Translations under genes and position numbers: made by a program
Source: Patescibacteria group bacterium
GTDB taxonomy: Bacteria > Patescibacteriota > Dojkabacteria > J137
Direction: 5' to 3'
Assembly: GCA_963169855.1 (NCBI GenBank)
Contig: CAUJCN010000002.1
Coordinates: forward strand, 517,608 to 581,607
DNA length: 64,000 nt
The notes under the pieces: model-generated
What the model was told of the DNA's origin: nothing
The model's database searches: none
What the model saw: only the letters and a program-made list of their open reading frames with translations
In this document: positions 1-64,000 of the stretch, piece by piece
How the letters are laid out: each line of letters opens with the position of its first letter
Position numbering within the stretch: position 1 is the stretch's first letter

Positions 1-55
1 TTGAAAGTTGGAAGAGAAGACGAGTCAGTAGAAATTGTTTAATGGGTACAAGAAA

Positions 56-104
56 GATCCCGTTGTCACCCTGAGCGTAGTCGAAGGGTGCGGGATCTTT
101 TTTT
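56..104 (+). terminator. Rho-independent terminator-like hairpin: nested stems GATCCCG/CGGGATC and CACCCT/AGGGTG, then T7 tract
   Basis: Stem arms at 56-62/91-97 and 67-72/85-90, 12-nt loop, TTTTTTT at 98-104. Lies 2 nt past the stop of the minus-strand gene 107..649, so it may act bidirectionally. Confidence 0.6.
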
Positions 105-106
105 GT

Positions 107-649
107 TTACTTCTTCTCCATGAACCTTTCAACCAAACCTCCAATCAACCAGTAACCCAAAAGGATTACAACACCCCAGAACAAAAGGGTATTCACATTA
201 TTGTAGATATCAGACTTCCAGTAATAATCAACTACTGTACATCTAATGTGGCAGAACAGTGTTCCATAGTTTGTAAGCTGTGCTGCAAGATTAATCATCA
301 TTCTTACGACTTCGTTAATCAAAAATAGTGGAATCAGAAGCCCTACAAAAGTGTTTACTGAGTTAATAGCAACATATCTAGCTACAGTTTTATCATTCTG
401 CAAAGCAACTGTTCTTCCTACGTAACCAACTAGCGAAGCAACCCCCATTACTAGAACTATAAATCCATAAATCATTACAATGATTCTTCCAGCATCTCCA
501 CCGCTATAAGCGACCATCGAGAAAACTGAGAATGCTAAGAATAAGAACATCAACCCTACTGTTTGTTTTACACCAATAAAGTTGTTAAACATTCTGTGTG
601 GTTTCGAGCCTTCTTTGAAAAATCTTCCGAATCTGCCTTTTGGGTTCAT
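107..649 (-). CDS. Hypothetical multi-pass membrane protein (180 aa)
   Basis: Several long hydrophobic segments (e.g. LMFLFLAFSVFSMVAY, IYGFIVLVMGVASLVGYV). No recognisable catalytic motif. Confidence 0.5.
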   Translation of the reverse strand: MNPKGRFGRFFKEGSKPHRMFNNFIGVKQTVGLMFLFLAFSVFSMVAYSGGDAGRIIVMIYGFIVLVMGVASLVGYVGRTVALQNDKTVARYVAINSVNTFVGLLIPLFLINEVVRMMINLAAQLTNYGTLFCHIRCTVVDYYWKSDIYNNVNTLLFWGVVILLGYWLIGGLVERFMEKK

Positions 650-666
650 AATATTTTTATTAATAA

Positions 667-849
667 TTAAGTTCTCGCTTTATACATAGAATTATCAATA
701 AATCTTACAAGAGACTTATTGGCCAATAGATTTGCGTAGTTAAGTTTATCGTCATTTGTAGATAATCCTACTTGCTCAACTAACGAAGCCTCTGGGAATT
801 CCATGATTTCGTAAGAACTAACGGGATTAGTCAAAATAGCACCATTCAT
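667..849 (-). CDS. Small hypothetical protein (60 aa), possibly co-transcribed with 107..649
   Basis: ORF only; sits directly upstream of the membrane protein on the same strand. Confidence 0.25.
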   Translation of the reverse strand: MNGAILTNPVSSYEIMEFPEASLVEQVGLSTNDDKLNYANLLANKSLVRFIDNSMYKART

Positions 850-962
850 ACAAGAATATCGTAACTATAGTTAGCATATCACGAATCTGTGAACAAGAAA
901 ACTGATCCGAAGCTCTTTACCTTGTAGAAAGAATCAATTAAAATCACCGTATTACCACACCA

Positions 963-1484
963 ATGATGTTGAAGTCACCTTCAAATTTCTCTCCATGGGG
1001 TATTACGCGTGTCGCAGCTAGAACTTTAACCTACTTATTCGCTGATGATGGTCCCACAGAAGTTATTTTTGATCTACCTTTGCAGGATCGGGAATGGTTC
1101 GCCCCACTTCATCTAAATGCGGTTAACGATTCTGATCACTATTACTTCCATAAGGTTTCTAGGACTATCGGAAGAAGTATTCAGTATTTTCCATCCTTAA
1201 AAGATCTATTGGAGAGGGGCTACTCCGAACAGTTATCGCAAATAGGAACTTTTTATCCCAATGTTGGTTCAACACAGCAATATTTAGAACACAAAGGCAT
1301 TTTTGCGTTTGTTCCCAAAATAGATATTATTTTTCGTGCTCAGAATGGCGATTCTTATACTCTAGAAAAAGGCAGTATAGTTACACCTTGTTTAGACACT
1401 TATTCTCTGGAGAAAATTGTTCAGTTGTTCGACCCTAGAATTGGAATGGTTCCAATTAACGATGCTCTGGATGCAGAACAGTAA
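963..1484 (+). CDS. Hypothetical protein (173 aa)
   Basis: ATG start, clean ORF, local GC slightly above the window average. No motif recognised. Confidence 0.4.
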   Translation: MMLKSPSNFSPWGITRVAARTLTYLFADDGPTEVIFDLPLQDREWFAPLHLNAVNDSDHYYFHKVSRTIGRSIQYFPSLKDLLERGYSEQLSQIGTFYPNVGSTQQYLEHKGIFAFVPKIDIIFRAQNGDSYTLEKGSIVTPCLDTYSLEKIVQLFDPRIGMVPINDALDAEQ

Positions 1485-1564
1485 AATCTATTTCAAACCC
1501 ATTATTTCGGTAGATTTATTACAGGTAAACGATATATAATTCAGATAATATTAATCACACGTTT

Positions 1565-4402
1565 ATGCTTCCAGCAGGACCTTACGAACACAAACAATTT
1601 GAAAAAGAAATTTTAGACTTCTGGTTAGCAGGAGGTTACTACAGACCTGAATACTCACCAATTGCGGACTCGGTGATTTCTACAGAAGAAATGAAGAAAG
1701 ATTCAAGATTGCCTTGGTGTTTGATTTGTCCTCCACCAAACGCTTACGGAAGACCTCACATCGGAAACATTTCTGGTTACGCATACATGGATTCGATGGC
1801 TAGATACCAACGAATGAATGGAAAGAAAGTTTTAGTTCTCCCAGGAAAAGATCATGCTGGATTAGAAGGTGAGGGCGTTTTTGTTAGAGAAGTTTTGGAA
1901 AAACAAGGTCGAAATAAATTCGATATGAAGAGAGAAGAGTTCTATCAAGAAATGATGGAATTTAATTTCCAGAATATGGAGAAAGGACTTCAAGATGAGA
2001 AAAACATCGGCCTATCTGCGGATTTTTCGAGGAATACATTTACTCTTGATCCAGATATTGTAGATACAGTGTTGGAAACTTTTGTTCAGATGTACAAAAA
2101 GGACATGATTTATAAAGGCGTTAGAATTGTAAACTGGGATCCAAAAGCCAGAAGTGTTGTTGCCGATAATCAATGCGTTAGAGAAGAAAGGGACGGAAGT
2201 CTTTACTATATTAAGTACCCGATTGTTAGTTCTGACGAATCATTGACAGTAGCTACAACCAGACCAGAAACAATGTTTGGAGATACTGCTGTTGCTGTGA
2301 ATCCAAAAGATAAAAGATTTGCTAGTTTTATTGGAAAGACCGTACGAATTCCTCTTACAGACATAGAGATTCCAGTGATTTCTTCATTTAGGGTTTTAGA
2401 AGATTTTGGAACTGGAGCTTTAAAAATAACCCCAGCACATTCTCAAGATGACTATCAAATTATGATGGAGTGGAATAAAGAGAATACTGATAAAACAATT
2501 GGTTATCAAAATGTGATCGATAAAAGATTAACTCTAGTTGGCAAAACTCCAGAAAAATACAAAGGCAGAAAGTACAAAGAAGCAAAGGAAGAAATTTTGA
2601 AAGATCTTACAGAACAAGGATTCTTGGTAAAAGAAGAGAAGGTTAAGCAGAATGTGCTGATCGCTGAAAGAACAAAAGCATTGATTGAACCGTTAATGTC
2701 TTCTCAGTGGTATTTAAAATATGATTCAATCAAAGAAGAATCCAAGAAAATGGTAAACGATGGGAGAATCAATCTTTTCCCAGAAAGTATGGTAGATAAA
2801 TTCAATTTTTGGATGGATAACTTGAGAGATTGGGCTATTTCTAGAAGTTTATGGTGGGGCTACAGATTGCCAGTTTGGTATGCAGGAGAAGTTAAAGAGG
2901 AAATCGATGACAACGGAGAGGTTAGGGAATTGATTCGAACTTCTAATTTAACTCGAAAACTAAATTCTGAAGTAACAGTTGAACATGCAAGAGTTGAGGA
3001 TGCAGAAGCGATTCACCGAATCAATGTTGATGGGTGGCATGACAATTTTGTTGATGAAGCGGCTGGAGTGACATTAGAAAGAATTCAAAACGAATTTGGG
3101 AAAAGATACGATAACTCCGAAGCGATCGAGAAACATAAAGCTGATATTGTTAGCCCAAACTATAAATATCTTGTTGCAAAATCCAATGGGGAAGTAATCG
3201 GCTGGGCTATAACCGAAAATTTAAACATCGATGACACAAAATGGTTTGATGTTTACGTAGACCGAAATTGGAGAAGCAAAGGAATCGGATCAACACTTTT
3301 AGATGCGATGATTTCTGAACTTCCTGAGACAACTTTCCATTTGGCAGTTCCAGAGAAAAGCCCCGCTGTTAAATTTTACGAAAACTATGGTTTTGTCGAA
3401 TACGACAGGAATAGTGAAAATGAGTACGGACTTCCAATCATTCAGATGAAAAAGCTTCCCGAATGGGAAGAAGTTGAATACGGAAACGAAAATCACATTA
3501 AAGTTCAGCAAGATTCTCCAGGAGAAGGATGGATTCAAGACGAAGATGTTTTGGATACTTGGTTTAGTTCTGGACAGTGGGTTTATGCGACTTTAAAGAA
3601 ATACGATCTTATGGATACATTCTTCCCATCAGACGTAATGGTTTCTGGATTCGATATCCTTGAAAACTGGATTTCTAGAATGATTATGTTCACTTATTTC
3701 CACGAGGGAAAAGAACCATTCAAAAATGTTTACCTTACTGGATTAGTACAAGGTACTGATGGACAGAAAATGTCTAAGTCGAAAGGAAATATGATCGACA
3801 TGGATAAAATCGTTGCAGAATATGGAACAGATGCAGTTAGACTTGCTTATTTCTACCAAAATTCAGCTGGAGCTTCTTATTCAATCACTCCTGAAAAGTT
3901 GAAAAACTTTAGAGGATTCTTAAACAAAATCTGGAACGCATCTAAGTTTGTTCTAAACAACGAACAGTACATTGATCAAAGTGTCATATTGAGCCTGTCG
4001 AAATATGACATCGATAGCTTGAAATTAGATTTATCTAAAAAAGTTTTAACTCACATAAACGAAGTAAATATTCACATCACTGAAAATATTGAAAAGTATC
4101 AATTAGGATTAGCAACATTTAACTTGTACCAGGAATTCTGGCATACATATTGCGATATTTTGATCGAAGAATCAAAAGAATATTTGTGGGATAAAAAAGA
4201 TAAAGAAACTGGAGCGATTATTAGTTCTCCAAAGGCAGAAGACAGAGCAGAGGTTTCTACTGTGATGATATTCGCTTTGAAATCATATTTAAAATTGTTA
4301 CATCCATTCATTCCGTTCATTACTCAAACTATTTGGAACGAAGTTCCAAAGGACGAAACTGACCATAAAGTTTTGATGTATAGCCAGTGGAATGTAAAAT
4401 AA
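1565..4402 (+). CDS. valS: Valyl-tRNA synthetase carrying an inserted GNAT domain
   Basis: Class I aaRS motifs: PPPNAYGRPHIGN (HIGH-like), TTRPETMFGDTAVAVNPKD (ValRS editing-domain signature), DWAISRSLWWGYRLPVWY, QDEDVLDTWFSSGQW, GQKMSKSKGNMID (KMSKS). Confidence 0.85.
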   Translation: MLPAGPYEHKQFEKEILDFWLAGGYYRPEYSPIADSVISTEEMKKDSRLPWCLICPPPNAYGRPHIGNISGYAYMDSMARYQRMNGKKVLVLPGKDHAGLEGEGVFVREVLEKQGRNKFDMKREEFYQEMMEFNFQNMEKGLQDEKNIGLSADFSRNTFTLDPDIVDTVLETFVQMYKKDMIYKGVRIVNWDPKARSVVADNQCVREERDGSLYYIKYPIVSSDESLTVATTRPETMFGDTAVAVNPKDKRFASFIGKTVRIPLTDIEIPVISSFRVLEDFGTGALKITPAHSQDDYQIMMEWNKENTDKTIGYQNVIDKRLTLVGKTPEKYKGRKYKEAKEEILKDLTEQGFLVKEEKVKQNVLIAERTKALIEPLMSSQWYLKYDSIKEESKKMVNDGRINLFPESMVDKFNFWMDNLRDWAISRSLWWGYRLPVWYAGEVKEEIDDNGEVRELIRTSNLTRKLNSEVTVEHARVEDAEAIHRINVDGWHDNFVDEAAGVTLERIQNEFGKRYDNSEAIEKHKADIVSPNYKYLVAKSNGEVIGWAITENLNIDDTKWFDVYVDRNWRSKGIGSTLLDAMISELPETTFHLAVPEKSPAVKFYENYGFVEYDRNSENEYGLPIIQMKKLPEWEEVEYGNENHIKVQQDSPGEGWIQDEDVLDTWFSSGQWVYATLKKYDLMDTFFPSDVMVSGFDILENWISRMIMFTYFHEGKEPFKNVYLTGLVQGTDGQKMSKSKGNMIDMDKIVAEYGTDAVRLAYFYQNSAGASYSITPEKLKNFRGFLNKIWNASKFVLNNEQYIDQSVILSLSKYDIDSLKLDLSKKVLTHINEVNIHITENIEKYQLGLATFNLYQEFWHTYCDILIEESKEYLWDKKDKETGAIISSPKAEDRAEVSTVMIFALKSYLKLLHPFIPFITQTIWNEVPKDETDHKVLMYSQWNVK
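2985..3470 (+). other. GNAT N-acetyltransferase domain inserted in frame within valS (about 160-190 aa)
   Basis: GNAT motif A VYVDRNWRSKGIGSTLLDAMI (R-x-x-G-x-G) and motif B KFYENYGFVE, located between the ValRS motifs WWGYRLPVWY and QDEDVLDTWFSS. E. coli ValRS has only about 30 aa at this position. Confidence 0.7.
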
Positions 4403-4405
4403 AGT

Positions 4406-4870
4406 ATGGTCAAATCTGCGGGAGTTTTATTATTCAGAACTAAGAATAAAGAGCTGGAAGTTTTTCTAGTTCATCCTGGTGGTCCATTTTTTGCAAAACG
4501 AGACAATGGAATTTGGTCTATTCCAAAAGGTGGAATCGAAGAAGGTGAATCTGATTTGGATGCTGGGAAAAGAGAATTATGGGAAGAAACGAGTCTTCAT
4601 TTGGAAGACGAACCTGAAACTAAATTCTTAGACTTAGGAACAATAAAATATTCTTCTGGAAAACAACTTCATTTTTTTGCCTTTGAATACAACGACGAAA
4701 TTGATTTCAAATCAATTACCACTTTTATAGAATTCCCTTACAAATCTGGAACTAAAATTGAAATTCCAGAAAACGACCAAGGTGGATGGTTTACTATTCA
4801 AGAAGCATTAGTTAAATTAAACAAAACTCAAGCTACAGTTTTACCTCGACTTCTAGATCTACTTAAATAG
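4406..4870 (+). CDS. NUDIX hydrolase
   Basis: Nudix box GGIEEGESDLDAGKRELWEETSL (G-x5-E-x7-REUxEExGU). Confidence 0.75.
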   Translation: MVKSAGVLLFRTKNKELEVFLVHPGGPFFAKRDNGIWSIPKGGIEEGESDLDAGKRELWEETSLHLEDEPETKFLDLGTIKYSSGKQLHFFAFEYNDEIDFKSITTFIEFPYKSGTKIEIPENDQGGWFTIQEALVKLNKTQATVLPRLLDLLK

Positions 4871-5876
4871 ATTTGTTTGGTTTAGGTGGAATTGAAGGTG
4901 GTGGAGGCATTTGCGATCCTCCAGGTTTTCTATTTGTAAAAGGTGGAATCATTGTTGGAGGAGCCATTGGAGGAACTACAGGATTCTCCGATTCAAGTCG
5001 AACTTCGATTGGTTTAGTTTCCTCTTGTGGATTTAGTATAGAATCAAGTTCTTTAAGTAACTCTCCAAATACTTCGCTTTGATAACGAGTAGAAAACGAC
5101 CCTGGCTTTGCTTTTGATTGAGATTCCACATAATTGCGTATTCTTTCTCTTACTGCCAAATTCTGTTCAAAATTTGATTTAGCAAAGTTGTTCTTCAAAG
5201 CATCTAGAATATATTTTATCGCTAAATTTGAAGGGTTCACTCCATCAACTTGCTCAAGAGAAGTGAGAAGAACATCGATGTTTCTTACATTATCACCCTG
5301 ATTTAGTGAATTAATGAATCTGAAAAGATCGAAAATTCGTGTTTGATAAGCAACTTCTCTTCTCTTAACAAGTTCTTGCTCACCTTTAAATTCTTCTTTC
5401 GTGACCTGTTCTAATATTATCCCAACTAACTTTCTTACACCTGTCGATTCTGGGGAATTTTCTGATTCAATGACTTCATCGACACCTGCAACGTTACCTT
5501 GGGATATTTGGTCATTAATTGCATGAATACTTTTTCCAATTTCAGTGTATAAGTATTTACCCGTTTTACTTGTAGTAGCGTAATATTCTTTTTCGCACCA
5601 GACCATTAACTCGTCTCGTTGGATTTTGGTCAATCGTAAAAGCAATCCCCTTACTTTGTTGAACAAGAATTGAATTAATCGATGACTTTTATCGAAAGAG
5701 TTTTCTATTCTCGGCAAATAATTCACAACTTCCTTAAGCGTTTCGTACCCATCGAAGCCTTTCGCTTCAAATAATTCTCCAAAAAAGCCTTCTAATTGAA
5801 TAGGCGTAGCAACTTCCAATCGTCTAAAGATTACACTGATATCTCCGTTTTTCGGCTGGTCTACCCTTGGGTTCAT
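4863..5876 (-). CDS. Hypothetical protein with proline-rich C-terminal tail (337 aa)
   Basis: C-terminus VVPPMAPPTMIPPFTNRKPGGSQMPPPPSIPPKPNKSI. No enzymatic motif. 4-bp overlap with the upstream gene 5873..6238. Confidence 0.5.
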   Translation of the reverse strand: MNPRVDQPKNGDISVIFRRLEVATPIQLEGFFGELFEAKGFDGYETLKEVVNYLPRIENSFDKSHRLIQFLFNKVRGLLLRLTKIQRDELMVWCEKEYYATTSKTGKYLYTEIGKSIHAINDQISQGNVAGVDEVIESENSPESTGVRKLVGIILEQVTKEEFKGEQELVKRREVAYQTRIFDLFRFINSLNQGDNVRNIDVLLTSLEQVDGVNPSNLAIKYILDALKNNFAKSNFEQNLAVRERIRNYVESQSKAKPGSFSTRYQSEVFGELLKELDSILNPQEETKPIEVRLESENPVVPPMAPPTMIPPFTNRKPGGSQMPPPPSIPPKPNKSI

Positions 5877-6238
5877 ATGAATGGCTTTGTATTTAACTGT
5901 ATTTTTCTTTGATCAAAAAGAGCTACGATTTTTTGCCTCTTCTCCTCTAATGTAGGAACTGCAAAATTGAATCCTTTAATTTTTCTAGCGAAAATATCCA
6001 CGGTCTGTTCAAGAAGTTTGCCGGAATTGAAGACCTCTACAATCTTATCCATAATCTGCATTGTATAAGGAGATCTTGTTTCTTCGCTAAGTTCTAAAAA
6101 ATCAAAAAGTTTGTACAATTTTTGCTCATCGTTAGCACCTCGTTGCTCCATCACAACATCAAATGCAGTAAAGTTTAATGCTTGATCAGTTGGATTTTTA
6201 ATTAATTCTTCTAAAGCGGATTCTCCTGTTGCTGACAT
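5873..6238 (-). CDS. Hypothetical protein (121 aa), first gene of a two-gene operon
   Basis: Translationally coupled (ATGA-type overlap) to 4863..5876. Confidence 0.45.
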   Translation of the reverse strand: MSATGESALEELIKNPTDQALNFTAFDVVMEQRGANDEQKLYKLFDFLELSEETRSPYTMQIMDKIVEVFNSGKLLEQTVDIFARKIKGFNFAVPTLEEKRQKIVALFDQRKIQLNTKPFI

Positions 6239-6360
6239 AAGTTTTAGTTAAGTGATATACATTATAATACCATTACCTGAATAGTTTTTCTAAATTTGTA
6301 TTACAAAGCAAAGATTTTCTGAAGATAATTTTGTAGAATGACAATATTTACAAATAGACA

Positions 6361-7893
6361 ATGGAAAATACAAGCACTACAACGGAAGAAGTAAAAAATG
6401 ATAATGTTGAGACTCCAAAAGAGCCTACAGTGGAAGTTAAAACTGAATCAAAGTTTCAAAAATTTAAAAGAAAATTTAAGAGTTTCGCAAAAACTAGAAA
6501 AGGAAAAATCGTGTTAGGGGTGGGAGGAATTTTAACTGTTGGCTCAGTAATAGGATTGGTGTTATTGTTGAGTAAAAAGCCTGGAGCTCAAGAACCTAAT
6601 ATTCAAGTCTCAGAAACAATTGCTTCAGATAAAATTTATGATAACTACGATTTTGTTTACTCAAGTGAGGACACAAGATTAATTGCGACAACTTATGATG
6701 GAGCAAAGCAACTTGAACTTGTTATAGGTGAAGCTAAGATTTTAGACTACATAATTTCTCCAGATAAACGAAAAATTACTTACGTCCTTTCTGATGTAAA
6801 TTATAAAAATAAAATTACTTCGCCAAATGTTGATATAACAAAATTCAATTTCTATCCTGTTGGCTTTAGTATTTATCAATTAGATTTAGAAACTGGAGAT
6901 AATAGCTTGATTTGGTCTAGGGATAGAATAGAGCTACCAGCTACGAATCAACGACTATACAAACAAAAAGAAGTAATTCTCCCTGACAGCTACGCGATTG
7001 GATATGACTGGAATGGAATGCCATACAGTTACCCTGTAAGTTATTCCGAATTTATTGACGATATCGAGGGTGGGTACATTAGTACCTATTTGCCTTACGA
7101 CTTATCTATGTTATTGACGAGAGGTGATATTAGACTAATAAATTACAGCGACACTGGCGCGTCTATCTTGTTCCTTGCCGAAAGTAAGTTGTTTTCATTT
7201 AGCAATACTTCAGAAACTCTCGCAGAAATTTCTGGAGAAGAACAGATTAATAATTGTTTCCCAGGATACTTAAGGTTTTTCAGCAATATTATCTTTCACC
7301 ATACTCAATGCGGAACTACAATCTTTAGTGTCACGAACAATTCACTGGCAAAATATTCTGGGTTGCAAGTAAACAATGGGGAGTTAAAACCTTTGCAAGC
7401 TACTACTCAGGGAAACCTTTTAGCTGAAGTAAATTACTATGGCTATCCTAGACAATCCCCAGACAGTTTGAACTTTGTAAATCTTTCAACAAATTCTATA
7501 AACAAAATCCAAGATCTTGCGGACGAAGATTCAGCAAAAGAGCTTGAAGTCATAAGATCAGAAAACATTTACACAATCCTTGCTAGCGACATTACTGAAC
7601 CTTCTGGACAAATCGTAAACCAAAATATTAAGTTAATGAAATACAATGCAGATTCTAATTTGTTTGAGGTAGTATCAACTTTGATTCTACCTGCAGATGC
7701 TGGGAATCTAATTTACGATGAATCTACAAACTCTCTTACCTTTTTTATTACCTATCGTTCAACTAGTCAGGTGATAATTGAGTATAAAACGGTAAATCTA
7801 GAAACTATGAAAGAGACTTTGCTATCGACTACGAAAGCTCCTTCAGATTCTGTACTAGTGTATAGACCTAAACTGTTAGGATTAAGAAACTAA
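6361..7893 (+). CDS. Membrane-anchored extracytoplasmic protein (510 aa), hypothetical
   Basis: Lys-rich N-terminus, then a single TM segment IVLGVGGILTVGSVIGLVLLL and a large Ser/Thr/Asn-rich domain. Confidence 0.5.
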   Translation: MENTSTTTEEVKNDNVETPKEPTVEVKTESKFQKFKRKFKSFAKTRKGKIVLGVGGILTVGSVIGLVLLLSKKPGAQEPNIQVSETIASDKIYDNYDFVYSSEDTRLIATTYDGAKQLELVIGEAKILDYIISPDKRKITYVLSDVNYKNKITSPNVDITKFNFYPVGFSIYQLDLETGDNSLIWSRDRIELPATNQRLYKQKEVILPDSYAIGYDWNGMPYSYPVSYSEFIDDIEGGYISTYLPYDLSMLLTRGDIRLINYSDTGASILFLAESKLFSFSNTSETLAEISGEEQINNCFPGYLRFFSNIIFHHTQCGTTIFSVTNNSLAKYSGLQVNNGELKPLQATTQGNLLAEVNYYGYPRQSPDSLNFVNLSTNSINKIQDLADEDSAKELEVIRSENIYTILASDITEPSGQIVNQNIKLMKYNADSNLFEVVSTLILPADAGNLIYDESTNSLTFFITYRSTSQVIIEYKTVNLETMKETLLSTTKAPSDSVLVYRPKLLGLRN

Positions 7894-8873
7894 AACTTCT
7901 TGTACCACTCATTCATAGAAGTAATTACATCTTCTATTGAATGTTCAGCTTTCCAGTTGAGCAGTGTATTAGCTTTTGTTGGGATTGTAATTGCTTTCCC
8001 AACATCGCTTGGTCTTCGAGGTGCAATCTTATACTGGAAATCTTTATCTACAATTTCTTTAAACTTCTCCATTATTTCTAAAACTGAATAACCAGTTCCT
8101 GTTCCTAAATTAAAAACATTAAATCCAGGATTATTTTGCATATACTCAATTGCTTTTAAATGGGCAGAGCACAAATCAATTACGTGAATGTAGTCTCGAA
8201 TTCCGCTTCCATCTGGAGTATCGAAGTCTGTTCCAAAAACTGAAAATTCTGTTGGTTTTATTTTGTAATATGATAGAAACAAAGCTGCAAAAATACTTGT
8301 GTTTGTTGTAGATGGATCTCCAATTGATCCGTCCATTGCGTTGCCACAAACATTAAAATACCTTAAGGCAGTTGCGTTCAATCCAAATGCTTGATTCGAA
8401 TATTCTAAAAGTTTTTCGCAAGCTAGTTTCGAATATCCATACGGAGCAGTAGGTTCTGTAGGAGATTCTTCTGAAAGCACTCCTGTTTCGCTGAATTTAT
8501 AGACATTTGCAGTAGAAGAGAATACAAAATTTTTAATTCCCTTTTCCTTGGCAAACTTTACAAGATTGGTTGTTCCGCCAATATTGTTGTCGTAATATTT
8601 TTCTGGAAATTCTACCGATTCTGGAATTGATTTTAACGCGGCAAAATTGATAATCGCATCTAGTTCAACATCAATTTTCAATAAGTCTTCATCATTTCTA
8701 ATATCCAATTGCTCAAACCTGAATTCACCGTATTTTTTTCTAAGCGAATCAATATTTTTTAAATCGGATGTCGATAAGTTGTCTATAACAAATGGTGTGT
8801 GACCTTTTTCTAAGAGTAGAGCAACCATATGAGATCCGATGTAACCCGCACCTCCAGCAACAAGAATATTCAT
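7890..8873 (-). CDS. galE: UDP-glucose 4-epimerase-like NAD-dependent epimerase/dehydratase
   Basis: N-terminal Rossmann motif MNILVAGGAGYIGSHMV; SDR catalytic segment YGYSKLACEKLL; length 327 aa. Confidence 0.7.
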   Translation of the reverse strand: MNILVAGGAGYIGSHMVALLLEKGHTPFVIDNLSTSDLKNIDSLRKKYGEFRFEQLDIRNDEDLLKIDVELDAIINFAALKSIPESVEFPEKYYDNNIGGTTNLVKFAKEKGIKNFVFSSTANVYKFSETGVLSEESPTEPTAPYGYSKLACEKLLEYSNQAFGLNATALRYFNVCGNAMDGSIGDPSTTNTSIFAALFLSYYKIKPTEFSVFGTDFDTPDGSGIRDYIHVIDLCSAHLKAIEYMQNNPGFNVFNLGTGTGYSVLEIMEKFKEIVDKDFQYKIAPRRPSDVGKAITIPTKANTLLNWKAEHSIEDVITSMNEWYKKF

Positions 8874-8968
8874 AAAAGAAATTTAATCTAAACCAAAGTT
8901 TATCATGAACTGATACCTATTATAAAAATTCCTACTGGGAACTGAATCTTGATGTATAATAAATTGAT

Positions 8969-9820
8969 ATGAAAAATGATGTTAGTGTATACGAACCCAA
9001 TCAAAGATTAAAGACTGGAATCCTTTCTTCGTACATAATGATGATTCGGAACATAGTTGCCTCGAGAGAGCTTATCTATCAGCTATTCAGAAGGGACTTT
9101 GTGTTAGCTTATAAAAAATCATTTTTGGGATTCAGCTGGGTGTTGATATCTCCTATAGTCGGAATTCTTTCTTGGCTACTACTTAATGGAACTGGTGTTT
9201 TAAATCCTGGAGATTTACCAATTGATTTTGCACCTTACGTTTTACTTACATCATCGCTTTGGGGATTGTTTATGGGATTTTACTCCTCTGCACAAGCAAC
9301 TTTGGATGCTGGAAGCGGATTTATTAATCAGGTAAAATTCCCTCACGAAGCACTTTTGGTAAAGCAGACAGCTCAGCATTTAGCAAACTTCTCACTCACA
9401 TTTTTGGTAAGCGTTGTTACTTTGCTAATTTTTGGAATCGTTCCTAATATTACTATTGTTCTTTTCCCAATTGTGATTCTTCCATTATTCTTCTTAGGAG
9501 GAGGAATTGGGTTAGTGATGTCTGTTATCAATGTTGTTACACCAGACTTTGTTAGATTCTTTGGGGTATTTTTAGGTTTTGTTTTTTATGCAACACCAAT
9601 TATTTATTCTCCTAATATCGAAAATCCCCTATTACAGTCCTTAATCCAGATTAATCCACTTACTTATTTGATTGGTGCTGCTAGGGACATTATAGTTAGT
9701 GGAAGCATTGGAAACATTGATAGATTTTTAGCCACTAGTATAGTTTCCTTTGTAATATTCTTAATCTCTCTCAGATTGTTTTTTGTTTCAGAGGATAAAG
9801 TTATCGAAAGAATGATTTAA
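8969..9820 (+). CDS. ABC-2 type polysaccharide/teichoic-acid exporter permease (Wzm/TagG-like)
   Basis: Six hydrophobic segments, 283 aa, immediately upstream of and coupled to a Wzt-like ATPase. Confidence 0.7.
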   Translation: MKNDVSVYEPNQRLKTGILSSYIMMIRNIVASRELIYQLFRRDFVLAYKKSFLGFSWVLISPIVGILSWLLLNGTGVLNPGDLPIDFAPYVLLTSSLWGLFMGFYSSAQATLDAGSGFINQVKFPHEALLVKQTAQHLANFSLTFLVSVVTLLIFGIVPNITIVLFPIVILPLFFLGGGIGLVMSVINVVTPDFVRFFGVFLGFVFYATPIIYSPNIENPLLQSLIQINPLTYLIGAARDIIVSGSIGNIDRFLATSIVSFVIFLISLRLFFVSEDKVIERMI

Positions 9821-9823
9821 ATT

Positions 9824-11035
9824 ATGGAAGAAAATCTAGTAGTAAGAGTAGAAAATTTATCGAAAAAATTCACAAGAAATATTAAACATACTTTGATCTA
9901 TGGGACAATTGATGTTCTTAAAAGTATGATTGGCTTCAAACCGAACACTGCAAAACTCCGAAGAGGCGAATTTTGGGCACTTAAGAATATAAATTTTGAT
10001 CTTAAGAAGGGAGAAGTCCTTGGAATTATTGGAGAGAATGGTTCAGGAAAATCTACACTTTTACGTCTGTTAACAGGAATCTTTCCCCCAGATATTGGGA
10101 CGGTAACTATCAGAGGACGAATTGGTGCACTGATTGCTGTAGGAGCAGGTTTCAATCCACATATGAGTGGATATGAAAACATTTACCTCAATGGAACCAT
10201 TTTAGGTGCAACAACCAGCGAGATACACGATAAGATAGAAGAGATAGTGAATTTTGCCGATATTGGCGAGTTTATACATGCCCCTGTTTCTACATATTCC
10301 TCTGGGATGAGAGTTAGACTTGGGTTTTCTTGCGCAATTCATTTCACGCCAGAAATATTGTTGATCGATGAGGTTTTGAGTGTCGGAGATCTAAATTTCA
10401 GACAAAAATGTTTTAGGAAAATTGACGAGATAAGAAAAGATACGTCGATCATTTTCATTTCACACAATATGAATCAAGTACAAAGATTGTGTGACCGAGT
10501 AATTGTAATGGACCATGGTGAAATAATTTTTGATGGTGAGACTTCAAAAGGAGTATCGCATTATTTAGAAATAAATAATCAGACATCGCAACAAAATTCC
10601 GACAGTTTCTTGATTGTGAACGAAACAACCGAATCTATTTCAAAATTGAATTTAGAATTGATCGATGAGAGTGGAGTGGCTAAAGCTTCTTTGAACTACC
10701 TTGAGACTTTGAAAATACTAACTTCTTTTGAAAGTAACGTTGAAATGGAAGAAGTCTTGATTGCCTTTGTCCTGTACTCTTCTGACGGAGTGGCTATAAC
10801 CAAATTCGGACCAGAAGGAGCGACTAAGATAATTAAGGGAATCAATAAATTTAGCATTGAAGTTACACAGCCATTTTTCTTACCAGGGAACTATTACATC
10901 GGTTTTAAATGGAGAGAGAAAAATAACTCAGTAATCGCTGACGCTACTACGAAAAGTTTCCGAATTACTCAGCCAAAGGACTACACAGTATCTGTTGGGC
11001 TGATCGATTCTAAATCAGTTCTAACAAAGCATTAA
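9824..11035 (+). CDS. ABC exporter ATP-binding protein with C-terminal carbohydrate-binding domain (Wzt/TagH-like)
   Basis: Walker A GENGSGKSTLLRLLTG, signature YSSGMRVRLGF, Walker B LLIDEVLSVGD; about 150 aa beta-rich C-terminal extension (403 aa total). Confidence 0.8.
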   Translation: MEENLVVRVENLSKKFTRNIKHTLIYGTIDVLKSMIGFKPNTAKLRRGEFWALKNINFDLKKGEVLGIIGENGSGKSTLLRLLTGIFPPDIGTVTIRGRIGALIAVGAGFNPHMSGYENIYLNGTILGATTSEIHDKIEEIVNFADIGEFIHAPVSTYSSGMRVRLGFSCAIHFTPEILLIDEVLSVGDLNFRQKCFRKIDEIRKDTSIIFISHNMNQVQRLCDRVIVMDHGEIIFDGETSKGVSHYLEINNQTSQQNSDSFLIVNETTESISKLNLELIDESGVAKASLNYLETLKILTSFESNVEMEEVLIAFVLYSSDGVAITKFGPEGATKIIKGINKFSIEVTQPFFLPGNYYIGFKWREKNNSVIADATTKSFRITQPKDYTVSVGLIDSKSVLTKH

Positions 11036-11050
11036 TTTTAGTATTTGCTT

Positions 11051-11863
11051 ATGCAGTCATTTATTATACGTTCGGTTGGGGAAAGAACTACCATGTTCTT
11101 GGAAAATCAAATTAGAAGTTATTTTCCAGGTTCCGAAATTATCATCATCAAGGAAAGTCCTTTCACTGCAGCACTTACTTCAACATATACGATTGGCAAA
11201 GAAATGAAAGGTGACTGGATTTCAGTTTTAGATGCTGATGTAATAATAGACATTTCAGGATTCAAGAAATTATTAGAAAAAGCCAAGAGTCAGCCTTCGC
11301 AAGTATTTGAGGTGCAAGGAATAGTTTTAGACAAAATGTTTGGAAAATTTAGACCAGCTGGCGTACATATTTACAATAAAAAGCATTTCGACAGAGCGGT
11401 TGAATTTGTACCTAAAAAGGAAGAGTCACTCCGACCAGAAAGCTTTGTGATGAGAAAGATGGCAGCTGAAGGTTTTCCTTTTGTTCAAACTAATATAATT
11501 AGCGGACTACATGATTTCGAACAATTTTATAAAGATGTTTATAGAACTGGGTTTATACATGGGAAGAAGCATTTAGCGTATGAATCTGAACTTACAACTT
11601 TTTGGAACTCTACAACTGATCCCGATTACCAAGTTGCGCTGATTGGTTTTAATGCAGGTAAGAGTGACAAAGAAATAAACTTTGTAACAAACGAAATTGA
11701 CGAAAGTCCTTTGTTACAGTATTTCTCAGATGCCAAAATTGAAGAGAAGAGTGCCGATGTAAGTTTAACAAAGATCGACATAGAAACAATTATAAAAAAC
11801 CATTTGAATCTTGTAGATAGGATTTCTTATAATTTAATTAAAACAAAATTTACATATAAATAA
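11051..11863 (+). CDS. Hypothetical protein, possibly GT-A-like (DxD)
   Basis: VLDADVIIDISG resembles a DxD motif. ATG at 11051; the ORF-track start 11045 is TTG. Confidence 0.35.
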   Translation: MQSFIIRSVGERTTMFLENQIRSYFPGSEIIIIKESPFTAALTSTYTIGKEMKGDWISVLDADVIIDISGFKKLLEKAKSQPSQVFEVQGIVLDKMFGKFRPAGVHIYNKKHFDRAVEFVPKKEESLRPESFVMRKMAAEGFPFVQTNIISGLHDFEQFYKDVYRTGFIHGKKHLAYESELTTFWNSTTDPDYQVALIGFNAGKSDKEINFVTNEIDESPLLQYFSDAKIEEKSADVSLTKIDIETIIKNHLNLVDRISYNLIKTKFTYK

Positions 11864-11870
11864 AACTTCT

Positions 11871-12443
11871 ATGACAAACCTAGACGATTTAATCAAAGCT
11901 GATGATATTTTAATTGATTGCGGAGCAAATGTAGGACAAGAAACGTTACCTGCACTGGAAGCTGGTGCCGAAGTATACTCATTTGAACCTAATCCATATG
12001 CATTTAAAGAGTTACTTACCAAAGCATACTTACATCCTAAAGCCCACCTATATCCTGCTGCAGTTTTGGATACAAATTCTGAAATGAATCTTTATTTGCA
12101 TCAAAATAATGATGAAGACCCTGTAACTTGGTCCACTGGATCCTCATTGATGAGTAGCAAACGAAATGTGAATCAAGAAAATTTTGTAACTGTTCCTGTT
12201 ATCGACTTAATTAGTTTTATTTCAAGATTTGACAAGCAAGTAAAAGTTCTTAAGTTAGATGTGGAGGGAGCTGAGTACATTATTTTAAAAGCATTGATTC
12301 AAAGTGGAGTATACAAGAAAATTGATCATATTCTAGTGGAAACTCATGACGGTAAAATTCCCGAGCTAGATGGTGAAAAGGAAGCACTAGATAAGTTGAT
12401 TTTGGAACACGGCGTAACAAATATTGATCGGACTTGGAAATAA
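11871..12443 (+). CDS. FkbM-family methyltransferase
   Basis: ILIDCGANVGQETL resembles FkbM motif I (D-x-G-A-N-x-G); 190 aa. Confidence 0.6.
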   Translation: MTNLDDLIKADDILIDCGANVGQETLPALEAGAEVYSFEPNPYAFKELLTKAYLHPKAHLYPAAVLDTNSEMNLYLHQNNDEDPVTWSTGSSLMSSKRNVNQENFVTVPVIDLISFISRFDKQVKVLKLDVEGAEYIILKALIQSGVYKKIDHILVETHDGKIPELDGEKEALDKLILEHGVTNIDRTWK

Positions 12444-13159
12444 TGAGTAGCCAAAAAAACTTTCTTTTGGAGTTAAAAAACAAAGTAATATCTGACAGCT
12501 CTTATTCAGTTAGGCGATATTTTGTTGATAAGTTTTTTTACGAAAGTGTAGATCTATTGCCAGAAAAATCTCTAATTTTAGATATTGGCGGGGTAAAGAA
12601 TAGTAAACGAGGGATGTTTGATATAAGAAAATTCAATCTTGAGGTTAAATATTTAAACATATCCGAAAAAGCTGAACCAGACATAATGGCCGATGCAACG
12701 AGTATACCTGTGGAAGACAATTCATTTGACGGAGCAATCCTTGGCGAAGTTTTGGAGCATATTAGTCACCCAGAAAAGGTTTTAAAAGAAGCACACAGAG
12801 TTATTAAAACTGGAGGAAATCTTTTGATAACTACACCATTCCTTTTTCAAATTCATGGAGATCCTGATGATTATTTAAGATATACCGACTCTTGGTACAA
12901 AAAGATTCTTGAAGAAATAGGTTTTGAGATTGTAAAGATAGATAGACACGGAGGGTATTTTTCAGTTTTAACTAATCAGCTAAAGAATTTCTTTCATCAA
13001 AGTAATTTTGAGAATTTTAGAATTAGATTCTTTTCAAAATTATTACTGAAATACCTTATTAAGAATTTCTTATCACTTGACGAGAAAGCTAAAAACTATT
13101 CAGGAAATCTTTTATCCGGATCTACAACTGGATTCGGAATTGTTTGCGTAAAAAAATGA
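12443..13159 (+). CDS. Class I SAM-dependent methyltransferase (Methyltransf_11-like)
   Basis: ILDIGGVKN motif I, then AILGEVLEHISHPEKVLKEAHRVIKTGGNLLITTP. ATG at 12443 overlaps the TAA of the previous gene; the ORF-track start 12434 is TTG. Confidence 0.65.
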   Translation: MSSQKNFLLELKNKVISDSSYSVRRYFVDKFFYESVDLLPEKSLILDIGGVKNSKRGMFDIRKFNLEVKYLNISEKAEPDIMADATSIPVEDNSFDGAILGEVLEHISHPEKVLKEAHRVIKTGGNLLITTPFLFQIHGDPDDYLRYTDSWYKKILEEIGFEIVKIDRHGGYFSVLTNQLKNFFHQSNFENFRIRFFSKLLLKYLIKNFLSLDEKAKNYSGNLLSGSTTGFGIVCVKK

Positions 13160-14178
13160 ACTGGTTCTTCAAAAGAAAAACGAAAATTCATTATGTAGCG
13201 GATGGAGTAGACTGGGTTATTTCCGAGATTGGGAAAAGCCTGCAGAAACACCTTGCAGATTATGAAGTGATTGTAAGTCCAGATTTTTCGCAAGCTACTG
13301 TAAATGACATTATTCACTTCTCAAATAGATATCAAATCGATCAAATAACCGAAGAAATCAAAAGTAAGAAGATATTGATAACTTATTATCACGGCGAAAA
13401 TGATGATCACGAACTTGTAGAAAAATTCAAAAGCAAAATGCACTTAATTAAATTCATTGTGACTTCAAACGAACTTACTAAGAAGCATTTGCTTGAAAGT
13501 GGTTTTGAGGAGAGTAAAATTGTGGTTATTCCTATCGGGATTGAAGTTAGTGATTTCATAGAAGTAAATGCTGAAGAAAAAGCTAAGTTAAGAACCGAAT
13601 TTGGTGTTCCAAACGATTCGTATGCGATTGGCTCTTTTGTAAAAGATGGAAATGGTTGGGGAGATGGAATGGAACCGAAGCTAATTAAAGGACCAGACGT
13701 TTTTTGTGATGTTATAGAAAAATTGAATCAGCAATTGAATGGAAAAGTTTTTGTAGTTTTGACTGGACCAGCAAGAGGATATGTAAAAAAGAGACTAGAT
13801 GATGCAAAAATTCCTTACATTCATAAATTCCTAGATGATTATTCTGAGATTGTAAATTACTACAATTTGATTGATCTATACATTATTCCTGCAAGACTAG
13901 AAGGTGGTCCAAGATCAGTTTTAGAAGCACCAGCTGCAGGAGTTCCTGTTGTTTCGACACGAGTTGGAATGGTTCCTGAAATAATTGAAAATGGTGTTTC
14001 TGGATTTATAACAGAGATTGAAGATGTTGATAAATTAACTGAATACTCAAAACAAGTTTTATTAGATAAAGATCTGGCTAAAAAGTTCGTAGAAGAGGCA
14101 AGAAAATCGATATCGAGGTATGATTATGGATATATCTCTAACGAATTTAATGATCTTATTTATAAAAAGCTTAAGTAA
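13156..14178 (+). CDS. Glycosyltransferase family 4-like (GT-B)
   Basis: C-terminal E-x7-E-type motif LEGGPRSVLEAPAAGVPVVSTRVGMVPEII. ATG at 13156, ATGA overlap with the upstream gene. Confidence 0.65.
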   Translation: MNWFFKRKTKIHYVADGVDWVISEIGKSLQKHLADYEVIVSPDFSQATVNDIIHFSNRYQIDQITEEIKSKKILITYYHGENDDHELVEKFKSKMHLIKFIVTSNELTKKHLLESGFEESKIVVIPIGIEVSDFIEVNAEEKAKLRTEFGVPNDSYAIGSFVKDGNGWGDGMEPKLIKGPDVFCDVIEKLNQQLNGKVFVVLTGPARGYVKKRLDDAKIPYIHKFLDDYSEIVNYYNLIDLYIIPARLEGGPRSVLEAPAAGVPVVSTRVGMVPEIIENGVSGFITEIEDVDKLTEYSKQVLLDKDLAKKFVEEARKSISRYDYGYISNEFNDLIYKKLK

Positions 14179-14180
14179 AT

Positions 14181-15080
14181 ATGAAGATCCACATAATCTT
14201 TAAAGAAGTAGATGGACCTTGGGGAGGCGGAAATCAGTTTATAAAAGCTTTACGGAGAGCTTTGATAAAACAAAACGTTTACACAGATAATCCTGAAGAA
14301 AGCGATGCAATTCTTTTCAACAGTCATCACAATGTTGAAAAAATTGTTGAGTTCAAATCGAGATTCCCAAACAAGTTATTTGTTCACAGAATCGATGGAC
14401 CTGTTTGCTTAGTTCGAGGAACACCGAATATGGAAACGGATCACGAAGTTTTTGACTTGAACAATCAGTTTGCTGGAATGTCTATTTTACAATCGTCTTG
14501 GAGTTTGAACGCTTCATATTTATTAGGATTTAAACCAGTCAACCCTGTTTTGATTAACAATGCTTCTAACAAAGAAATCTTTCATAAAAATGGCAAGTCT
14601 CCTTTCAATAGAGATAAAGTAAAGGTTATTAGTTCAAGTTGGTCATCAGCAAAAAACAAAGGTTTAGAAACTTTCCAGTGGTTGGATGAGAACCTGGATT
14701 TCTCAAGATACTCATACAGTTTCGTAGGTAGAGTAGATGCAGAATTCAAAAATATTCAGAAGCTTGAACCACAAGCATCTGACGAATTAGCTAATACATT
14801 GAGATCTCACGATATTTTCATAGCACCAAACATTAACGATACTTTCTCTAACGCGATAAATGAGGCAGTAACTTGCGGATTACCAGTTGCTTACTTTAAT
14901 AGCGGAGGAAATGCTGAAGTTGTTCAACAAGGAGGAATTCCATACAACAATTTTGAGGAATTATTGAAGGCACTTGATGTTATTTCCGACAATTACGAAG
15001 TCTACAGATCTTTGATTAAACCTAGAGACATTGATGATATAGCGTCTCAGTATATTTCAGCAATTAAAAAAAATCTTTAA
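14181..15080 (+). CDS. Putative glycosyltransferase (GT-B-like)
   Basis: AINEAVTCGLPVAYFNSGGNAEVV resembles a GT-B C-terminal nucleotide-sugar binding segment. Confidence 0.4.
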   Translation: MKIHIIFKEVDGPWGGGNQFIKALRRALIKQNVYTDNPEESDAILFNSHHNVEKIVEFKSRFPNKLFVHRIDGPVCLVRGTPNMETDHEVFDLNNQFAGMSILQSSWSLNASYLLGFKPVNPVLINNASNKEIFHKNGKSPFNRDKVKVISSSWSSAKNKGLETFQWLDENLDFSRYSYSFVGRVDAEFKNIQKLEPQASDELANTLRSHDIFIAPNINDTFSNAINEAVTCGLPVAYFNSGGNAEVVQQGGIPYNNFEELLKALDVISDNYEVYRSLIKPRDIDDIASQYISAIKKNL

Positions 15081-16087
15081 TGTTTTGGAATAGAAGAACC
15101 CAAAAGAAATTGTTTATACCAAAGGTGGATAAATTCTATGGTGGTCCAAAAACCTTTCTGACAAATTTGTCTAAGTACCTCCACGAAAAGGGAGTAAAAA
15201 CCATTTCTGACCCCTTAAATTCAGATTTAATTTTCTTCCCGGTTGAATTTCCTAAGGAAATTTTGGAGAAAGCATCAAAAAAAAAGATTCCGATAGTCCA
15301 AAGACTGGATGGAGTATTCTACGAGCCTGAGCACAATAAAGCTCAGTTAGAATTCGATAATTACGTAAAGGAGATCTATTTAAAGTACGCAAACTACGTT
15401 ATATTTCAAAGTGAATATAGTAAATCTCAATGTTTTTTTAAATACGGAGAAAAAAGCCCCGACCAGTTTTCGCTTATTGTTAATGGTGTGGATAAAACCA
15501 TATTCTATCCTAGTGATTCCGAGCATGATCCTACAAATTTTATTCGTTTTGTTACCACAGGTAATATCAGAAGAAAGGAGATGATCGAACCTATTGTACT
15601 GGCACTAGACGAGCTTAGAACAGAATTTAACTTTGAATTGACAGTTGTGGGAAAAATTACTGATGAACTGAAACCATATCTCAACCGAGACTATCTAAAC
15701 TACGTTGGACCTAAAGAACTTCAAGAAGTTTCGAAAATTTTGCGAAACTCAGATATCTTTTTATTCTCTTTTTTAAATCCTGCATGCCCGAACTCAGTAA
15801 TTGAAGCAGTATCTACAGGGTTGCCAGTTGTTTCATTCGATTCCGGCTCAATGAAAGAGCTTGTAGGGTTCAATAAAGATCTGTTGGCCTTTGTATCAGA
15901 TGATTTGTTTCAAAATGTTAAGGATTTCAAATACGAGAAACTAAAAGAAAAAATTAAACTTTGTGTCGATAATTTTAGAAAGTATAAAAAGGAATCATAC
16001 TTACAATCTTCACTTTACTCATTCGAAACTTGCGGAGATCAGTATATGGAGACTTTTAATGCTATTATTAATCAGAAACCTAAATAA
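15080..16087 (+). CDS. Glycosyltransferase family 4-like
   Basis: NSVIEAVSTGLPVVSFDSGSMKELV. Confidence 0.55.
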   Translation: MFWNRRTQKKLFIPKVDKFYGGPKTFLTNLSKYLHEKGVKTISDPLNSDLIFFPVEFPKEILEKASKKKIPIVQRLDGVFYEPEHNKAQLEFDNYVKEIYLKYANYVIFQSEYSKSQCFFKYGEKSPDQFSLIVNGVDKTIFYPSDSEHDPTNFIRFVTTGNIRRKEMIEPIVLALDELRTEFNFELTVVGKITDELKPYLNRDYLNYVGPKELQEVSKILRNSDIFLFSFLNPACPNSVIEAVSTGLPVVSFDSGSMKELVGFNKDLLAFVSDDLFQNVKDFKYEKLKEKIKLCVDNFRKYKKESYLQSSLYSFETCGDQYMETFNAIINQKPK

Positions 16088-16106
16088 TATATTTAATTTC
16101 TTTCAA

Positions 16107-17153
16107 ATGAAAATTTTAGTAACAGGAGCGGCTGGATTTATTGGATTCCATTTAACAAAACAACTTTTAGATAACGGTGAAGATGTTGTAGGCATTGATT
16201 CTATTAACACATATTACGACCCTGCTTTAAAAATCGCAAGACTAACTGAGCTTGGTATTGCTAGTGACAAATTAGAAAGTGGAGTTATTAAAAGTAGAAC
16301 TTATGAAAATTTCAAATTTCTAAGAATTGATTTAACAGAATACGATAAAATTTTGAAACTTTTTGCTGATAGTAAATTTGATGTTGTAATTAACCTGGCA
16401 GCGCAAGCAGGTGTTCGATACGCACTACAGAATCCTCAAGTTTATGTTGATAGTAATTTAAATGGATTCTTTAATATCCTTGAATGTTGCAAAACCTATC
16501 CTGTAAAACATTTGATTTTCGCTAGTAGTTCTTCAGTATATGGTTTGAATGAAGAGATTCCTTTCTCAGAACACCATAGTACCGATCATCCTACAAGCCT
16601 TTATGCAGCTACAAAGAAAGCGAATGAAGTATTAGCACATTCATATAGCCACATTCACGGAATACCAACTACTGGATTAAGATTCTTTACAGTTTACGGA
16701 CCGTGGGGAAGACCAGACATGGCATTATTTAAATTCACAAAGAACATTCTAGAAGAAAATGAGATTGAAATTTTTGGACATGGAGAAATGTATCGAGACT
16801 TTACTTATGTTCAAGATATTGTAGAGGCAATTTCGAGATTAGTTGACAAAGCACCGGAAAAAAACATTCACTGGGATGCAAAAAAACACGATCCTGCAAC
16901 ATCTTCTTCACCATACAGAATTTTAAATATTGGAAGAGGGCAGCCGGTAAAATTACAGGATTTCGTAGATATTCTTGAAAAAAAACTCAACAAGAAAGCT
17001 ATTAAGAAATACGTTGATATTCAGCCTGGGGAAGTTGTTACTACATATGCAGATACATCTGAATTGGAAAAATTAACTGGATTCAAACCAATTGTGAATA
17101 TAGAGCAAGGTGTATCTGATTTTGTCGATTGGTACTTAAACTACTATAAATAA
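16107..17153 (+). CDS. NAD-dependent epimerase/dehydratase, UDP-glucuronate 4-epimerase-like
   Basis: MKILVTGAAGFIGFHLTKQLLDNGEDVVGIDSINTYYDPALKIARL is typical of Cap1J/WbnF-type epimerases; SDR YAATKKANE. The ORF-track start 15963 overlaps the previous GT; ATG at 16107 is preferred. Confidence 0.7.
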   Translation: MKILVTGAAGFIGFHLTKQLLDNGEDVVGIDSINTYYDPALKIARLTELGIASDKLESGVIKSRTYENFKFLRIDLTEYDKILKLFADSKFDVVINLAAQAGVRYALQNPQVYVDSNLNGFFNILECCKTYPVKHLIFASSSSVYGLNEEIPFSEHHSTDHPTSLYAATKKANEVLAHSYSHIHGIPTTGLRFFTVYGPWGRPDMALFKFTKNILEENEIEIFGHGEMYRDFTYVQDIVEAISRLVDKAPEKNIHWDAKKHDPATSSSPYRILNIGRGQPVKLQDFVDILEKKLNKKAIKKYVDIQPGEVVTTYADTSELEKLTGFKPIVNIEQGVSDFVDWYLNYYK

Positions 17154-17155
17154 GC

Positions 17156-18181
17156 ATGAGTTCACCAAAAATCTCGGTTCTAATGTCTGTTTATAATGGC
17201 GAAGACTTTTTGGCTGAAACTATCAAAAGTGTTTTAAATCAAACCTTCACAGATTTTGAATTCTTAATAATCGACGATGGTTCTTCAGATTCCTCTGGTG
17301 AAATAGTGAAATCTTTCAACGATGAAAGGATCGTTTTAATAAGGAATGAAAGTTCTTTAGGATTAACTAGAAATCTAGCAAATGGAGTAAATTCAGCGAA
17401 AGGAGAGTACATTGCAAGAATAGATGCAGATGATCTAATGATGCCAACAAGGTTAGAAAAGCAGTTCACATTTATGGAGAACAATTCTGAGATTTCCGTT
17501 GTTGGTAGTGCGATGCAAACTTTTGGAGACATCGATCTAATTTGGGGGAATCCAGAAGGAGATGCTTATATAAAATCTGGGCTATTGTTTTCATCGGCAC
17601 TTTATCACCCTTCTGTGATGATAAGAAAGTCATTTTTAGTTAATAGTAATACAAATTACAATCCCGATTTTAAATATGCCCAAGACTATCGATTGTGGAC
17701 AGATGTTCTTATTGCAAACGGAAAATTCGCGAATGTTTCCGAGCCTCTTACGAAATATAGAGTACATAGTAGTAGTATCACTTCTACAAAGAAACCTGAA
17801 CAAATTGCACTTGCAGATAGAATTAGAAGAGAACTTGCAGAAAGACTAGGGATTGAATTCACAGATAAGGAGATCGCATTGTTAAAAGTGATCAACAATT
17901 CGTACACAGGTTTAGACCTGAAATCTATGGATACTATCTTCTGCAAATATATTAGCGGGAAGCATGTTCCAGAACATTTGAATATTCAATTCCTAAAGAT
18001 CTATTTAAGAAAAAAAATAATAGAGTTTTTGAGATCATCTGGACTTGAAACAGAAGCATTATGGAAAGCCTTGCAGTCTTGTAAAATTTTCACTTTATTC
18101 GAAAAATTTAAATTCTTTCTGTTAAAATTTAAATACTCAGATCCAAATGTTTATTTAGATAGGGTCGCTCACAATTTATAA
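17156..18181 (+). CDS. Glycosyltransferase family 2
   Basis: SVLMSVYNGEDFLAETIKSVLNQTFTDFEFLIIDDGSSDSS; DAD motif ARIDADDLM. Confidence 0.65.
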   Translation: MSSPKISVLMSVYNGEDFLAETIKSVLNQTFTDFEFLIIDDGSSDSSGEIVKSFNDERIVLIRNESSLGLTRNLANGVNSAKGEYIARIDADDLMMPTRLEKQFTFMENNSEISVVGSAMQTFGDIDLIWGNPEGDAYIKSGLLFSSALYHPSVMIRKSFLVNSNTNYNPDFKYAQDYRLWTDVLIANGKFANVSEPLTKYRVHSSSITSTKKPEQIALADRIRRELAERLGIEFTDKEIALLKVINNSYTGLDLKSMDTIFCKYISGKHVPEHLNIQFLKIYLRKKIIEFLRSSGLETEALWKALQSCKIFTLFEKFKFFLLKFKYSDPNVYLDRVAHNL

Positions 18182-18200
18182 ATAAGATTTTCAACTTCTC

Positions 18201-19556
18201 ATGAGTAATGAATCAGCATTAAAAGAACAAATTTTAAAATTAAAAAGGGAAAAAAGATATCTAGAAGATCAGTTATCGTTAATAACATCGTCCAACGTTT
18301 TTGAATTTTCTTTACTATTTAAAACCTCACTGAAGAAACCTTGGTTACTACCATTACTTCCTTTTAGAATAGTATGGTTTATTTTGCAGATGTTAAGGAG
18401 ATACTTTATTGTCTTTGTATTGGCTCCTTTGAGAAGAATCTGGTATAAGAAGTATCCACCAAAGAAAGTTGCATTTCTTTGCTATTCGGGACAAACGGGG
18501 GGAGGAGAAAGAGTTGCTCTTGGACATTTGAAGAAAGCTTCCCAGCATTACAGAACTGATGCATTTTACATAACTAAACCAGGTCCAATTTCTAAAGATG
18601 CTGCAAACTACGCTGGCAAAGTTGTATTCAACAGAAGACCTGAGTATCAGTTGGCTGCCTATAGAGCACTTTACATTACTCTTTGTATGCCAGATATTGC
18701 ATTAATTAAGAAACTCAACCCTGATATTAAGATTGCTGTTGTTATTCACGATCACCTCTCAGGTTGGATTGATTATTTCCAGGGTTATTCACACACACCA
18801 CTTATCGATAAATTTATCTGCATTAGCAAGCTAGTTCGAGATAAATTACTGGATGCAGTGCCCGATCTCGATCCAAATAAAGTTGAAGTTCTTTACAATC
18901 CTTACTTCTTTGGAAACGATGATTTGCAAAATGTAAAGCAGGATGATAATAAGGAAATGGTTTTCGGATATGTTGGAAGAATAAGTCCTGAGAAAAATCC
19001 AGTTTCTCTTGTCAGAGTTTTCAAAAAGTTCACCAAAGATCATCCTGAAGTAAAACTTCAAATTGTTGGAGGAATCGATGAAAGTCTGGGACATCTAAGA
19101 AAGTATAGAGATTTAATGATTGCGGAAATCGGTGATAACAAAAATATTAGTTATCTGGGATATTCAAACGATACTAGCGGATTTATCAAAAAGCTTTACG
19201 GTATGGTTTTTTCATCATTTATAGAAGGAATCTCTGTAGCTGCAACAGAAGCTTTGAGTTACGGAGTACCCGTTCTAACCTCAAATGTTGGTGCTATGGG
19301 TGAAATTGTAAACGAAGGTTTCAATGGATACCATTATGACATCGATGAAATTTCTGTGAATCCATTCGACATTCGAGAGAACTACCAATTCTTTACAGAA
19401 GCTGATGAAAAAAGATTTATCGAAGCATTAGAGAAATTCGTAAAGACAAAATGGGACAGCAAAGCTATTGCAAAAGACGCAATGGATAAATTTTCAGAAA
19501 ATGTAGCTTACGAGAATTTCTATAAAATATTTAATGGGATGTTAACAACTAACTAA
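18201..19556 (+). CDS. Glycosyltransferase family 4-like with N-terminal coiled-coil and membrane segment
   Basis: EGISVAATEALSYGVPVLTSNVGAMGEIV (E-x7-E); N-terminal LKEQILKLKREKRYLEDQL, then a hydrophobic segment. Confidence 0.6.
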   Translation: MSNESALKEQILKLKREKRYLEDQLSLITSSNVFEFSLLFKTSLKKPWLLPLLPFRIVWFILQMLRRYFIVFVLAPLRRIWYKKYPPKKVAFLCYSGQTGGGERVALGHLKKASQHYRTDAFYITKPGPISKDAANYAGKVVFNRRPEYQLAAYRALYITLCMPDIALIKKLNPDIKIAVVIHDHLSGWIDYFQGYSHTPLIDKFICISKLVRDKLLDAVPDLDPNKVEVLYNPYFFGNDDLQNVKQDDNKEMVFGYVGRISPEKNPVSLVRVFKKFTKDHPEVKLQIVGGIDESLGHLRKYRDLMIAEIGDNKNISYLGYSNDTSGFIKKLYGMVFSSFIEGISVAATEALSYGVPVLTSNVGAMGEIVNEGFNGYHYDIDEISVNPFDIRENYQFFTEADEKRFIEALEKFVKTKWDSKAIAKDAMDKFSENVAYENFYKIFNGMLTTN

Positions 19557-20551
19557 TGTTCGGAATGTTTTCAGAACCAAAACAATATACAGTTCTTCAT
19601 ACAGTAAATGATACCGATAGTAAAGTTCTTGGCGTTACAATTGATCACTGGTTTGGGGTGAAAAGAGCTACATACACAAATTTCTCTAATGTCCTTGAGT
19701 TAGAAAATGTTTCTAGGGGAGATTATATTGAACAAATTCTTCCAGTTTTAGAAAACTATACAACGATTGTATTCAATGGAATGACTGAACTATTTTCAGC
19801 GATTATTGATAAATTACAAGGAAAAAGGATTTTCGTAATGTACCATGGATCTCCAACTTTACATTCTGACAATGAATACGAGAACTTCATGTTTAAATTG
19901 ATTCTACAGAAATCTGTTGAAAACAAAATCGAAGGAATCATTTTTGTGAAGGAAGGATTAGAGAAAATCTTTGCCAGGCTTGGCCACAAAGCATTTCATC
20001 TACCGAACAAAATAGGTGAACTACTTGATAAAGAAGTTTCAACGCCTTCCATATTTAAAGTAGGAGCTTTATCTCAGCATTTACTGTGGAATAAAAATCT
20101 TTATAATCAAATTCTAGCTGGCTTGTCTGTTAAGGATACGGAAGTTTTCGTTAATGTCGATAAAATTAAACTTGGGTATTTGGCCGAAGAGCCTAGAATC
20201 AAAAGTGTAGGTGTGATTGCTGATCCAAAGGAGTTTCAGAACTTTTTAGCAACTCTTGATATAAACCTTAACGTTACTTTAACTGAGGCTTACCCAATGA
20301 ATATTATCGAATCCCTCCAGGTTGGGATCCCTTGCCTAACAAGTAGAACTAATCATATTTACGATAGAAATACTGTTCTTTCAAACTATTTGATTGTTGA
20401 TGAGTTTGATAATCCGCAGGCGATCACTGCAAAACTTCACGATATTATGAACAACTACGACGAGATTGTGACCGAAATTTTGAAGTTTAGAACCACCTTA
20501 AAGGCAGAAAATCAGCAGAAGTGGGATGAATTCCTAGCAACTCTAAATTAG
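19556..20551 (+). CDS. Hypothetical protein, weak GT-B-like C-terminus
   Basis: MNIIESLQVGIPCLTSRTNHIY; no firm motif. Confidence 0.3.
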   Translation: MFGMFSEPKQYTVLHTVNDTDSKVLGVTIDHWFGVKRATYTNFSNVLELENVSRGDYIEQILPVLENYTTIVFNGMTELFSAIIDKLQGKRIFVMYHGSPTLHSDNEYENFMFKLILQKSVENKIEGIIFVKEGLEKIFARLGHKAFHLPNKIGELLDKEVSTPSIFKVGALSQHLLWNKNLYNQILAGLSVKDTEVFVNVDKIKLGYLAEEPRIKSVGVIADPKEFQNFLATLDINLNVTLTEAYPMNIIESLQVGIPCLTSRTNHIYDRNTVLSNYLIVDEFDNPQAITAKLHDIMNNYDEIVTEILKFRTTLKAENQQKWDEFLATLN

Positions 20552-21771
20552 GCTTTTAAAACCGAACTGTATAAATCCTCGTAAGCTTTTCTAAAATCAT
20601 CAGTAGATGGAAGTTTTACATTGTTCAATTTAGCAACCTCGTGATTAAACAATTCTCTGTTTTTATTGAAGAGCTGAAGCAGCTTCCAAGATTCTTTTAC
20701 GAAGTTTTCCTCACTATAAACTGCTCCAGCATTATAAGTTTTTAATCTATATCCCAACGCTCCGTTATCAGTAACTATTGGAAAACATTTGTTAGTTATA
20801 GCTTCGGATAACGCTAAATTGTAAGTTTCTGTAACCTGGCTTGGAATAACTACAACATCAACGTTTTGTAGAAGCTCTGGGAGATCATTAGTATTGTACT
20901 CACCAATCAAATTAACGACCTTTGGAATTGCCTGCTTGTTAAATCCATCCATAACTTTTCCTACAATAGACCATTCAAATTCGTTTGAGCTATCGTTTTT
21001 AACTAGATTTATGAAAAGCTGAGAACCTTTATGCTCAGCAAATAAACCTAAGTATACGATTCTGATTTTTTCGGAATTTGATTTTTGATTTAGTTCATTC
21101 GGAACAACATTCTCAACTGTGTGAATAGGAACTTCTTTTAGAAAAGTAGTTTTGATAACTTTTGTCACAAAAGATGAAACTGAAATAAATCCTTTGATGT
21201 TTGGTACTAACTCTTCGAGATACTTTTTTCTTCGTTGATAATATTGCTGATCAACAAATTTAGAGTTATTTAGGAATTCGGAAACATTAAATTCTTTAAA
21301 ATTGAACTTTTCTGGGGTAGGGTAGAAAATTCCAAAATCGTGCAAGTGGACAAAAAGTGGATAAGTTTGACCTAATCTCAAAACGCTTATTGGGTAGCCG
21401 TTGATATTCTGAATATCAATAACAGCTGGTTTAATCTTCGCAACAATTTTGTTCAGATGTACTTCGAGCGCAGAGTTATTAAGTTTGAAGAAATCCTTTT
21501 TGACAAAGTTTTTGATTGTGAAGATGTCTTCATTAAAGTAGATTTTGGTTTCACCTTCCAGGATCACAACCACAACATGATCGAATTCGTTTACCTGCTC
21601 AATAATCGTTCTCGTTACCTTTTCTGTTCCCGCAGTGCCTCTTTCAAGTGGAGAGTGTAGTAGATGAAGAACAATAGGCTTAGTAGTTGCTAATTTTATT
21701 GAGAAAAAGTTGAATCTCTCTTTTAGAGCCGAAAGCCAATAGCTAAATTTAGAGTTAAGTTTCTCTATCAT
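20548..21771 (-). CDS. Putative glycosyltransferase (GT-B, GT4-like)
   Basis: VVVIPSQVTETYNLALSEAITNKCFPIVTDNGALGY (E-x7-E). Tail-to-tail 4-bp overlap with 19556..20551. Confidence 0.5.
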   Translation of the reverse strand: MIEKLNSKFSYWLSALKERFNFFSIKLATTKPIVLHLLHSPLERGTAGTEKVTRTIIEQVNEFDHVVVVILEGETKIYFNEDIFTIKNFVKKDFFKLNNSALEVHLNKIVAKIKPAVIDIQNINGYPISVLRLGQTYPLFVHLHDFGIFYPTPEKFNFKEFNVSEFLNNSKFVDQQYYQRRKKYLEELVPNIKGFISVSSFVTKVIKTTFLKEVPIHTVENVVPNELNQKSNSEKIRIVYLGLFAEHKGSQLFINLVKNDSSNEFEWSIVGKVMDGFNKQAIPKVVNLIGEYNTNDLPELLQNVDVVVIPSQVTETYNLALSEAITNKCFPIVTDNGALGYRLKTYNAGAVYSEENFVKESWKLLQLFNKNRELFNHEVAKLNNVKLPSTDDFRKAYEDLYSSVLKA

Positions 21772-21825
21772 TAAGAAATTTTAACCGAAGATTAAACGAT
21801 TGACCAATTTAATCTTTTTATTGGC

Positions 21826-22566
21826 TTATTTTGCGAATAGATTGAATCTGATAATTTCCTTCAGAGCTTTGTACCCATCCTTGAAAGCACTCATTTTCTT
21901 ACCTTCTTCAATACTTCTTGGGAAATAACTAATAGGGACAATTCCAAATTTAAGTCTTTTTCCATCTTTTTTGAATCTGGAAAGTCTTGCTGTAATTTCT
22001 GGCTCAACTCCAAAATTACTTTTCGAGATGATTTTTGTTGCAACTTCTCTTGCGATATCACCTCTTAAAAGCTTGTAACAAACTTCCATGTCTGGAATCC
22101 AGACTCGAAGTCTTGGGTAAGTGAAAATGTTTGAGATGAAAGATAATCCTTTATTTCCGATGTAATTCTTCCAATAAATAACTTTATTCTTCTTGCCAAA
22201 TCTGTTTCCATAAACCACATCTAAGTCTTTTTCCATCATTAAATTCACTAGATCTACAATCTCGTTTGGTTCGTATTCAAAGTCAGCATCTTGAATCACT
22301 ACTAAATCTCCAGTAGATTTTAAGATTCCATTTCTTACAGTCTGAGATTTTCCTGAGTTCTTTTCGTTATCGTAAGCAAAAATCAGACCTTTGTTTTCTT
22401 CTTCCAATTTATGAGCAATTTCCGAAGTAGAGTCTTTAGAACCATCGTTCACAATAATGATTTCTCTTTCTAAATTATGAGGAAACTTAACGTCGATAAC
22501 TTTCTGAACAAGTTCTCTTAAAGTTTTAGATTCGTTATAGGCTGGGATTACTAGTGATAATTTCAT
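21826..22566 (-). CDS. GT2 polyprenyl-phosphate sugar synthase-like (DPM1/GtrB/ArnC-like)
   Basis: MKLSLVIPAYNESKTLRELV...IIVNDGSKDST and QDADFEYEPNE; 246 aa, the size of the soluble catalytic core. Confidence 0.65.
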   Translation of the reverse strand: MKLSLVIPAYNESKTLRELVQKVIDVKFPHNLEREIIIVNDGSKDSTSEIAHKLEEENKGLIFAYDNEKNSGKSQTVRNGILKSTGDLVVIQDADFEYEPNEIVDLVNLMMEKDLDVVYGNRFGKKNKVIYWKNYIGNKGLSFISNIFTYPRLRVWIPDMEVCYKLLRGDIAREVATKIISKSNFGVEPEITARLSRFKKDGKRLKFGIVPISYFPRSIEEGKKMSAFKDGYKALKEIIRFNLFAK

Positions 22567-22633
22567 AATTATGTTTTTTATAAGTCTATATAGGATACTA
22601 GATGAAATCTAAATTCTCAATAGAACTGGCCGA

Positions 22634-23611
22634 TTACATCGCTGTTAGCTTCTTCCAAAGTTCTCTCGCAGGGATGGAGTCTATATACTGTTTAAATTCG
22701 GGATTTACTTCGGTCATTCCTTTCAATCTGAAAAACGTTTTGACTTCGTACGAAATATGTTGAAGATAAAGCATTTCCTCTGGAGTTTTATCTTTTAGTT
22801 CCTTCTGTAATCTGTCTTCCCATTTAGAAACTACATAGAACATGTTCAATGTTTTAATTCTTTCTTTTAATTCAGTTTTTTCATTTTTGAATTTATTTGC
22901 TGAGACATTCAGAAAGTGTAGAACAAATGCATCATTAGTAGCTCCAATATCCCCGTACTGTCTTAAGAAATAGCTTGTATCAAAGTCATCTCCATAACCA
23001 TGAATGATATTAGGATCGAAGAAATAACCTCTTTCAATAAACGGTTCAATTCTTGCTAAATTACACGCACCTGAGCAAAATTCATAAAATTTATCCGAAA
23101 CATGAAAACCAGTTTCTTTAGATCTTGGTGCATAATTTTGGAGTAGAGACTTGTAAATTCGATTTCCAATATCTTCACCCAATTGATATGCTAGCTTTTT
23201 CGAATACTTAATCACTTTGTTTTCTTCGTAGTAGTGATTAAAGTCTGGAGCAACTTGAACAACATTTGGATTTTCGTCTAGAACTTTATTCAGGACATCT
23301 AACCAGTCTCCAGTCACAATTGTGTCTGAATTTAGAAAACATACTCTGTAATAATGTTTAGCTTTTTCATAGGCCGAATTCACGCCATCAACAAAACCTA
23401 GATTTTGGTCGTTTGAGATTACAGTAAGTTCGTCTGGGTAAATTTGTAAAAGCTGATCAGTTACTTTTAAAGATTCTCGATCTGGTTTATTGTGAACAAC
23501 AAATACGTGAAAATCTTGAGCTGTGTTAAAAACACTTTCAAGGCACTCGTTCAAATGCCAAGGAGTTTGGTAATTTACTATTATTATTGCTGTTTTTTTC
23601 GTGAAGTCCAT
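22634..23611 (-). CDS. Glycosyltransferase family 2-like
   Basis: IIVNYQTPWHLNECLESV at the N-terminus. Confidence 0.5.
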   Translation of the reverse strand: MDFTKKTAIIIVNYQTPWHLNECLESVFNTAQDFHVFVVHNKPDRESLKVTDQLLQIYPDELTVISNDQNLGFVDGVNSAYEKAKHYYRVCFLNSDTIVTGDWLDVLNKVLDENPNVVQVAPDFNHYYEENKVIKYSKKLAYQLGEDIGNRIYKSLLQNYAPRSKETGFHVSDKFYEFCSGACNLARIEPFIERGYFFDPNIIHGYGDDFDTSYFLRQYGDIGATNDAFVLHFLNVSANKFKNEKTELKERIKTLNMFYVVSKWEDRLQKELKDKTPEEMLYLQHISYEVKTFFRLKGMTEVNPEFKQYIDSIPARELWKKLTAM

Positions 23612-24441
23612 AAGAATTGTAAGAAAGTCTTAATCATTGCTAATTTACTTTTAAATTTATAGTGCTTTAGTGCAATATCTAGCCAAGTCTTCATTTTCTC
23701 CTTTTCTCTTTTATATGATGAATTCTGGTTCACAGATGCCATGTACTTGTGAAGAATATACGTTTTAGGATCATAAAGTACTTGCCAGCCTTCTTTTCTG
23801 GCCCGAATGAACAGTTCAACTTCATCCATGTAGAGTTTGATTTTCTCCCAGTAAAACCCTATTTCTTTTAACATCTCGGCTTTGTACATAATACAAGCTC
23901 CGGTCACCCCAAAAACGATTTCGCTATCGTCGTATTGACCTTCATCTTTTTCTTTAAATCCTCGATCATACGCCTGCATGAACCCATCATAAAGCAGACC
24001 GGATGAATTAATTAGTCCATCATCGATTCCATTTTTGAAAATTACTTTTGGCCCAACAGCTCCAATAGTTTGATTTTTATCCAACGCCGAAGCTAATTCT
24101 TCTAAAAGGTTTGGAGCAGAGATTGTGTCTGGGTTTAAAACCATTACTTTATCGGCTTTTTGTTCGTTAACAAAATAGTCTAACCCTTTATTATTTCCAC
24201 CAGTTAGAAATACATTATTCTGTGATTCGATAAGAATTAATCTATCTATATATTTTAACTTAATGATTTCTGTGGTTTTATCTTTAGAATCGTTATCGAA
24301 AACCATCACCTGATAAGCTCTTTCGGTTTCTTGACTAAGAATTGTATCCAAGCATTCTTCAATATCTTTTTCGTTATTCCAAGTAACAATAATTACTCCG
24401 ATTTCTATTTTAGGCTTTGAATTTTGGTTATCCATTTTCAA
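23584..24441 (-). CDS. Glycosyltransferase family 2 (rhamnosyltransferase-like)
   Basis: IGVIIVTWNNEKDIEECLDTILSQ and MVFDNDSKDKT. Confidence 0.55.
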   Translation of the reverse strand: MKMDNQNSKPKIEIGVIIVTWNNEKDIEECLDTILSQETERAYQVMVFDNDSKDKTTEIIKLKYIDRLILIESQNNVFLTGGNNKGLDYFVNEQKADKVMVLNPDTISAPNLLEELASALDKNQTIGAVGPKVIFKNGIDDGLINSSGLLYDGFMQAYDRGFKEKDEGQYDDSEIVFGVTGACIMYKAEMLKEIGFYWEKIKLYMDEVELFIRARKEGWQVLYDPKTYILHKYMASVNQNSSYKREKEKMKTWLDIALKHYKFKSKLAMIKTFLQFLWTSRKKQQ

Positions 24442-24615
24442 TATTATAGTTTATAAATCATCTTTGGGCTATGGGTAGTTAACCACGAGTAGGGGACTTT
24501 AGTAAATGACCTGTTAGATATAGTGTTTTCATCTTTTAGTCTTTTCGTCTTTATATCTTTTCATCTTTTCCCTTCATCCTTGCACTTTAAACCTTACACC
24601 TATAGAATATTCATT

Positions 24616-25383
24616 ATGCCATTTAAATTTGAAATATTCCCTGTAGTAAAAGCGCAGGATCTTGATAGCGCAGCTCAGCCAACTTTTGGTTCTATTGACA
24701 TAGGCTCTGCACCAGGATCTCAATCCAGCATTCTTATAAGATCGAATACCACAAATCCAATAGTGGGAAATAGATTCAAAGCAACAGCTGCTGTTAAAAC
24801 CAATACAGTTCTAGTTAATGAAGTTACTGTTGTTGTCGAGTTCGACCCCGCAAGATTAAGTGTTATCGATCAAGATACTGCAAACGCAGGGATTCAAGTT
24901 AAGCTTTTATCTGATCTTTTTGAAATTGAAACAATTTCTGAAGATAATCTAGCTCAATCAGGACAAGTAAAGGTCGTAGCCGTTGCTAAAAACGACACCC
25001 CAGTTGCATTAAATGGTGATTTTATTGAAATCGAATTCCAAGCACAATCAGTAGGGAGCACTCTGATTAGAATTGGGACAGGGGTTACAGGAAGTTCACT
25101 GACCCGACAAAATGGGACAAAGCTGACTTATCAGTCTAATTCCGTGACCTTGCTGACAAATTCCTCCACAACAACGACTACAGCAACCACAACTACAGGA
25201 ACACCGTCAACTACAACGACCACTACATCTACCACAGGTACAACTGGAGGGACTGGAGGCACAATTCCTAATACAGCTATAGATAATCCTGCTGGCATAA
25301 TTGCTGTATTTACCGGCTTTTTGATGGTAATTACTGGAATTAAGCTATATTTTAGTACAAGAGCAGATAGGGCGAAAAACTAA
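24616..25383 (+). CDS. Cell-surface protein with Thr-rich linker and C-terminal transmembrane anchor
   Basis: Beta-rich domain, linker NSSTTTTTATTTTGTPSTTTTTTSTTGTTGGTGGT, then TM segment GIIAVFTGFLMVITGIKLYF and a basic tail. Start ambiguous: the ORF-track 24523 is GTG and gives a low-complexity N-terminus; ATG at 24616 is preferred. Confidence 0.5.
   Translation: MPFKFEIFPVVKAQDLDSAAQPTFGSIDIGSAPGSQSSILIRSNTTNPIVGNRFKATAAVKTNTVLVNEVTVVVEFDPARLSVIDQDTANAGIQVKLLSDLFEIETISEDNLAQSGQVKVVAVAKNDTPVALNGDFIEIEFQAQSVGSTLIRIGTGVTGSSLTRQNGTKLTYQSNSVTLLTNSSTTTTTATTTTGTPSTTTTTTSTTGTTGGTGGTIPNTAIDNPAGIIAVFTGFLMVITGIKLYFSTRADRAKN
25159..25263 (+). repeat. Low-complexity ACN-codon repeat encoding the Thr-rich linker
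   Basis: Runs of ACA/ACT/ACG/ACC codons (acaacaacgactacagcaaccacaactaca...). Confidence 0.5.
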
Positions 25384-25424
25384 TTGGACAGGACTAATCA
25401 CTTCTTGGTATAATTCATCACCTT

Positions 25425-25706
25425 ATGACTAACACTAAAAGCGTTATTACAAAGCAAGATCAGTTTGTAACCCTAGAGGGCATTGTTTCTGAGGTATATC
25501 CAGAAATGAAATATCTTGTAGAAGTAGATTTTAAGGGGATCAAGCACAAAGTTAAGTGCTATGTATCTGGAAAGATGAGGACTAAGTTTATCATCATTAA
25601 AAAAGGCGACAAAGTAAGAGTTCAGATCAGCCTATACGATATCAATAGTGGTATAATTACATATCGATTGAATCAAAAGGGCGAAGAAATTCCACTAGTT
25701 GCATAA
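25425..25706 (+). CDS. infA: Translation initiation factor IF-1
   Basis: S1-like OB fold; VSGKMRTKFIIIKKGDKVRVQISLYDINSGIITYR aligns with the IF-1 ISGKMRKNYIRILTGDKV...YDLSKGRI..R pattern. Confidence 0.75.
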   Translation: MTNTKSVITKQDQFVTLEGIVSEVYPEMKYLVEVDFKGIKHKVKCYVSGKMRTKFIIIKKGDKVRVQISLYDINSGIITYRLNQKGEEIPLVA

Positions 25707-25731
25707 AAAAACAGTAAATTACCAAATTATA

Positions 25732-25760
25732 TTTACAAAATAAGGGAAATTTGCTATAAA
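25732..25760 (+). promoter_or_regulatory. Candidate sigma70-type promoter (TTTACA-N17-TATAAA) upstream of rpmJ
   Basis: -35 TTTACA at 25732-25737, -10 TATAAA at 25755-25760, 17-nt spacer, 66 nt upstream of the rpmJ ATG. The AT-rich genome makes chance matches likely. Confidence 0.3.
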
Positions 25761-25825
25761 TGCAGGTGTTATATTTTTGGCATAAAAGCTAAAGGTATCT
25801 ATAACAAATTATTTAAGATTGTTTT

Positions 25826-25978
25826 ATGAAAGTAAAAGCGAGTGTACAAAAGAGATGTAGAGATTGCTACATTGTCAGAAGAAATAGAAAAGTTGTTTAC
25901 AACGGCAAGATCAAGATCAAGCCTACGTATTACGTTTACTGCAAAACAAATCCTAAACATAAGCAGAGACAAGGTTAA
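25826..25978 (+). CDS. rpmJ: Ribosomal protein L36 (50 aa) with an internal insertion; absent from the ORF track
   Basis: Manual translation: [50 protein letters not shown]. Matches L36 [23 protein letters not shown]...[12 protein letters not shown] apart from about 12 extra residues. Canonical position between infA and rpsM. Confidence 0.7.
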
Positions 25979-25997
25979 TTTTATTAAATATATATAA

Positions 25998-26381
25998 ATG
26001 GCAAGAATTGTCGGAGTAGAAATTCCAAATAATAAAAGAGTAGACGTAGGACTAACTTACATTTACGGAATTGGAATCAAAACATCAAAAGATATCCTAA
26101 AAAATACAAATATTGACGAAACAACAAGAGTTAAAGATTTGAACGAAGATCAGATTAAGAAATTGTACTCATATATTGAAAAGAACGTTCCCACAGAAGG
26201 ACAAGTAAAGCAGAAAGTTTTCCAAGCAGTTAAAAGATTAAAAGACATTAGAGCATTTAGAGGTCAAAGACATAAGTTAGGATTACCTACAAGAGGTCAG
26301 AACACAAGAAGCAATACAAGAACAAGAAAAGGAAAGGCAAAGCCAGTAGGCGGTTTAACAATTAAAGTAGCTAAGAAATAA
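25998..26381 (+). CDS. rpsM: Ribosomal protein S13
   Basis: MARIVGVEIPNNKRVDVGLTYIYGIG. Confidence 0.9.
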   Translation: MARIVGVEIPNNKRVDVGLTYIYGIGIKTSKDILKNTNIDETTRVKDLNEDQIKKLYSYIEKNVPTEGQVKQKVFQAVKRLKDIRAFRGQRHKLGLPTRGQNTRSNTRTRKGKAKPVGGLTIKVAKK

Positions 26382-26382
26382 T

Positions 26383-26808
26383 ATGGCAACAGCAGAAAAA
26401 AAAGCAGCAAATGCTAAAGGAAACGATAAAGCAGCTGTAAAGAAGAAAAAAGCAAAAGTAACATCGCCAAAGGTTTTGGTGAAAGTGAATTCAACTTACA
26501 ACAATACCATTGTAACAATTACAGACTACAACGGAGATGTAATCTCTAGTGCTAGCTGCGGTTCATTAGGATTCAAAGGAAGCAAGAAAAGCACACCTTA
26601 TGCTGCTACAAAAGCAGGAGAAGATGCAGCTTTGAAAGCTGTTCAAATGGGTGCAAAAGAATCTGAAGTTGTTATTAACGGAGTAGGAGTTGGAAGACAG
26701 GCAGCAGTAAAAGGTGTTAGAGCTGCAGGATTAAGAATCACTGCTTTAATTGATAAAACACCTGTTCCTCACGGAGGATGCAAGCCAAGAAAGAAACCTA
26801 AGAAATAA
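26383..26808 (+). CDS. rpsK: Ribosomal protein S11
   Basis: NSTYNNTIVTITDYNGDVISSASCGSLGFKGSKKSTPYAA; short Lys/Ala-rich N-terminal extension. Confidence 0.9.
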   Translation: MATAEKKAANAKGNDKAAVKKKKAKVTSPKVLVKVNSTYNNTIVTITDYNGDVISSASCGSLGFKGSKKSTPYAATKAGEDAALKAVQMGAKESEVVINGVGVGRQAAVKGVRAAGLRITALIDKTPVPHGGCKPRKKPKK

Positions 26809-26855
26809 GCTGAGCTTGTTTCTTTAGATAAGAAATAATAGTAAATAAATAAAAT

Positions 26856-27455
26856 ATGTCTAGATATACAGGACCAAAATGGAGAATCAATAGAAGAGAA
26901 GGAGCTACAGTATTAAGTAGTTCTGAGAAGTGGAGAAGAAGACCAACAAATCCAGGTCAATTCCCAACATTGAAGAAAAAGCCCTCTGACTATGCAGTTC
27001 AGTTTAGAGAAAAACAAAAAGTAAAGAGAACATACGGAATGAACGAAACACAATTCGTTAGATTCTACAAATTAGCTCTAAAGAGCGAGGGTAACACATC
27101 TTTGAAATTGTTACAGATGCTTGAATTAAGAGCAGACAATGTTCTTTACAAACTAGGATTCGCTTTGACAAGAGCACAGGCAAGACAAATGATTACACAC
27201 GGAAATGTATTACTAAACGGAAAGAAACATAATATTCCATCTACAATTTTAAAAGCTGGAGATGAAATTACATTGAAGGATAAAATTGCAGATAGTTTAC
27301 ATGTAAAAGAAATTACAGAAAAGAATAAAGTTAATAAAGTTCCAACATGGCTAACCCTTCTTGAAAAGGGAGGAAAAGTAGTAGCGGAACCAGTTCGAGA
27401 TGATATCGATAAACTAATCAAGGAAAGATTAATCATCGAGCTTTACTCTAGATAA
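26856..27455 (+). CDS. rpsD: Ribosomal protein S4
   Basis: MSRYTGPKWRINRREG at the N-terminus; S4 domain QARQMITHGNVLLNGKK. Confidence 0.9.
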   Translation: MSRYTGPKWRINRREGATVLSSSEKWRRRPTNPGQFPTLKKKPSDYAVQFREKQKVKRTYGMNETQFVRFYKLALKSEGNTSLKLLQMLELRADNVLYKLGFALTRAQARQMITHGNVLLNGKKHNIPSTILKAGDEITLKDKIADSLHVKEITEKNKVNKVPTWLTLLEKGGKVVAEPVRDDIDKLIKERLIIELYSR

Positions 27456-27477
27456 AATAACTCTTAACAAGAATAAT

Positions 27478-28443
27478 ATGATATCTTTGCAGCAATTTAC
27501 GATCAAAAAGGAGACAGAAGGAAACAATACAGCAACATTCTCTGTTGGACCACTTCCACACGGATACGGTCATACTTTAGGAACATTCTTGAGAAGAGTT
27601 CTTCTATCAAGCATTCCAGGAACTTCTATTACAGGAGTGAAGATTGACGGAGTGGAACATGAATACTCAGCACTAGAAGGTGTTTCGGACGATGTATTAG
27701 CTCTTCTTTTATCTTTAAAGAATGTAGTTTTAGTATCTAAGTCATTAAATCCTACAACAGTTGAACTAACTGTAAACGGAAAAGCAGGAGAAGTTGTAGA
27801 AGTAACAGCAGGAGATATTGAAGAATCAAACGAAGTTTCTGTAGTAAACAAAGATTATGTTATTACTAAACTAACTGGAAAAACAAAGTTAAACATTGTT
27901 CTTACAGTAGAAAGAGGATTGGGATACGTTTTACCAAATGAAGATGTTAGAAAAGAAGTGTCTACATTACCTTTAGACGCAAACTTCTCGCCTGTTACAT
28001 TAGTAAATTACGCTGTGTCTCAGACTAGAGTTGGAAAAGAAACTGAACTTGATCAATTAGACATTACAATCGAGACTAACGGTGCTGTAACTCCAGAAGA
28101 AGCTCTTCACGTTGCTGCAGACAATCTAAATCAGATGACATCTCATCTTATCGAGATTTCTACTTCAATGTTAAAAGGAGACGAGGTAACAGTTGCTGTT
28201 CAGAATGAAATTAAGAAGGCTGCAAGTGAATCTAAGACATCAGAAGACGAGACCCCAGTTAGAGTTGCTGATCTTAATCTTTCAACAAGATTAACAAACG
28301 CTCTTTTAAAGTCAAACTATGATGATCTAAGAAAATTAACAGGACTAACTGAAGAAGAAGTAGCAAGCATTCGAGGAATGGGAAGCAAATCTTATCAGGA
28401 ATTATTAGATGTTTTGAAGAAATACAACGTTAAATTAGTATGA
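27478..28443 (+). CDS. rpoA: DNA-directed RNA polymerase alpha subunit
   Basis: GPLPHGYGHTLGTFLRRVLLSSIPGTSITGVKIDGVEHEYS; C-terminal domain present. Confidence 0.9.
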   Translation: MISLQQFTIKKETEGNNTATFSVGPLPHGYGHTLGTFLRRVLLSSIPGTSITGVKIDGVEHEYSALEGVSDDVLALLLSLKNVVLVSKSLNPTTVELTVNGKAGEVVEVTAGDIEESNEVSVVNKDYVITKLTGKTKLNIVLTVERGLGYVLPNEDVRKEVSTLPLDANFSPVTLVNYAVSQTRVGKETELDQLDITIETNGAVTPEEALHVAADNLNQMTSHLIEISTSMLKGDEVTVAVQNEIKKAASESKTSEDETPVRVADLNLSTRLTNALLKSNYDDLRKLTGLTEEEVASIRGMGSKSYQELLDVLKKYNVKLV

Positions 28444-28922
28444 AGAAATTAGTAAAGAAAGCAAAAATTCAAGGAAAGACACATTCTCATGTTCACGCAT
28501 ACATCAAAGGTATGATCGGAGCACTTGTGAAGAGTCAGAAATTAAAGACAACAAAACATAGAGCAAAATTGATTGGAGCACATTTTGACAGATTAGTAAC
28601 TCACCTTAAAAAAGGAAATGCAAAACTAATTGAAGATTACTTTAACTCAAATGTTCTTGCAAAAGATAAATTTGTAAAAGTTGTAAACGAACAATTAACA
28701 GACAGAAATTCTGGTTACACTAGAATTGTAAAAACATTGAACAGACCAGGAGACAATGCAGATCAAGTATTTTTGATGTTAGTTAACATTGCTGAGAAAT
28801 CAAAGAAGAGCAACGTTGCTAAACTTTTAGAACAGAGAGCTAAGAACGAAAAGAAACCAAAGGCAAAACCAGCAGCTAAAAAAGCTACTGCTGAGAAGGC
28901 TAAAAAAACTAAAAGCGAATAA
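28440..28922 (+). CDS. rplQ: Ribosomal protein L17 with Lys/Ala-rich C-terminal tail
   Basis: GYTRIVKTLNRPGDNADQVFL core; about 35-aa tail KKPKAKPAAKKATAEKAKKTKSE. ATGA overlap with rpoA. Confidence 0.8.
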   Translation: MKKLVKKAKIQGKTHSHVHAYIKGMIGALVKSQKLKTTKHRAKLIGAHFDRLVTHLKKGNAKLIEDYFNSNVLAKDKFVKVVNEQLTDRNSGYTRIVKTLNRPGDNADQVFLMLVNIAEKSKKSNVAKLLEQRAKNEKKPKAKPAAKKATAEKAKKTKSE

Positions 28923-28933
28923 ATATATAAACT

Positions 28934-29380
28934 ATGAAAAACATTAACAGAGTATCACAAAACGAATTAAAGGAAGAATGGTACCTAGTAGATGCTTCTG
29001 GCATTAGAGTAGGAACACTAGCTTCAAAAGTAGCAGAATTATTACAGGGAAAGAATAACGTATTAAAGAGGGACTATCACAAGCCAATGACTAAAGTGAT
29101 TGTGATCAACTCTGATAAGTTGGACTTTACATCTAAGAGAGGAATGACTAAATTCTACAAATCATACTCTGGATTTCCAGGTGGATTAAAATTTGAGTCT
29201 TTATCTGAATTAGTAGAAAAGAAATCTGACAGACCAATCATGAATGCTGTAAAGGGAATGTTACCTTCTACAAAGAGAGGAGAGGAAATGTTAGCAAACT
29301 TAAAAGTTTTTAGTGGAGCTGAACACCCACACAACGCACAGTCACCTGTTGCAGTAAATATTAAAGAATTAAAGATCTAA
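28934..29380 (+). CDS. rplM: Ribosomal protein L13
   Basis: EEWYLVDASGIRVGTLASKVAELLQGK. Confidence 0.85.
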   Translation: MKNINRVSQNELKEEWYLVDASGIRVGTLASKVAELLQGKNNVLKRDYHKPMTKVIVINSDKLDFTSKRGMTKFYKSYSGFPGGLKFESLSELVEKKSDRPIMNAVKGMLPSTKRGEEMLANLKVFSGAEHPHNAQSPVAVNIKELKI

Positions 29381-29382
29381 AT

Positions 29383-29772
29383 ATGGAATATACATATTCA
29401 TTAGGAAGAAGAAAAACATCAGTAGCAACTCTAAGACTGTACACAAAACCAGGAAAGAATCTATTGAACGACAAAGCATTAGAAGAAGTGTACGCAGATA
29501 ATCACGTTCAGACTTTAGTGGTAGAACCATTAAAAGCTGCAGATTTAGATCCAAAGAATTTCTACTTTACTGCTAAAACAGTTGGAGGAGGAAAATTCTC
29601 TAGAGTAGACGCAATTAGATTAGCGTTAGCAAGAGCGATTATCAAGCTTTACCCAGAAAAGAAAAAGCAATTGAAAGAACTTGGATTACTAACAAGAGAC
29701 CCAAGAATGGTAGAAAGAAAGAAACCAGGTTTGAGAAAAGCAAGAAGAGCAGAACAGTACTCAAAGCGTTAA
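29383..29772 (+). CDS. rpsI: Ribosomal protein S9
   Basis: GGGKFSRVDAIRLALARAI; C-terminal KKPGLRKARRAEQYSKR. Confidence 0.9.
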   Translation: MEYTYSLGRRKTSVATLRLYTKPGKNLLNDKALEEVYADNHVQTLVVEPLKAADLDPKNFYFTAKTVGGGKFSRVDAIRLALARAIIKLYPEKKKQLKELGLLTRDPRMVERKKPGLRKARRAEQYSKR

Positions 29773-29831
29773 TCTTTTTCGAAGACTTATACAGAAAGGG
29801 CCAATGGCTCTTTCGAAATTGAAGAACCGTA

Positions 29832-30176
29832 ATGTCGACTTTCTCTAAAGGAAAAGCTATACAAAATCATGTTAAAAAAGTACTCGTAGAAAAAGGGTAC
29901 TTTTTTATTGCAGAGAATTTCAAATTTAAAAATGGCGAGATCGATTTAATATTGCAAGATGGAGATTTCATAGTTTTTATTGAGGTTAAAAGTAGCTGGA
30001 ATACTGATGTTTTCGAGTTACTTTCTCCTACAAAATTGAAAAGATTTAAAGCTGCAATAGATTACTGGCTAGAGTTTAATGGCAAACAGGATGCAACTTG
30101 GAGAGCAGATTACATCGGAGTAAAAGTTGCCGAGAAAGGTCTTAAGATTGAACACATAGAGTTCATCAACTTCTGA
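29832..30176 (+). CDS. yraN: YraN-family (UPF0102) PD-(D/E)xK endonuclease-like protein
   Basis: KGYFFIAENFKFKNGEIDLILQDGDFIVFIEVKS matches the YraN GEIDLIA..D..LVFVEVK pattern. Confidence 0.6.
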   Translation: MSTFSKGKAIQNHVKKVLVEKGYFFIAENFKFKNGEIDLILQDGDFIVFIEVKSSWNTDVFELLSPTKLKRFKAAIDYWLEFNGKQDATWRADYIGVKVAEKGLKIEHIEFINF

Positions 30177-30203
30177 TATAATTTTTAGATTTAATCAACA
30201 TAT

Positions 30204-30809
30204 ATGACTTTTCAAGAACTTTGGTGGAAAACAGGAATAGCAAAGTGGTTAAAAACAAGAAGATTCGCATTTATTGTAAGAACAATGGGATTAGATCTTA
30301 CAAGAGAGACTGAGATGTTAGAGGTAGGAAGTGCTACTGGTAAAGATTTCATTGCATTTTTGAAAGATTATCCAAACTTCAAAATTACGGGAATCGATAT
30401 TGATAAATACGAAATTGATCACCCAACTGCCGTACAAATTCAAGGAGATGCCGAGAATTTACCGTTTGAAGACAAAAGCTTTGATTTCGTTATTTCTTTA
30501 GGACTTTTAGAACATATCGAGCCAATTGAAAAGTTGAGCAAAGTTATCATGGAAATCGATAGAGTAGCCAAGTCTTATTGCATAGTAATTCCAGCAATAA
30601 ATACACGAATCGAACCTCACTTGAAATCTTGGAGATGGCAGTTAAGAGATCGAAACTATAAAAAGCAGTTTAAACACGCTGGAGTAAACTACTACAGTGA
30701 TGATGCCTGGACTAAGTTTACAGGCTTTAAGGGCGCTAATACGAAGAGATTTTGGTATATTCCTGGGTTGATCAGCAATCTTGTAATCTACAAAACTGAG
30801 AATGAATAG
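30204..30809 (+). CDS. Class I SAM-dependent methyltransferase
   Basis: LEVGSATGKDF (motif I) and ENLPFEDKSFDFVISLGLLEHIEP. Confidence 0.55.
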   Translation: MTFQELWWKTGIAKWLKTRRFAFIVRTMGLDLTRETEMLEVGSATGKDFIAFLKDYPNFKITGIDIDKYEIDHPTAVQIQGDAENLPFEDKSFDFVISLGLLEHIEPIEKLSKVIMEIDRVAKSYCIVIPAINTRIEPHLKSWRWQLRDRNYKKQFKHAGVNYYSDDAWTKFTGFKGANTKRFWYIPGLISNLVIYKTENE

Positions 30810-30863
30810 ATGTTATTGCCGCATTGATTAGCAGGAATTGACCAATAGTGATAAAATATAGTC

Positions 30864-31235
30864 ATGAATAACACAACTTTCAACATTCCAAGAAATATTA
30901 TTCCACAGTTCTGCGATAGATGCGGATCACAACATCAACCGTCAGATATGGAAATTGTAAGCACCGAAGAGATGCAGGTAACTGCTCGAATTGAGTGCAG
31001 TAATTGCAAAGCTACATATCTTATGCACATTACCATGCCTATGGATGGAGTAGTGTCGGGAAAAAAGTCTCTTTTTAAAACTGACTTAACTCAAGGGGAA
31101 ATTAAAAAATTCTCAGAAGTTGCAGAAATCGAAAACGAGGAAATTCTTGACTCAATAATTGCAATGAAGAAAGTAAAAAGTTTTAGTGATTTGAACAATT
31201 TAATCTCTAATAATTCTGACGAATTTGCTGACTGA
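30864..31235 (+). CDS. Zinc-ribbon hypothetical protein
   Basis: CDRCGS...CSNCKA forms a four-Cys pair; the 3' end overlaps the recF stop region by about 36 bp on the opposite strand. Confidence 0.4.
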   Translation: MNNTTFNIPRNIIPQFCDRCGSQHQPSDMEIVSTEEMQVTARIECSNCKATYLMHITMPMDGVVSGKKSLFKTDLTQGEIKKFSEVAEIENEEILDSIIAMKKVKSFSDLNNLISNNSDEFAD

Positions 31236-32306
31236 TTTGGTTTCCGAATCGATTTCAGTTTCTTCAGCTGAGGTTAAAATAGATTGTTCAACATTTTTCA
31301 CTATAATTCTTCCGCAGATTTCTCTATTTTTTGTATCTAATTCTGACATTAAATCATCAATTAAGAAAACTGGAGATTCATCCTTAACTTTTTTGAGTAG
31401 AGAATACTGTGTAAGTTTGTAAATAAATGCCCCAACACGCTGTTGGCCTCGAGATCCTAAATATCTTAGATCCATCTCGTTCATAAATATGCTAATTTCG
31501 TCCCTATGAGCTCCATAGAGGCTCTTTCCAGCTCCAAGCTCCTTATGGCGACCAGTTGCAATTTTCTCTTCTAAAACACGCATATATTCGCTAAATTTGT
31601 CCGAACTTCCAGAAACATCCACATGTTCTTTGTAGATTATTGTTACTGGGGTGTACCGTTCAAGCTCAACTTCTTTTGAAGTATCATTCAGAGTCTGAAT
31701 GTAATTGATTCTATGTTGATAAAGCTTGTGAGAAAGATCGATTAATTTACCATCCCAAAAGCCCATTCCAGAATAATCAGATTCGCCGTCTTTTATGAGT
31801 TTAATCTGAGCGTTTCGTTGCTTGATAATTTTTTTATATTCGATCAAAGTCAACCTGTAATCCCCGTCAATTTTTGATAAAAATGTGTCCAAATCGTCTC
31901 TTCTGACTGTTGCATCCCCATCAACTAGGTTCACACTTGCTGGGGCAAATAGCAAAACTGGGATTTTATCTCCAAGTCTTGATGGAACAACTGCTTTTTT
32001 ATTGAGTAGAGCGGAGATTTTACCTTCTTTCGTGACTAATTTTTCTGATATGCTTTGATTGTCCAATTCCGCCTCAACCCTAGCTAGTTCTGAGTTATGT
32101 GATACTAATTGACCAACTTGCTCGATAGTTCTGAAAACCTTGTTGTACGACAAAAAGTAGATAGACTCTAAAAGATTAGTTTTCCCAGAACCGTTTGGAG
32201 CAATAACTATATTCACTCCTGGTTCGAAATCTGCTGATAAGGACTCGATATTTCTGTAATTTTGTAAACTGATCCTCTTAATCATAGTTGAATAATATTT
32301 TACCAT
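31200..32306 (-). CDS. recF: DNA replication and repair protein RecF
   Basis: N-terminus MIKRISLQNYRNIESLSADFEPGVNIVIAPNGSGKTNLLESIYFLS (Walker A); SMC-like architecture, 368 aa. Confidence 0.85.
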   Translation of the reverse strand: MVKYYSTMIKRISLQNYRNIESLSADFEPGVNIVIAPNGSGKTNLLESIYFLSYNKVFRTIEQVGQLVSHNSELARVEAELDNQSISEKLVTKEGKISALLNKKAVVPSRLGDKIPVLLFAPASVNLVDGDATVRRDDLDTFLSKIDGDYRLTLIEYKKIIKQRNAQIKLIKDGESDYSGMGFWDGKLIDLSHKLYQHRINYIQTLNDTSKEVELERYTPVTIIYKEHVDVSGSSDKFSEYMRVLEEKIATGRHKELGAGKSLYGAHRDEISIFMNEMDLRYLGSRGQQRVGAFIYKLTQYSLLKKVKDESPVFLIDDLMSELDTKNREICGRIIVKNVEQSILTSAEETEIDSETKSVSKFVRIIRD

Positions 32307-32335
32307 CTAAATGAAAGTCTAATCTTATTTCTAAG

Positions 32336-32872
32336 ATGAGTATATGGAGGTATAATTCACTTATTATTTTCAAATCTTTTTCTATGAATGTAATTCGAAA
32401 TTGGATAACCTCCGACGGTATATTACCTGAACATGCAGATCTAGAGATTAGGCAAGTTTATGTTTGGAACTGGACAACAGACGACAAGATAATTCTCGTT
32501 TCAAAGAATGGAACTTCTTGGCAATTTCCAGGTGGACACCCAGAAGCAGGCGAGAGTATTGACGAGGCAGCAAAAAGAGAAATGTGGGAAGAGGCCGGAC
32601 TAGATATTTCCGAAATAGAGTCTACTTTCTTTGGATATTATGTAATTACAGAAGAAGATGAAAATGGAAGCCAAACTTATCTTCAAGTAAGATTGAAACT
32701 TTCTTTAGGAAAATCATCTAGTGAATTAGATCTACAAACTCACGAAGCAGAAGGAGATAACGATTCAATAAAATTTGTAGAAGCTGTTACTCTTGAAGAA
32801 GCTACTTCTAGAATTTCATGGTTGAGTAGTACAGATGAGTACAAAGCTGTTGTTACAGAACTGAATCAATAA
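32336..32872 (+). CDS. NUDIX hydrolase
   Basis: Nudix box GGHPEAGESIDEAAKREMWEEAGL. A start at the second Met (32384) is possible. Confidence 0.7.
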   Translation: MSIWRYNSLIIFKSFSMNVIRNWITSDGILPEHADLEIRQVYVWNWTTDDKIILVSKNGTSWQFPGGHPEAGESIDEAAKREMWEEAGLDISEIESTFFGYYVITEEDENGSQTYLQVRLKLSLGKSSSELDLQTHEAEGDNDSIKFVEAVTLEEATSRISWLSSTDEYKAVVTELNQ

Positions 32873-33078
32873 AGTCTGCAACAGCCTTAGCTGAGCATTT
32901 AACCAGCTATCGAAAACCTCAGGAAGAGCAAAGTCAGACATTGTCAGAGATTTAATCCTGGAAGAGATGAAGAAGAATCCTCTTTAGGCCCCACTTGATA
33001 GCAGCACAAGGCCTTTCCCTATTGACAAAATCAGCATTATCGTTTATTTTACAGGCGAGTATTTATTAGATTTTAACT

Positions 33079-33441
33079 ATGCCTAAAAAAGCAAAAACAG
33101 AATTAGAAGAAGAGAAGAAAAAAAAGAAAGCTCCGAAGCAAGAGGAGAATGATGAAATGCATGATGTTCCAATGGAAGATATGCCGGAGGGAGACATCGA
33201 AGAAGGAGAGATCGACCATGGAGATACCTACGAAATGGGTAGAATCCAATCCGACCAAGACGAAGAAGATGAGAAAATTGATCTAAAATCAATTCCTACA
33301 GAAACTTTAACTGGAGATGATGATGAAGAACCGTTAATCGACGAAGATATCAATACAGAAGATAAGGACGACTTTATTGATGACAACTTTGACAGCGATA
33401 ATCCTTTTGATTTGGAAGACGAGCCTGAATCATCTTATTAA
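33079..33441 (+). CDS. Highly acidic, low-complexity protein (120 aa)
   Basis: Basic N-terminus MPKKAKTELEEEKKKKKAPK followed by about 100 residues dominated by D/E. Confidence 0.45.
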   Translation: MPKKAKTELEEEKKKKKAPKQEENDEMHDVPMEDMPEGDIEEGEIDHGDTYEMGRIQSDQDEEDEKIDLKSIPTETLTGDDDEEPLIDEDINTEDKDDFIDDNFDSDNPFDLEDEPESSY

Positions 33442-33488
33442 AATATTTTTTACATTGTTAATAGAATTGAACTATTGACCGCAGAATT

Positions 33489-34577
33489 ATGGAAGACAAA
33501 TTTAAATACAAACTAGTAGAAACAAAGAAGAACGTTAAAACATTCGAAGTTACTGTAGATAAATCTTTAGAACAGGAATACTACGAAAAAGCATTTCAGA
33601 AACTTTCAGCAGATATTAAGATCGCTGGATTTAGACCTGGAAAAGCTCCTAGAGATGTTGTTGAACCAAAAGTTGCATTAGACGCTCTTAACGAAACAGT
33701 AAATTCTCTTTTGCCTGATGTTACTGTCAAGGTTCTTGTAAAAGAAAACATTACACCTTTGGGAAGAGTTGAGTACGACATCAAAGATGTAAAAGGAGAG
33801 TCAGAAATGGTTTATAAGTTTACTGTACATACTTATCCGGACATAGATGTTTCGAAAGTAAAGAAGATCAAAGTAACTGCAAAGAAAGACGAGGTTAAAG
33901 AAGATGAAGTTGATTCAGTAATTAGAAATATTATTAGAAGCACTTTACCTAGAGACAAGTGGGCAGGAGAAGAAAAAGCTGAAGATGAAAAGATATCTAA
34001 AAAAGATGAGAAAAAAGAAGATGCAGTTTCTGTAGATACAACATTCGAAATTACAGATGAATTGGTAAAAGAACTTGGATACGAAGATGCTAAATCTGTA
34101 GAAGAATTGAGAAAGAGTGTTAAAGAATCTTTGAATAAAGTTAAAGACAATCAGTATGAATCTGAACTCTTAGAAAAAGGTTTGGAAGAAGTTCAAAAGA
34201 TTGTTGAAATGGAAATTCCTCATGATATGGTTCACCACGAAGCGGATCATAGACAAGCTGACTTTGAAGCAAGATTAAAACAAATCAACCTCAACGTTGA
34301 CGAATATTTGAAGGCACAAGGAAAGACTATGAAGGAACTTCACGATGAGTGGGAAAGGGATATTGAAAAGATGATTTTCAGAGATGTGTTTGCTGTTCAA
34401 TTAGCGCATCAGGAAAAACTTATTCCAAGCGAAGAGGAACTTGATACAGAAATTGATAAAATTGAGGATGAAATGACAAAAGTCAGATACAAGGGAGACC
34501 AGAGAATGAGAGATCAGTACAGAACAATGGTTTCTGTAAACAAAGGTCTTCAGAAATTCTTAGAATGGCTTAAATAG
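33489..34577 (+). CDS. tig: Trigger factor homolog lacking the PPIase domain
   Basis: N-terminal ribosome-binding signature GFRPGKAPRDVVE; C-domain-like ITDELVKELGYEDAKSVEELRKSVKESL. Only 362 aa, with a short K/E linker where the FKBP domain normally sits. Confidence 0.65.
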   Translation: MEDKFKYKLVETKKNVKTFEVTVDKSLEQEYYEKAFQKLSADIKIAGFRPGKAPRDVVEPKVALDALNETVNSLLPDVTVKVLVKENITPLGRVEYDIKDVKGESEMVYKFTVHTYPDIDVSKVKKIKVTAKKDEVKEDEVDSVIRNIIRSTLPRDKWAGEEKAEDEKISKKDEKKEDAVSVDTTFEITDELVKELGYEDAKSVEELRKSVKESLNKVKDNQYESELLEKGLEEVQKIVEMEIPHDMVHHEADHRQADFEARLKQINLNVDEYLKAQGKTMKELHDEWERDIEKMIFRDVFAVQLAHQEKLIPSEEELDTEIDKIEDEMTKVRYKGDQRMRDQYRTMVSVNKGLQKFLEWLK

Positions 34578-35853
34578 AGTAGCTTTGCTTATAAGCAATT
34601 TTAAACTGAACATATTGAAAAAGGAGTTGCGATAATTCATCCAGCTCCTTTTCTGTTAGCCTAACTTCTTCTGCCTCACCTGTTGTAAGATCTAAAAAAG
34701 CGAACCTAACTCTTTCTATATATTTAAGAAGTTCGATTCTTTCAAATTCATCGAATAATAAGACGTCTCTAACAAAAACTCTGCCTTCTTCAGATTGTTT
34801 AGATCGTCTCATCATTCTGCAAGCTTGCACTAAAATATACATTTTTGCTTGGAATATATGTGTTGGCATGTCGGATCTATGGTGGCTTTTGAAGTCTATG
34901 ATTACTGACCCGTTTGCGGTACTCACAATCATATCTTGTCTTGTATTTATTACTGTTGAGATTGCACCTAGTTGATTCAGCTGAGAGAACCAGTAATCTT
35001 TACCTGATCTATTCGGGAAAGTAACTTTCAAGTCCACGGGGACTTCACTTTCACTGTCCGCAAGTAGTGGATTTATAAAGTCCAGATCATTTTCGAAGTA
35101 ACTTAAAATTACATCTATTGCTCTGAACACTCTGTCGATGTATTTACCAACTACTTCACGAATTTGGATCATCAGATCATAATTTGAAGCCGGGAAAGCT
35201 TCGCCTAATTTTCTTATTAGAATTATTAATATCTTTATTCTCTTTTGAATTGCCGACTGATCTTCCTGATCTAAACTATCTAGATAAACTTGAACAGAGA
35301 GTCTGTCGATCCCATCGTATGCTTTTGGATCTCCAATTTGATCCCATGCAGATTCGATTTCCTCTGTAGTATTAGTGTGTATGGGTTTTGATTCGGTAGA
35401 AATTTGTGTTTGAAAGTACAAAGGCAATGTTAATTCAAATGTTGATCTTGAAATAATTAAATCCGAATTGTTTGGATTTTGCAGAAGTTCAAGAATTGCA
35501 GATGGGATCATGTGTAAAACATTACCAAGTTGCATATTTTCATCGGGTTTAGAATCTACTTCAGGATTATTGACTTTAAAAGTTCCAACTTCTAAATCTA
35601 GTCCATGGAGAAATTCGAAAATATTTGTAATTGAACATTTTGATGATACTAGAGCCGAAGATCCATTTGATTGTAGCAAAGCCTTGTTTACTGCTGGCGA
35701 TTCTTTATCCCAATTCACATAAACATGGAATAGATTACCCTTAGGTCTGTGATAATTTTTTATAATTTCAAGAATGCTTTTTTCTGGGGATTCAATAGAG
35801 GCAGGAGAAGTGACATCTGGGTTGTATTTCCCAAAAGCCCATTCCATAATCAA
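34570..35853 (-). CDS. Hypothetical protein with C-terminal PD-(D/E)xK (RecB/Cas4-like) nuclease motifs
   Basis: Motifs RQDMIV...GSVIIDFKSHH...QAKMYIL (D, D-x-K, Q-x-x-x-Y) in the C-terminal third; 427 aa; divergent from recA. Confidence 0.4.
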   Translation of the reverse strand: MIMEWAFGKYNPDVTSPASIESPEKSILEIIKNYHRPKGNLFHVYVNWDKESPAVNKALLQSNGSSALVSSKCSITNIFEFLHGLDLEVGTFKVNNPEVDSKPDENMQLGNVLHMIPSAILELLQNPNNSDLIISRSTFELTLPLYFQTQISTESKPIHTNTTEEIESAWDQIGDPKAYDGIDRLSVQVYLDSLDQEDQSAIQKRIKILIILIRKLGEAFPASNYDLMIQIREVVGKYIDRVFRAIDVILSYFENDLDFINPLLADSESEVPVDLKVTFPNRSGKDYWFSQLNQLGAISTVINTRQDMIVSTANGSVIIDFKSHHRSDMPTHIFQAKMYILVQACRMMRRSKQSEEGRVFVRDVLLFDEFERIELLKYIERVRFAFLDLTTGEAEEVRLTEKELDELSQLLFQYVQFKIAYKQSYSI

Positions 35854-35991
35854 ATTTTGTTATTAATTAACATCAACATTGAAGTTAGTTTAAAACAAAA
35901 AGTTTTTATCTGTCAAACTTGTATTCTATTACATTTACAAAAACGCATAGTGGGGTTTAAACTGAAATTGTAGATATTAAATTACTCATTT

Positions 35992-37026
35992 ATGGCAAAA
36001 GCCTCAACACAAAACGAAGATACAAAGACTGCACTTACAACAAACAAAGCTAAATTGGAAGCTCTTCAAGCTGCAATGCAACAAATTACTAAGCAATTTG
36101 GAGAGGGATCAATTATGACTCTTTCTGATGATAAGATCAAAAAGATGGACGTAATTCCAACAGGAGCAATTTCTCTGGATATTGCATTAGGAGTTGGTGG
36201 AATTCCAAAGGGAAGAATTGTAGAAATTTATGGACCAGAGTCTTCAGGAAAAACTACTTTGGCTTTAAATATTTTAGCCGAGGCACAGAAAGCTGGAGGA
36301 GTGGCTGCATTCATCGATGCAGAACATGCTTTTGATGCTGAGTATGCAAAGAAGCTAGGAATTAAAACCGAGGAGCTTTTGGTTTCTCAACCAGACCACG
36401 GAGAGCAAGCATTAGAAATTTTAGAAACTCTTTTAAGATCAGGTGCTGTTGATATCGTTGTTGTTGACTCAGTTGCAGCATTGACACCTAAAGCCGAAAT
36501 CGAGGGAGATATGGGAGATTCACACATGGGTCTTCAAGCTAGATTGATGTCTCAAGCGTTAAGAAAGATTACTGCCATCGCAAATAAAACTGGAGGAACA
36601 GTAATTTTCATTAACCAGTTAAGGATGAAGATTGGAATTATGTTCGGAAATCCTGAAACAACAACTGGAGGTAACGCGCTTAAATTCTATGCATCTGTAA
36701 GAATGGACATTAGATCAAAAGAAAAAATTACCAAGGAAGATTCTATCGTTGGTCATGTAGCTAGAGTAAAAGTTGTTAAGAACAAAGTTGCGCCACCATT
36801 CAAAGAAGCCGAGTTCGAAATTGTTCATGGTGATGGAATCGACAAAATTTCTAGTCTCTTGGACGCAGCTTTGAAATTCAATGTTATCGAAAAAGCAGGT
36901 GCCTGGTTTAAGAGAAATGGTGAGAATCTAGGACAGGGTAGAGATGGAGTTAAAGAACTTTTGAGAAATGATAAAAAGCTTCTTCAAGAAGTTTGGAATG
37001 AAGTAAAAAAAGCAGCTGGACTATAA
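35992..37026 (+). CDS. recA: Recombinase RecA
   Basis: [10 protein letters not shown]...[33 protein letters not shown]; 344 aa. Confidence 0.95.
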
Positions 37027-37046
37027 CCTATTCTGTTTGATTTTTT

Positions 37047-37077
37047 AGAGACGCTGAAAAGCGTCTCTTTTTGTTTC
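37047..37077 (+). terminator. Rho-independent terminator of recA
   Basis: AGAGACGC-tgaaaa-GCGTCTCT (8-bp perfect stem) followed by TTTTGTTT, 20 nt after the recA stop. Confidence 0.7.
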
Positions 37078-37137
37078 TAACTTGAGGAATTACGGCTGAA
37101 TTGGACACGATAGTTTACTTCATTTATAATTTAATTA

Positions 37138-37551
37138 ATGACAACGCCAGCACTAATTGAGGAAGGTGAAGTCACAGAAGACTCACCACAAAATACACTT
37201 GAAGGATTTCTTTCTCAACTTCCAAATGAAGACAGAATGCGTTCCCTAATCTTAAAAAATTGGAAGCTAGCTTCGGAAATTTACAAACATATTCAAGGCG
37301 ATTTAATAACAGGGATGACTAATCCAGCAGATGCACTTAAACTTGTTATCCAAAGTATTTTTGCAACTATAATTATAAATATAGTAAAAGCAGATTTTGA
37401 AGATGTAGAAAGTTCCTATCTAAATGACCTTCTGAGCAAATACTACGATGAACTTGAAGTGGATTTCCCAAAATTATATGAGAAATTCATGGATAGAGGA
37501 ATCTTTGTTCGGGCAAGGCAATCCACTCTTGATTATTTAAAAAGAAATTAA
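37138..37551 (+). CDS. Hypothetical protein (137 aa)
   Basis: ORF only. Confidence 0.35.
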   Translation: MTTPALIEEGEVTEDSPQNTLEGFLSQLPNEDRMRSLILKNWKLASEIYKHIQGDLITGMTNPADALKLVIQSIFATIIINIVKADFEDVESSYLNDLLSKYYDELEVDFPKLYEKFMDRGIFVRARQSTLDYLKRN

Positions 37552-37695
37552 CAAATTTCCCATTTACAACTGTTTATCAATATTGTACAATTCCTGCACG
37601 ACTACCTAATACCCCGAGCTGTTCGCGTTTCAGAACTTTTCAAAAAGATATTTACGCTAATTCATTGGAGCGAATTAAAACCATACAAAATTTCT

Positions 37696-38472
37696 ATGGG
37701 TAAATACTTATACCTTCTAAAAATGAATCTATCTTTAGTTGCCGCAAATCGCGGAGAAGTTGTGTTCTCATTTTTAAGAAGAATAATCATCGTTCTGGTT
37801 ATGGTTAGCGTTTGGAGTCTTACAAATTCGGGAGAGAATGCTGCAAACTATTTGGGGTATTTTTCTATTTTCTACTTTATTTTCGACTCCCTAACAACTG
37901 GAAGAGCAGGGGGAAGGTTTGTAAAGGATGTTTTAAGTGGAAATATAAACACATTCTTACTTAAACCTATATACTATCCATTTTACCGGCTGTTCGATAT
38001 TATAACTATTGTTTTATCACGACTAACCTTACCTATCGGACTTCTGATTATCGCAATCGTTCTTTTCCCTCAAACATTTGGACCAGCATCATTTTTGGAT
38101 TTATTAATTTTTATTCCAACTTCAATTTTATCTGTAGTTTTGTTTCAAATAATTATGATCACTATAGCGAACTTGAGTTTCTGGTTTGGAAACATTTCGT
38201 TTATCTTTACTGTTTATGGCCTGATTGTGAAATTTGTAAACGGGGGACTGATCCCAATTTCCGAATACTCAAAGCAAGTTCAAGACATTTTATTTTTCTT
38301 ACCTACAAGTTATGGAGGAGGGATTGAAACAAACATCTACCTTGGAAGGTATCCACTGTCACAAGCGACTTTGGCTTTTATAATCGTACTTTTTTGGACA
38401 GTTAGTTTTATGTTTGTTAATCACAGACTTTATTTAAAAGGTTTATCTAAATTAGAAGCAGTTGGTGGATGA
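37696..38472 (+). CDS. ABC-2 family exporter permease
   Basis: Six hydrophobic segments; ATGA-type overlap with the next permease. Confidence 0.6.
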   Translation: MGKYLYLLKMNLSLVAANRGEVVFSFLRRIIIVLVMVSVWSLTNSGENAANYLGYFSIFYFIFDSLTTGRAGGRFVKDVLSGNINTFLLKPIYYPFYRLFDIITIVLSRLTLPIGLLIIAIVLFPQTFGPASFLDLLIFIPTSILSVVLFQIIMITIANLSFWFGNISFIFTVYGLIVKFVNGGLIPISEYSKQVQDILFFLPTSYGGGIETNIYLGRYPLSQATLAFIIVLFWTVSFMFVNHRLYLKGLSKLEAVGG

Positions 38473-39260
38473 AACGACATTTACGAATTATAAAAATTTA
38501 TTTTAGAGATGGAATCTCAACTTTGGCTGCCTACAGATTTAACCTGATTCTGTCCGGAATGGCAAATTTGCTTTGGGTTTTGGGACAAGTCTATTATCTA
38601 AATTTCATTTTTGAAAAAGTGAATACCTTTGATGGATGGAGTAAAACGGATGTAATTCTACTTTTTGGACTAATGCAGTGTTTTGTATACTTGATGTTCA
38701 TTTTTACCTGGGAAAGTTTTGCAAATTTTTATACGAAAATTACATCTGGAGAATTTGACGCAATGCTGTTAAAACCTTTGAATTCCAAATTTATGCTAAC
38801 GTTTCAGACGATATCAGTTACTCAGATTATCACCGGAGTTTTGACAGTTGGACCTCTTATTGGTATTGGGTTATCTGGAATCCAAGGTATAACATTTTTG
38901 GGATTGATTTCTGCATTCTTGTTGTTTGTAATCGCCATTTCAATGATGTATTTCATTTCTTTGCTCTTAGTTTCAATTACCTTTTTTATAGGAGATTCTT
39001 CTTCTTTATTCGAACTAGTTATCGGAACTGGAGCAGAAGGAGTTAAATTGCCACAAACGATTTTTCCAACTATTGTTCAGGCTTTGTTTACATTTTTAAT
39101 TCCAGTAGCTTTTATAGCTTACTACCCAACATTAATTTTGAAGAACATTGAAAATCCATTACCTTTGATTTTGTTTGCATTATTGCTCGCAACTATATTT
39201 TATTTTTTACAGAAAATATTCTGGAATCTTGGTTTAAAAAGATATTCAGGTATTGCCTAA
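38469..39260 (+). CDS. ABC-2 family exporter permease (second subunit)
   Basis: Six hydrophobic segments, 263 aa. Confidence 0.6.
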   Translation: MKRHLRIIKIYFRDGISTLAAYRFNLILSGMANLLWVLGQVYYLNFIFEKVNTFDGWSKTDVILLFGLMQCFVYLMFIFTWESFANFYTKITSGEFDAMLLKPLNSKFMLTFQTISVTQIITGVLTVGPLIGIGLSGIQGITFLGLISAFLLFVIAISMMYFISLLLVSITFFIGDSSSLFELVIGTGAEGVKLPQTIFPTIVQALFTFLIPVAFIAYYPTLILKNIENPLPLILFALLLATIFYFLQKIFWNLGLKRYSGIA

Positions 39261-39261
39261 T

Positions 39262-40236
39262 ATGAGCCTAATCGAAGTAAAAAATCTGTCTCGAACATTT
39301 CGGCAGTACAAAAAAGAACCTGGATTAAAAGGTACATTGAAAAGTCTTTTCAAAAGAGAATTCTTTACAACTACAGCTGTAGATAACATTTCTTTTAATA
39401 TTGAGGAAGGGGAATTTGTTGGATTTCTTGGACCAAACGGTGCAGGAAAAACTACAACCCTGAAAATTCTATCTGGAATTTTATATCCATCAGACGGTAG
39501 CGTTTTGGTTGATGGATTTGTACCGCAGAAAAGAGATAAGGAATTTTTAAAAACGATTTCCTTAGTTATGGGGCAAAAGTCACAATTGCTACCAGACTTA
39601 CCTGCAATGGAATATTTCTTATTGATGAAAGAAATTTATGAGATAGAAGACACAGATTTCCTAAACAAAATAGAAGAACTTGCTGACCTTCTAGACGTTA
39701 AGGATGTGTTAAAAGTTCCTGTGAGAAAGCTTTCTCTTGGTCAAAAAATGAAGTGTGAAATCATTGCTTCAATTCTACACAATCCAAGAATTCTATTTTT
39801 GGATGAACCTACAATTGGACTGGATATTGTTGTTCAGAAGAAGTTGAGAGACTTTTTAAAGGAGTACAACAAAAAGCACAAAACAACGATAATCTTAACC
39901 AGTCACTACATGGAAGATGTTGAGGCTTTGTGCGATCGAATTATTGTTATCAACAAAGGTAATAAAATCTACGATGGAAAACTAGATGAACTTGTAAAAA
40001 AGCACGCAACTCATAAGGAAGTGAAGATCGTTTTGAAAGATAAATCAAATGTTGGGGAAATTTCAAATTACGGAGAAATTTTAGAACAAATTGATAACTC
40101 AACTTTCAAGTTAAAAATCGAGAGAGATGAACTTTCTTCCACAATTTCAAAAATTCTAAATGAACATGAAATTTCTGACTTAGATGTTAACGAAATTCCA
40201 TTAGACTCAATCATCAGATCAATTTTTAGCTCATAA
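39262..40236 (+). CDS. ABC transporter ATP-binding protein
   Basis: Walker A GFLGPNGAGKTTTLKILSG, signature LSLGQKMKCEI, Walker B ILFLDEPTIGLD. ATG at 39262; the ORF-track start 39253 is TTG. Confidence 0.8.
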   Translation: MSLIEVKNLSRTFRQYKKEPGLKGTLKSLFKREFFTTTAVDNISFNIEEGEFVGFLGPNGAGKTTTLKILSGILYPSDGSVLVDGFVPQKRDKEFLKTISLVMGQKSQLLPDLPAMEYFLLMKEIYEIEDTDFLNKIEELADLLDVKDVLKVPVRKLSLGQKMKCEIIASILHNPRILFLDEPTIGLDIVVQKKLRDFLKEYNKKHKTTIILTSHYMEDVEALCDRIIVINKGNKIYDGKLDELVKKHATHKEVKIVLKDKSNVGEISNYGEILEQIDNSTFKLKIERDELSSTISKILNEHEISDLDVNEIPLDSIIRSIFSS

Positions 40237-40266
40237 AATTCATTGCCCTGTATTGCTTACAAAAAA

Positions 40267-40290
40267 ATTGTATACTAGAATGTATACAAT
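40267..40290. promoter_or_regulatory. Perfect inverted repeat ATTGTATAC-N6-GTATACAAT, candidate operator
   Basis: 9-bp arms at 40267-40275 and 40282-40290, 26 nt upstream of the ATG of the wHTH gene at 40316. Confidence 0.4.
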
Positions 40291-40315
40291 AAGTTTAACT
40301 TTTAACCACAGGATA

Positions 40316-40912
40316 ATGTCTGTTACCGAGAATACTTTAGAGAATCTTTTTATTTCAAAAGTAAGAATTAAGGCGTTGAGATATTTCTTGATGAACCCTG
40401 AAACTGAAATTCATTTAAGAGGAGCTGTTAGAGAATTCAAAGAAGAGATTAACGCAGTAAGAAGAGAGTTAACTAGACTTGAAGAAGCTAAAGTTATTTC
40501 TTCTACAAACAAAGGTAATAGAAAGTATTTTGAATTGAACGGAGATCATCCTTTCGTTACAGAGCTAATTGCTGTTTTCCATAAATCTTTTGGATTAGGT
40601 TCAGAGATTTTAGAAAATCATAAAAAGATTGGTAATATTGAGTTTGCTCTTCTAACACCGTCGTATACGAGAGGAATTTTCTTGAATATGCAAATTATTG
40701 ACATGGTCATTGTGGGAGATATTGATTTAAAAGTATTGGAAGATATTGTGAATAAGTGTCAAACGAAGCTGAATAAAGAAATTCATTACATGGTTTTAAA
40801 GTCTTCCGAATTTCAGTTGAGAAAAAGAAGAAGAGATCAATTGATGTTAGATCTTTTGATGCAGGATAACGTTCTTCTGATAGGAAATAGAGATTCCTTA
40901 GTTAAATTCTAA
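40316..40912 (+). CDS. Predicted winged-helix DNA-binding protein
   Basis: VRIKALRYFLMNPETEIHLRGAVREFKEEINAVRRELTRLEEAKVISSTNKGNRKYFEL has the shape of a wHTH recognition-helix region. ATG at 40316 is preferred over the TTG at 40253. Confidence 0.4.
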   Translation: MSVTENTLENLFISKVRIKALRYFLMNPETEIHLRGAVREFKEEINAVRRELTRLEEAKVISSTNKGNRKYFELNGDHPFVTELIAVFHKSFGLGSEILENHKKIGNIEFALLTPSYTRGIFLNMQIIDMVIVGDIDLKVLEDIVNKCQTKLNKEIHYMVLKSSEFQLRKRRRDQLMLDLLMQDNVLLIGNRDSLVKF

Positions 40913-43128
40913 TGAGCAAAACCGTAAAAATTGTTGGTCCATTTTTTACTAACTACAGCTTAGCTAGAGTAAATAGAGGACTGGCGCTCGGAATAAATTC
41001 ACTTGGCAATGAATTTCAATCTAGCTTATATGTTCATCCTGATGAAGCAGATTTTTACCCAACTGATGAGGAACTAAACTCAAGACCTGAAGTTAAACAA
41101 ATATTTAATCGGGAAGATTTTGTAGCAGACTTTGCTATATATAATAATTTTCCTAAAAATGCTGGAAGTCCTTTAGGATTATCAAAATTAAATGCTCGAA
41201 TTAAAATTGCAAATGTTGCATGGGAAGAGAGTATTTATCCGCAACAATGGGTCGATGAAATTAACGAACATGCAAACGGAGTTATGGTGATTACTTCTTT
41301 TGTTAGAGATATTCTATTCAATTCTGGAGTTAGAGTTCCTATAGAAGTTGTTCCTTGCGGACTTGATCGAGGGTATTTTGGAAATGAAATTGGTGAGTTA
41401 CCTTACTCAACAAGCAAATCATTTAAATTCGTTCATGTTAGTACTGGCAAAAAACGAAAAGGTTTGGACGTTTTGATTAAAGCTTACTTTGAGAAATTCA
41501 CAAAAAACGATGATGTGACTTTAATTATCAAATCATTCCCTGGTCCAGATAATGATATCGACAGAATTATTGATGAGCTGAGGACTGAAAATTCTCCAGA
41601 AGTAATTCACATAAACAATCCTGATATTCCTGAAGATGTAATGAAAAATCTTCACAAATCTGCTTCTGCAGAAGTGTATCCTTCGAGGTCAGAAGGGTTT
41701 GGATTACCAATCCTAGAAGCAATGTATTACGGAAAACCAGTAATTGCCACTGGATATAGTGGCTATTTAGATTTTCTAAACGAAGATAATGGTTACTTGG
41801 TTGATTATTCGCTAGTTCCAACAAATGAGTCTGAACTAGTGAACATCGGTGCGAGATGGGCAGAGCCTGATGTAGACGATTTGGGACGCAAAATGAGGCA
41901 TGTTTTCGAGAACTACAATTCTGGAGAAGTTGAAGCAAAAATGAGAAATGCTGCAACGACTGCTCAAGAATATTCTTGGGAAAACTCAGCGTCGAGAGGA
42001 ATAAATTTTCTTAGACAATTGGAAGAAGTTGTTGGACTAAAAAATAAAAGCATTCTTGTAGTTTCTCCTTACAACGACGAGACTGGAATCGCTGAGTACA
42101 CTGAAAAAATTTACAGTAATGTTTCTAGGAGTTTTAAAGAATTTATTATTTCGTCCAATATTGATATCGCAAAAACTTTACGTCCAGACGAAGATTTTGT
42201 GGTTCGAAATTGGAGTTTGAACGATTCTGAATTTGAAGATCTAGTGAAATTTGTTGAAGATAAAAGATTCGATATCGTTCATTTGCAATATCATCCTGGA
42301 GCATTTACTTCAGCAGCTGATTTTAATTTACTTCTTGCGAAGATGAGCAAATTGAGTAGAGTGTTCGTAACTTTACACGCAGTTAGAGGAAAAGATTTCG
42401 ATCTAATTGAATCCATTCCAAATTTGAAATTAGTTGAAGTATTTATTCATAATCAGAGCGATGTTTATCATGCTCAGAATTTAGGTTTACAGAAAGTGTC
42501 GAAACTTCCTTTGTATAAAACTCAGACTTCTCCTCGATCGAAAACTTGGTTGCGAAAGAAGCTGGGAATTCCTGGTCATATTAAGATTCTAGCAACTCAC
42601 GGATTGCTAAATACAAACAAAGGAATTCCTGAAGTTATTCAAGCTATGAGTAATTTGAAGGATCAAGGTTATTATTTACTTTGCCTTAACGCAGTTAGTC
42701 AAAATAATATTTACGCTGGACAGCTCCTTCAATCATGTAAAGATGAAATTGAAAAATTGAAACTTACAGAACACGTTAGATTCATAACCGAATTCTTAGA
42801 TGAAGAAGTTGTTATGCTGTATTTGGAAGCTTCAGACTTCGTGATTTTCAATTATTCCGACGCTGGCGAATCTGCGAGTGCGGCTGTAAACAAAGGACTC
42901 GCAAGTAGGAATCCGGTTTTAATTACTGATATTCCTCAGTTTTCTGAATTTGAACACGAATGTTTTAAGCTTGAAAGCAATTCACCAGAAAGTATTTTGA
43001 GAGGTATCGAAGTTCTTTCAAATTACCCTGACATGAGAAAGAAAATGATAGAGAGTGCAGCAAAGTATATCGAAGCGAATTCGAACTACAAAATTGGTCT
43101 AAAACAAATGGAAATGATTTCTGTATGA
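40912..43128 (+). CDS. Two-module glycosyltransferase (two GT-B/GT4-like halves, 738 aa)
   Basis: Module 1 SRSEGFGLPILEAMYYGKPVIATGYSGYLDFL; module 2 ESASAAVNKGLASRNPVLITDIPQFSEF. Confidence 0.6.
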   Translation: MSKTVKIVGPFFTNYSLARVNRGLALGINSLGNEFQSSLYVHPDEADFYPTDEELNSRPEVKQIFNREDFVADFAIYNNFPKNAGSPLGLSKLNARIKIANVAWEESIYPQQWVDEINEHANGVMVITSFVRDILFNSGVRVPIEVVPCGLDRGYFGNEIGELPYSTSKSFKFVHVSTGKKRKGLDVLIKAYFEKFTKNDDVTLIIKSFPGPDNDIDRIIDELRTENSPEVIHINNPDIPEDVMKNLHKSASAEVYPSRSEGFGLPILEAMYYGKPVIATGYSGYLDFLNEDNGYLVDYSLVPTNESELVNIGARWAEPDVDDLGRKMRHVFENYNSGEVEAKMRNAATTAQEYSWENSASRGINFLRQLEEVVGLKNKSILVVSPYNDETGIAEYTEKIYSNVSRSFKEFIISSNIDIAKTLRPDEDFVVRNWSLNDSEFEDLVKFVEDKRFDIVHLQYHPGAFTSAADFNLLLAKMSKLSRVFVTLHAVRGKDFDLIESIPNLKLVEVFIHNQSDVYHAQNLGLQKVSKLPLYKTQTSPRSKTWLRKKLGIPGHIKILATHGLLNTNKGIPEVIQAMSNLKDQGYYLLCLNAVSQNNIYAGQLLQSCKDEIEKLKLTEHVRFITEFLDEEVVMLYLEASDFVIFNYSDAGESASAAVNKGLASRNPVLITDIPQFSEFEHECFKLESNSPESILRGIEVLSNYPDMRKKMIESAAKYIEANSNYKIGLKQMEMISV

Positions 43129-43907
43129 AAGAGGACTTACTTTCTCCAGAACAAATAAGCTCAGAACACAACCTCGCACTGCAATCTCTTTTTGAAGTCT
43201 TGAAGAATGAATTTGGAGAAGATTTAATTTCCTTTTATTACTACGGAAGTTTGGCTCGTGGAGACATGCATGTCAAATCTGACATCGATACAATCGCTAT
43301 TGTAAAAGGTAAAACAAATGCTGAACTGAGAGCTTTGAGTGAAAAAATCTCTACGATTTTCAGCGAGAAATTTCCGAATCAAAAAGTAGACGCTGTGTGT
43401 ATAGACGAAACCACAGCAAATAGATCTGATTGGGTTGCGATTATTAAGAAAGGTGGCGTTCTATTTGGTGGAGAAGACTTTTATCTGAATAAAGAATTTG
43501 AGGAAAATTCAGAGATTTTTCTAAATGCAACTTATAAAAAGTATTTCATTACTTCACCCAACGGATTACTTGGTAGAGTTCAGAAGTTTATTAGTGACTA
43601 TACTTTTGATTCGAAGATTGATGAAAATAGAGTAGTTGAAGACACTCAATATTTTTCTAAAACATTTTTTAGATTAGCAATTGGACTTGCCATAAAAAGA
43701 ACTGGCGACACAAGCCTTTTTACTCATAATCCTGAAATGGCACTTTCGACTGTTGGAAATCTTCTTCCAGAACTGAGAGAATACAGCGAAATTGCTTGGA
43801 ACTTTAGAACAAGCGAACATAGAAATTCTGACCCAACGTTACTTTTCAAACTGTCGAATGGAATAAAGATGATTATGGATGAGTTAGAACCGCTGATGAA
43901 GTTTTAG
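43125..43907 (+). CDS. Pol-beta-superfamily nucleotidyltransferase (ANT(4')/KNTase-like architecture)
   Basis: ISFYYYGSLARGDMHVKSDIDTIAIV (GS-x9-DxD), with about 150 aa of C-terminal helical domain. ATGA overlap with the upstream GT. Confidence 0.55.
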   Translation: MKEDLLSPEQISSEHNLALQSLFEVLKNEFGEDLISFYYYGSLARGDMHVKSDIDTIAIVKGKTNAELRALSEKISTIFSEKFPNQKVDAVCIDETTANRSDWVAIIKKGGVLFGGEDFYLNKEFEENSEIFLNATYKKYFITSPNGLLGRVQKFISDYTFDSKIDENRVVEDTQYFSKTFFRLAIGLAIKRTGDTSLFTHNPEMALSTVGNLLPELREYSEIAWNFRTSEHRNSDPTLLFKLSNGIKMIMDELEPLMKF

Positions 43908-44006
43908 ATTAGAATAGTTCCTATCATTTCGATTTTCTTATTTCAAATTTCGTACTTTTTTACTTTCTTTGTTGAATTTTAGTTTCTAAATTTCTCTTAG
44001 ACTCCT

Positions 44007-45302
44007 TTACTCCTTAGACGCCAATCTTACTGCTTCGTGTTCGCTCCAAGTATATTCAACATCATTATACGAAATGAAATCTTCATCACCTTTTCCCGCA
44101 AGGAGAATTATGTCTCCAGCCTCTGCATATTGAATTGCAAAGTCTATCGCATTTAATCGGGAAGTGTAGTCATCAGCATCAAAAGTCACGAATGGAGAAT
44201 CGCTATTACTTACAACTTTTTGAATTCTTTGCTTTAAATTTTCTTTGTTCAACATAAAATATTCTTCTTGAGAACCAACTCTTTCGACTGCTACAAATCT
44301 TTTTCCTGAATGATTGTGCGTAAATACTGCAGAGTTAATATCGTAATTCTTGAATTTCTTTGCTGCGTAAGGAGTTAGGATTGTTAAGCTTGAATATTTT
44401 TGAGCAGTTTCTGGAAGAGTGAAGTCCAAGTAATCTCCTTCTAAACCCAAAACTGTGATTATCTTTTTCCCCATTGGTTTTAAATTCGTAATTTCTTTTA
44501 ATACCAATTCCAGATCTTCGGCTGATCTTGCATTGTCGATTACGATTGTTCGATCTTTTATACTGATTACTTCGAATCGTCCTTTTGCAGTTTTAAATCC
44601 TTGTGTATATCTTGTTAAATTTGAAACTCCAGATAAAGCTTCTGCCATTGTGGAGGAGAGTAGTTTGTTGATTACAGAGTACGATGCTGGGTTTGGAGTT
44701 AAATAATTATTTTCTCTGAAAACGTATTCAATTCCACTATCGATTGATTTGTTGACGATGTTGTAATCATTTTCGTTTACCATTCCTAGATAAAGTGGTT
44801 TTTTGATTTTATCTCTATTTTCGAAAAACCAATTTCTTAAACTTATATCGATTCCATTCCCTAAAAGAACTCCACCTTCCCTAAGCAAATCTGTTATGTG
44901 AGAAAGCTTTTGAGTAGACTCTTTTGTAATTGTATTAGGAACAATAACTCCGTCTAACTGAAGTTCTGAATACAATTCGTTATCTATTCCTGAATCTTTT
45001 AATTCGATAATGAAAAATGGAGAGGTACTGTATTCCAAAAGCTCTTTCAATTCTTTTCTAGAAACATCTTCTGCAAACAAGGATTTCCCAAATTCTTTAT
45101 TAACTAGAGTTCCTGTAGACGATAAAAATCCAGCGCCAATTCCTGAGTTATTTAACAAATGTGACATCAACTCTGTAACTACTGTTTTACCTCGTGTTCC
45201 GTAAACACCAATTATCTTTTTTGCTGCTGGTTGATCTACAACTGGAACTTCTTCTTTAGGTTCTTCTGAGTTAGTTTTCTTAAATCGGTCAAAAAATTTC
45301 AT
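44007..45302 (-). CDS. Mur ligase family protein lacking the N-terminal substrate-binding domain
   Basis: P-loop IIGVYGTRGKTVVTELM at about residue 30; C-terminal IILLAGKGDEDF resembles the Mur-ligase C-domain; 431 aa. Confidence 0.55.
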   Translation of the reverse strand: MKFFDRFKKTNSEEPKEEVPVVDQPAAKKIIGVYGTRGKTVVTELMSHLLNNSGIGAGFLSSTGTLVNKEFGKSLFAEDVSRKELKELLEYSTSPFFIIELKDSGIDNELYSELQLDGVIVPNTITKESTQKLSHITDLLREGGVLLGNGIDISLRNWFFENRDKIKKPLYLGMVNENDYNIVNKSIDSGIEYVFRENNYLTPNPASYSVINKLLSSTMAEALSGVSNLTRYTQGFKTAKGRFEVISIKDRTIVIDNARSAEDLELVLKEITNLKPMGKKIITVLGLEGDYLDFTLPETAQKYSSLTILTPYAAKKFKNYDINSAVFTHNHSGKRFVAVERVGSQEEYFMLNKENLKQRIQKVVSNSDSPFVTFDADDYTSRLNAIDFAIQYAEAGDIILLAGKGDEDFISYNDVEYTWSEHEAVRLASKE

Positions 45303-45475
45303 ACGCTTAAGTATAAATGAAATAGAATAGGAAGAAAATGGTAGCTATATTGAATGATCACTTCGTAAATGCAGTCACTTACAAAATTTAACCTTCACCC
45401 TGCTATAATAAAAGAGAGTTCTTGGATTCCAAGCTAGTTGATTCTTCGAACTTCTTATTTCGAATTTATTTGAAC

Positions 45476-46582
45476 ATGGATCTAAAAGGTAAAAAGATAC
45501 TTATTCTTCATGATTACTTTCTTTACAAAGGTGGAGGAGAGAGGTTGATTATTACAATGGCAAAAAGACTTGGTGCCGATATTGCAACAGCGTTTATTGG
45601 AGAAGATGCCTTTGACCCAAGAGAACATGGAATTAAAACTTTTGAACTTTATAAAGAGAATAGATTTTCTAAACTTCCAGGATTCAGATACACCCAAGTA
45701 AACTTGGCGTTCCTTTTCAAAACGAGAAGGCTAATAAAAGATTACGACATTATTTACTACAGTGGTGATTGCCTAAATGCTCTTTTGGTTGCAAAAGATA
45801 AAGTGAACATTGCCTACATGCATACACCACCTAGACATTTATACGATAGTTATCAGGATAGATTGAAGACTTACGGATTAATTAAAAAATTGATTTTCAT
45901 TCCGTACGCTTGGATTAACAGAGTTCGATTTTCTTGGTTATCAAAAAAATTCAATTTGATTATTACAAACTCTAAAACTGTAAAAGAAAGAATTAAAACA
46001 TATTTGAAGCAGGATTCTGTAGTTGTTTATCCACCTTGTAACACAATCGCTTTCAAATGGATTTCTGATGGCGACTACTTCTTCTCCTGGGGACGACTTT
46101 ATCCTGCAAAACGAATCGATATGTTGGTTGAAGCTTTCTCAAGAATGCACGATAAAAAACTAATTGTTGGATCTGGTGGACCCGAATTAGAAAAAATCCA
46201 ACAAATTGCAGCAGGACATAGCAACATTCAAATTCTTGGGTGGATTTCTGATGAACAACTATTAGATCTTCTAGGAAATGCTATGGCAACAGCATATATT
46301 CCTGTTAGAGAAGATTTTGGAATGACACCTGTCGAATCTATGTACGCTGGAAAACCTGTTTTAGGAGTAGCAGAAGGGGGAATGTTGGAAACAGTAGTTG
46401 ATGGGAAAACTGGAATTTTATTGAAACCAGACTTTACTGTTGAAGATATTATGATTGCCGTCAAAGATTTTACGCCTGAAAGAGCGAAATCTATGCGAAA
46501 AGATTGCGAGGAGAGAGCCACACTATTCTCTGAGGACTCATTTATTGATGGAATTATTAAAGAAACCTCGAAAGTTTTGTAA
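45476..46582 (+). CDS. Glycosyltransferase family 4-like
   Basis: REDFGMTPVESMYAGKPVLGVAEGGMLETVVDGKTG. ATG at 45476 is preferred over the TTG at 45422. Confidence 0.65.
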   Translation: MDLKGKKILILHDYFLYKGGGERLIITMAKRLGADIATAFIGEDAFDPREHGIKTFELYKENRFSKLPGFRYTQVNLAFLFKTRRLIKDYDIIYYSGDCLNALLVAKDKVNIAYMHTPPRHLYDSYQDRLKTYGLIKKLIFIPYAWINRVRFSWLSKKFNLIITNSKTVKERIKTYLKQDSVVVYPPCNTIAFKWISDGDYFFSWGRLYPAKRIDMLVEAFSRMHDKKLIVGSGGPELEKIQQIAAGHSNIQILGWISDEQLLDLLGNAMATAYIPVREDFGMTPVESMYAGKPVLGVAEGGMLETVVDGKTGILLKPDFTVEDIMIAVKDFTPERAKSMRKDCEERATLFSEDSFIDGIIKETSKVL

Positions 46583-46663
46583 ATCAATGATTCCTACGAG
46601 ATAATTTCACTGACTTAGAATCCCGCCATCTTGTGATATAATCGCGACATATTAGCGTCAGTT

Positions 46664-46924
46664 ATGCCAAGTGATGTTGAAACTATATTCCTCGTTGATG
46701 ATGCCGAACAGCAAAAGATTATCGATTTAGTCGAGAGTTGCAAGATCCGCTTGAGACCACTGTTCCATGAAATTAGGAATGTAGACGAATCTGGAGATAT
46801 TTCTTCAAACTATATTTTAGCTCTTCCAGGAGAAAATAGAGTTTATTCATTCACCAATTTAAAATCTTTTAGGCGATTCCTAAGGCACATAATATTCCAC
46901 TCCCATACAAACCAAATTGGTTAA
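46664..46924 (+). CDS. Small hypothetical protein (86 aa)
   Basis: ORF only; local GC is above the window average. Confidence 0.25.
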   Translation: MPSDVETIFLVDDAEQQKIIDLVESCKIRLRPLFHEIRNVDESGDISSNYILALPGENRVYSFTNLKSFRRFLRHIIFHSHTNQIG

Positions 46925-46950
46925 AAACTCTAAATGAAGAGCCTTCCCAG

Positions 46951-47172
46951 ATGCTTCCCGGAGATTTGGACGCATTTACACGAACTACAGATCTTCAAGA
47001 TATCGGAACTATCTTGTTTCTTGCAGATATGAGTCCTTATCTCGAACGTGGGTTAAAATTTTGGCTGGGAAACAGACTTGCAAATATGATGGGATATCCT
47101 TCCCTCAAAGCTATGCGAGCTGCTGTTCATGAAGAAATCCGGGCAGAAGCTGCAGAAGCTATTGAAAATTAA
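46951..47172 (+). CDS. Small hypothetical protein (73 aa), possibly the 3' part of a frameshifted gene with 46664..46924
   Basis: This reading frame stays open back to 46873 and overlaps the end of the preceding ORF in a different frame. Confidence 0.25.
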   Translation: MLPGDLDAFTRTTDLQDIGTILFLADMSPYLERGLKFWLGNRLANMMGYPSLKAMRAAVHEEIRAEAAEAIEN

Positions 47173-48557
47173 CGCAGTGAGGCAAATTTTGTTTCGTACT
47201 TTTTAATATCAAATTTCCTTTTTAATCCACCGTAATTCATATATCTCACCTTACCGAAGATTGGTCTATCAAACCATTGCCGATCGTGAACTCCGCCAAT
47301 ACTCCAGAGAATTCCTACATATCCGTTAGGATCGTATCCATCCAAACTGTATTTATCGTTTAGATAAACTGCTATATCTACAGCTTCTTCAGGAGATTTT
47401 GTCCATTCAAGAATTTTCTTGCACCAGTACATTCGCATATATCCGTGCATTTTTCCTGTTTGAATCATTTGAATTTGAGCAGCATTCCAAGCAGGATCAT
47501 ATGTCTTTGCGAATTCTAGTTCTTCCTGTGAATAAATATATTCCCGTTTATCTGATTGATGTTCGAGTAGAGTAGCTTTAGCCCATGGTTTTACTCCTTT
47601 GATTGAATCGTAATTTTCATTGTAATAACAGAAGTTATCAGACAATTCTTTTCTAACAACCAGCTCTTCGATGAATGCAGAAATTGATTGTTCTTCTTTG
47701 GAAAGTGATTCTTTTTTCAAAATATTCTCCAAAGATGAATTTGATAGCTTCAAAAGTTCTTTTACAATTTCCAGTGAACTTATTTGACCAAAGTGTAAAT
47801 ATGGACTTAAATCTGATTGATTATTTTTTGTAGGATCGTTTCTTAACTCGTCGTAGTCTTTTAGTTTTTCGTCGATGAAAAGCTCTAACTGATTTCTAGC
47901 ATTTTTATACCCACCAATAAATTCTGGTTTGTACAATCCTTCTTTAGGAAATGAGACAAGCAACTTTTCAAAATATTCTGAAGTAGGAAATACTTCCGCA
48001 TCGATTTTTGGAACATCAACTTTCTCAAGCTTTGAGAATCCTGGGAAATCTTCATCTAGATATCTTTTGATCTGTTTATGGATCTTCGATCGAATTGTGT
48101 AAGCGGCGAATTCTTCTTTATCACTTATAACCCAAACTGGAATAATATTGTGTGTATCGACTACTTTAACACTCGCAGCAGTAGTTTCTGAAAAATTACT
48201 CTTTACAGCTCTCGGACCTCTTAGTGGTGAAAAATCAAAGTACACACTTTCTGGATTCAATTTGTTTAGTTCTACTAGTTTATTGTGATCGAAGAATAGA
48301 AAAGGGATATTCAGAGTTTTCAAATTCTCAGAGACTTCGGAAAGTCCTTCAAACATGAATTTGTAATGTCTGTAACCTCGACTCTTTACTTTTGAATAGT
48401 AGAAAAACACTACATAAATTGGTAGTTTTTTAGACTCGGCTTCTTTGATTGCATAGAGCAGAGCGTGATTTTGAGACACTCGTTGATCTCTAGACATCAC
48501 ATAAATCACACATTTGCCTGTTTCCGAGGAGTTTTTTTGAAGTTGAGTTCTATTCAT
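47169..48557 (-). CDS. Deoxyribodipyrimidine photolyase, class II (CPD photolyase)
   Basis: N-terminal CVIYVMSRDQRVSQNHALLYA matches the class II YWMSRDQRVQDNWAL signature; C-terminal FAD-binding region AWNAAQIQMIQTGKMHGYMRMYW. Confidence 0.75.
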   Translation of the reverse strand: MNRTQLQKNSSETGKCVIYVMSRDQRVSQNHALLYAIKEAESKKLPIYVVFFYYSKVKSRGYRHYKFMFEGLSEVSENLKTLNIPFLFFDHNKLVELNKLNPESVYFDFSPLRGPRAVKSNFSETTAASVKVVDTHNIIPVWVISDKEEFAAYTIRSKIHKQIKRYLDEDFPGFSKLEKVDVPKIDAEVFPTSEYFEKLLVSFPKEGLYKPEFIGGYKNARNQLELFIDEKLKDYDELRNDPTKNNQSDLSPYLHFGQISSLEIVKELLKLSNSSLENILKKESLSKEEQSISAFIEELVVRKELSDNFCYYNENYDSIKGVKPWAKATLLEHQSDKREYIYSQEELEFAKTYDPAWNAAQIQMIQTGKMHGYMRMYWCKKILEWTKSPEEAVDIAVYLNDKYSLDGYDPNGYVGILWSIGGVHDRQWFDRPIFGKVRYMNYGGLKRKFDIKKYETKFASLR

Positions 48558-48620
48558 ACAGTGATTTTATCAGATGTATACGCGTTGTGTAATTCGCCTA
48601 TCTGATAGTATAATCCGAGG

Positions 48621-49460
48621 ATGCACGCGAAACCAGAATCATTCAGAGAGTCACACGAAGCAAGGGTAGACTTAATCAGGAAGCAGCTTAATTGTCACAA
48701 GCAGGCAGGAGAAGTGAGTGGAAGTGAACCGTGGAAACTGCACATTTACAAAGGATTTGAGACTCCGCAAGTTCATTTAGAGCCAGGTTTAGAAATTGAA
48801 GATTCTTATATATACCTTTTTCAGTTACTAAATGATGTGCCTTTCTTGATACCTCATTTTGAGATGTACTTCGAAGATTACCATGCTGTCCTCGCTAAGG
48901 TATCGACAAGAGGTTTGGTTCCTCCGAAATTCGTCGATCACTACATTGACGGGGAAGAAGACCGCTTTAAAATGTACAGAGGTAAGGTTTTGATCACAGA
49001 TCTTCTCGAGGATAGCAATCTGTTTCAATCCCCCGAAGAAATCAACCCTGAATTCAACAAATATGATCCGGTTGCTAGACTTAAACTGGAGAGAATAGAT
49101 TCTATACGTCAAAATGACTATGTAAAACTTGCAAGTCTCTTATGGTTAATAAATTTATTGAGAACTCAGTTTGAATTACCTCCAAGAAAGCGTTGGGAAA
49201 AAGCACCAAAAAAGAAGCCTTTGGCTGATAATTTCTTTACACAAGTCGCTTACTTACGTGGAATTCTTGCTAGACCAGATTTCTATGAAGGAGAATACAG
49301 GGCAGACACAATTTTGATGAATTTGTTTAGAATGTTTGGTGAAAATTTTTATGAATACCAAGAAGCTATACTGTACGCTTTTGATGTACTAGAACAGAGA
49401 GATGAGCTTGAAAGGGAACAAAAGTACGATGATGAGGACGAAGATGATTTAGAGTTCTAA
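48621..49460 (+). CDS. Hypothetical protein with acidic C-terminus (279 aa)
   Basis: ORF ending in EQKYDDEDEDDLEF. Confidence 0.4.
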   Translation: MHAKPESFRESHEARVDLIRKQLNCHKQAGEVSGSEPWKLHIYKGFETPQVHLEPGLEIEDSYIYLFQLLNDVPFLIPHFEMYFEDYHAVLAKVSTRGLVPPKFVDHYIDGEEDRFKMYRGKVLITDLLEDSNLFQSPEEINPEFNKYDPVARLKLERIDSIRQNDYVKLASLLWLINLLRTQFELPPRKRWEKAPKKKPLADNFFTQVAYLRGILARPDFYEGEYRADTILMNLFRMFGENFYEYQEAILYAFDVLEQRDELEREQKYDDEDEDDLEF

Positions 49461-50090
49461 CTATAGAACTATCTTACTTTTTCTATTCGATAAGAAAATT
49501 AGTAGTGGCCAGATTCCGCTTACAATCATCAGTACACCAGCTGCGGAAACAACAAGATTGAAAGAACTTTCACCCAATCCAGCAATTTGTCCTCCTACAA
49601 ATCCCAAGAACACCATAGCTAAGCTCATCATTGTGTCGTAAATGGCGTACGCTTTTCCTGATGAACCATCATTTAGATTTGCTGCGAATAATTTTCTCCA
49701 GTTGACCAAGTTTAATGAGCCCCCAACTCCAATCATAAATTGTAAAAGATAAAATGCTGCTGGAGAAGATATTGATGGATAAAGAAGGTATGGAATTCCC
49801 ATCAAAATATTTCCAATAATTAACAATGTAATTTCATCTCTGTCCGTTCGAACTCTATCAGTTAACCATCCTACTGGAATTTGAAACATAACTCTTGCAA
49901 AGTAGAAAACTGCAGTTCCAATTCCAACAATTTCAACGATATCCATGTTCAATTTTGTTTGTAAGAATAATCCTGTAAACGCTGTTACAACAAGATAAAT
50001 TCCCCAAGTGAAGATGTCCGAAATTGTTAAATAGAAGATAACTTTATTTATTCCTGTGCTTTCTAAAAAAAGTCTTTTAGTATGTTCCAT
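49461..50090 (-). CDS. Six-TM membrane protein resembling half of an MFS transporter
   Basis: GWLTDRVRTDRDE resembles MFS motif A (G-x-L-x-D-R-x-G-R) between TM2 and TM3; 209 aa. Confidence 0.45.
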   Translation of the reverse strand: MEHTKRLFLESTGINKVIFYLTISDIFTWGIYLVVTAFTGLFLQTKLNMDIVEIVGIGTAVFYFARVMFQIPVGWLTDRVRTDRDEITLLIIGNILMGIPYLLYPSISSPAAFYLLQFMIGVGGSLNLVNWRKLFAANLNDGSSGKAYAIYDTMMSLAMVFLGFVGGQIAGLGESSFNLVVSAAGVLMIVSGIWPLLIFLSNRKSKIVL

Positions 50091-50165
50091 GTTTGATGTT
50101 TAAAATTCCTTTTCCCGAAGAATCTTAAAAAAGGTATAATTAATCTGAATTATTCTATCAATATA

Positions 50166-50693
50166 ATGAGTGTTACTCAAAGCGAAATAGAGACAATTTA
50201 CGAAGGCTTTTTCGACGTGATTTACAAATTCTTTTACTTTAAGATTTTGTCACGAGAAGTTGCAGAAGACCTTACTTCCGAAACGTTTATTCAGTTTGTA
50301 AAAGGATTAAAAGAAGACGAAGAGATAGAAAATTTACGCGCATACTTGTTCGGAATTGCGAAGATTATTTTTGTTAATCATTTGAAACAAAAGTATAAAG
50401 ACGCCATTCCTTTCTCACAAATTGGAGATGATTTTGAAGATTTCTTAGTTGAAACTGTGAAAGAAAGAGACAATTCCCCGACACCAGAAGAGACTCTTCA
50501 AAAGTTTATGGACAAGGTTCCAGCGGCTCAAAGAGAGGTTTTAAGATTGAGGTTTTTAGAGAAACTGAGCCTTAAAGAAATATGCGAAAAGATGGGAAAA
50601 GACATGAATTACGTAAAAACAACACAGAAAAGGGGATTGAAGTCACTAAAACAGCTTTGTGAAGTAGGCGTCTCTGATGCGGATGAAGGCTAG
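50166..50693 (+). CDS. ECF-type RNA polymerase sigma-70 family factor
   Basis: Region 2-like DLTSETFIQF; region 4 HTH QREVLRLRFLEKLSLKEICEKMGKDMNYVKTTQKRGLKSLKQL. Confidence 0.6.
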   Translation: MSVTQSEIETIYEGFFDVIYKFFYFKILSREVAEDLTSETFIQFVKGLKEDEEIENLRAYLFGIAKIIFVNHLKQKYKDAIPFSQIGDDFEDFLVETVKERDNSPTPEETLQKFMDKVPAAQREVLRLRFLEKLSLKEICEKMGKDMNYVKTTQKRGLKSLKQLCEVGVSDADEG

Positions 50694-50775
50694 AAAACCT
50701 TGTTCCGATAAGGGTTTGGTGTACACCAAAGCACACTATTAAAGTAGACAAATATAATTAGTATAATTAACAACA

Positions 50776-52161
50776 ATGAAGGACAGAGAAGACAAACAAT
50801 TCGATGAATTTCTAAACTCCTTGAAAGCAGAGGAGGCTTCTCCAAACGAGAAATTCAAAGCTAAGTTGAAAACTCAAATGATTAGAGAATTCAACAAAGG
50901 CAACAACTCTGGCTATTCAATAGCTGATTGGTATTTGAATTTCTTATCCTTAATTCTTGTTGTTATTTCGATTTCATTAGTTGCTTACTTCGGCGTTCTA
51001 TATAACACAGGTACTGGAACACAAAATGGATCAACCGTTGTTTTGAGCGATTCCGAAAAAGTACGAATTCTTGAAAATTATTCAAAAAATAATCCCGAAA
51101 CTTTAACAAAGAGGAGACCAACTCAGGTTCTTTCTAATCCAGTTGATCAGAAATCGTCAAATTTCTTTTCTGTCGTAAAAACGGAAACATTTAGTAGCCA
51201 ATATTTCAGATGTACTGGATCTTTCTTAATTTCTAACAGAAGTGTAAGAGAAGAAACACACTACGATAACGGAGAGACTTCCGTAAAACAAGTTATTAGT
51301 AACGGAGTTGGCGAATTAATTTCTGAAAAAGTTGTGACTTATGTGGGAAGAGTAACTACTCAAAAAGAATATGTTGGTGGTGAATATGTTGCGCTTTCAT
51401 TCTCAGACGAAGAGCCGAGAAGTGAACTGAATAGTCCTGCAAGTATTTCCCAGGTTTCGAGAAACGGAAAAGATTATTACGAAATTGAATATCGAACATT
51501 TTTTGACTGCAAAGGGGTTCAAGAACAATTAATTACTTTGCAGTACGCTGATATTAATACTTACAAAGTTGAACTTGAAGAGGTTTACCTTGGATCAAAA
51601 TCTCAGGATAATCTTTACAGTATTTCCTCTATTCAGTCTTCAGAAAGAAATATTAACGACAGTGAAAAAAGAAACATTTTCAAGCTAGATACAAATGCCG
51701 AGGAGTTAGTTGTAAATAATACAGATTTAGCAAATAGTTTGCTTGATATCTTAGTTCCAGCTGATTCATTTATTCAGCCAATTAACGGAAGAACAGATTT
51801 GAAGACAGTAAACGTTATCGACAGAGATTTCTACCCTAGAGGAAACTGGGGAGATGAGCTTTTTGAATACAACGTCTCATTACTAGAAAATCCTACTTTG
51901 AAATACGATATTCAATTATCACCATTTGAGTACTCAACAATTACAATTTCCGGAGAACAGGATTTAGTTCCGAATAACACTATTGACTCTTCGGTCATAG
52001 TGAATGGAACACGAATATCTTCTGTTCTTTATACAAATGGTCCTTTATCAGGAACTATCGGTAATAACCAAGTTGTTTACTTTGAATACAATGGAGTATT
52101 CTACAAAATCGAAACTACAGATGTTTCCGAATTTAGTGAATTAGAAAATTTTAATCGATGA
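50776..52161 (+). CDS. Putative anti-sigma factor / membrane-anchored extracytoplasmic protein
   Basis: Cytoplasmic N-terminus of about 50 aa, a single TM segment WYLNFLSLILVVISISLVAYFGVLY, and a large external domain; lies directly downstream of the ECF sigma gene. Confidence 0.35.
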   Translation: MKDREDKQFDEFLNSLKAEEASPNEKFKAKLKTQMIREFNKGNNSGYSIADWYLNFLSLILVVISISLVAYFGVLYNTGTGTQNGSTVVLSDSEKVRILENYSKNNPETLTKRRPTQVLSNPVDQKSSNFFSVVKTETFSSQYFRCTGSFLISNRSVREETHYDNGETSVKQVISNGVGELISEKVVTYVGRVTTQKEYVGGEYVALSFSDEEPRSELNSPASISQVSRNGKDYYEIEYRTFFDCKGVQEQLITLQYADINTYKVELEEVYLGSKSQDNLYSISSIQSSERNINDSEKRNIFKLDTNAEELVVNNTDLANSLLDILVPADSFIQPINGRTDLKTVNVIDRDFYPRGNWGDELFEYNVSLLENPTLKYDIQLSPFEYSTITISGEQDLVPNNTIDSSVIVNGTRISSVLYTNGPLSGTIGNNQVVYFEYNGVFYKIETTDVSEFSELENFNR

Positions 52162-52448
52162 AACTTTCACGAACAGGTTTAATTTTAGCAGTTGCGAGTC
52201 CACTAATTGCTATTTTAGTAATTTTTGGGGTGATCGTTTTAACTCAAGATAGCAATATTACTGATTTTGATTTAGACGTTTTTGATTTTGAATCTTGTGC
52301 CGCAAAAGGCTATCCAATCATGGAGAGTTTCCCAAGACAATGCCGAACTGACGACGGAAGATTATTTACAGAGATTTTACAGCCGAATGCTTTTTATCAT
52401 TCACAGGATTCTTTGGTAAATTATCTAGTGACTTCCACAAATATCTAG
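52158..52448 (+). CDS. Small membrane protein (96 aa)
   Basis: TM segment LILAVASPLIAILVIFGVIVL; ATGA coupling to the upstream gene. The 3' end overlaps the end of the AlkA-like gene on the opposite strand. Confidence 0.3.
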   Translation: MKLSRTGLILAVASPLIAILVIFGVIVLTQDSNITDFDLDVFDFESCAAKGYPIMESFPRQCRTDDGRLFTEILQPNAFYHSQDSLVNYLVTSTNI

Positions 52449-52998
52449 AAGCATACGATCTAAACGGTGCCCATTTTTTTTGAATCTTCATTATATTTTC
52501 TTTGTCATCACGATCAATTTTGTAAAGATTAGCAATCGCGTTTCTTAAACCTAAATCTCCATAAGAGAAAATGTCTTCTTTTCCAAATCCGAAGAGGAGT
52601 AGCATTTCTGCTGTCCATTCACCAATTCCTTTTAATTTTACTAATTCAATTTTGACATCTTCATCGCTCATTGTTCGAAGAGATTCCAAATCGACTTCTT
52701 TGGTGATTACACTACTACAAAGTGATTTTATGTATCTAATTTTCGCAAACGAGAGTCCACAATCTCGTAGTTGCTGATCCTCAAATTTGAGAAAGCTTTC
52801 TGGTTCGCAAATTCCTACTAAATTTAGAACTCTTTTGAAGATTGTATCTGCAGCTTTAACTGAAAGTTGTTGACCAACAATGCTTCCGATGATCTCGTTA
52901 AAGATATCTTCTGTAGGAACAATTGGTGCAAGTTCGCCAAATTCTTCGATAAGTTTCAGCATTACTTTGTCTTTTGCGAGAGTCGGGATGTAATTCAT
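52366..52998 (-). CDS. HhH-GPD DNA glycosylase (AlkA-like 3-methyladenine glycosylase II)
   Basis: VGQQLSVKAADTIFKRV and helix-hairpin-helix LKGIGEWTAEMLLLFGFGKEDIFSYGDLGLRNAI, with the catalytic Asp in GDLG. Confidence 0.6.
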   Translation of the reverse strand: MNYIPTLAKDKVMLKLIEEFGELAPIVPTEDIFNEIIGSIVGQQLSVKAADTIFKRVLNLVGICEPESFLKFEDQQLRDCGLSFAKIRYIKSLCSSVITKEVDLESLRTMSDEDVKIELVKLKGIGEWTAEMLLLFGFGKEDIFSYGDLGLRNAIANLYKIDRDDKENIMKIQKKWAPFRSYASRYLWKSLDNLPKNPVNDKKHSAVKSL

Positions 52999-53036
52999 AA
53001 TTTTGATTATACCATCCAGGATGATAGAATCCGCCT

Positions 53037-53663
53037 ATGGGTATAGATAAACCAGATGTAACAATTGAACAGATTTCACAAAGTGTTATTGATGACGACC
53101 CAATTTACGATGAGTACTTAGAGCAGTTACGAAGAATGAGAATTCCTAGATTTTTCAATGGATTTTACACAAGGGAAGCTGTTTCGAAGATTAATGAACT
53201 GCTCAAAACAGTTGAATGCATATCTTTAATTGGTTATAGGAAATCTTTCACAAACACTTACCGATGGCTTTTCTTGGACAAACAAGGCGAGAATATTGCC
53301 AGCAAGATTTACTCAATGATCGTCTGGGATATTTCTGTTTATATAAAAAGAAAATATGGTGATCACATTCGACTAGGCGTTTTTGGGTCGGTTGCAAAAG
53401 GCACAGCAACCTTTCCTATTTCTAGAAAACTTCCTACAGATCAAAGAAGATATTTTATAAATTGGAGTGATTTAGATTTATATATTCACTCTACGAAAGT
53501 TGTAGACGAAGAGACTTTGGACGAGATTCAAGAAGTTATAGGACGTCGTGTATTGAGTCTATCTTTGAAACTTCCAGATTACATTACAATTCAGCATTGC
53601 ATACCGCATATTGCTAAGGTTACTAGAGACTTTGAATTTTACTCTCCAAGCGAAGAATTCTAA
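53037..53663 (+). CDS. Hypothetical protein with nucleotidyltransferase-fold motif
   Basis: RLGVFGSVAKGTATF...WSDLDLYIH (GS...DxD). Confidence 0.4.
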   Translation: MGIDKPDVTIEQISQSVIDDDPIYDEYLEQLRRMRIPRFFNGFYTREAVSKINELLKTVECISLIGYRKSFTNTYRWLFLDKQGENIASKIYSMIVWDISVYIKRKYGDHIRLGVFGSVAKGTATFPISRKLPTDQRRYFINWSDLDLYIHSTKVVDEETLDEIQEVIGRRVLSLSLKLPDYITIQHCIPHIAKVTRDFEFYSPSEEF

Positions 53664-53714
53664 TACAGATGAGCTTTCTTCGAGTATAATGAGAAGATAC
53701 CTACAACAGACGCT

Positions 53715-55202
53715 ATGGATTTTCTTAGAAAACATAAAACGCTGCTGATCTTTTCCCTTTCAATTTTGATTTTACTCATCTTACGCATCCCATCCTTTTT
53801 TGAACCTCATTGGTACGATGATGAAGGAATTTATTCTGGTGTTGCTAACCAAATGAGTTATGGAGCAGAGTTGTATTCTGGTGGCTGGGACAATAAACCA
53901 CCGTTCATGTATTTGCTTTTTTTAGGATTGAGTAAGATTGGAAACACTTTAGTTTTATCTAGAATTTTGAGTTTTGTTTTTGCTGTTGCAACTTTGTTTG
54001 TTGTGTTTAAAATTCTTCAGAAACTTTCAGTTGGAAAAGCTAAATATTTGATTTTGATTGCAGGAGCTTTGCTTCTTGGACTACCTCAATTTGAAAACAA
54101 TATCGCAAATGCTGAGAATTTTTTCATGCTGTTCACAACAATCGGAATATTCTTTGCTTTGGAAAAAAGATTTTTGTGGACTGCGCTTTTCTACAGCATC
54201 GCGATTACAGTTAAAGCTCAGCCATTTTTTGAATTTGTTGCATTAATGCCTTTGATTTTAATTTTGATGATTCATGAAAAAGAAAAAGTGAAATCAATTT
54301 TATCGAAACTTTTTAGTTTGAATTTGATATTTGTTTTTCCAACTATTTTGATTTCTTTGATTTTCTTTTTGTTCGGAAGTTTTAGAGAGTATTTAGATTC
54401 AGCATTGTTAAGTAATTTTAAATATGTTGAAGAGCATAGCGAAGTAACAATGCTTCTTGGAATGGAGAATAGTGTGGCTCTGAGACTTTTGATTTTCGCA
54501 TTAGCAATTTTGATAATTTCACTTTTGTACTGGAAAAGGAAGTTGAGTTTCTCGACAACTTTGATTTTCCTTTGGCTAGCTGGAAGTGTTTTTGGAGCTG
54601 CTTTATCCAGTAGAGGTTATCCCCATTATCTTTTGCAGATTATTCCTGCACTTTTAGTTTCTGTAGGAATTTTGTTCTCAGGAAAATTTTTGAGTTTAAA
54701 GAACTTATTGATGACTGTGGTTGTTGGAATTTCGCTTTATGGGTTTCTTGGATTTTTCTTTCAATGGAATAAATTTGAAGAGCATTTGCCATACTACAAT
54801 TATTATCAAAAAGGTTATGGGTACTTACTTGGGAATGTTGGAAGAGAAGAGTGGGCAAATTTCTTTAATCCTAAAATGACTCAATTTTACGAAACAGTCG
54901 AATACATTGACGAGAAAACAGCCTCCGGAACAGTTGTGTATTCAGTGGATCAGACTGGCTGGTTTTATGAACTTTCTAATACAAAATCTGCTTCGAGATA
55001 CGTGGCTTACTACCACATTTGGCATACCGAAAATCGAACGGAAATGGCCTTTAAAGAGATCGAAATGAACGAGCCGGAGTATATAGTTTTCAACAGAAAA
55101 GAGACGTGGATTTTTCCAGATTTGTGGAAATATATTCAAGAAAACTACGAGAAAGATGCTTTCGAGAACGAATGGTACGAGGTGTTTGTGAGGAAGGCTT
55201 AG
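53715..55202 (+). CDS. GT-C fold membrane glycosyltransferase (PMT/ArnT-like, GT39/GT83-type)
   Basis: At least 11 hydrophobic segments; first-loop acidic motif HWYDDEGIYSG just after TM1; 495 aa. Confidence 0.6.
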   Translation: MDFLRKHKTLLIFSLSILILLILRIPSFFEPHWYDDEGIYSGVANQMSYGAELYSGGWDNKPPFMYLLFLGLSKIGNTLVLSRILSFVFAVATLFVVFKILQKLSVGKAKYLILIAGALLLGLPQFENNIANAENFFMLFTTIGIFFALEKRFLWTALFYSIAITVKAQPFFEFVALMPLILILMIHEKEKVKSILSKLFSLNLIFVFPTILISLIFFLFGSFREYLDSALLSNFKYVEEHSEVTMLLGMENSVALRLLIFALAILIISLLYWKRKLSFSTTLIFLWLAGSVFGAALSSRGYPHYLLQIIPALLVSVGILFSGKFLSLKNLLMTVVVGISLYGFLGFFFQWNKFEEHLPYYNYYQKGYGYLLGNVGREEWANFFNPKMTQFYETVEYIDEKTASGTVVYSVDQTGWFYELSNTKSASRYVAYYHIWHTENRTEMAFKEIEMNEPEYIVFNRKETWIFPDLWKYIQENYEKDAFENEWYEVFVRKA

Positions 55203-55225
55203 TCGTCTAGTCTAAATCTGCGATT

Positions 55226-55248
55226 GATACCGCATTTATTGCGGTATC
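55226..55248 (+). terminator. Hairpin GATACCGC-atttatt-GCGGTATC downstream of the GT-C gene
   Basis: 8-bp perfect stem 24 nt after the stop; the following sequence TGCTTGTTGTT is only moderately T-rich. Confidence 0.5.
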
Positions 55249-55317
55249 TGCTTGTTGTTCAACGGAATTTGTAATCAACAACAATGAAACATTGTTTACT
55301 CAGGATTATTATTCTGA

Positions 55318-55641
55318 ATGTACTTCTACATCTACATAATGACCAATAAAAGCAACTCCGTTCTTTATATCGGATACACGTCGGATATTCAAAAAAGAAC
55401 ATCTGAACATAAACAAAATACTTATCCTAATTCTTTCACAAAGAAATACAGAGCTAATAGGCTGGTGTACTTTGAGCTCCACCATTCTCATTCATCTGCC
55501 AAACACCGTGAATTTCTTTTGAAAAGATGGAGAAGAAAGTGGAAGGAAGAGTTAATTGAGAATCTGAACCCTAATTATGAGGATTTAGCTCCAAATGGAA
55601 TCATTCCTGACGAAATTTATTTAAGATATTTAAAACTATGA
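55318..55641 (+). CDS. GIY-YIG nuclease domain protein (107 aa)
   Basis: YIYIMTNKSNSVLYIGYTSDIQKRTSEHKQ is a canonical GIY-YIG N-terminal motif. Confidence 0.8.
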   Translation: MYFYIYIMTNKSNSVLYIGYTSDIQKRTSEHKQNTYPNSFTKKYRANRLVYFELHHSHSSAKHREFLLKRWRRKWKEELIENLNPNYEDLAPNGIIPDEIYLRYLKL

Positions 55642-55662
55642 TTAGTAGTGTCTTGCAAGATA

Positions 55663-55689
55663 CAGATCCCGTATTTAATACGGGATCTG
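55663..55689. terminator. Strong hairpin CAGATCCCGTA-tttaa-TACGGGATCTG between convergent genes
   Basis: 11-bp perfect stem 22 nt after the GIY-YIG stop and 28 nt after the stop of the minus-strand 55717..56148 gene; likely a bidirectional terminator. Confidence 0.6.
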
Positions 55690-55716
55690 ATTAGGAGATA
55701 GCGTTTACTTGAGATT

Positions 55717-56148
55717 CTAAAACCTCACCTCAAAAACCTCATCAGGATTCGCTTTCAGATTAGAATACTTAATGTAAGTTGGCTTAATGATGAAAAGATA
55801 ATCGTCTGGATTATCAATAAATTTCTTTGAAAAAGGAATTTTTTCTAAATGTCTCGCTACATATTTCTCGGATTCTTCTTTTGTAGCCATTCTCGCAATT
55901 CCTTGATACTGAACAGTAACAAAATCTTCGAAACTCCAACCAACAGTTACAGAAACTTTTTGATTAGTTTTTAGATTCTTGAACTTTCTTGTTTGATCCC
56001 AAGTTAAGAAAATGATTTCTAAATCATCACTTTCAGAAAAAGACATTGTTGCAGAATTTGGAAATCCTTCAGCATCAACAGTGGATAGTACACAAAGTTG
56101 ATTCTTTGCTAGAAATGTTTTGATAAGTTCTTTTTGTTCTGGTGTCAT
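55717..56148 (-). CDS. Pyridoxamine 5'-phosphate oxidase-like FMN-binding split-barrel protein
   Basis: LCVLSTVDAEGFPNSATMSF...KVSVTV is typical of the PNPOx-like family. Confidence 0.5.
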   Translation of the reverse strand: MTPEQKELIKTFLAKNQLCVLSTVDAEGFPNSATMSFSESDDLEIIFLTWDQTRKFKNLKTNQKVSVTVGWSFEDFVTVQYQGIARMATKEESEKYVARHLEKIPFSKKFIDNPDDYLFIIKPTYIKYSNLKANPDEVFEVRF

Positions 56149-57635
56149 ACTGTTTTTGGATAAGCTTTTTCAATTAAGTCTTTTTTATCTGCAATCTTTT
56201 CTCGCAGAGGAGATATTAAGGCAATTAATTCTTTCGCAACCGCCGGTTTTAAATCTGCTGAGACCAATCTTTGGTTTTTGAAATCATCCTCAACTTCTTC
56301 ATAATTTGAGTATTCAACATTTCCTCCCCATTTATCGGGTCTTTCTACTAAGAAATTTCTGTTATCTGCTCTGAATTTTCTGAAAAGTATGAATTTCAAA
56401 ATCGATAGCAATCCATTATTATTCACGTCTCCGTCCAACACAAATGCTTTATTAATTTTGTCATTGATGATTTCGTCTGTATCGTCTAAATCAATTTTTG
56501 AGTTTGGCTCAGAGGAACTCATTTTTCCTGACTTTCCTAATCCTGGAATTAAAGTATTCATTAAGTGAACTCGTTTTTTGTATCCGATCTTTGGAAGATA
56601 TTCTCTTGCAAACATAAAGATTTTTCTTTGATCTACGCCTCCAAATTGCGCGTCTACACCAAGATATTGCTCATCGAGTGCTTGTAGAATAGGGTAGAGC
56701 ATACTGCTCATTAATGGACTTTCTACTTGTTTTACAACTTCTGCTCCAGCTTTCTGAACATCTCTAAGTGAGGCCATCGCTGAAACTTTCAATAAATCTA
56801 GTTGATAGTCTTTGTCTAATTGATAAGTTGAACCCTTGATAAATTTAAGTTTTTCGATTGGAACTCCAACAACATTCAAAATCTCTTTGATTATGAATTC
56901 ATAATACTGAACTCGGTATTCAAGCAGTTCCCAGTTTGATTTCATGTTATCTAAATATGCATGAATGTCTGCCAACAAAACTGTAACTTCACAACCAGCT
57001 TCAAGGAAGTCTGCAATTTTCATTAGTGGAACAAAGTATCCAAGATGTGGCTTTCCTGTAGGAGCTGTTCCCCAGTAAATTTTCACACTTCTTTCCGAAA
57101 GAATTGGTGCTAAATCTTCAATTCCAATTGTTTCTGCCAAATCGTTAGTAATTAAATCCATTTTTGCTTGAACCTCAGGCGTCATTTCCACATAACCAGC
57201 TTTCTTGAAAATAATATTCAACTGATCTTCGGTCAAAATATCCAAAATTGATTTTCCAATCATATCTGATTCTGTCAGACCGAGCTTGTCGAGGTCGAGG
57301 ATCATCAATCCTACATGACCTTCACCTAGTCCTATTTCATCTTCTGCTAACAACATTCCTTCAGAATCGTATCCTCTCAGTTTTTTCTTAACCAGAACAA
57401 TGTTTTCGTTATTTGTGAATAAGAAGCCAGGAACTGTAAATCCTGGTGCTAGATAAGGAACAATATCTCCCTGTTTAAAGTTCTGAGCTCCAGTAACAAC
57501 TTGAGCTGTTCCTTCACCAGTATTGATTTGAGTCACATGTAGATGATCAGAATTTTCATTCTTTTTTGATTCAGTAATTTTTACAATTTTGATAGGTCTA
57601 AGAAGATCTAAAATTTCTTGTTTTGATAATGACAT
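56145..57635 (-). CDS. tyrS: Tyrosyl-tRNA synthetase, archaeal/eukaryotic type, with N-terminal EMAPII/Trbp111-like tRNA-binding domain
   Basis: Catalytic core GKPHLGYFVPLMKIADFLEAGCEVTVLLADIHAYLD and KMSSS (as in M. jannaschii TyrRS). N-terminal about 170 aa with OB-fold signature KKKLRGYDSEGMLLAEDE (the K-L-R-G-x-x-S-x-G-M-L motif). Confidence 0.7.
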   Translation of the reverse strand: MSLSKQEILDLLRPIKIVKITESKKNENSDHLHVTQINTGEGTAQVVTGAQNFKQGDIVPYLAPGFTVPGFLFTNNENIVLVKKKLRGYDSEGMLLAEDEIGLGEGHVGLMILDLDKLGLTESDMIGKSILDILTEDQLNIIFKKAGYVEMTPEVQAKMDLITNDLAETIGIEDLAPILSERSVKIYWGTAPTGKPHLGYFVPLMKIADFLEAGCEVTVLLADIHAYLDNMKSNWELLEYRVQYYEFIIKEILNVVGVPIEKLKFIKGSTYQLDKDYQLDLLKVSAMASLRDVQKAGAEVVKQVESPLMSSMLYPILQALDEQYLGVDAQFGGVDQRKIFMFAREYLPKIGYKKRVHLMNTLIPGLGKSGKMSSSEPNSKIDLDDTDEIINDKINKAFVLDGDVNNNGLLSILKFILFRKFRADNRNFLVERPDKWGGNVEYSNYEEVEDDFKNQRLVSADLKPAVAKELIALISPLREKIADKKDLIEKAYPKTV

Positions 57636-57757
57636 TACATTAAGTTAACTCCAGCCATTATATCACTGCAGAAGCTAGGATACATTCATTTAGGAAAAGC
57701 TCGTTCCAGAGACAAATCACAAAAGGAAATTCACATCTTATGATATAATAAGTATAT

Positions 57758-58435
57758 ATGAATGAACAGTTACAAGATTTAACAGCAAGTGTTTTAGGAG
57801 AGCAGTTAGAACGATTCATTGAAAATCTAATACTGTCAGGTCGACTAGAAGTAGAAATTGATGAATATACTTGCGATACCTACCTAGATACATTCGATAC
57901 CGCGGATGATTGTTACTATGTTTTACATCTGGGAACCTTACGTCTTGCAAACCGAGCTGTCAAAAGACTTCTATTTAAAGGTGAAATCTTCGAAGATGAG
58001 GATTTAATTAAATATCAGTTTCTCCACGAGATAACTCACATTCTTGTAAACGAACTCTCTCGACTTGGAGATGCTAACTTGTTATCTCTGGGACAAATAG
58101 TTACTAATGTTCAAAATTCAAGACCACAAAAATTCTTTACAGGTAAAGCTAGTGCTCGAGCGCAGGATCCAGAAAAATTTCTTTGGATTTTCCGAAGAAA
58201 GCCAAGTATCGAAGCTGCTTTAGACTACACAACAGTCGAAGAGGACGTTGTTGAACTAATTACCATGTTCTTGTATTCGAGAACTATGTTTCAAGATTTC
58301 TTAGATTTTCTCTTTTATCGCGAATATCGGAGGTTTAGAAACGATTTGCATATAGTAGAGCTCTCTGCAGAGGCTACAATCGCATTACACAGCCTCGTGG
58401 AAGCAATTGCAAATAGAATCGAGCAGTTAAGCTAA
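57758..58435 (+). CDS. Hypothetical protein with HExxH motif (possible zinc metallopeptidase-like)
   Basis: QFLHEITHILVNELSRLGD. Confidence 0.35.
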   Translation: MNEQLQDLTASVLGEQLERFIENLILSGRLEVEIDEYTCDTYLDTFDTADDCYYVLHLGTLRLANRAVKRLLFKGEIFEDEDLIKYQFLHEITHILVNELSRLGDANLLSLGQIVTNVQNSRPQKFFTGKASARAQDPEKFLWIFRRKPSIEAALDYTTVEEDVVELITMFLYSRTMFQDFLDFLFYREYRRFRNDLHIVELSAEATIALHSLVEAIANRIEQLS

Positions 58436-58954
58436 CTACTTAGACACTCTGAGCAATCTATCCCAAAGTGCTAAATGTATCAGTGCAAAAATTAACGCTG
58501 CACAAAGGATTACAGCTTGATGCACACCATCAAAATAGAGGATTAAAGCTAAATTTACCGAATTCATAATTGCAATAAATGCGCTCTGTATGAAGGAAAT
58601 GGAGAATTTCTTTGTTGGAAGTGGAATTGTACTTGTTCTCCAAACAAATGCTTTTTCTAGTGATTTGTCCGATTCAATGTAGTAATCTTTGATTTTGTTC
58701 AGAGCTACAACGCTTTCATACCAAGAAATTCTTGTTTTTATAATGTTTAGGAAAGATGAAAATCCAAACACAATAACCAGAATGAGAATTAGTGCCGAAA
58801 GCTCTTTTTGAGTTGAGAAGATAGTAAAACTACCTACAATAGCTACTATGTTTGCAGTGAAGTATTCAAAAACTCTTGCCCTGTCTTCGTTTGCCTGAAT
58901 TGTAGTTTGAACTATATATTCGTATTCTTTTTCTAAGATTGTGTCTTTGTTCAT
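58436..58954 (-). CDS. Hypothetical membrane protein (172 aa)
   Basis: Four hydrophobic segments. Confidence 0.4.
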   Translation of the reverse strand: MNKDTILEKEYEYIVQTTIQANEDRARVFEYFTANIVAIVGSFTIFSTQKELSALILILVIVFGFSSFLNIIKTRISWYESVVALNKIKDYYIESDKSLEKAFVWRTSTIPLPTKKFSISFIQSAFIAIMNSVNLALILYFDGVHQAVILCAALIFALIHLALWDRLLRVSK

Positions 58955-59450
58955 TTTTTTTCTAAAACAACTCTATAAAATTCTTCATTGTCTCTATTTA
59001 ATTCTCCTCTTGGCATCCTTAAGTATTTTATATCGAAAATATCCCTATATTTCAGAAAATCCTCGAGATCATTTCTTCTTGCAGGGTAAATGTAAAGAAC
59101 TCCTTTGTCGTCTAAAACTCTTATCATTTCGGACATCCATTGGCTGAAAGCTAAATTTCTTTGTTCAACAGACATTCCCTGAAAATAATATGGAACTGAC
59201 CATCCTGCTATAACATGACTGAAGAATCCTTTTGCTTTGCCGCATCTGCAGTCACTAAGTTTCTTGAATCGTAGAAACCTTCTGTATGTCTTGAAACTCT
59301 ATATGAATTTTTTGTTTTAAATGCATCTGATTTTCCTGTACCCAAATCGAGAACATTTCCCTGGAGTTCTGTATAGTCAACTGGCATCCAGCCTAAGGGT
59401 TTATCTGTAAGTGTTCCTCTGAAAGTATCGATTGTTTCTGCACCAGCCAT
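58951..59450 (-). pseudogene. Methyltransferase-like gene split across two reading frames (possible frameshift)
   Basis: ORF 59208..59450 (VLDLGTGKSDAF, motif-I-like) and ORF 58951..59175 lie in different frames. Manual translation shows the downstream frame stays open upstream to about 59220 (…HVIAGWSVPYYFQGMSVEQRN…), overlapping the first ORF. Confidence 0.3.
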
Positions 59451-59501
59451 ACGTAAATTCCTAACTTATGAAATTATATTGAAGAAAGACGATCCCGTCT
59501 A

Positions 59502-60053
59502 TTAGAAGTTTATATACTGCCTTGGTTTAGACCTTATATTAACTAACTCTTGATAAGCGTCTTGAATAAGGCCAATAGTTAAGGCAACTGTTCCTAAAAC
59601 AGCAACGATAGCAACCCATAGTAGAGTAGTTCCCAAAGCAAAATTGATTAGAACTAGAACAACAGAAACCCACAAAAATGCTAACCAAACAGCTGCTTTA
59701 TGATAAATTTCGTATGTATCTCTGATTAGATTTAAAAGATTCAAATCTGCCAATTTTGTAATAAATTTTGGTGAAAGATGAGAATCATGAAAGAAAATCG
59801 CTCTAGCCAACTGGATAGAGAAGCCTAAAGCAATTATTAGAAACATTATTAAGTCTGAGTATGTGGAGATTATTACTGAATGCTCCTGAGTAACTGTTAA
59901 AGTACCGTTTAACACGCTTGATGTGTATTCGCTTACTGTGTAAGGTAAATTGAAGATTGAAATCGTAATAGCTATGCCAATAAATTTAGCAAAAATTGTT
60001 AAAGCGGACGGAAAAAGTGAATTTTCTAAAATGGTTATTAAAGATTTTTGCAT
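59502..60053 (-). CDS. Hypothetical membrane protein (183 aa)
   Basis: Four or five hydrophobic segments. Confidence 0.4.
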   Translation of the reverse strand: MQKSLITILENSLFPSALTIFAKFIGIAITISIFNLPYTVSEYTSSVLNGTLTVTQEHSVIISTYSDLIMFLIIALGFSIQLARAIFFHDSHLSPKFITKLADLNLLNLIRDTYEIYHKAAVWLAFLWVSVVLVLINFALGTTLLWVAIVAVLGTVALTIGLIQDAYQELVNIRSKPRQYINF

Positions 60054-60317
60054 TTATGCAATTTTATTGACTGCTCTTGCGATTTTTGACTTATATCTAG
60101 AAGCTGCGTTCTTGTGAATCACATTCTTTTTTGCTGCCTTATCAATATCCTGATATGCCTTATCTAGTAATTCTTTTGAGTTCTTTTTGTCAGCAGAAGC
60201 TACAGCTTTTTTCACAGCTTTTTGAGCTGATTTTAAAGCTCTTTTAGTTCTTGTGTTAATAACGTGTCTTCTTTTTGCTACTCTAATTGCTTTTATAGCT
60301 GATTTTGTATTTGCCAT
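60054..60317 (-). CDS. rpsT: Ribosomal protein S20
   Basis: MANTKSAIKAIRVAKRRHVINTRTKRALKSAQKAVKKAV; 87 aa, basic, helical. Confidence 0.8.
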   Translation of the reverse strand: MANTKSAIKAIRVAKRRHVINTRTKRALKSAQKAVKKAVASADKKNSKELLDKAYQDIDKAAKKNVIHKNAASRYKSKIARAVNKIA

Positions 60318-60389
60318 ATATTTCTTTAATTAACGTTCGATTATAGCAACATATTATCCAAATTTAAAGCCCTACAAACGTTATTTAGT

Positions 60390-61142
60390 CTAGTTAATCT
60401 CTGTGAAAGGAATAACAACTTCAGGATTACCTAAAGCTCCTGGTCCAACCTGATATTTTCCAAACACAACTGTAACGCTCGAATCATCGAAAACAAAAGT
60501 TTTGTAGTTTGAGTCATCTGCAGATGCACCGGATTCTATTTGATCATTTAGAGAATCTGAATCCAATTGCTCCTTTAGAGAGTTGATAGAGTAATCAGAA
60601 ATTTGATTTAAATAGTCGCTATTTCCCACAAAAAGATCCGATAATTCCAAGAAATTACCAGTTTCTAAGTCAAAATTTACAGGAATAATGCCAGAGTCAC
60701 CTGTTCCTCCCATTAGATTGACAGAGTAGTTAATTCTTACACTAATTCTATTGTTATCGTTCAAAAGAACGTCGTAATCTGAGTGTCCTACAGATCTTAG
60801 GTTTTCGTCATCACCTTCTTCGATTGAGTCTGTAAAACTAGCGATTGCGTCTTCAACATATGAGTTTAATGTATCTTCAGTTTCTTGATCTGTACATGTA
60901 AATGCTGGATATGAAAAATCATATTCAAACCCAGAAGCTTCTTCCGCAGCATTAGCTGTGTCGATGTCACAAGAAAGAGGAACTTCTGTATTACCCTCTT
61001 CGTTAACAACTCCAGAGTTATCTGAATCTATAACCTGAGATTTATTATTATTTCGATCTATCATTACAGTTACAACCACAATTGCCACAACTAGCAATAC
61101 CGTTAGAACAATTCCAAATAATATTAAAAGAGCTTTCTTCAT
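60390..61142 (-). CDS. Membrane-anchored acidic extracytoplasmic protein, hypothetical
   Basis: N-terminal TM segment LLILFGIVLTVLLVVAIVVVTVMI followed by a D/E/S-rich domain. Confidence 0.4.
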   Translation of the reverse strand: MKKALLILFGIVLTVLLVVAIVVVTVMIDRNNNKSQVIDSDNSGVVNEEGNTEVPLSCDIDTANAAEEASGFEYDFSYPAFTCTDQETEDTLNSYVEDAIASFTDSIEEGDDENLRSVGHSDYDVLLNDNNRISVRINYSVNLMGGTGDSGIIPVNFDLETGNFLELSDLFVGNSDYLNQISDYSINSLKEQLDSDSLNDQIESGASADDSNYKTFVFDDSSVTVVFGKYQVGPGALGNPEVVIPFTEIN

Positions 61143-61200
61143 TTCAAATTTTTAAGAGATAGAATGTATAATAATCTTAACAGTTTTTATTTTTCACGCA

Positions 61201-62010
61201 ATGTTTTTCAAAACTGAAGAAAATATACTTTTTGATTCACACGCACATATAAACTCAAAAGATTACGATTCTGACATCCAGGAAGTAATTTCCAGAGCTG
61301 AGAACGCAGGTGTGTTAAAGGTAATTGATATTGCCGTAGATCTAGATTCTAGTAAAAAAAGTGTAGAATTATCTAAAAGATTCCAAGGAAAAGTATTTTC
61401 AATCGTTGGAATAGACCCTGATATTATTCTTCCAATTTCTGAATTACATAATCCTGATTTAAAAGTGGAAGCAGTGTTCAATGAGCTATCTACCCTGATT
61501 GAATCTAACTCAGAATTCATTATTGGAATTGGGGAGTCTGGAGTGGACAATTACTGGTTGAAACAGTCTGATCTCAGCGTCTCTGAACAAGAAGCATTAA
61601 TTCGAAAGCAAATTGAATTACTTGATGTACATGTAGAATTGGCTAAGAAATTTGACTTGCCACTTTCTATACATTCTAGAGGTTACGAACAAGAGCTAAT
61701 AAGTTATCTAAAAGGCAAAGGAGTTCGTGGAGTTTTTCATTCGTTTACAGGAACTTATGAGACAGCAAAAGATATACTAAATAACGATTTTGGACTAGGA
61801 GTTAATGGTATTATTACATTCAAATCAGCGGAAAGTCTAAGAGAAATTTATCGAAGAGTTCTCGGGAGAAAGATCAATGAACCAATAGATTTATATAGTA
61901 AAAATGTCTATCTAGAAACTGATTCACCTTTTTTGTCTCCAGATAGAGGAGAGCGAAATGAACCTGCAAATATCGCTAAAATTTTTGAATTCATCGTAAA
62001 CAATTTATGA
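61201..62010 (+). CDS. tatD: TatD-family metal-dependent hydrolase (DNase)
   Basis: LFDSHAHIN..., [25 protein letters not shown]. Confidence 0.8.
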
Positions 62011-62282
62011 AGACTTTGATAAGTATTTTCCATTTTCTTATTACTCTTCCACGAAGAGTTGCCCTTCTTCTCATAAGAATTTACCAAAAAACACTATCTT
62101 TAGATCATTCGTTTTGGGGGAAAGGATCTGGAATTAGAGTATGTATTCATACACCATCGTGTTCTCAATATACTTACGAAGCTATCGAAAAGTATGGATT
62201 TATTAAAGGTAGTTGGTTAGGATTTTTTAGAGTTTTAAGATGTGCACCATGGGGTAGAAGTGGTTATGATCCAGTTCCTTAA
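62007..62282 (+). CDS. yidD: Membrane protein insertion efficiency factor YidD
   Basis: [46 protein letters not shown]. Confidence 0.8.
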
Positions 62283-63205
62283 TTAGAGTTTTCTTCAAGC
62301 CTTGGATACGGAAGTTTATTGGGAATATCTTCAAAACCATTCCTAAGCTCGGAAACCATGCTCAATGAATCCGGAATTCTATATGTAGTTCGACATAAAG
62401 TTACACCTTCTAAGACATGGTTTGTTAAATTTTTAATTCTCCAGCTCACATTATCGGGGAATTCTAGTGGCCTTGAGTATATGTCGCCAATGGATTGTGC
62501 TTGAAAGTATGACAAAATATCTTTCTGATCACCGATCACATCTCCTAGACTAGGTATTTGACTTAGAGCTACTAGCTCCAAATCTATAAACTGATCTAAT
62601 TCCATAATTTGGTTTGCTGCGAAATCCGTACAACCAGCGAGGAAAACTTTAATACGATTATTTTCATTCATAACTTTTAACCTAGAACGAACTTGAACTC
62701 CAGAGTAAGACAAGTCTTCAATTATTCGTATTGTTCCATCCACTATAGAGTTTTCTTTTACATAAACAATTTTAATCTTTCTTTCTTTAGCAAATTTTTC
62801 TACAAGTCTCATCATGTAATCTCCGCTACTCATAGGATCTGCATAATAGAGTGGCTCTCCAGTATGTGAGTAAAAGTACGCAGTTTCCCCATCTTTCAAA
62901 TCTTCCAGTGATTTTTCAGCAGTTTTAATCATTTCTGAATCAGAAAGAACCATCATATTTTGAACAAGAAATTCAGACAGTTTCTGGATTGCATCCAAGT
63001 TGAGGACGGGATTATCACCTTGTTGAATAAAGTATGTTTGTAGAAAATTTTTTGACTGTTCCCTAATATCTAAATCCAGTGAGAGGTCTTTAGAAGCCGC
63101 CACTACATGCTTAAGATTTCTTAAACACTGTTTTGTAACAACTTCTTCAATTTTTTGAATGTTAACTTCTGGTAGGCTTTCTCCAGGGAGTGGTTCGTAA
63201 ATCAT
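62279..63205 (-). CDS. Hypothetical protein (308 aa)
   Basis: ORF only; convergent 4-bp overlap with yidD. Confidence 0.4.
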
Positions 63206-63390
63206 ATTCCTAGTATATAGTACAAATCATTTACTGAAAACTTAGAAATCAAAATCATCCTCTTTGTCACTTCCTTCAAAGCGAGATACTTTTATGCTTT
63301 AATTTCTTCATTAAGAAATAATACATCTTTTTTAACTCGAAAGAAATTAAACACATGCAATTTCAATTACCAGTAAATATTATTCAAGAA

Positions 63391-63500
63391 ATAACCCACA
63401 TAGAATTTAGCAACTTTTCCACAGTAAGATTTTACAAAATTCTTCACAGAAAATAGTTTAACCATGTTTACTAATTATTTTTTCCACCTAAATATCCACA
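63391..63500 (+). promoter_or_regulatory. Cluster of DnaA-box-like 9-mers upstream of dnaN
   Basis: TTTTCCACA (63415-63423), TTTTCCACC (63480-63488) and ATATCCACA (63492-63500), all in the same orientation, each 7-8/9 matches to TTATCCACA, in a 400-bp AT-rich intergenic region. Confidence 0.35.
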
Positions 63501-63606
63501 GGAAAATATCGATGGTTGTCTGCTATAATTCAGTGTAATCGGAAAGTTTTACACAAATACACAGTCCCTATTACTAAAATTAACTACTTATTATAAATAT
63601 ATAGTT

Positions 63607-64000
63607 ATGAAGATAACGTTAAGTCATGAGAAACTCTCGAAAATGCTCATGTATACGAGTAGAGCCGTAAGCACTAAACCAAACATTCCAATTCTTTCAA
63701 ATGTGAAGATGGAAGTGAATAAATCAAACTTAAACCTATCAGCTACAAACTTAGATATGGGGATAAATTTGTGGATACCTGGTGTGGTTGAATCTGAAGG
63801 AAACCTTACTGTATCAGCTAAATTCATTGCAGATTTTGTTGCAGCTTCGAGTGCAGAAAAAGTTGAACTTGAATTAAAAGATAATGTTTTGAATGTAGAA
63901 ACAGAAAAATCTAAAGCGAATTTCAACATTATTCCTGCAGATGAGTTTCCTATAATGCCTGCTATTCCAGAAAAATCATGGTTCAGAATTGATAAAAATG
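63607..64000 (+). CDS. dnaN: DNA polymerase III beta subunit (sliding clamp), 5' part; runs off the window
   Basis: MKITLSHEKLSKMLMYTSRAVSTKPNIPILSNVKMEVNKSNLNLSATNLDMGI matches the DnaN N-domain pattern (…R.TLPIL.N..L….L.L.GTDLE…). Confidence 0.8.
   Translation, partial: MKITLSHEKLSKMLMYTSRAVSTKPNIPILSNVKMEVNKSNLNLSATNLDMGINLWIPGVVESEGNLTVSAKFIADFVAASSAEKVELELKDNVLNVETEKSKANFNIIPADEFPIMPAIPEKSWFRIDKN

Follow-up and report, generated by a model that had tools for sequence, protein, structure and literature searches.

Known synthetase-GNAT proteins and related acetyltransferases

The NCBIfam family NF040702 (isoleucine--tRNA ligase, N-acetyltransferase domain-containing; ileS_w_GNAT) joins a branched-chain class Ia synthetase and a GNAT domain in one polypeptide, and the valS gene described here does the same. 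The window, which is the whole stretch of 64,000 nucleotides that was analysed, differs from this family in that its synthetase is a valyl-tRNA synthetase (ValRS) and not an IleRS. The profile gives the ORF 124.5 bits, where the cut-off is 1999, and this score comes only from the synthetase part that the two share; it has no match to the GNAT insert alone. No paper on the NF040702 family was found in the literature, and no description of swappable enzyme modules in ValRS was found there either. The literature search agrees with the earlier note that a ValRS-GNAT fusion is undescribed, although the IleRS-GNAT family does exist in NCBIfam.

LysRS-MprF (LysX) and AspRS-DUF2156 (ErdS) likewise combine a synthetase with a domain of the GNAT superfamily in a single protein, and their GNAT-fold part is reported to consume the aminoacyl-tRNA made next door (PMC2922099, PMC13219428). 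They are terminal fusions on paralogous synthetases, whereas the window has an internal insert in a housekeeping, syntenic valS. The Fem/MprF-type GNAT fold of LysX and ErdS uses aminoacyl-tRNA as donor and not acetyl-CoA. In contrast, the GNAT of the window is single, is of the acetyl-CoA type, and has an intact RxxGxG, and the FemAB and DUF2156 profiles have no match in its ORF.

The toxins TacT, AtaT, and ItaT resemble the insert in being small GNATs, acetyl-CoA-dependent in the toxins, and their chemistry is identical to that proposed for the insert in the earlier note. However, they are basic and belong to toxin-antitoxin systems, whereas the insert is acidic and is part of an essential enzyme without an antitoxin gene. 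Specific relatedness of the insert to these toxins is not seen among the sequence and structure matches listed.

MccE/RimL, PAT/BAR, ArsN1, the tabtoxin resistance protein, and MnaT/YncA are GNATs whose acetylation of the amino group renders toxic amino-acid or aminoacyl-adenylate mimics harmless. MccE and RimL detoxify aminoacyl-adenylate mimics. Enzymes of the MccE/RimL/PAT/BAR type are free-standing, whereas the window GNAT is built into a synthetase.

The place of the insert, from WWGxxxPxW to the DTWF(S/D)S strand, is that of the class Ia CP3, which is a zinc knuckle in ValRS and IleRS of T. thermophilus. It is with the DTWF(S/D)S strand that the Rossmann fold enters its second half. Known CP3 is a structural peptide of ~30-60 residues, with or without zinc, whereas the hairpin of the window carries a 166-residue enzyme domain and has no cysteines.

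The valS gene

The gene for valine-tRNA ligase, valS, is a single uninterrupted ORF of 945 aa on the + strand (1565-4402, stop codon included), and it runs in one frame through the insert, as the earlier note had read it. It is the housekeeping ValRS of one member of Candidatus Dojkabacteria (Patescibacteria/CPR), a tiny bacterium that is uncultured. The whole protein passes the NCBIfam equivalog TIGR00422 (valS) with 657.2 bits against a cut-off of 612.1. Its best PDB match in sequence and fold is T. thermophilus ValRS 1GAX (fold E 2.9e-49), and the AF2 model of the whole protein has a pLDDT of 92 and a pTM of 0.80. The synteny, pyruvate kinase ... valS - NUDIX, is shared with insert-free orthologues, and the neighbours of valS in the window are the NUDIX gene and hypothetical genes.

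The catalytic and editing motifs of the enzyme are all intact. The HIGH signature (1757-1768, + strand, aa 65-68) reads HIGN, which is the normal form in the lineage since H65, G67, and N68 are invariant among the 69 related ValRS compared. In the KMSKS signature (3767-3781, + strand, aa 735-739), K735, M736, K738, and S739 are invariant in the same 69 proteins. The CP1 editing domain (2195-2641, + strand, aa 211-359) is similar to that of T. thermophilus ValRS in the isolated-domain structure 1WKA (E 4.6e-25), and both TTRPET (aa 231-236) and GTGALKITPAH (aa 282-292) are intact. The editing residues T231, R233, T236, K287, T289, H292, and D296 are invariant among the 69 ValRS, and like HIGN and KMSKS they are so with the GNAT present or absent.

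The anticodon-binding domain occupies aa 825-931 (4037-4357, + strand; Pfam Anticodon_1, E 1.2e-18). The C-terminal coiled-coil tRNA-binding domain, which is typical but not strictly defining of bacterial ValRS, has no Pfam match in the ORF. The 1GAX alignment stops at about residue 694 of 862 with 18 query residues remaining, and the close relatives of the window ValRS are all equally short at the C-terminus.

Boundaries and site of the insert

The insert (2939-3460, + strand, aa 459-632) comprises 174 aa, namely an 8-residue linker and then a complete GNAT fold at aa 467-632. DNA alignment against the two closest orthologous genes places the extra DNA at window positions 2937-3471, in frame, and the window gene is longer there by a net 513 and 501 nt. 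The earlier note had put the insert at 2985-3470; alignment of DNA and protein to the orthologues agrees with the 3' end, but the 5' end was ~48 nt late. The strings that it quoted, WWGYRLPVWY, QDEDVLDTWFSS, motif A VYVDRNWRSKGIGSTLL, KFYENYGFVE, and KMSKS, are all found in the ORF. The anchors WWGYRLPVWY and QDEDVLDTWFSS lie at aa 430-439 and aa 658-669. The anchor-to-anchor span is 240 residues versus 73-76 in the closest orthologues, and in T. thermophilus ValRS the two anchors are 28 residues apart (420-447). The G+C of the insert is 0.38-0.40 and is not distinct from the rest of the gene.

The N-terminal arm of the CP3 hairpin (WWGYRLPVWY...GEVRELIR, 2852-2938, + strand, aa 430-458) is homologous to the arm of the orthologues, and AF2 predicts strands there at aa 441-447 and 453-459. 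The C-terminal arm with the return to the Rossmann fold (EWEEVEYGNENHIKVQQDSPGEGWIQDEDVLDTWFSS, 3461-3571, + strand, aa 633-669) corresponds in the alignment to residues 448 and following of T. thermophilus ValRS. The insertion site is the tip of this beta-hairpin, a surface loop in CP3, a connective-peptide subdomain that is peripheral and naturally variable and that contains the zinc knuckle of T. thermophilus ValRS. An insertion into the catalytic core, as previously claimed, is accurate in that the site is within the Rossmann-fold catalytic domain and between both named motifs, but it belongs to the CP3 periphery and not to the core proper.

Identity of the inserted domain

Three Pfam GNAT models lie above their gathering thresholds within the ORF, as the earlier assignment of a GNAT domain had predicted. 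Acetyltransf_10 covers aa 510-630 (E 6.9e-14), and Acetyltransf_7 and Acetyltransf_1 have E values of 1.5e-12 and 2.3e-12; the three models score 52.4, 48.1, and 47.6 bits, where the respective cut-offs are 23.6, 27, and 20.7. The insert has fold matches to GNATs, and AF2 confidence is high for the protein and for the isolated domain. Motif A (VYVDRNWRSKGIGSTLL, 3251-3301, + strand, aa 563-579) encloses RSKGIG, the acetyl-CoA pyrophosphate-binding motif R-x-x-G-x-G (3272-3289, + strand, aa 570-575), which comes after strand 4. Q/R-x-x-G-x-G/A is retained in 10 of the 11 ValRS-borne GNATs and in free-standing relatives. In motif B (KFYENYGFVE, 3371-3400, + strand, aa 603-612), the Tyr of 'FY' (Y139 of alignment A2, aa 605 of P0001) is invariant in 19 family members, and the helix-1 residues D, I, and GW are also invariant in the GNAT family alignment. 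The insert is a complete and apparently functional GNAT of the acetyl-CoA type.

The best named profile matches of the insert are RimI (TIGR01575) and N-terminal acetyltransferases, with RimI at 42.4 bits on the insert alone, below the cut-off of 86.4. Its scores with the ArsN1 and PAT profiles are far under the cut-offs. Among the matches listed, the nearest characterised structures are N-alpha-acetyltransferases (Ard1, RimI), as well as PAT/BAR, ArsN, and the tabtoxin resistance protein, which are acetyltransferases giving resistance to toxic amino-acid analogues. All of them transfer acetyl to an amino group, either on an amino acid or on a peptide. Structural neighbours among the matches listed include PAT/BAR, ArsN, TTR, YncA, and RimL at a generic 11-24% identity, and identity to characterised GNATs is likewise generic, at 15-26%.

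Exchange of the insert among related ValRS

A GNAT is present at the same point in 11 of the 120 related ValRS compared, the window's included, which is the survey of relatives that the earlier note had suggested. Each of these 11 has a GNAT-less relative with a core identity of 71-93%, and the insert is also missing from syntenic orthologues whose proteins are 86% and 81% identical. The module is dispensable, since close orthologues exist without it; this fits an accessory role and equally fits a neutral passenger.

The 120 ValRS have four insertion hot spots. At the same hairpin point, other Dojkabacteria ValRS contain one module, or modules in tandem, of the GNAT, histidine phosphatase, or HAD-like type, and the adjacent PGEGW loop of relatives contains histidine phosphatase or serine hydrolase modules. 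The modules in this loop region across relatives also include ASCH-like ones. Another ValRS insert has a nested DUF559 endonuclease-like domain.

Two distinct GNAT lineages occupy the site, each with a free-standing 172-aa relative, and the GNAT phylogeny is in conflict with the ValRS phylogeny. P0006 is 77-78% identical to P0018 and P0023 in the core and 33-35% in the GNAT. The core of P0043 is 45-55% identical to those of other GNAT-bearing ValRS, and its GNAT is 58-64% identical to those of P0023, P0024, and P0004. In the P0043/P0109 gene pair, the flanks are 86-99% identical in nucleotides and the CP3 segment is unalignable. The swap of a whole CP3 segment in such a close gene pair points to exchange by homologous recombination, with the conserved flanks WWGYRxPVWY and PGEGWxQDxxVxDTWFSS as the putative sites. 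The insert is one of several swappable enzyme modules at the CP3 site of ValRS.

Relatives of the domain outside ValRS

The HMMER search was exhaustive over 1.84 billion representatives, and the best 150 of 431 matches were considered. Among these 150, ValRS and LeuRS are the only large enzymes that carry the GNAT internally. Its position is non-equivalent in the two, being CP3 in ValRS and just before CP1 in LeuRS, which argues against a precise active-site-to-active-site geometry.

Four free-standing relatives examined from a word-index search are all located between gatA and gatB and adjoin a DUF1653 gene. These gatCAB loci represent about one evolutionary event and not four, as their synteny is shared. 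One gatCAB GNAT locus also has a Ser_hydrolase PF06821, a family likewise inserted in ValRS and LeuRS. The other two free relatives examined are outside gatCAB: P0121 is ~2 kb from a metG-HAD-tatD cluster, and P0122 adjoins a DUF2200 gene. The free CPR 'DGWxDNF' GNATs are true homologues of the insert (P0121 43%, P0122 37%, and the P0123/P0275 group 28-34% identity). They have the same length and conserved residues but are separate genes of ~170 aa, annotated only as 'GNAT family' or, by JGI, as 'RimI-like'. GNATs associated with ValRS, LeuRS, and gatCAB have conserved acceptor-side residues in common, which argues for a common acceptor moiety and not for a valine-specific one.

Proposed function

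Taken together, the locus is a housekeeping ValRS with an in-frame GNAT that behaves as an exchanged cassette and is tentatively read as an accessory N-acetyltransferase linked to aminoacyl chemistry, a reading with slightly less than an even chance. The GNAT would be a catalytically competent N-acetyltransferase that is probably tethered next to the acceptor-end side of the synthetase, and it would be a dispensable accessory and not an obligatory step of valylation. Its most likely predicted target is the free alpha-amino group of an aminoacyl compound tied to aminoacyl-tRNA synthesis. Candidate acceptors are amino acids that are toxic or mis-activated, mimics of aminoacyl-adenylates, and aminoacyl-tRNAs. 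By analogy, its role may be protection or quality control, following the logic of MccE/RimL or of the acetyltransferases for amino-acid-analogue resistance. The presence of the GNAT family in LeuRS inserts and in gatCAB operons speaks for the aminoacyl link. A small-molecule detoxifying enzyme profits little from tethering, which speaks against a tethered detoxifier.

An improbable extension of this reading is that CPR class Ia aaRS genes host a pool of recombination-exchanged cassettes, which form a strain-variable protective layer in the target enzyme. If so, the pool would comprise GNAT, histidine phosphatase, HAD-like, serine hydrolase, and ASCH-like modules, all in frame, and the cassettes would disarm aminoacyl-adenylate mimics or toxic analogues at their binding place by acetylating, dephosphorylating, or hydrolysing them. 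In that case the ValRS GNAT would do in cis what MccE/RimL do, and the gatA-...-GNAT-gatB operons would be the unfused version.

Alternative explanations

As a possible but rather unlikely alternative to an accessory enzyme of aminoacyl chemistry, the GNAT may have a job unrelated to valylation, for example RimI/Nat-like acetylation of the N-termini of ribosomal or other proteins, and be carried in a permissive loop. A highly expressed essential host would secure its expression and inheritance in a streamlined genome, and the cassettes would spread through recombination in the manner of selfish or neutral elements. The best named profiles and the JGI label of the free relatives are in line with this, as are the rapid gain and loss illustrated by the insert-free syntenic orthologues, the unrelated module types in the same loops, and the nested DUF559 domain. 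The structure of CP3 varies among class Ia synthetases, so that insertions are tolerated there, and the existence of free-standing members implies that the GNAT enzyme works without ValRS. However, embedding is seen only in ValRS and LeuRS among the best 150 of 431 matches and in no other large essential proteins, free relatives occur in gatCAB operons, and the RimI score is below the family cut-off. The catalytic motifs are kept in diverged hosts, which suggests that the GNAT is under selection for some activity.

It is distinctly unlikely that the GNAT N-acetylates the synthetase's own product, Val-tRNA(Val) or mischarged Thr-tRNA(Val), in the manner of TacT/AtaT/ItaT, and so throttles translation or diverts valine away from the ribosome to other chemistry. 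GNATs that acetylate aminoacyl-tRNA are established, as reported in PMC7367177 and PMC7595197, and the GNAT of the window is tethered in the connective-peptide superstructure around the acceptor-end cleft. The family partners ValRS, LeuRS, and GatCAB share aminoacyl-tRNA as product, and the acceptor-side residues are kept whatever the amino acid of the partner, which fits recognition of the aminoacyl-adenosine end. Yet such an activity, constitutive and in cis on the sole supply of Val-tRNA, should be toxic, and neither an antitoxin-like partner among the neighbouring NUDIX and hypothetical genes nor a PADLOC match was found. The domain has a pI of 4.8 and a net charge of -12, which as a crude proxy is unlike a stand-alone tRNA binder. 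It is also dispensable and interchanged with phosphatases and hydrolases, and as a single GNAT of the acetyl-CoA type it differs from the aminoacyl-transferring Fem/DUF2156 type, which has a double GNAT. A TacT-like role is further opposed by the different placement of the GNAT in ValRS and LeuRS, and by the absence of TacT, AtaT, and ItaT among the 50-60 matches listed per sequence or structure search.

Acetylation of lysines in the KMSKS region reduces the activity of E. coli LeuRS and TyrRS. A built-in regulator that acetylates lysines of the synthetase, such as those of the KMSKS loop, or of a bound partner, and that couples valylation to the acetyl-CoA level, is nevertheless very unlikely. 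Lysines are available in KMSKS, short linkers tether the GNAT close to the catalytic domain, and lysine acetylation is reported to be frequent in aminoacyl-tRNA synthetases (PMC6209979). However, a regulator is not expected to be missing in sister species or to be exchangeable with phosphatase and hydrolase modules, and the free-standing and gatCAB-linked GNATs have no tethered target.

Independent assemblies of runs ERR10655384, ERR10655378, and ERR10655382 each contain this gene without a single difference (0 nt), and the window ValRS protein is found on 8 contigs. The assembly chimera that the earlier note had named as a possible refutation fails, because the same GNAT-ValRS DNA comes from at least three independent sequencing runs. 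An intein was considered and rejected: there is no Hint profile match, and the junctions ...ELIR|TSNL... and ...KKLP|EWEE... are not of the form Cys/Ser ... His-Asn|Cys/Ser/Thr. A search of the whole window against Rfam, with its intron models, gave no family at or above the gathering threshold. An artefact, a pseudogenised fusion, or an intein or other intervening sequence absent from the mature enzyme is hardly credible, as the unusual architecture and nothing else favours it, against the identical assemblies and contigs, the unbroken frame, the ordinary composition, the homologous GNATs at the same site in ten other ValRS, the confident folding, and the conserved motifs.

Acetyltransferase Insert in the Valyl-tRNA Synthetase Gene

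The valS gene (1565-4402, forward strand) encodes a valine-tRNA ligase (ValRS; protein P0001) in 945 uninterrupted codons. It scores 657.2 bits against the NCBIfam equivalog for valine-tRNA ligase, TIGR00422, whose threshold is 612.1. Three Pfam models of the acetyltransferase (GNAT) domain exceed their gathering thresholds inside the same ORF, among them Acetyltransf_10 at aa 510-630 (E 6.9e-14). These matches bear out the claim of the earlier note that a GNAT domain is inserted in frame in a continuous valS ORF, and every string quoted there lies where it was said to lie. The insert comprises 174 residues (aa 459-632, nt 2939-3460) that replace the tip of a hairpin, and it begins with a linker of 8 residues, after which aa 467-632 form a full GNAT fold.

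The hairpin belongs to the connective-peptide subdomain CP3, which is named after that of the sister enzyme IleRS, joins CP2 to the second Rossmann-fold half, and varies between species in topology and zinc content (PMC7191050). In Thermus thermophilus ValRS, 28 residues (420-447, a zinc knuckle) separate WWGHQIPAWY from RDEDVFDTWFSS. The CP3 segment of insert-free Dojkabacteria ValRS is a hairpin of 45-55 residues with the consensus WWGYRLPVWYxGExKEEIxxxGxVxE(F/Y)Ix-[tip]-W(V/I)PLEYxNPNHxRVQxxxPGEGWxQDExVLDTWFSS. The insert had been placed in the catalytic core; it does lie within the catalytic domain, but in this peripheral connective peptide, and the word core overstates its position.

DNA alignment to the two closest orthologous genes, at loci L004 (78% nucleotide identity) and L007 (75%), locates the extra DNA at 2937-3471, so the interval first proposed, 2985-3470, is correct to within about 50 nt. 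The net gain is in frame and amounts to 513 and 501 nt relative to L004 and L007, respectively, and the hairpin arms of the window gene are homologous to those of both. Judged by this alignment, a plain gain or loss at the hairpin tip accounts for the difference. Obvious repeats flanking the insert and a compositional break relative to the rest of the gene were both absent, and the 64-kb window contains no second member of the GNAT family, no tRNA gene, and no Rfam match. It can be stated with high confidence that this is a genuine domain insertion in one ORF, that the ValRS motifs and the GNAT are intact, and that the site is CP3.

Several artefacts were considered and rejected. Assemblies of the runs ERR10655384, ERR10655378, and ERR10655382 contain the gene without a single nucleotide difference to the window, and the protein occurs on 8 contigs, which argues against an assembly chimera. 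An intein, intron, or other spliced element was rejected on three grounds: the lack of a Hint profile match, junctions (…ELIR to TSNL… and …KKLP to EWEE…) that are not intein-like, and the lack of any Rfam match above the gathering threshold across the window.

Host Enzyme

T. thermophilus ValRS (1GAX) is the closest solved structure to the window protein by sequence (E 2e-114) and also the closest fold (Foldseek E 2.9e-49), as found with an AlphaFold2 model (mean pLDDT 92, pTM 0.80). The HIGH signature is present as HIGN (aa 65-68), and H65, G67, and N68 are invariant among 69 related ValRS; HIGN is thus the normal form of this lineage. The KMSKS motif (aa 735-739) and the CP1 editing residues T231, R233, T236, K287, T289, H292, and D296 are likewise invariant in these 69 proteins. 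The GNAT is not a substitute for a dead editing site, since the editing residues are invariant with or without it.

The named relatives belong to Candidatus Dojkabacteria (WS6), a lineage of Patescibacteria/CPR. The closest ValRS are P0002 (775 aa, 86% identity) and P0003 (777 aa, 81%), both of them insert-free, which shows that, over a short span of evolution, the GNAT can be dispensed with. Their loci have the gene order of the window, pyruvate kinase … valS - NUDIX. This shared order, together with the closest orthologues, identifies the window gene as the housekeeping valS.

The window ValRS (C-terminus at 4357-4402) and all of its close relatives end soon after the anticodon-binding domain, and the relatives measure about 760-780 aa once inserts are excluded. 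The C-terminal coiled-coil domain of T. thermophilus ValRS is missing: 1GAX, of 862 residues, aligns only as far as about residue 694. A NUDIX hydrolase gene (154 aa; 4406-4870, forward strand) begins 4 nt past the valS stop codon, an adjacency that is also kept at L004 and L007, the orthologous loci without the insert. Dinucleoside polyphosphates, which synthetases make, are among the compounds that NUDIX enzymes can hydrolyse.

Enzyme Cassettes in ValRS Loops

The earlier note proposed a survey of relatives for the same insertion, and this yielded ten further ValRS from other samples with a homologous GNAT at this position. When the best 120 ValRS matches are aligned with MAFFT and numbered according to P0002, four insertion hot spots emerge, at about 221, about 400, 459-462, and 481-491. 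The site of the window insert, 459-462, holds the GNAT alone in some ValRS, the GNAT with a HAD-like module in P0013, and the GNAT with a histidine phosphatase in P0026. It also holds a histidine phosphatase alone in P0067 (His_Phos_1, E 1.7e-24) and a HAD-like module that is single in P0075 and double in P0077. The junctions of these cassettes are identical, with …ELI(K/R)L before the cassette and …W(V/I)PLEY… after it. The adjacent PGEGW loop carries a histidine phosphatase in P0004 (complete genome CP129475.1, locus L052) and a PF06821 serine hydrolase in P0024.

At the site near 400 (about 397), the 1073-aa protein P0111 has a second, divergent GNAT-like segment with a weaker match (Pfam E 8e-6). 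P0111 is labelled 'hypothetical protein D6810_03085' in NCBI and 'valine--tRNA ligase' in UniRef. In ValRS of other CPR lineages, the loci L044 (Berkelbacteria; 3001-3594) and L080 (3001-3552) share in the CP3 loop a module of about 130 aa, …IFNGIKNGTKTIELRAGR…, that is unrelated to the GNAT and has no Pfam match. It resembles a weak ASCH match at the site near 221 in P0051. The L080 record is labelled 'uncultured Gammaproteobacteria'.

Most Dojkabacteria ValRS (P0011, P0016, P0057, and others) have an extra insert of about 112-256 aa at the site near 221, close to the start of the editing region. Pfam has no match for this insert, and it is not found in the window protein; within the P0026 copy a DUF559 (Vsr/restriction-endonuclease-like) domain is nested (E 1e-31).

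A scan of GTDB genomes with a single protein matched chiefly through the ValRS flank EGWIQDED; most of what it retrieved was ValRS without inserts, from many phyla, and other insert types were seen in ValRS of Dojkabacteria and Berkelbacteria. Together these data suggest that ValRS loops in related genomes hold a changing set of small enzymes, and that the window insert is not a one-off.

Cassette and Host Histories

The GNAT does not follow the descent of its host. All 11 GNAT-bearing ValRS have a GNAT-less relative at 71-93% core identity. This relative is at least as close as the nearest GNAT-bearing one in every case, and closer in nine. Two GNAT types occur among the ValRS-borne copies. 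The core of P0006 is 77-78% identical to those of P0018 and P0023, whereas its GNAT is just 33-35% identical to theirs. Conversely, P0043 shares only 45-55% core identity with other GNAT-bearing ValRS, while the GNAT it carries matches those of P0023, P0024, and P0004 at 58-64% identity. Each type has a free-standing relative of 172 aa, namely P0121 (43% identity) and P0122 (37%). The P0121 gene is about 2 kb from a metG-HAD-tatD cluster, and the P0122 gene adjoins a DUF2200 gene.

The valS genes of P0043 (with GNAT) and P0109 (without) are 86-99% identical in nucleotide sequence on both flanks, whereas the whole CP3 segments between them, which run from just past …TGGTACA to …AAGG, are not homologous (47% identity in 88 aligned columns) and differ in hairpin type. 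Near-identical flanks around a non-homologous segment indicate segment replacement by homologous recombination at conserved flanks. Confidence is high that the cassette distribution is recurrent and recombination-mediated.

Relatives in LeuRS and the gatCAB Operon

Searched exhaustively with HMMER, 1.84 billion representatives gave 431 matches to the insert. Among the best 150, the sole large enzymes with an internal GNAT are ValRS (P0013, P0018) and LeuRS (P0124, P0132). A word-index search with the insert alone returned no match, a false negative as the identical P0001 is in the database; this search misses long ValRS with an embedded query domain, and its negatives are unreliable for embedded domains. 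The same search with the GNAT family alignment retrieved short free-standing GNATs only. In the LeuRS proteins P0124 (1236 aa) and P0132 (995 aa), the homologous GNAT follows the N-terminal Rossmann half and precedes the editing domain, a position unlike that in ValRS. P0124 also has an alpha/beta serine hydrolase module past its editing domain.

Among free-standing relatives, the P0123/P0125/P0126 group ranks behind P0121 and P0122 in closeness to the insert (E 1e-13 to 1e-12). Four additional proteins of this group were examined, and the genes of all four sit between gatA and gatB in the operon for the Glu/Asp-tRNA amidotransferase (intervening genes at L089 4205-6915, L091 4726-6891, L094 4780-6879, and L096 3789-6888). 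The order is gatC-gatA-[variable extras]-DUF1653-GNAT-gatB, with stop and start codons abutting or overlapping. DUF1653 and the GNAT are constant in these CPR interruptions; NTPase_1, a serine hydrolase/abhydrolase, or a cupin is occasional, and one of the four loci encodes a PF06821 serine hydrolase. Because the four loci share synteny, they count as one conserved arrangement and not as four events. An anti-phage defence module was rejected: PADLOC returned no matches for the insert, its free relatives, or the operon neighbours, save weak NTPase matches.

Predicted Function of the GNAT Domain

Modelled alone with 19 family members, the GNAT domain reaches pLDDT 96 and pTM 0.90. The motif that binds the acetyl-CoA pyrophosphate, Q/R-x-x-G-x-G/A (RSKGIG, aa 570-575), is retained in 10 of the 11 ValRS-borne copies. 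The Tyr of the motif B 'FY' is invariant in the family, as is the helix-1 signature D…I…GW, within DGWxDNF. On these motifs and the model, the GNAT looks like an active enzyme. The domain is acidic (pI 4.8, net charge -12).

The nearest matches are uncharacterised GNATs, N-alpha-acetyltransferases (Ard1/Naa10, RimI), and acetyltransferases that confer resistance to toxic amino-acid analogues (PAT/BAR, ArsN, tabtoxin resistance protein, YncA). With identities of just 11-26%, such matches do not reveal the acceptor. The acceptor-side residues are conserved among ValRS-, LeuRS-, and gatCAB-associated members, which speaks for a shared acceptor moiety rather than one specific to valine. We tentatively propose, at somewhat below even odds, that the GNAT is an accessory and dispensable N-acetyltransferase that would acetylate an amino group of an aminoacyl compound tied to aa-tRNA synthesis.

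The strongest rival is that a Rim/Nat-like acetyltransferase rides as a passenger in a highly expressed gene, in a loop that is permissive to insertion; RimI is the best NCBIfam match of the insert, at 42.4 bits, far under the cut-off of 86.4. We consider the passenger reading unlikely, though it stands well ahead of regulatory self-acetylation of the synthetase, which is improbable. The suggestion of the earlier note, that the enzyme acetylates its own Val-tRNA, is disfavoured as a constitutive activity: it would poison translation, toxin-like features were not found for the domain (TacT, AtaT, and ItaT are not among the matches listed for it), the module is optional, and its position differs between synthetases.

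Comparison with Known Systems

Few known enzymes are as conserved as the aminoacyl-tRNA synthetases. That particular lineages add inserts or extra domains to them is familiar, and such additions have repeatedly proved to bring new biology, such as editing, signalling, or lipid aminoacylation. The NCBIfam family NF040702 describes an IleRS with an N-acetyltransferase domain, for which there is apparently no paper in the literature; the host in the window is ValRS instead. LysRS-MprF and AspRS-DUF2156 are terminal fusions of paralogous synthetases to GNAT-fold aminoacyl transferases of the Fem/MprF type (PMC2922099). In contrast, the window protein is a housekeeping ValRS with an internal GNAT of the acetyl-CoA type in CP3. 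This GNAT is also part of an exchangeable palette of enzyme modules that is common to LeuRS and mirrored in gatCAB operons. The earlier note knew of no described ValRS-GNAT fusion, and full-text literature searches likewise yielded no description of one or of enzyme-domain cassettes in CPR synthetases. The GNAT-bearing proteins exist, unnamed, in public databases.

An essential synthetase with a complete second enzyme inside a catalytic-domain loop is of interest under either reading. If the modules act on aminoacyl compounds, they may represent new translation quality control or self-protection in ultra-small bacteria, as well as candidate activities for resistance to antibiotics that target synthetases. 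Should they instead be passengers, they would be a clear natural case of whole-domain insertion and exchange in essential proteins, and a map of the ValRS loops that accept large insertions, of use in enzyme engineering.

Other Genes of the Window

Pfam gives no match for the hypothetical genes at 107-649, 963-1484, 4863-6238, and 6361-7893. Downstream of valS, a polysaccharide-type cluster (7890-11032 and 40906-43125) comprises an NAD-dependent epimerase, an ABC-2/Wzt-type exporter pair, and a two-domain GT4 glycosyltransferase.

Follow-up and report, generated by a model that had tools for sequence, protein, structure and literature searches.

Organization of the gene cluster

The window (the whole stretch of DNA analysed, 64,000 nucleotides) contains a glycan gene cluster in which a Wzm/Wzt-type exporter is followed by two methyltransferase genes and many glycosyltransferase genes. 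The genes and features are as follows.

7890–8873, minus strand: GalE, UDP-glucose 4-epimerase (TIGR01179 galE, 333.8 bits against a cut-off of 262.3; Pfam Epimerase, E = 1.7e-51)
8969–9820, plus strand: Wzm, ABC-2 type permease of the glycan exporter (PF01061, ABC2_membrane, E = 8.7e-15)
9824–10600, plus strand: Wzt nucleotide-binding domain, residues 1 to ~258 (ABC_tran, E = 6e-23)
10601–11035, plus strand: Wzt C-terminal carbohydrate-binding domain (CBD), residues ~260–403, a beta-sandwich (Wzt_C, family profile, AlphaFold model and Foldseek)
11051–11863, plus strand: ORF270, uncharacterised GT-A-like protein with a DxD motif (270-aa gene call, no Pfam match)
11871–12443, plus strand: FkbM-family SAM methyltransferase, 190 aa (PF05050, TIGR01444)
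12443–13159, plus strand: class I SAM methyltransferase, 238 aa (Methyltransf_11, Methyltransf_23)
13144–20551, plus strand: array of co-directional glycan-building genes (Pfam matches and gene calls), including the next five entries
13144–16087, plus strand: three GT4 glycosyltransferases (Pfam)
16107–17153, plus strand: NAD-dependent sugar epimerase/dehydratase (Pfam)
17156–18181, plus strand: GT2 glycosyltransferase (Pfam)
18201–19556, plus strand: GT4 glycosyltransferase with a membrane anchor at its N-terminus (Pfam)
19556–20551, plus strand: GT4-like protein (Pfam)
20548–24441, minus strand: convergent block of four glycosyltransferases, one GT4 and three GT2 (Pfam and NCBIfam)

The galE gene is divergent from the Wzm/Wzt operon, and its product probably supplies UDP-Gal(NAc). 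One of the three GT2 enzymes of the convergent block is a 246-aa AglJ/ArnC-like protein. A preliminary description of this DNA had named Wzm, Wzt, the FkbM enzyme and the class I methyltransferase; all four are present at the positions listed, and domain matches confirm them. The overlap it reported between the ATG at 12443 and the preceding stop is seen as TAATG at 12441–12445, a one-base stop/start overlap. Its statement that the methyltransferases follow Wzt directly does not hold, as the 270-aa gene at 11051–11863, called on all source contigs, separates Wzt from the FkbM methyltransferase. The window yielded neither a coiled-coil ruler nor an initiating phosphoglycosyltransferase, a ligase, an LCP enzyme or a gene for a glycan acceptor, and Pfam searches of the cluster revealed no kinase or Kdo-transferase domain as the source of another cap.

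The same proteins were called on 7–10 independent contigs, one of which is an NCBI contig of 817,811 bp, and they are therefore real genes rather than chance ORFs. The nearest named Wzt relative is encoded in an 862-kb Candidatus Dojkabacteria genome. The host probably belongs to a candidate-phyla-radiation lineage with a tiny genome of low GC content; it is probably monoderm-like, and LPS is probably absent from the lineage. The low GC content presumed earlier was measured as 33–37% in this stretch, and the presumed small genome agrees with the sizes of the 818-kb contig and the Dojkabacteria genome.

The Wzm/Wzt transporter

Wzt is a 403-aa protein (9824–11035) encoded 3 bases downstream of Wzm. 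In a PDB sequence search, its best solved relative is the Wzt of Aquifex aeolicus (8dku/6amx, E ~1e-65; best E = 7.6e-66), and Foldseek aligned the full-length Wzt model to the full-length Aquifex WzmWzt over ~397 columns (E = 1e-37). Wzm is 51–62% identical to the Wzm proteins adjoining the nearest Wzt relatives. With an ABC-2 permease beside an ATPase that is closest, among characterised proteins, to Wzt, the pair is, by homology, a Wzm/Wzt glycan ABC exporter. A sugar-polymer export operon of the ordinary type, with a cap-reading domain on Wzt, is a plausible setting for it.

A wall-teichoic-acid exporter of the TagGH/TarGH type would suit a host that is probably monoderm-like, and the best NCBIfam names of the ATPase belong to teichoic-acid export ATPases, PRK13545 (214.6 bits) and TagH (179 bits). 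However, these scores lie far below the respective curated cut-offs of 538 and 320, and the matches cover the nucleotide-binding domain only. The nearest solved structures are Wzt proteins, C-terminal domain included, and Pfam detected neither a glycerol-/ribitol-phosphate transferase (Glyphos_transf) nor CDP-alditol genes in the cluster. We consider a teichoic acid exporter highly improbable.

The C-terminal domain of Wzt

The expected resemblance of the Wzt C-terminus to the Wzt_C profile (PF14524) was borne out in part. The profile matched residues 276–395 of the full protein with E = 1.8e-5 and 25.2 bits and scored 28.9 bits on the isolated domain, a marginal miss; both scores are under the Pfam gathering cut-off of 30.4, although the alignment spans profile positions 14–142 of 143. 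A CBD family profile made from the window's domain and its 20 nearest relatives did match solved Wzt CBDs, namely those of A. aeolicus (8dky/6o14, E = 8e-9; 7k2t, E = 5e-8) and Raoultella terrigena (5hno, E = 1.6e-4). Apart from Wzt CBDs, nothing among the solved structures matched this profile below E = 0.4. Wzt_C in turn matched all 21 segments of the family profile at E ≤ 0.01, the best at 6e-12.

In the AlphaFold model, Wzt residues 263–402 form 12 strands without any helix and are preceded by a helix at residues 240–256; pLDDT by block is 81–95 up to approximately residue 380. The resulting beta-sandwich (jelly-roll) is fused after the hinge helix of the nucleotide-binding domain. The model upholds the beta-rich extension noted in the preliminary description and matches Aquifex WzmWzt. 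Judged by profiles and predicted structure, the C-terminal 140 residues of Wzt are a genuine homologue of the Wzt carbohydrate-binding domain, as had been proposed. In characterised systems, this domain lets through only those chains that bear a specific cap at the non-reducing end.

Transporters without a CBD couple export to synthesis. The C-terminal domain might be a degenerate or structural remnant on a transporter that works in this way, with no recognition of a cap and with methyltransferases that are unrelated decorations. The score under the Pfam gathering cut-off, a shortened loop and the absence of a near-invariant Trp found close to the relatives' C-terminus would fit a remnant. However, the modelled beta-sandwich is complete and of high confidence, Wzt_C aligns over the span given above, and the domain is kept at full length in all relatives at 43–52% identity. 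We regard a remnant as improbable.

By manual reading of the alignments, the methyl-pocket residues T346, A348, and H350 of the Aquifex domain align to G, K, and R here. These residues are not conserved, and the ligand of the window's CBD is thus not readable from the sequence. CBD pockets are serotype-specific, so that the sequence cannot settle whether this pocket binds a modified non-reducing terminus.

The methyltransferases and their linkage to Wzt

The FkbM methyltransferase matches PF05050 (E = 2.4e-15, 57.5 bits against a cut-off of 22.7) and TIGR01444 (90.5 bits against 37.7), and the domain occupies residues 16–181 of 190. The class I methyltransferase matches Methyltransf_11 (E = 9e-13) and Methyltransf_23 (E = 3.5e-9) over residues 44–194 of 238. 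There is an insertion in its SAM motif I (DIGGVKNSKRG versus DAGxG in relatives). Relatives of this enzyme at 30–41% identity lie in the Wzt-linked clusters L005, L009, and L091. The nearest FkbM relatives (42–54% identity) are all in glycan clusters, several of them right beside an extended Wzt; a grouping with small-molecule methyltransferases, which the preliminary description had named as contrary evidence, was not seen.

All three nearest Wzt loci encode Wzm, a Wzt with the CBD, an ORF270 homologue at most one gene from Wzt, and an FkbM homologue at 42–48% identity. Their glycosyltransferase content varies, and conservation does not extend to the class I methyltransferase of the window. 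Apart from the transporter genes, the pair most consistently kept beside the extended Wzt is ORF270 and a methyltransferase. A direct Wzt-CBD-FkbM fusion (P0116) was also identified; it is followed by a protein related to the class I methyltransferase found here. Among the genome loci seeded with FkbM, the five that contain Wzt all encode a Wzt of 418–602 aa; FkbM is directly beside it in three (L030 from Flavobacterium aquatile, L049, and L050), while in L046 and L064 the distance is ~1.6–2.7 kb. The FkbM family is not restricted to Wzt loci: only ~6 of the 76 distant loci with FkbM have Wzt nearby, and an LPS-core cluster (L092) contains one of the close relatives.

The preliminary description had envisaged a WbdD-type terminator and a length-controlled polymer. 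No WbdD chain was present among the PDB sequence matches of either methyltransferase at E ≤ 0.01 or at E ≤ 1, no kinase Pfam match was found in 8969–24441, and the domain coverage of the two methyltransferases and the ORF270 model leave no room for a coiled-coil ruler. With a detectable WbdD homologue, a kinase and a coiled-coil ruler all absent, neither the WbdD-type assignment nor length control is supported.

ORF270

The AlphaFold model of ORF270 (pLDDT 91.4, pTM 0.89) contains no helix longer than 16 residues. The PDB offers only weak fold matches (E ~2e-5, TM 0.35–0.42), to GT-A glycosyltransferases as well as to sugar nucleotidyltransferases. The DxD motif, D61-A-D63, is nearly invariant and lines up with that of a GT2 in a comparison that is not significant; the ORF270 profile was likewise not significant against single GT2 or cytidylyltransferase sequences. 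On the weak match to a GT-A-like fold and the DxD motif, ORF270 is a putative transferase. The family comprises 1,396 representative clusters (~1,400 at 50% identity) and lacks a Pfam model as well as a close solved structure.

A 476-aa fusion of ORF270 with FkbM is encoded in L008 (E = 1e-22 and 5e-48), and further fusions join ORF270 to GT4, FkbM, class I methyltransferase, TOD1-like, sulfotransferase-like, and radical-SAM domains. In a metagenome set of 35 ORF270-seeded loci of at least 8 kb, Wzm and Wzt were counted within 10 kb and occur together in 14. The Wzt is extended (404–474 aa) in every one of these 14 loci, and 10 of the 14 Wzt proteins are detected by the CBD HMM made here. In ~12 loci of the set, ORF270 adjoins a class I methyltransferase.

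The GT4, TOD1-like, sulfotransferase-like, and radical-SAM partners would also suit a general glycan-building module, in which case the transporter would be cap-dependent but the methyltransferases would decorate internal residues of the repeat unit (compare polymethylated polysaccharides), and the CBD would read another cap, such as a distinct sugar that ORF270 adds on its own. Some related clusters (L005, L091) encode as many as five or six methyltransferases, which exceeds the need of a single cap, and the FkbM family occurs away from Wzt, as in the LPS-core cluster. However, ORF270 and a methyltransferase are, outside the transporter, the pair most consistently kept beside the extended Wzt while the glycosyltransferases vary, and the direct Wzt-CBD-FkbM fusion exists. 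In addition, where characterised CBD systems have a methyltransferase, it is the terminator (PMC9445017, PMC7820976, PMC3482155). Internal methylation is therefore an unlikely reading in our view, if one to be kept in mind, and we favor a role of the methyltransferases in capping. On the comparative data, the FkbM enzyme is most likely partnered by ORF270, and ORF270 may be the cap-forming partner of the methyltransferases.

Comparison with characterised systems and proposed mechanism

ABC-transporter-dependent export is used by a monoderm, Geobacillus stearothermophilus, whose S-layer glycan pathway includes Wzm/Wzt and the methyl-rhamnosyltransferase WsaE; the 2-O-methyl cap is made there by a fused methyltransferase-glycosyltransferase. 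In the window, neither a WsaB-type oligosaccharyltransferase nor a WsaP-type initiating enzyme was detected.

The best match of the window's Wzt in both sequence and fold, the Aquifex aeolicus WzmWzt (PDB 7k2t, 8dku, 6o14, 8dky; PMC9445017), has the same architecture, with 404 aa there and 403 aa here. For the Aquifex CBD, the ligand is a 3-O-methyl-mannose or -rhamnose cap, and transporters of the CBD type export capped chains only (PMC9445017; PMC11231755). In contrast to this likeness, the two CBD sequences are only distantly related and differ in the methyl pocket, the host here probably is a candidate-phyla-radiation bacterium that lacks LPS, and, in place of rhamnose or mannose precursor genes, the window encodes GalE and another epimerase.

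The WbdA-WbdD-Wzm-Wzt system of E. coli O8/O9a (Klebsiella O5/O3) follows a similar logic of cytoplasmic polymerase, SAM-dependent terminator and cap-reading Wzt CBD (PMC3482155), whereas the window has no detectable WbdD homologue, kinase domain or coiled-coil ruler, and its methyltransferases are an FkbM enzyme of 190 aa and a class I enzyme of 238 aa. A gene order like that of the window is found in the P. syringae CPA 'TET' operon, wzm-wzt(CBD)-O-methyltransferase-glycosyltransferase, where the terminator role was assigned by analogy (PMC7820976). The methyltransferase directly follows the CBD-type Wzt in that operon, whereas ORF270 lies between them here; the TET methyltransferase and glycosyltransferase belong to other families, and the system acts on the LPS of a diderm. 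The TET glycosyltransferase and methyltransferase are fused in some P. syringae isolates (PMC7820976), in parallel with the ORF270-FkbM fusion of L008. The terminators of Klebsiella O4 and O7, a GT137 Kdo transferase and a methyltransferase-kinase with a coiled coil, illustrate that terminators are diverse, modular and often belong to new enzyme families (PMC11231755). ORF270 would suit this pattern, but it is GT-A-like rather than of the GT137 fold, and no coiled coil or kinase is present here.

The reading of the locus as a CBD transporter with a terminator methyltransferase is plausible and agrees with the known paradigm of E. coli O8/O9a, Aquifex and the TET operon. On balance, the locus is probably the first part of a surface-glycan operon of the ABC-transporter-dependent ('polymerase-terminator') type in a small-genome, Dojkabacteria-like bacterium, with the ORF270/FkbM/class I methyltransferase block as the likeliest cap machinery. 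The glycan would be assembled on a lipid carrier in the cytoplasm by the ~ten downstream glycosyltransferases, capped by the products of the three-gene block right after Wzt, and exported by Wzm and Wzt. ORF270 would probably add or position a terminal residue. Its partner would be the FkbM methyltransferase, given that a relative encodes both in a single polypeptide, and a further O-methyl group would come from the class I methyltransferase. By analogy with the characterised systems, the methyl group(s) would be located on the chain terminus and read by the CBD. Since the lineage probably lacks LPS, the S-layer or the cell wall is the likely acceptor of the exported polymer.

A broader proposal, which we put forward tentatively and with some doubt, is that the ORF270 family stands at the centre of a new kind of chain-terminating (cap-forming) module that serves CBD-gated ABC glycan exporters, paired or fused with interchangeable modifiers (FkbM or class I methyltransferases, B12/radical-SAM enzymes, and sulfotransferases). 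If so, lineages would cap their glycans with differently modified terminal residues. ORF270, which the preliminary description had overlooked, represents an uncharacterised and widespread family of putative GT-A-like enzymes.

Organization of the export gene cluster

A co-directional, tightly packed run of genes extends over 8969-20551 on the + strand of the window. The exporter and its neighbours lie at the start of this run (8969-13159):

8969-9820, + strand: Wzm permease (ABC2_membrane, E=8.7e-15)
9824-11035, + strand: Wzt ATPase, 403 aa (ABC_tran, E=6e-23; Wzt_C at residues 276-395, E=1.8e-5, 25.2 bits against a cut-off of 30.4)
11051-11863, + strand: ORF270, 270 aa, a gene call on every source contig, without a Pfam match
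11871-12443, + strand: FkbM methyltransferase, 190 aa (PF05050, E=2.4e-15; TIGR01444, 90.5 bits against 37.7)
12443-13159, + strand: class I SAM methyltransferase (Methyltransf_11, E=9e-13)

The four genes named in the preliminary description, encoding Wzm, Wzt and the two methyltransferases, were recovered at these coordinates by Pfam and NCBIfam matches, and the overlap reported between the class I methyltransferase ATG and the FkbM stop codon is one shared base (TAATG). The methyltransferase genes had been placed directly after wzt, which is wrong, as the 270-aa gene at 11051-11863 intervenes. The operon genes are real, because proteins of identical sequence are encoded on 7-10 independent assemblies, one of them an 817,811-bp NCBI contig. 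GC stays at 33-37% across the whole window, and an 862-kb genome of Candidatus Dojkabacteria (WS6) encodes the closest named relative of Wzt (47-48% identity); the proposed small-genome, low-GC host is therefore reasonable.

Besides the exporter and the ORF270/FkbM/class I trio, the cluster encodes about 10 glycosyltransferases and two sugar epimerases. A scan of the window ORFs outside the ribosomal-protein block, a few short ones excepted, revealed no initiating phosphoglycosyltransferase, LCP ligase or O-antigen-ligase-like gene. In a host of the Dojkabacteria type, the polymer would more probably be attached to an S-layer or the cell wall than to LPS. We also considered a teichoic-acid exporter, which is highly improbable given scores under the cut-off and the absence of polyol-phosphate genes. 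Scanning 8.7-25.5 kb for promoters and terminators returned fewer sites than in shuffled sequence and did not define the operon boundaries.

The GT4 glycosyltransferase at 18201-19556 (+, 451 aa) has an N-terminal segment of approximately 30 residues in a heptad-like amphipathic pattern, followed by a hydrophobic stretch; nothing else observed in the cluster resembles a membrane anchor or a short coiled coil. This anchor-like N-terminus makes it a candidate membrane-associated polymerase. Two proteins without a family match adjoin the operon: a 337-aa protein ending in a proline-rich tail (4863-5876, -) and a 510-aa protein with an N-terminal membrane anchor (6361-7893, +), which could be a surface protein.

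The C-terminal domain of Wzt is a divergent carbohydrate-binding domain

Cap-gated export through the C-terminal carbohydrate-binding domain (CBD) of Wzt has been studied in detail as a quality-control step of O-antigen assembly in Gram-negative bacteria. CBD pockets are specific to each cap, the modified non-reducing chain end, and the ligand is therefore not inferable from sequence. The isolated CBD gave no match in a single-sequence search against the PDB (best E=1). Nearly all full-length Wzt homologues at 43-52% identity carry a precomputed match to Wzt_C (PF14524). When the C-terminal segments of the query Wzt and its 20 closest relatives were aligned (A3), Wzt_C matched 21/21 segments with a best E=6e-12; the window's own segment covered positions 14-142 of the 143 in the profile, with a score of 28.9 bits. 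Solved Wzt CBDs were the sole PDB matches of the A3 profile, comprising those of A. aeolicus (CBD 8dky/6o14, E=8e-9; full-length 7k2t/8dku, E=5e-8) and Raoultella terrigena (CBD 5hno, E=1.6e-4). The AlphaFold model of the whole Wzt, built from a 60-sequence alignment (mean pLDDT 86.7), contains a helix at residues 240-256, after which twelve beta strands extend to residue 402. Its best Foldseek matches are the full-length Aquifex WzmWzt structures (E ~1e-37, ~397 columns aligned). Because of the Wzt_C and A3 profile matches, the all-beta model and the Aquifex fold match, we conclude that this domain is a genuine, though divergent, Wzt CBD. The carbohydrate-binding-like C-terminus that had been set beforehand as a test is thus borne out by the match to solved CBDs and by the modelled strands.

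The window CBD lacks a Trp of the C-terminal region that is nearly invariant among relatives, and a loop is shortened. By manual reading of the alignment, T346, A348, and H350, which form the methyl pocket in the Aquifex CBD (PMC9445017), are replaced by G, K, and R. A vestigial CBD, to be weighed with these changes on one side and the profile and fold matches on the other, is unlikely.

The methyltransferases group with glycan enzymes

The nearest FkbM relatives (45-54% identity) are stand-alone proteins of ~200-215 aa, which make up a large subfamily spread over many phyla. Each of the three neighbourhoods inspected is a glycan cluster: L091 contains a Wzt with Wzt_C, several FkbM genes, and GT4 and GT2 genes; L092 is an LPS-core cluster (heptosyltransferase, Kdo kinase, LptFG, KdsA/B); and L093 is a Spirochaetota glycosyltransferase/methyltransferase cluster. 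FkbM is also present, at 42-48% identity, in 3/3 of the loci with the closest Wzt. At two further loci (L009 2068-4017 and L010 254-2203), a single 649-aa protein, P0116, comprises a Wzt nucleotide-binding domain, a Wzt_C CBD and FkbM, followed by a class I methyltransferase 41% identical to the window's own over the aligned core. Judged by its domain matches, this fusion puts a candidate cap writer on the same polypeptide as the cap reader.

Relatives of the class I methyltransferase (30-41% identity) reside in Wzt-linked clusters, one of them directly 3' of a Wzt-CBD-FkbM fusion. The gene is not conserved across the three closest Wzt loci, and the protein carries an insertion in SAM motif I at residues ~46-60 (LDIGGVKNSKRG vs LDAGxG in relatives).

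From these neighbourhoods, both methyltransferases group with glycan rather than small-molecule enzymes, a point the preliminary description had singled out for testing. Yet neither FkbM nor the class I enzyme has detectable resemblance to WbdD, the E. coli O8/O9a terminator (cap-forming enzyme), and the WbdD-type terminator it proposed is not upheld. The system belongs to the polymerase-terminator, CBD-gated ABC pathway and is not WbdD-type. Length control of the glycan, also proposed, is unsupported: characterised length rulers are long coiled coils within the terminator protein (PMC11231755), and ORF270, FkbM, and the class I methyltransferase are too small for such a ruler.

When reference genomes were scanned from FkbM seeds, the majority of distant FkbM loci had no Wzt inside 10 kb, so FkbM is glycan-associated and not diagnostic of Wzt systems. 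Wzt was present in five loci and was extended in all (418-602 aa). FkbM immediately flanks it in L030 (Flavobacterium aquatile), L049, and L050, and the nearest FkbM is ~1.6-2.7 kb off in L046 and L064. These data bear on the main rival explanation, in which the methyltransferases act on internal residues and a different structure serves as the cap. In its favour are the high number of methyltransferases in related clusters and the occurrence of FkbM genes unlinked to Wzt, with the Wzt-flanking and Wzt-fused FkbM genes on the other side of the balance; we regard internal decoration as possible, at rather low probability.

ORF270 represents an unannotated family linked to extended Wzt proteins

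A word-index search with ORF270 returned only 20 relatives, 0 of them annotated, and an exhaustive profile search returned 1,396 representative clusters at E<=1e-3 (889 at E<=1e-30); tblastn against a plasmid collection gave no match. The AlphaFold model is confident (pLDDT 91.4, pTM 0.89). Its PDB matches are weak (E ~2e-5, TM 0.35-0.42) and mix GT-A glycosyltransferases (PBCV-1 glycosyltransferase, SpsA, K4CP) with sugar nucleotidyltransferases (RmlA, KdsB). Residues 61-63 (D-A-D) are nearly invariant and correspond in position to the GT2 DxD motif. In hhalign, the ORF270 profile gave no significant match to GT2, AglJ-like GT2, or CMP-sugar synthetase (one sequence each), and ORF270 may thus be either a glycosyltransferase or a nucleotidyltransferase.

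Homologues of ORF270 lie at most 1 gene from Wzt in two of the closest Wzt loci (L006 and L007). In the third, L008, the gene after the Methyltransf_11 gene encodes a 476-aa ORF270-FkbM protein, which resembles ORF270 in its N-terminal half (E=1e-22) and is 43% identical to the window FkbM in its C-terminal half (E=5e-48). Ten longer family members are fusions to other domains, with the following partners:

GT4 (three proteins)
FkbM + GT4
class I methyltransferase
sulfotransferase-like region
TOD1/MUCI70-like
B12-binding radical-SAM

Of the 35 loci spanning 8 kb or more in an ORF270-seeded metagenome scan, 14 had Wzm and Wzt within 10 kb; many of the remaining loci end short upstream. Where present, Wzt is 404-474 aa long in 14/14 loci, and our own CBD HMM detects 10/14. 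A class I methyltransferase adjoins ORF270 in about a dozen of the seeded loci. From its fusions and its linkage to extended Wzt and modifying enzymes such as methyltransferases, ORF270 is, by sequence and gene context, a glycan-assembly module.

In a Flavobacteriales locus (L004 5259-8894), sulfotransferase-like and nonulosonic-acid genes (NeuB, CMP-sugar synthetase) flank an ORF270 homologue, and the protein P0269 fuses a sulfotransferase-like region to ORF270. Because of these neighbours and this fusion, the family may pair with sulfation besides methylation.

A candidate cap-forming module

To our knowledge, cap-making enzymes are known for just a handful of serotypes, and every newly studied system has yielded a new enzyme family. 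Chain export by CBD-type transporters requires a capped non-reducing end, and the caps described so far include methyl, methylphosphate, and Kdo (PMC9445017, PMC3482155, PMC11231755). We infer that ORF270 and FkbM, perhaps with the class I methyltransferase, probably form a methylated terminal residue, which would stop elongation and be read by the Wzt CBD.

An operon of wzm, wzt (CBD), O-methyltransferase and glycosyltransferase genes is known in P. syringae, together with glycosyltransferase-methyltransferase fusions (PMC7820976). Compared with characterised examples, three features appear new: the host lineage; a predicted FkbM-type methyltransferase at the expected terminator position; and the ORF270 family, without annotation or close structure, which to judge by its genomic behaviour may be a new cap-forming module. 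None of the papers found mentions Wzt in Patescibacteria, and only one has FkbM together with Wzt. To a specialist the overall grammar is expected, and the ORF270 lead is specific and testable. The locus puts cap-gated logic into a tiny-genome, probably LPS-free bacterium; surface glycans of such bacteria may matter in host attachment. Because it is genetically tied to extended Wzt and methyltransferases, the ORF270 family is a concrete candidate for a new terminator class. If this is true, cap chemistry could become predictable from sequence in the glycan clusters of thousands of uncultured organisms; if false, the locus would be an ordinary polysaccharide operon.

Other features of the window

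Scans of the 64-kb window for Rfam families (gathering score) and tRNA genes found neither. Pfam gives no match for several ORFs of 170-500 aa, in keeping with a lineage that is poorly characterised. A second export-like module at 37696-43128 (+) encodes two ABC2_membrane_6 permeases and an ABC ATPase, followed by a 219-aa protein without assigned function and a 738-aa protein that contains two GT4 modules; this module may serve a glycolipid or glycan of its own. In the valine-tRNA ligase at 1565-4402 (+; TIGR00422, 657 bits, cut-off 612), an inserted GNAT acetyltransferase domain at residues ~470-640 separates the catalytic core from the anticodon-binding part; the NCBIfam model 'ileS_w_GNAT' is an analogous exception model for IleRS. 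At 56145-57635 (-) lies a class Ib aminoacyl-tRNA synthetase (Trp/Tyr type) with an N-terminal tRNA_bind (EMAP-like) domain.

What the first reader, a model, noticed from the sequence alone, without database searches (positions are those of the whole stretch)
57126..57635. Archaeal-type TyrRS fused to an N-terminal EMAPII/Trbp111-like tRNA-binding domain
The catalytic core has archaeal/eukaryotic TyrRS hallmarks (HLGY for HIGH, LLADIHAYL, KMSSS). The first about 170 residues are an OB-fold tRNA-binding domain with the diagnostic KLRGYDSEGMLLA motif, the Myf/EMAPII family found at the C-terminus of human TyrRS and bacterial MetRS and as the free-standing Trbp111. Here it is at the N-terminus of a bacterial enzyme, an uncommon domain order that would boost tRNA affinity for a minimal catalytic core.
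Basis: partly seen in the sequence, partly recalled or inferred. Interest (0 to 1): 0.6.

Follow-up and report, generated by a model that had tools for sequence, protein, structure and literature searches.

The report
TyrRS with N-terminal PheRS-B2 domain
A candidate-phyla-radiation bacterium encodes a eukaryote/archaeon-type tyrosyl-tRNA synthetase carrying an extra N-terminal tRNA-binding domain; the fusion is real, but this "B2-TyrRS" was already described in 2017.

Summary
Window 56145-57635 (- strand) is one 496-aa ORF. It has a Pfam tRNA_bind OB-fold at residues 15-114, a short helical linker to about residue 152, and a complete class Ic TyrRS core at residues 153-496. All four quoted motifs are present.

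Two points of the interpretation need correcting. The N-domain is the PheRS beta-subunit B2/YtpR subtype, not the EMAPII/Trbp111 subtype. The core is closest to opisthokont and DPANN TyrRS (about 55% identical to human), not to classical archaeal enzymes (34-38%).

The architecture is already published. Mukai, Reynolds, Crnkovic and Söll (Life 2017, PMC5370408) described "B2-TyrRS" in WS6/Dojkabacteria. They also reported archaeal-type tRNATyr identity (C1-G72) in these bacteria.

What I add:
- At least 31 fused sequence clusters exist.
- Unfused bacterial TyrRSs nest inside the fused clades, so B2 was lost or gained repeatedly.
- The same B2 module sits on three unrelated TyrRS core types, and also on MetRS, LysRS and a NUDIX protein.

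B2 most likely acts as a cis tRNA-affinity module. That is inference; no biochemistry exists, and I could not retrieve this lineage's tRNATyr.

Verdict: real, functional, already known; moderate-low interest.

The parts
56145..57635 (-). Complete B2-TyrRS gene (496 aa plus stop codon)
   Evidence: ORF listing. Pfam tRNA_bind plus tRNA-synt_1b. NCBIfam TyrRS equivalogs above their cut-offs. The identical product occurs on 8 contigs.
57294..57593 (-). OB-fold tRNA_bind domain (residues 15-114) of the PheRS-beta B2 subtype. It includes the RG.xSxGM hallmark inside KLRGYDSEGMLLA (57345-57383).
   Evidence: PF01588, E 7e-12. pheT_bact 84.5 bits, versus YtpR 59.7 and Trbp/metG_C about 27-28. Foldseek top hits are PheRS beta and YtpR. 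G88, S91, M94 and E100 are invariant across fused and stand-alone homologues.
57180..57293 (-). Helical extension and linker (residues 115-152) joining B2 to the synthetase
   Evidence: AlphaFold model: helices at 115-118, 122-125 and 136-145, pLDDT 85-93. The PheT model alignment runs to residue 137. Mukai et al. describe a helix joining B2 to TyrRS.
56148..57179 (-). Archaeal/eukaryal-type TyrRS core (residues 153-496): Rossmann fold, CP1 and C-terminal anticodon-binding domain. There is no bacterial S4-like domain.
   Evidence: Aligns end to end with human TyrRS residues 2-339, E 1e-120. Foldseek TM 0.94, 55% identity.
57036..57047 (-). HIGH-type signature, HLGY (residues 197-200)
   Evidence: Motif position. 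G199 is nearly invariant and Y200 invariant in alignment A1.
56511..56525 (-). KMSKS-type signature, KMSSS (residues 371-375)
   Evidence: Motif position. K371, M372, S373 and S375 are invariant.
56622..56627 (-). R337-K338, equivalent to M. jannaschii R174/K175 and yeast R193, the residues that read C1-G72/A73
   Evidence: Invariant in all 122 aligned cores. Residue roles are taken from PMC1934993.
56253..56255 (-). D461, equivalent to M. jannaschii D286 and yeast D321, the residue that reads anticodon base G34
   Evidence: Conserved in all fused and unfused relatives. Role taken from PMC1934993.
55717..56148 (-). Downstream PNPOx-like gene whose ATG overlaps the tyrS stop codon by 4 bp (ATGA). 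It is probably co-transcribed and is context, not part of the enzyme.
   Evidence: Sequence GTATGACA at the junction. Pfam PNPOx_N, E 3e-21.

Best explanation
This is the housekeeping tyrosyl-tRNA synthetase of a CPR (Patescibacteria) bacterium, most likely a Dojkabacterium (WS6).

Its catalytic and anticodon-binding core belongs to the archaeal/eukaryal lineage. It was probably acquired by lateral transfer within the DPANN, eukaryote and CPR gene pool. It keeps the residues that read C1-G72/A73 and G34, so it should charge a tRNATyr with archaeal-type identity.

Fused to its N-terminus through a short helical linker is an OB-fold homologous to the B2 domain of bacterial PheRS beta. I infer that this domain acts in cis as a general tRNA-binding module. 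Such a module would raise affinity for tRNATyr (lower Km), as appended tRNA_bind domains do in MetRS, Arc1p and human TyrRS.

Shown here: gene integrity, domain identities, conservation and phylogenetic distribution. Inferred: tRNA binding by B2 and its kinetic effect. My confidence in the identity and architecture is about 0.95. My confidence in the cis affinity-module mechanism is about 0.5. The overall figure given is a compromise between the two.
For: Identity of the two domains. AlphaFold models are confident for the whole protein (pLDDT 91.6) and for the N-domain alone (91.8).

The genome context is bacterial: S20, S13, S11, S4, RpoA, L17, DnaN and a sigma-70 factor. The gene overlaps the next gene by 4 bp, and GC content is uniform at about 34%. 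Homologues are named Candidatus Dojkabacteria.

The readers of C1-G72 (R337/K338) and of G34 (D461) are invariant. The literature reports C1-G72 tRNATyr plus archaea/eukarya-type TyrRS in Dojkabacteria, and B2-TyrRS in a WS6 genome.

B2 appears to be under constraint. The hallmark residues G88, S91, M94 and E100 are invariant. dN/dS is roughly 0.04-0.25, although dS is saturated.

B2 is retained while the TyrRS core is swapped. N-domains 45-54% identical to this one sit on a protist-like core (P0129) and on a P. horikoshii-like core (P0132). P0129 lies in a locus syntenic with the window.

The same module is appended to MetRS, LysRS and a PheRS-alpha-like protein. That pattern fits a generic tRNA-handling cassette.
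Against: No biochemical data exist for any B2-TyrRS; no paper later than 2017 was found.

Unfused 346-aa TyrRSs from bacterial loci nest inside the fused clades, with bootstrap support of 82-93% and 75%. Monophyly of the fused sequences alone was recovered in 0 of 200 replicates. Those loci have no neighbouring tRNA_bind gene. B2 is therefore dispensable in at least some close relatives.

From my own recollection, not checked here: in T. thermophilus PheRS-tRNA crystal structures the B2 domain does not contact tRNA, so tRNA binding by this subtype is less well established than for Trbp111/EMAPII.

The tRNATyr of this lineage was not recovered.
Confidence: 0.6

Rival explanations
1. B2 is a specific surrogate for the missing bacterial S4-like domain. 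It would contact the long variable arm or elbow of a bacterial-derived class II tRNATyr that has switched to C1-G72. This would let an archaeal/eukaryal core, which evolved on class I tRNATyr, work in a bacterium.
For: Mukai et al. report that CPR tRNATyr with C1-G72 often keeps the variable arm. My metagenome pattern scan returned about 80 tRNATyr genes with C1, G72-A73 and a variable arm. B2 stays attached while three different TyrRS cores are exchanged. NCBIfam lists a separate family, TapR, described as a 'TyrS-associated PheT N-terminal domain-related protein'. That points to an independent B2-like/TyrS partnership.
Against: Many CPR lineages with a variable-arm C1-G72 tRNATyr use unfused archaeal-type TyrRS. 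One example is L130, where the tRNATyr lies directly upstream of an unfused tyrS. Unfused enzymes also nest inside the fused clade. No tRNATyr could be linked to a B2-TyrRS genome, so the predicted correlation is untested.
Confidence: 0.2
2. B2 is a nearly neutral or dispensable appendage, or it serves another role. It could be a protein-protein docking module like YtpR with GatB, or bind RNA other than tRNATyr. It would not be a tRNATyr affinity module.
For: Repeated absence of B2 in nested lineages. The N-domain evolves faster than the core, with mean pairwise identity of 47% versus 66%. The B2 relative YtpR cross-links to GatB in B. subtilis. The module also occurs on a NUDIX hydrolase.
Against: Hallmark residues are conserved and dN/dS is well below 1. 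The fusion persists across at least 31 clusters and three core types. Most partners of the module are aminoacyl-tRNA synthetases.
Confidence: 0.15
3. The finding is an artefact: a chimeric assembly, a read-through of two genes, or a DPANN or eukaryotic contaminant gene binned with a bacterium.
For: None beyond the unusual phylogenetic affinity of the core.
Against: The identical ORF occurs on 8 independently assembled contigs of up to 818 kb. The same architecture is found in 9 GTDB species representatives, including a complete 1.19-Mb chromosome. The gene is flanked on both sides by bacterial genes, overlaps the next gene by 4 bp and has uniform GC content.
Confidence: 0.01

Closest known systems
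B2-TyrRS of WS6 bacterium GW2011_GWA2_37_6 and two activated-sludge contigs (Mukai, Reynolds, Crnkovic, Söll, Life 2017;7:8, PMC5370408)
   Same: A PheRS-beta B2 domain joined by a helix to the N-terminus of an archaea/eukarya-type TyrRS in a CPR bacterium (WS6 = Dojkabacteria). The authors report evidence that the TyrRS part can be swapped beneath a constant B2.
   Different: Nothing architectural; the window protein is another member. I could not align it directly to their three accessions. Here the family is seen to be much larger (at least 31 clusters). It also has a third core type (P. horikoshii-like, P0132) and nested unfused members.
Human cytoplasmic TyrRS (mini-TyrRS plus C-terminal EMAPII-like domain)
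   Same: The core is about 55% identical, with TM 0.94. It also carries an appended tRNA_bind-superfamily OB-fold.
   Different: The human appendage is C-terminal and of the EMAPII subtype. Here it is N-terminal and of the PheT-B2 subtype. EMAPII (1euj) matches only at E 1e-3, against 4e-8 for PheRS beta.
B2 domain of bacterial PheRS beta subunit (PheT; e.g. 1pys, 3pco, 7ka0)
   Same: This is the best sequence and structure match for residues 12-137: TIGR00472 positions 43-157 and the top Foldseek hits.
   Different: Only this one domain is present. The protein scores 80.7 bits against the PheT cut-off of 402.65, with no B1 or B3-B8 domains. It is not a PheT.
Stand-alone B2-like proteins YtpR (NF045760) and TapR (NF045867, 'TyrS-associated PheT N-terminal domain-related protein')
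   Same: They have the same OB-fold subtype. TapR is, by its NCBIfam name, genomically associated with TyrS, which would be a trans version of the same partnership. YtpR is implicated in tRNA-dependent GatCAB chemistry.
   Different: The window domain scores below both cut-offs: 59.7 against 100 for YtpR and 31.6 against 120 for TapR. It also lacks the roughly 80-residue N-terminal extension of those proteins.
C-terminal S4-like domain of bacterial TyrRS
   Same: It is a possible functional analogue: an appended RNA-binding domain on a TyrRS dimer that grips tRNATyr outside the acceptor and anticodon regions (role as described in PMC5370408).
   Different: The fold and the terminus are unrelated. 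The window protein has no S4-like domain; it ends at the archaeal/eukaryal anticodon-binding domain.

Membership tests
Tyrosyl-tRNA synthetase, archaeal/eukaryal type (class Ic) | Scores above the curated cut-off of TyrRS equivalog models and below that of the TrpRS models | tested here: met
   NF006330 scores 303.2 bits (cut-off 220) and TIGR00234 scores 196.2 (cut-off 113.8). TrpRS TIGR00233 scores 77.1 (cut-off 176.75).
Tyrosyl-tRNA synthetase, archaeal/eukaryal type (class Ic) | HIGH and KMSKS class I signature motifs | tested here: met
   HLGY at residues 197-200 and KMSSS at 371-375. The key positions are invariant in 52 homologues.
Tyrosyl-tRNA synthetase, archaeal/eukaryal type (class Ic) | Archaeal/eukaryal C-terminal anticodon-binding domain, with no bacterial S4-like C-terminal domain | tested here: met
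   Residues 153-493 align with human mini-TyrRS residues 2-339, and the protein ends at residue 496. T. thermophilus TyrRS matches only at E 1e-7 over the catalytic part.
Tyrosyl-tRNA synthetase, archaeal/eukaryal type (class Ic) | Residues that read C1-G72/A73 (Mj R174/K175; yeast R193) and G34 (Mj D286; yeast D321) | tested here: met
   R337, K338 and D461 are invariant. Mj R132 is K295 in the window, and K or G in other fused members.
Tyrosyl-tRNA synthetase, archaeal/eukaryal type (class Ic) | Cognate tRNATyr with C1-G72 in the same genome, and no second bacterial-type tyrS | not testable with these tools
   No tRNA gene was found in the window or in any related locus scanned around fused, unfused or B2-bearing genes. 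No second class Ic enzyme lies in the 64-kb window. Mukai et al. report C1-G72 tRNATyr in Dojkabacteria.
Pfam tRNA_bind (PF01588) superfamily | Score above the Pfam gathering threshold | tested here: met
   45.7 bits against 27, residues 15-114.
PheRS beta B2-domain subtype (domain-level homology, not PheT membership) | Best sequence and structure match among tRNA_bind subtypes | tested here: met
   pheT_bact scores 84.5 bits, above YtpR at 59.7, TapR at 31.6, metG_C at 28.2 and Trbp at 27.4. The Foldseek top 19 hits are PheRS beta or YtpR-like chains. In an exhaustive phmmer search, non-fused hits are PheT proteins matched at positions of about 43-150.
PheT (phenylalanine--tRNA ligase beta subunit) | Full-length equivalog score and the B1, B3-B8 domains | tested here: not met
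   80.7 bits against a cut-off of 402.65. Only model positions 43-157 are matched.
   metG_C_term scores 24-28 bits (cut-off 116.65) and PRK10089 tRNA-binding protein 23.5-27.4 (cut-off 150). Trbp111 and MetRS-C structures match at E about 2e-4, and EMAPII and Arc1p-C at about 1e-3. All rank behind PheRS beta.
YtpR and TapR stand-alone families | Score above the curated cut-off, with the roughly 80-aa N-terminal extension | tested here: not met
   YtpR scores 59.7 against 100 and TapR 31.6 against 120. The match starts at residue 13, with no extension.
B2-TyrRS (Mukai et al. 2017) | N-terminal PheRS-beta B2 domain plus helix plus archaea/eukarya-type TyrRS, in a CPR (WS6) bacterium | tested here: met
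   Domain calls (3, 41, 48), helical linker, Dojkabacteria-named homologues and the description in the paper. A direct alignment to the paper's three accessions was not possible.

The most novel reading that the evidence does not exclude
The B2 cassette may be the adaptor that makes an archaeal/eukaryal TyrRS compatible with a bacterial-descended class II tRNATyr (C1-G72 plus a long variable arm). It would functionally replace the bacterial S4-like domain. Its repeated loss would then track loss of the variable arm, and its retention through three independent core replacements would show that the adaptor, not the catalytic core, is the lineage-specific element. More broadly, the same cassette on MetRS, LysRS, a PheRS-alpha-like protein and a NUDIX protein would make it a mobile tRNA-handling module of CPR bacteria.
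Probability: 0.15. Interest if true: 0.55.

Novelty: already known. Interest (0 to 1): 0.3.

Why it matters
TyrRS and tRNATyr identity (G1-C72 plus a variable arm in bacteria; C1-G72 without one in archaea and eukaryotes) was long considered a hard barrier to inter-domain transfer of this synthetase. CPR bacteria break that rule, and the B2 fusion may be part of how they accommodate a foreign enzyme.

That story was opened in 2017, so this window adds another member rather than a discovery. The useful residue is a concrete, testable question. Is B2 a generic affinity booster or a variable-arm adaptor? Why is it kept through core replacements yet lost in some sister lineages?

These compact, eukaryote-like enzymes with a detachable tRNA-binding module could also interest genetic-code-expansion work that relies on orthogonal TyrRS/tRNA pairs.

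Tried and rejected
**Searching for this lineage's tRNATyr**
- ARAGORN found no tRNA in the window, in the flanks reached by look-ups from the window ends, or in any of the related loci scanned around fused, unfused or B2-bearing genes.
It returned many C1-G72 tRNATyr genes, about 80 of them with a variable arm.
- None of those loci could be tied to a B2-TyrRS genome by tblastn against the Dojkabacteria loci.
- An apparent synteny lead (an ORF in L010 against L190 and L209) did not hold once orientation was checked.

**Other searches that led nowhere**
- T-box or other RNA leader upstream of tyrS: Rfam found nothing in the window. The simple promoter scan found no more sites than in shuffled sequence.
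- Split-gene hypothesis for the unfused relatives: no tRNA_bind gene lies next to the unfused tyrS in L004-L008.
- One stand-alone B2 ORF (P0121) sits in the same S20/membrane-protein synteny as the window. Its 1.9-kb contig ends 50 bp after the stop codon, so its status is undecided.
- Rooting the core tree with M. jannaschii TyrRS gave an unresolved backbone. Monophyly of the Dojkabacteria sequences relative to DPANN and eukaryotes got under 5% bootstrap. I make no claim about the donor lineage.

**Rejected outright**
- TrpRS identity.
- EMAPII/Trbp111 subtype.
- Assembly artefact or contamination.
Full report
**1. What is in the sequence**

Window 56145-57635 on the - strand is one uninterrupted ATG-initiated ORF of 496 codons.
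- KLRGYDSEGMLLA at residues 85-97
- HLGY at 197-200
- LLADIHAYL at 220-228
- KMSSS at 371-375

Pfam finds tRNA_bind (PF01588) at residues 15-114 (E 7.3e-12) and tRNA-synt_1b at residues 181-473 (E 1.4e-63). The flagged interval 57126-57635 is residues 1-170. The true boundary is near residue 152, because residues 153-493 align with residues 2-339 of human cytoplasmic TyrRS.

An AlphaFold2 model built on 52 homologues is confident (mean pLDDT 91.6). It shows an OB-fold at residues 16-91, short helices up to residue 145, and then the Rossmann fold.

The tyrS stop codon overlaps the ATG of a downstream PNPOx-like gene by 4 bp. The window has no tRNA gene and no Rfam match, so there is no T-box leader.

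**2. The fusion is real and bacterial**

The identical protein is encoded on 8 independently assembled contigs, the longest 817,811 bp. The surrounding 64 kb encodes bacterial S20, S13, S11, S4, RpoA, L17, RecA, RecF, trigger factor, a sigma-70 factor and, just beyond the window, DnaN. GC content is uniform at about 34%.

Among the best 120 homologue clusters, 31 carry the same N-domain and are 482-514 aa long. Several are named Candidatus Dojkabacteria. Nine GTDB species representatives, including a complete 1.19-Mb chromosome, encode full-length relatives. No second class Ic synthetase or tRNA_bind protein lies in the window.

**3. The catalytic core**

NCBIfam places the protein above the cut-off of the TyrRS equivalogs: NF006330 scores 303 bits against 220. 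It falls far below the TrpRS models, at 77 bits against 176.75.

Against solved structures, the core compares as follows:

| Structure | Bits | Identity |
|---|---|---|
| Human TyrRS | 407 | about 55% (TM 0.94) |
| Yeast TyrRS | 388 | 48% |
| A. fulgidus TyrRS | 221 | 38% |
| M. jannaschii TyrRS | 197 | 34% |
| T. thermophilus TyrRS (bacterial type) | 35 | not reported |

The closest unfused relatives outside this clade are 343-aa enzymes of DPANN archaea (61-67% identity), followed by eukaryotes. [quoted passage not shown] is therefore more accurate than "archaeal-type".

The residues that read the C1-G72/A73 end of tRNATyr are known from the M. jannaschii and yeast co-crystal structures: Mj R174/K175 and yeast R193 (PMC1934993). 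Here they are R337/K338, invariant in all 122 aligned cores. The residue that reads G34 (Mj D286) is D461.

**4. The N-terminal domain**

Scanned alone, residues 1-152 score as follows:

| NCBIfam model | Bits |
|---|---|
| pheT_bact (model positions 43-157, the B2 domain of PheRS beta) | 84.5 |
| YtpR | 59.7 |
| TapR | 31.6 |
| metG_C_term | 28.2 |
| Trbp111/CsaA-type model | 27.4 |

A separate AlphaFold model of the domain (pLDDT 91.8) was compared with the PDB by Foldseek. It returns PheRS beta chains from E. coli, P. aeruginosa, M. tuberculosis and T. thermophilus, plus YtpR-like proteins, at E 4e-8 to 7e-5. Trbp111 and MetRS-C follow at about 2e-4, and EMAPII and Arc1p-C at about 1e-3.

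An exhaustive phmmer search of 1.84 billion representatives found 3,526 relatives. Apart from the fusions, the top of the list is dominated by roughly 800-aa PheT proteins matched at positions of about 43-150.

**5. This is already published**

Mukai, Reynolds, Crnkovic and Söll (Life 2017;7:8, PMC5370408) searched for archaeal tRNA identities in bacteria. Their relevant findings are:
- Archaea/eukarya-type TyrRS genes and tRNATyr with C1-G72, often still carrying the bacterial variable arm, occur in Parcubacteria, Microgenomates, Dojkabacteria (WS6) and Katanobacteria.
- The TyrRS part had been swapped beneath a constant B2 in one lineage.
- Some Microgenomates LysRSs carry the same module at the C-terminus.

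I found no later paper on B2-TyrRS and no biochemistry. The window protein is another member of this described family.

**6. What the present analysis adds**

(a) The family is larger than the three sequences of 2017: at least 31 clusters at 90% identity and 9 species-level genomes.

(b) Unfused 346-aa TyrRSs nest inside fused clades.
- P0016, P0026, P0032 and P0042 are 66-81% identical to the window core.
- They lie in clearly bacterial loci, next to infA, rpmJ, rpsM, rpsK and a tyrA-like gene.
- NJ bootstrap support for their nested positions is 82.5%, 93% and 74.5%. "Fused only" monophyly was recovered in 0 of 200 replicates.
- B2 has therefore been lost, or less likely gained, several times.

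(c) B2 modules 45-54% identical to the window's sit on two other, very different TyrRS cores.
- P0129 has a protist/apicomplexan-like core with a large insertion (best PDB hit Plasmodium TyrRS, 332 bits). Its locus is syntenic with the window's neighbourhood (TatD, S20, a membrane protein, and tyrA nearby).
- P0132 has a Pyrococcus horikoshii-like core (367 bits).
- These two cores are only 29-39% identical to the window core.

(d) The same module is also fused to other proteins:
- the C-terminus of a MetRS (P0131, about 46-50% identical)
- the C-terminus of a LysRS (P0165)
- the N-terminus of a NUDIX hydrolase (P0130)
- a PheRS-alpha-like protein (P0239)
- it also occurs free-standing, at 140-260 aa

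(e) The N-domain evolves faster than the core. Mean pairwise identity is 47% against 66%, and the two sets of distances correlate with r = 0.58. It nevertheless keeps the invariant G88, S91, M94 and E100 of the RG.xSxGM motif. dN/dS is well below 1, with the caveat that dS is saturated.

**7. How it most likely works**

Shown: an intact, conserved class Ic TyrRS with archaeal/eukaryal acceptor-stem and anticodon readers, and a conserved B2-type OB-fold tethered to its N-terminus.

Inferred from established knowledge (my own recollection, not checked here): appended tRNA_bind domains act as cis-acting tRNA-affinity modules in the MetRS C-terminal domain, Trbp111, Arc1p and the EMAPII domain of human TyrRS. 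By analogy, B2 probably increases tRNATyr binding.

A more specific reading is that B2 replaces the bacterial S4-like domain in gripping the variable arm kept by CPR tRNATyr. This is attractive because B2 is retained through core replacements, and because NCBIfam recognises a "TyrS-associated" B2-like family, TapR. It is weakened by the many CPR lineages that pair a variable-arm C1-G72 tRNATyr with an unfused archaeal-type TyrRS. One example is locus L130, where the tRNA lies directly upstream of tyrS. It is also weakened by the nested unfused enzymes.

I could not obtain the tRNATyr of any B2-TyrRS genome, so the deciding correlation remains untested.

**8. Verdict**

The domain subtype and the core affinity are corrected, and the mechanism remains untested. 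The feature is already known from the 2017 literature. Interest is moderate-low. The open and tractable question is the function of B2.

Noticed in passing
window 1565-4402 (+); GNAT insert at about 3092-3454 (residues ~510-630): The 945-aa ValRS scores 657 bits on TIGR00422 (above its 612 cut-off) and 700 bits on NF004349 (just under 704). A GNAT acetyltransferase domain (Acetyltransf_1/7/10, E 1e-12 to 7e-14) is inserted between the two halves of the synthetase body. NCBIfam has an 'ileS_w_GNAT' exception model for IleRS; a ValRS counterpart may be less documented.
   Followed up: partly
L217 10001-11836 (P0129); L216 1819-3384 (P0132): The B2 module (45-54% identical to the window's) is fused to two other TyrRS core types. 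P0129 has a Plasmodium/protist-like core with an insertion of about 100 aa, in a locus syntenic with the window. P0132 has a Pyrococcus horikoshii-like core. The second may go beyond the two core types reported in 2017.
   Followed up: partly
P0131 (L215 5001-7178), P0165, P0130, P0239: The same B2-plus-helix cassette is fused to the C-terminus of MetRS (in place of the usual Trbp111-type domain) and to the C-terminus of LysRS. It is also fused to the N-terminus of a NUDIX hydrolase and occurs inside a PheRS-alpha-like protein.
   Followed up: partly
L004 6001-7041, L005 4089-5129, L008 386-1426: Unfused 346-aa TyrRSs, 66-81% identical to the window core, lie in bacterial ribosomal-protein neighbourhoods (infA, rpmJ, rpsM, rpsK). 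They nest inside the fused clades, which implies repeated loss of B2.
   Followed up: yes
L093 9256-9993, L004 7051-7752, L008 1433-2137, L217 6575-7318: A prephenate/arogenate dehydrogenase gene (tyrA; PDH_N) lies directly beside or near tyrS in several relatives. This is a tyrosine-biosynthesis/tyrosine-charging gene pair. In the window a PNPOx-like gene occupies the adjacent position instead.
   Followed up: no
L089 1365-1805 (P0121): A free-standing 146-aa B2-plus-helix ORF, 43% identical to the window N-domain, lies in the same S20/membrane-protein synteny as the window. The contig ends 50 bp after its stop codon. Whether a separate TyrRS gene follows (a split version) is unknown.
   Followed up: partly
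L130 2276-3806: A CPR-like contig has a tRNATyr (C1, G72-A73, long variable arm) directly upstream of an unfused archaeal-type tyrS, followed by tRNA-Thr. In this assembly the tyrS is split by a frameshift into 149-aa and 239-aa ORFs. It is an example of an archaeal-identity tRNATyr/tyrS operon.
   Followed up: partly
window 1-64000 and loci L001, L009-L016, L056, L091, L093, L217: Not a single tRNA gene was found in the window or in any related locus scanned. By contrast, some metagenome contigs from the tRNATyr scan carry arrays of 10-26 tRNAs, for example L190, L141 and L174. tRNA genes may be strongly clustered in these genomes.
   Followed up: no
window 55318-55641 (+): A small (107-aa) GIY-YIG domain protein lies just downstream of the tyrS/PNPOx pair. 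It may be a mobile or nuclease element next to a laterally acquired gene.
   Followed up: no
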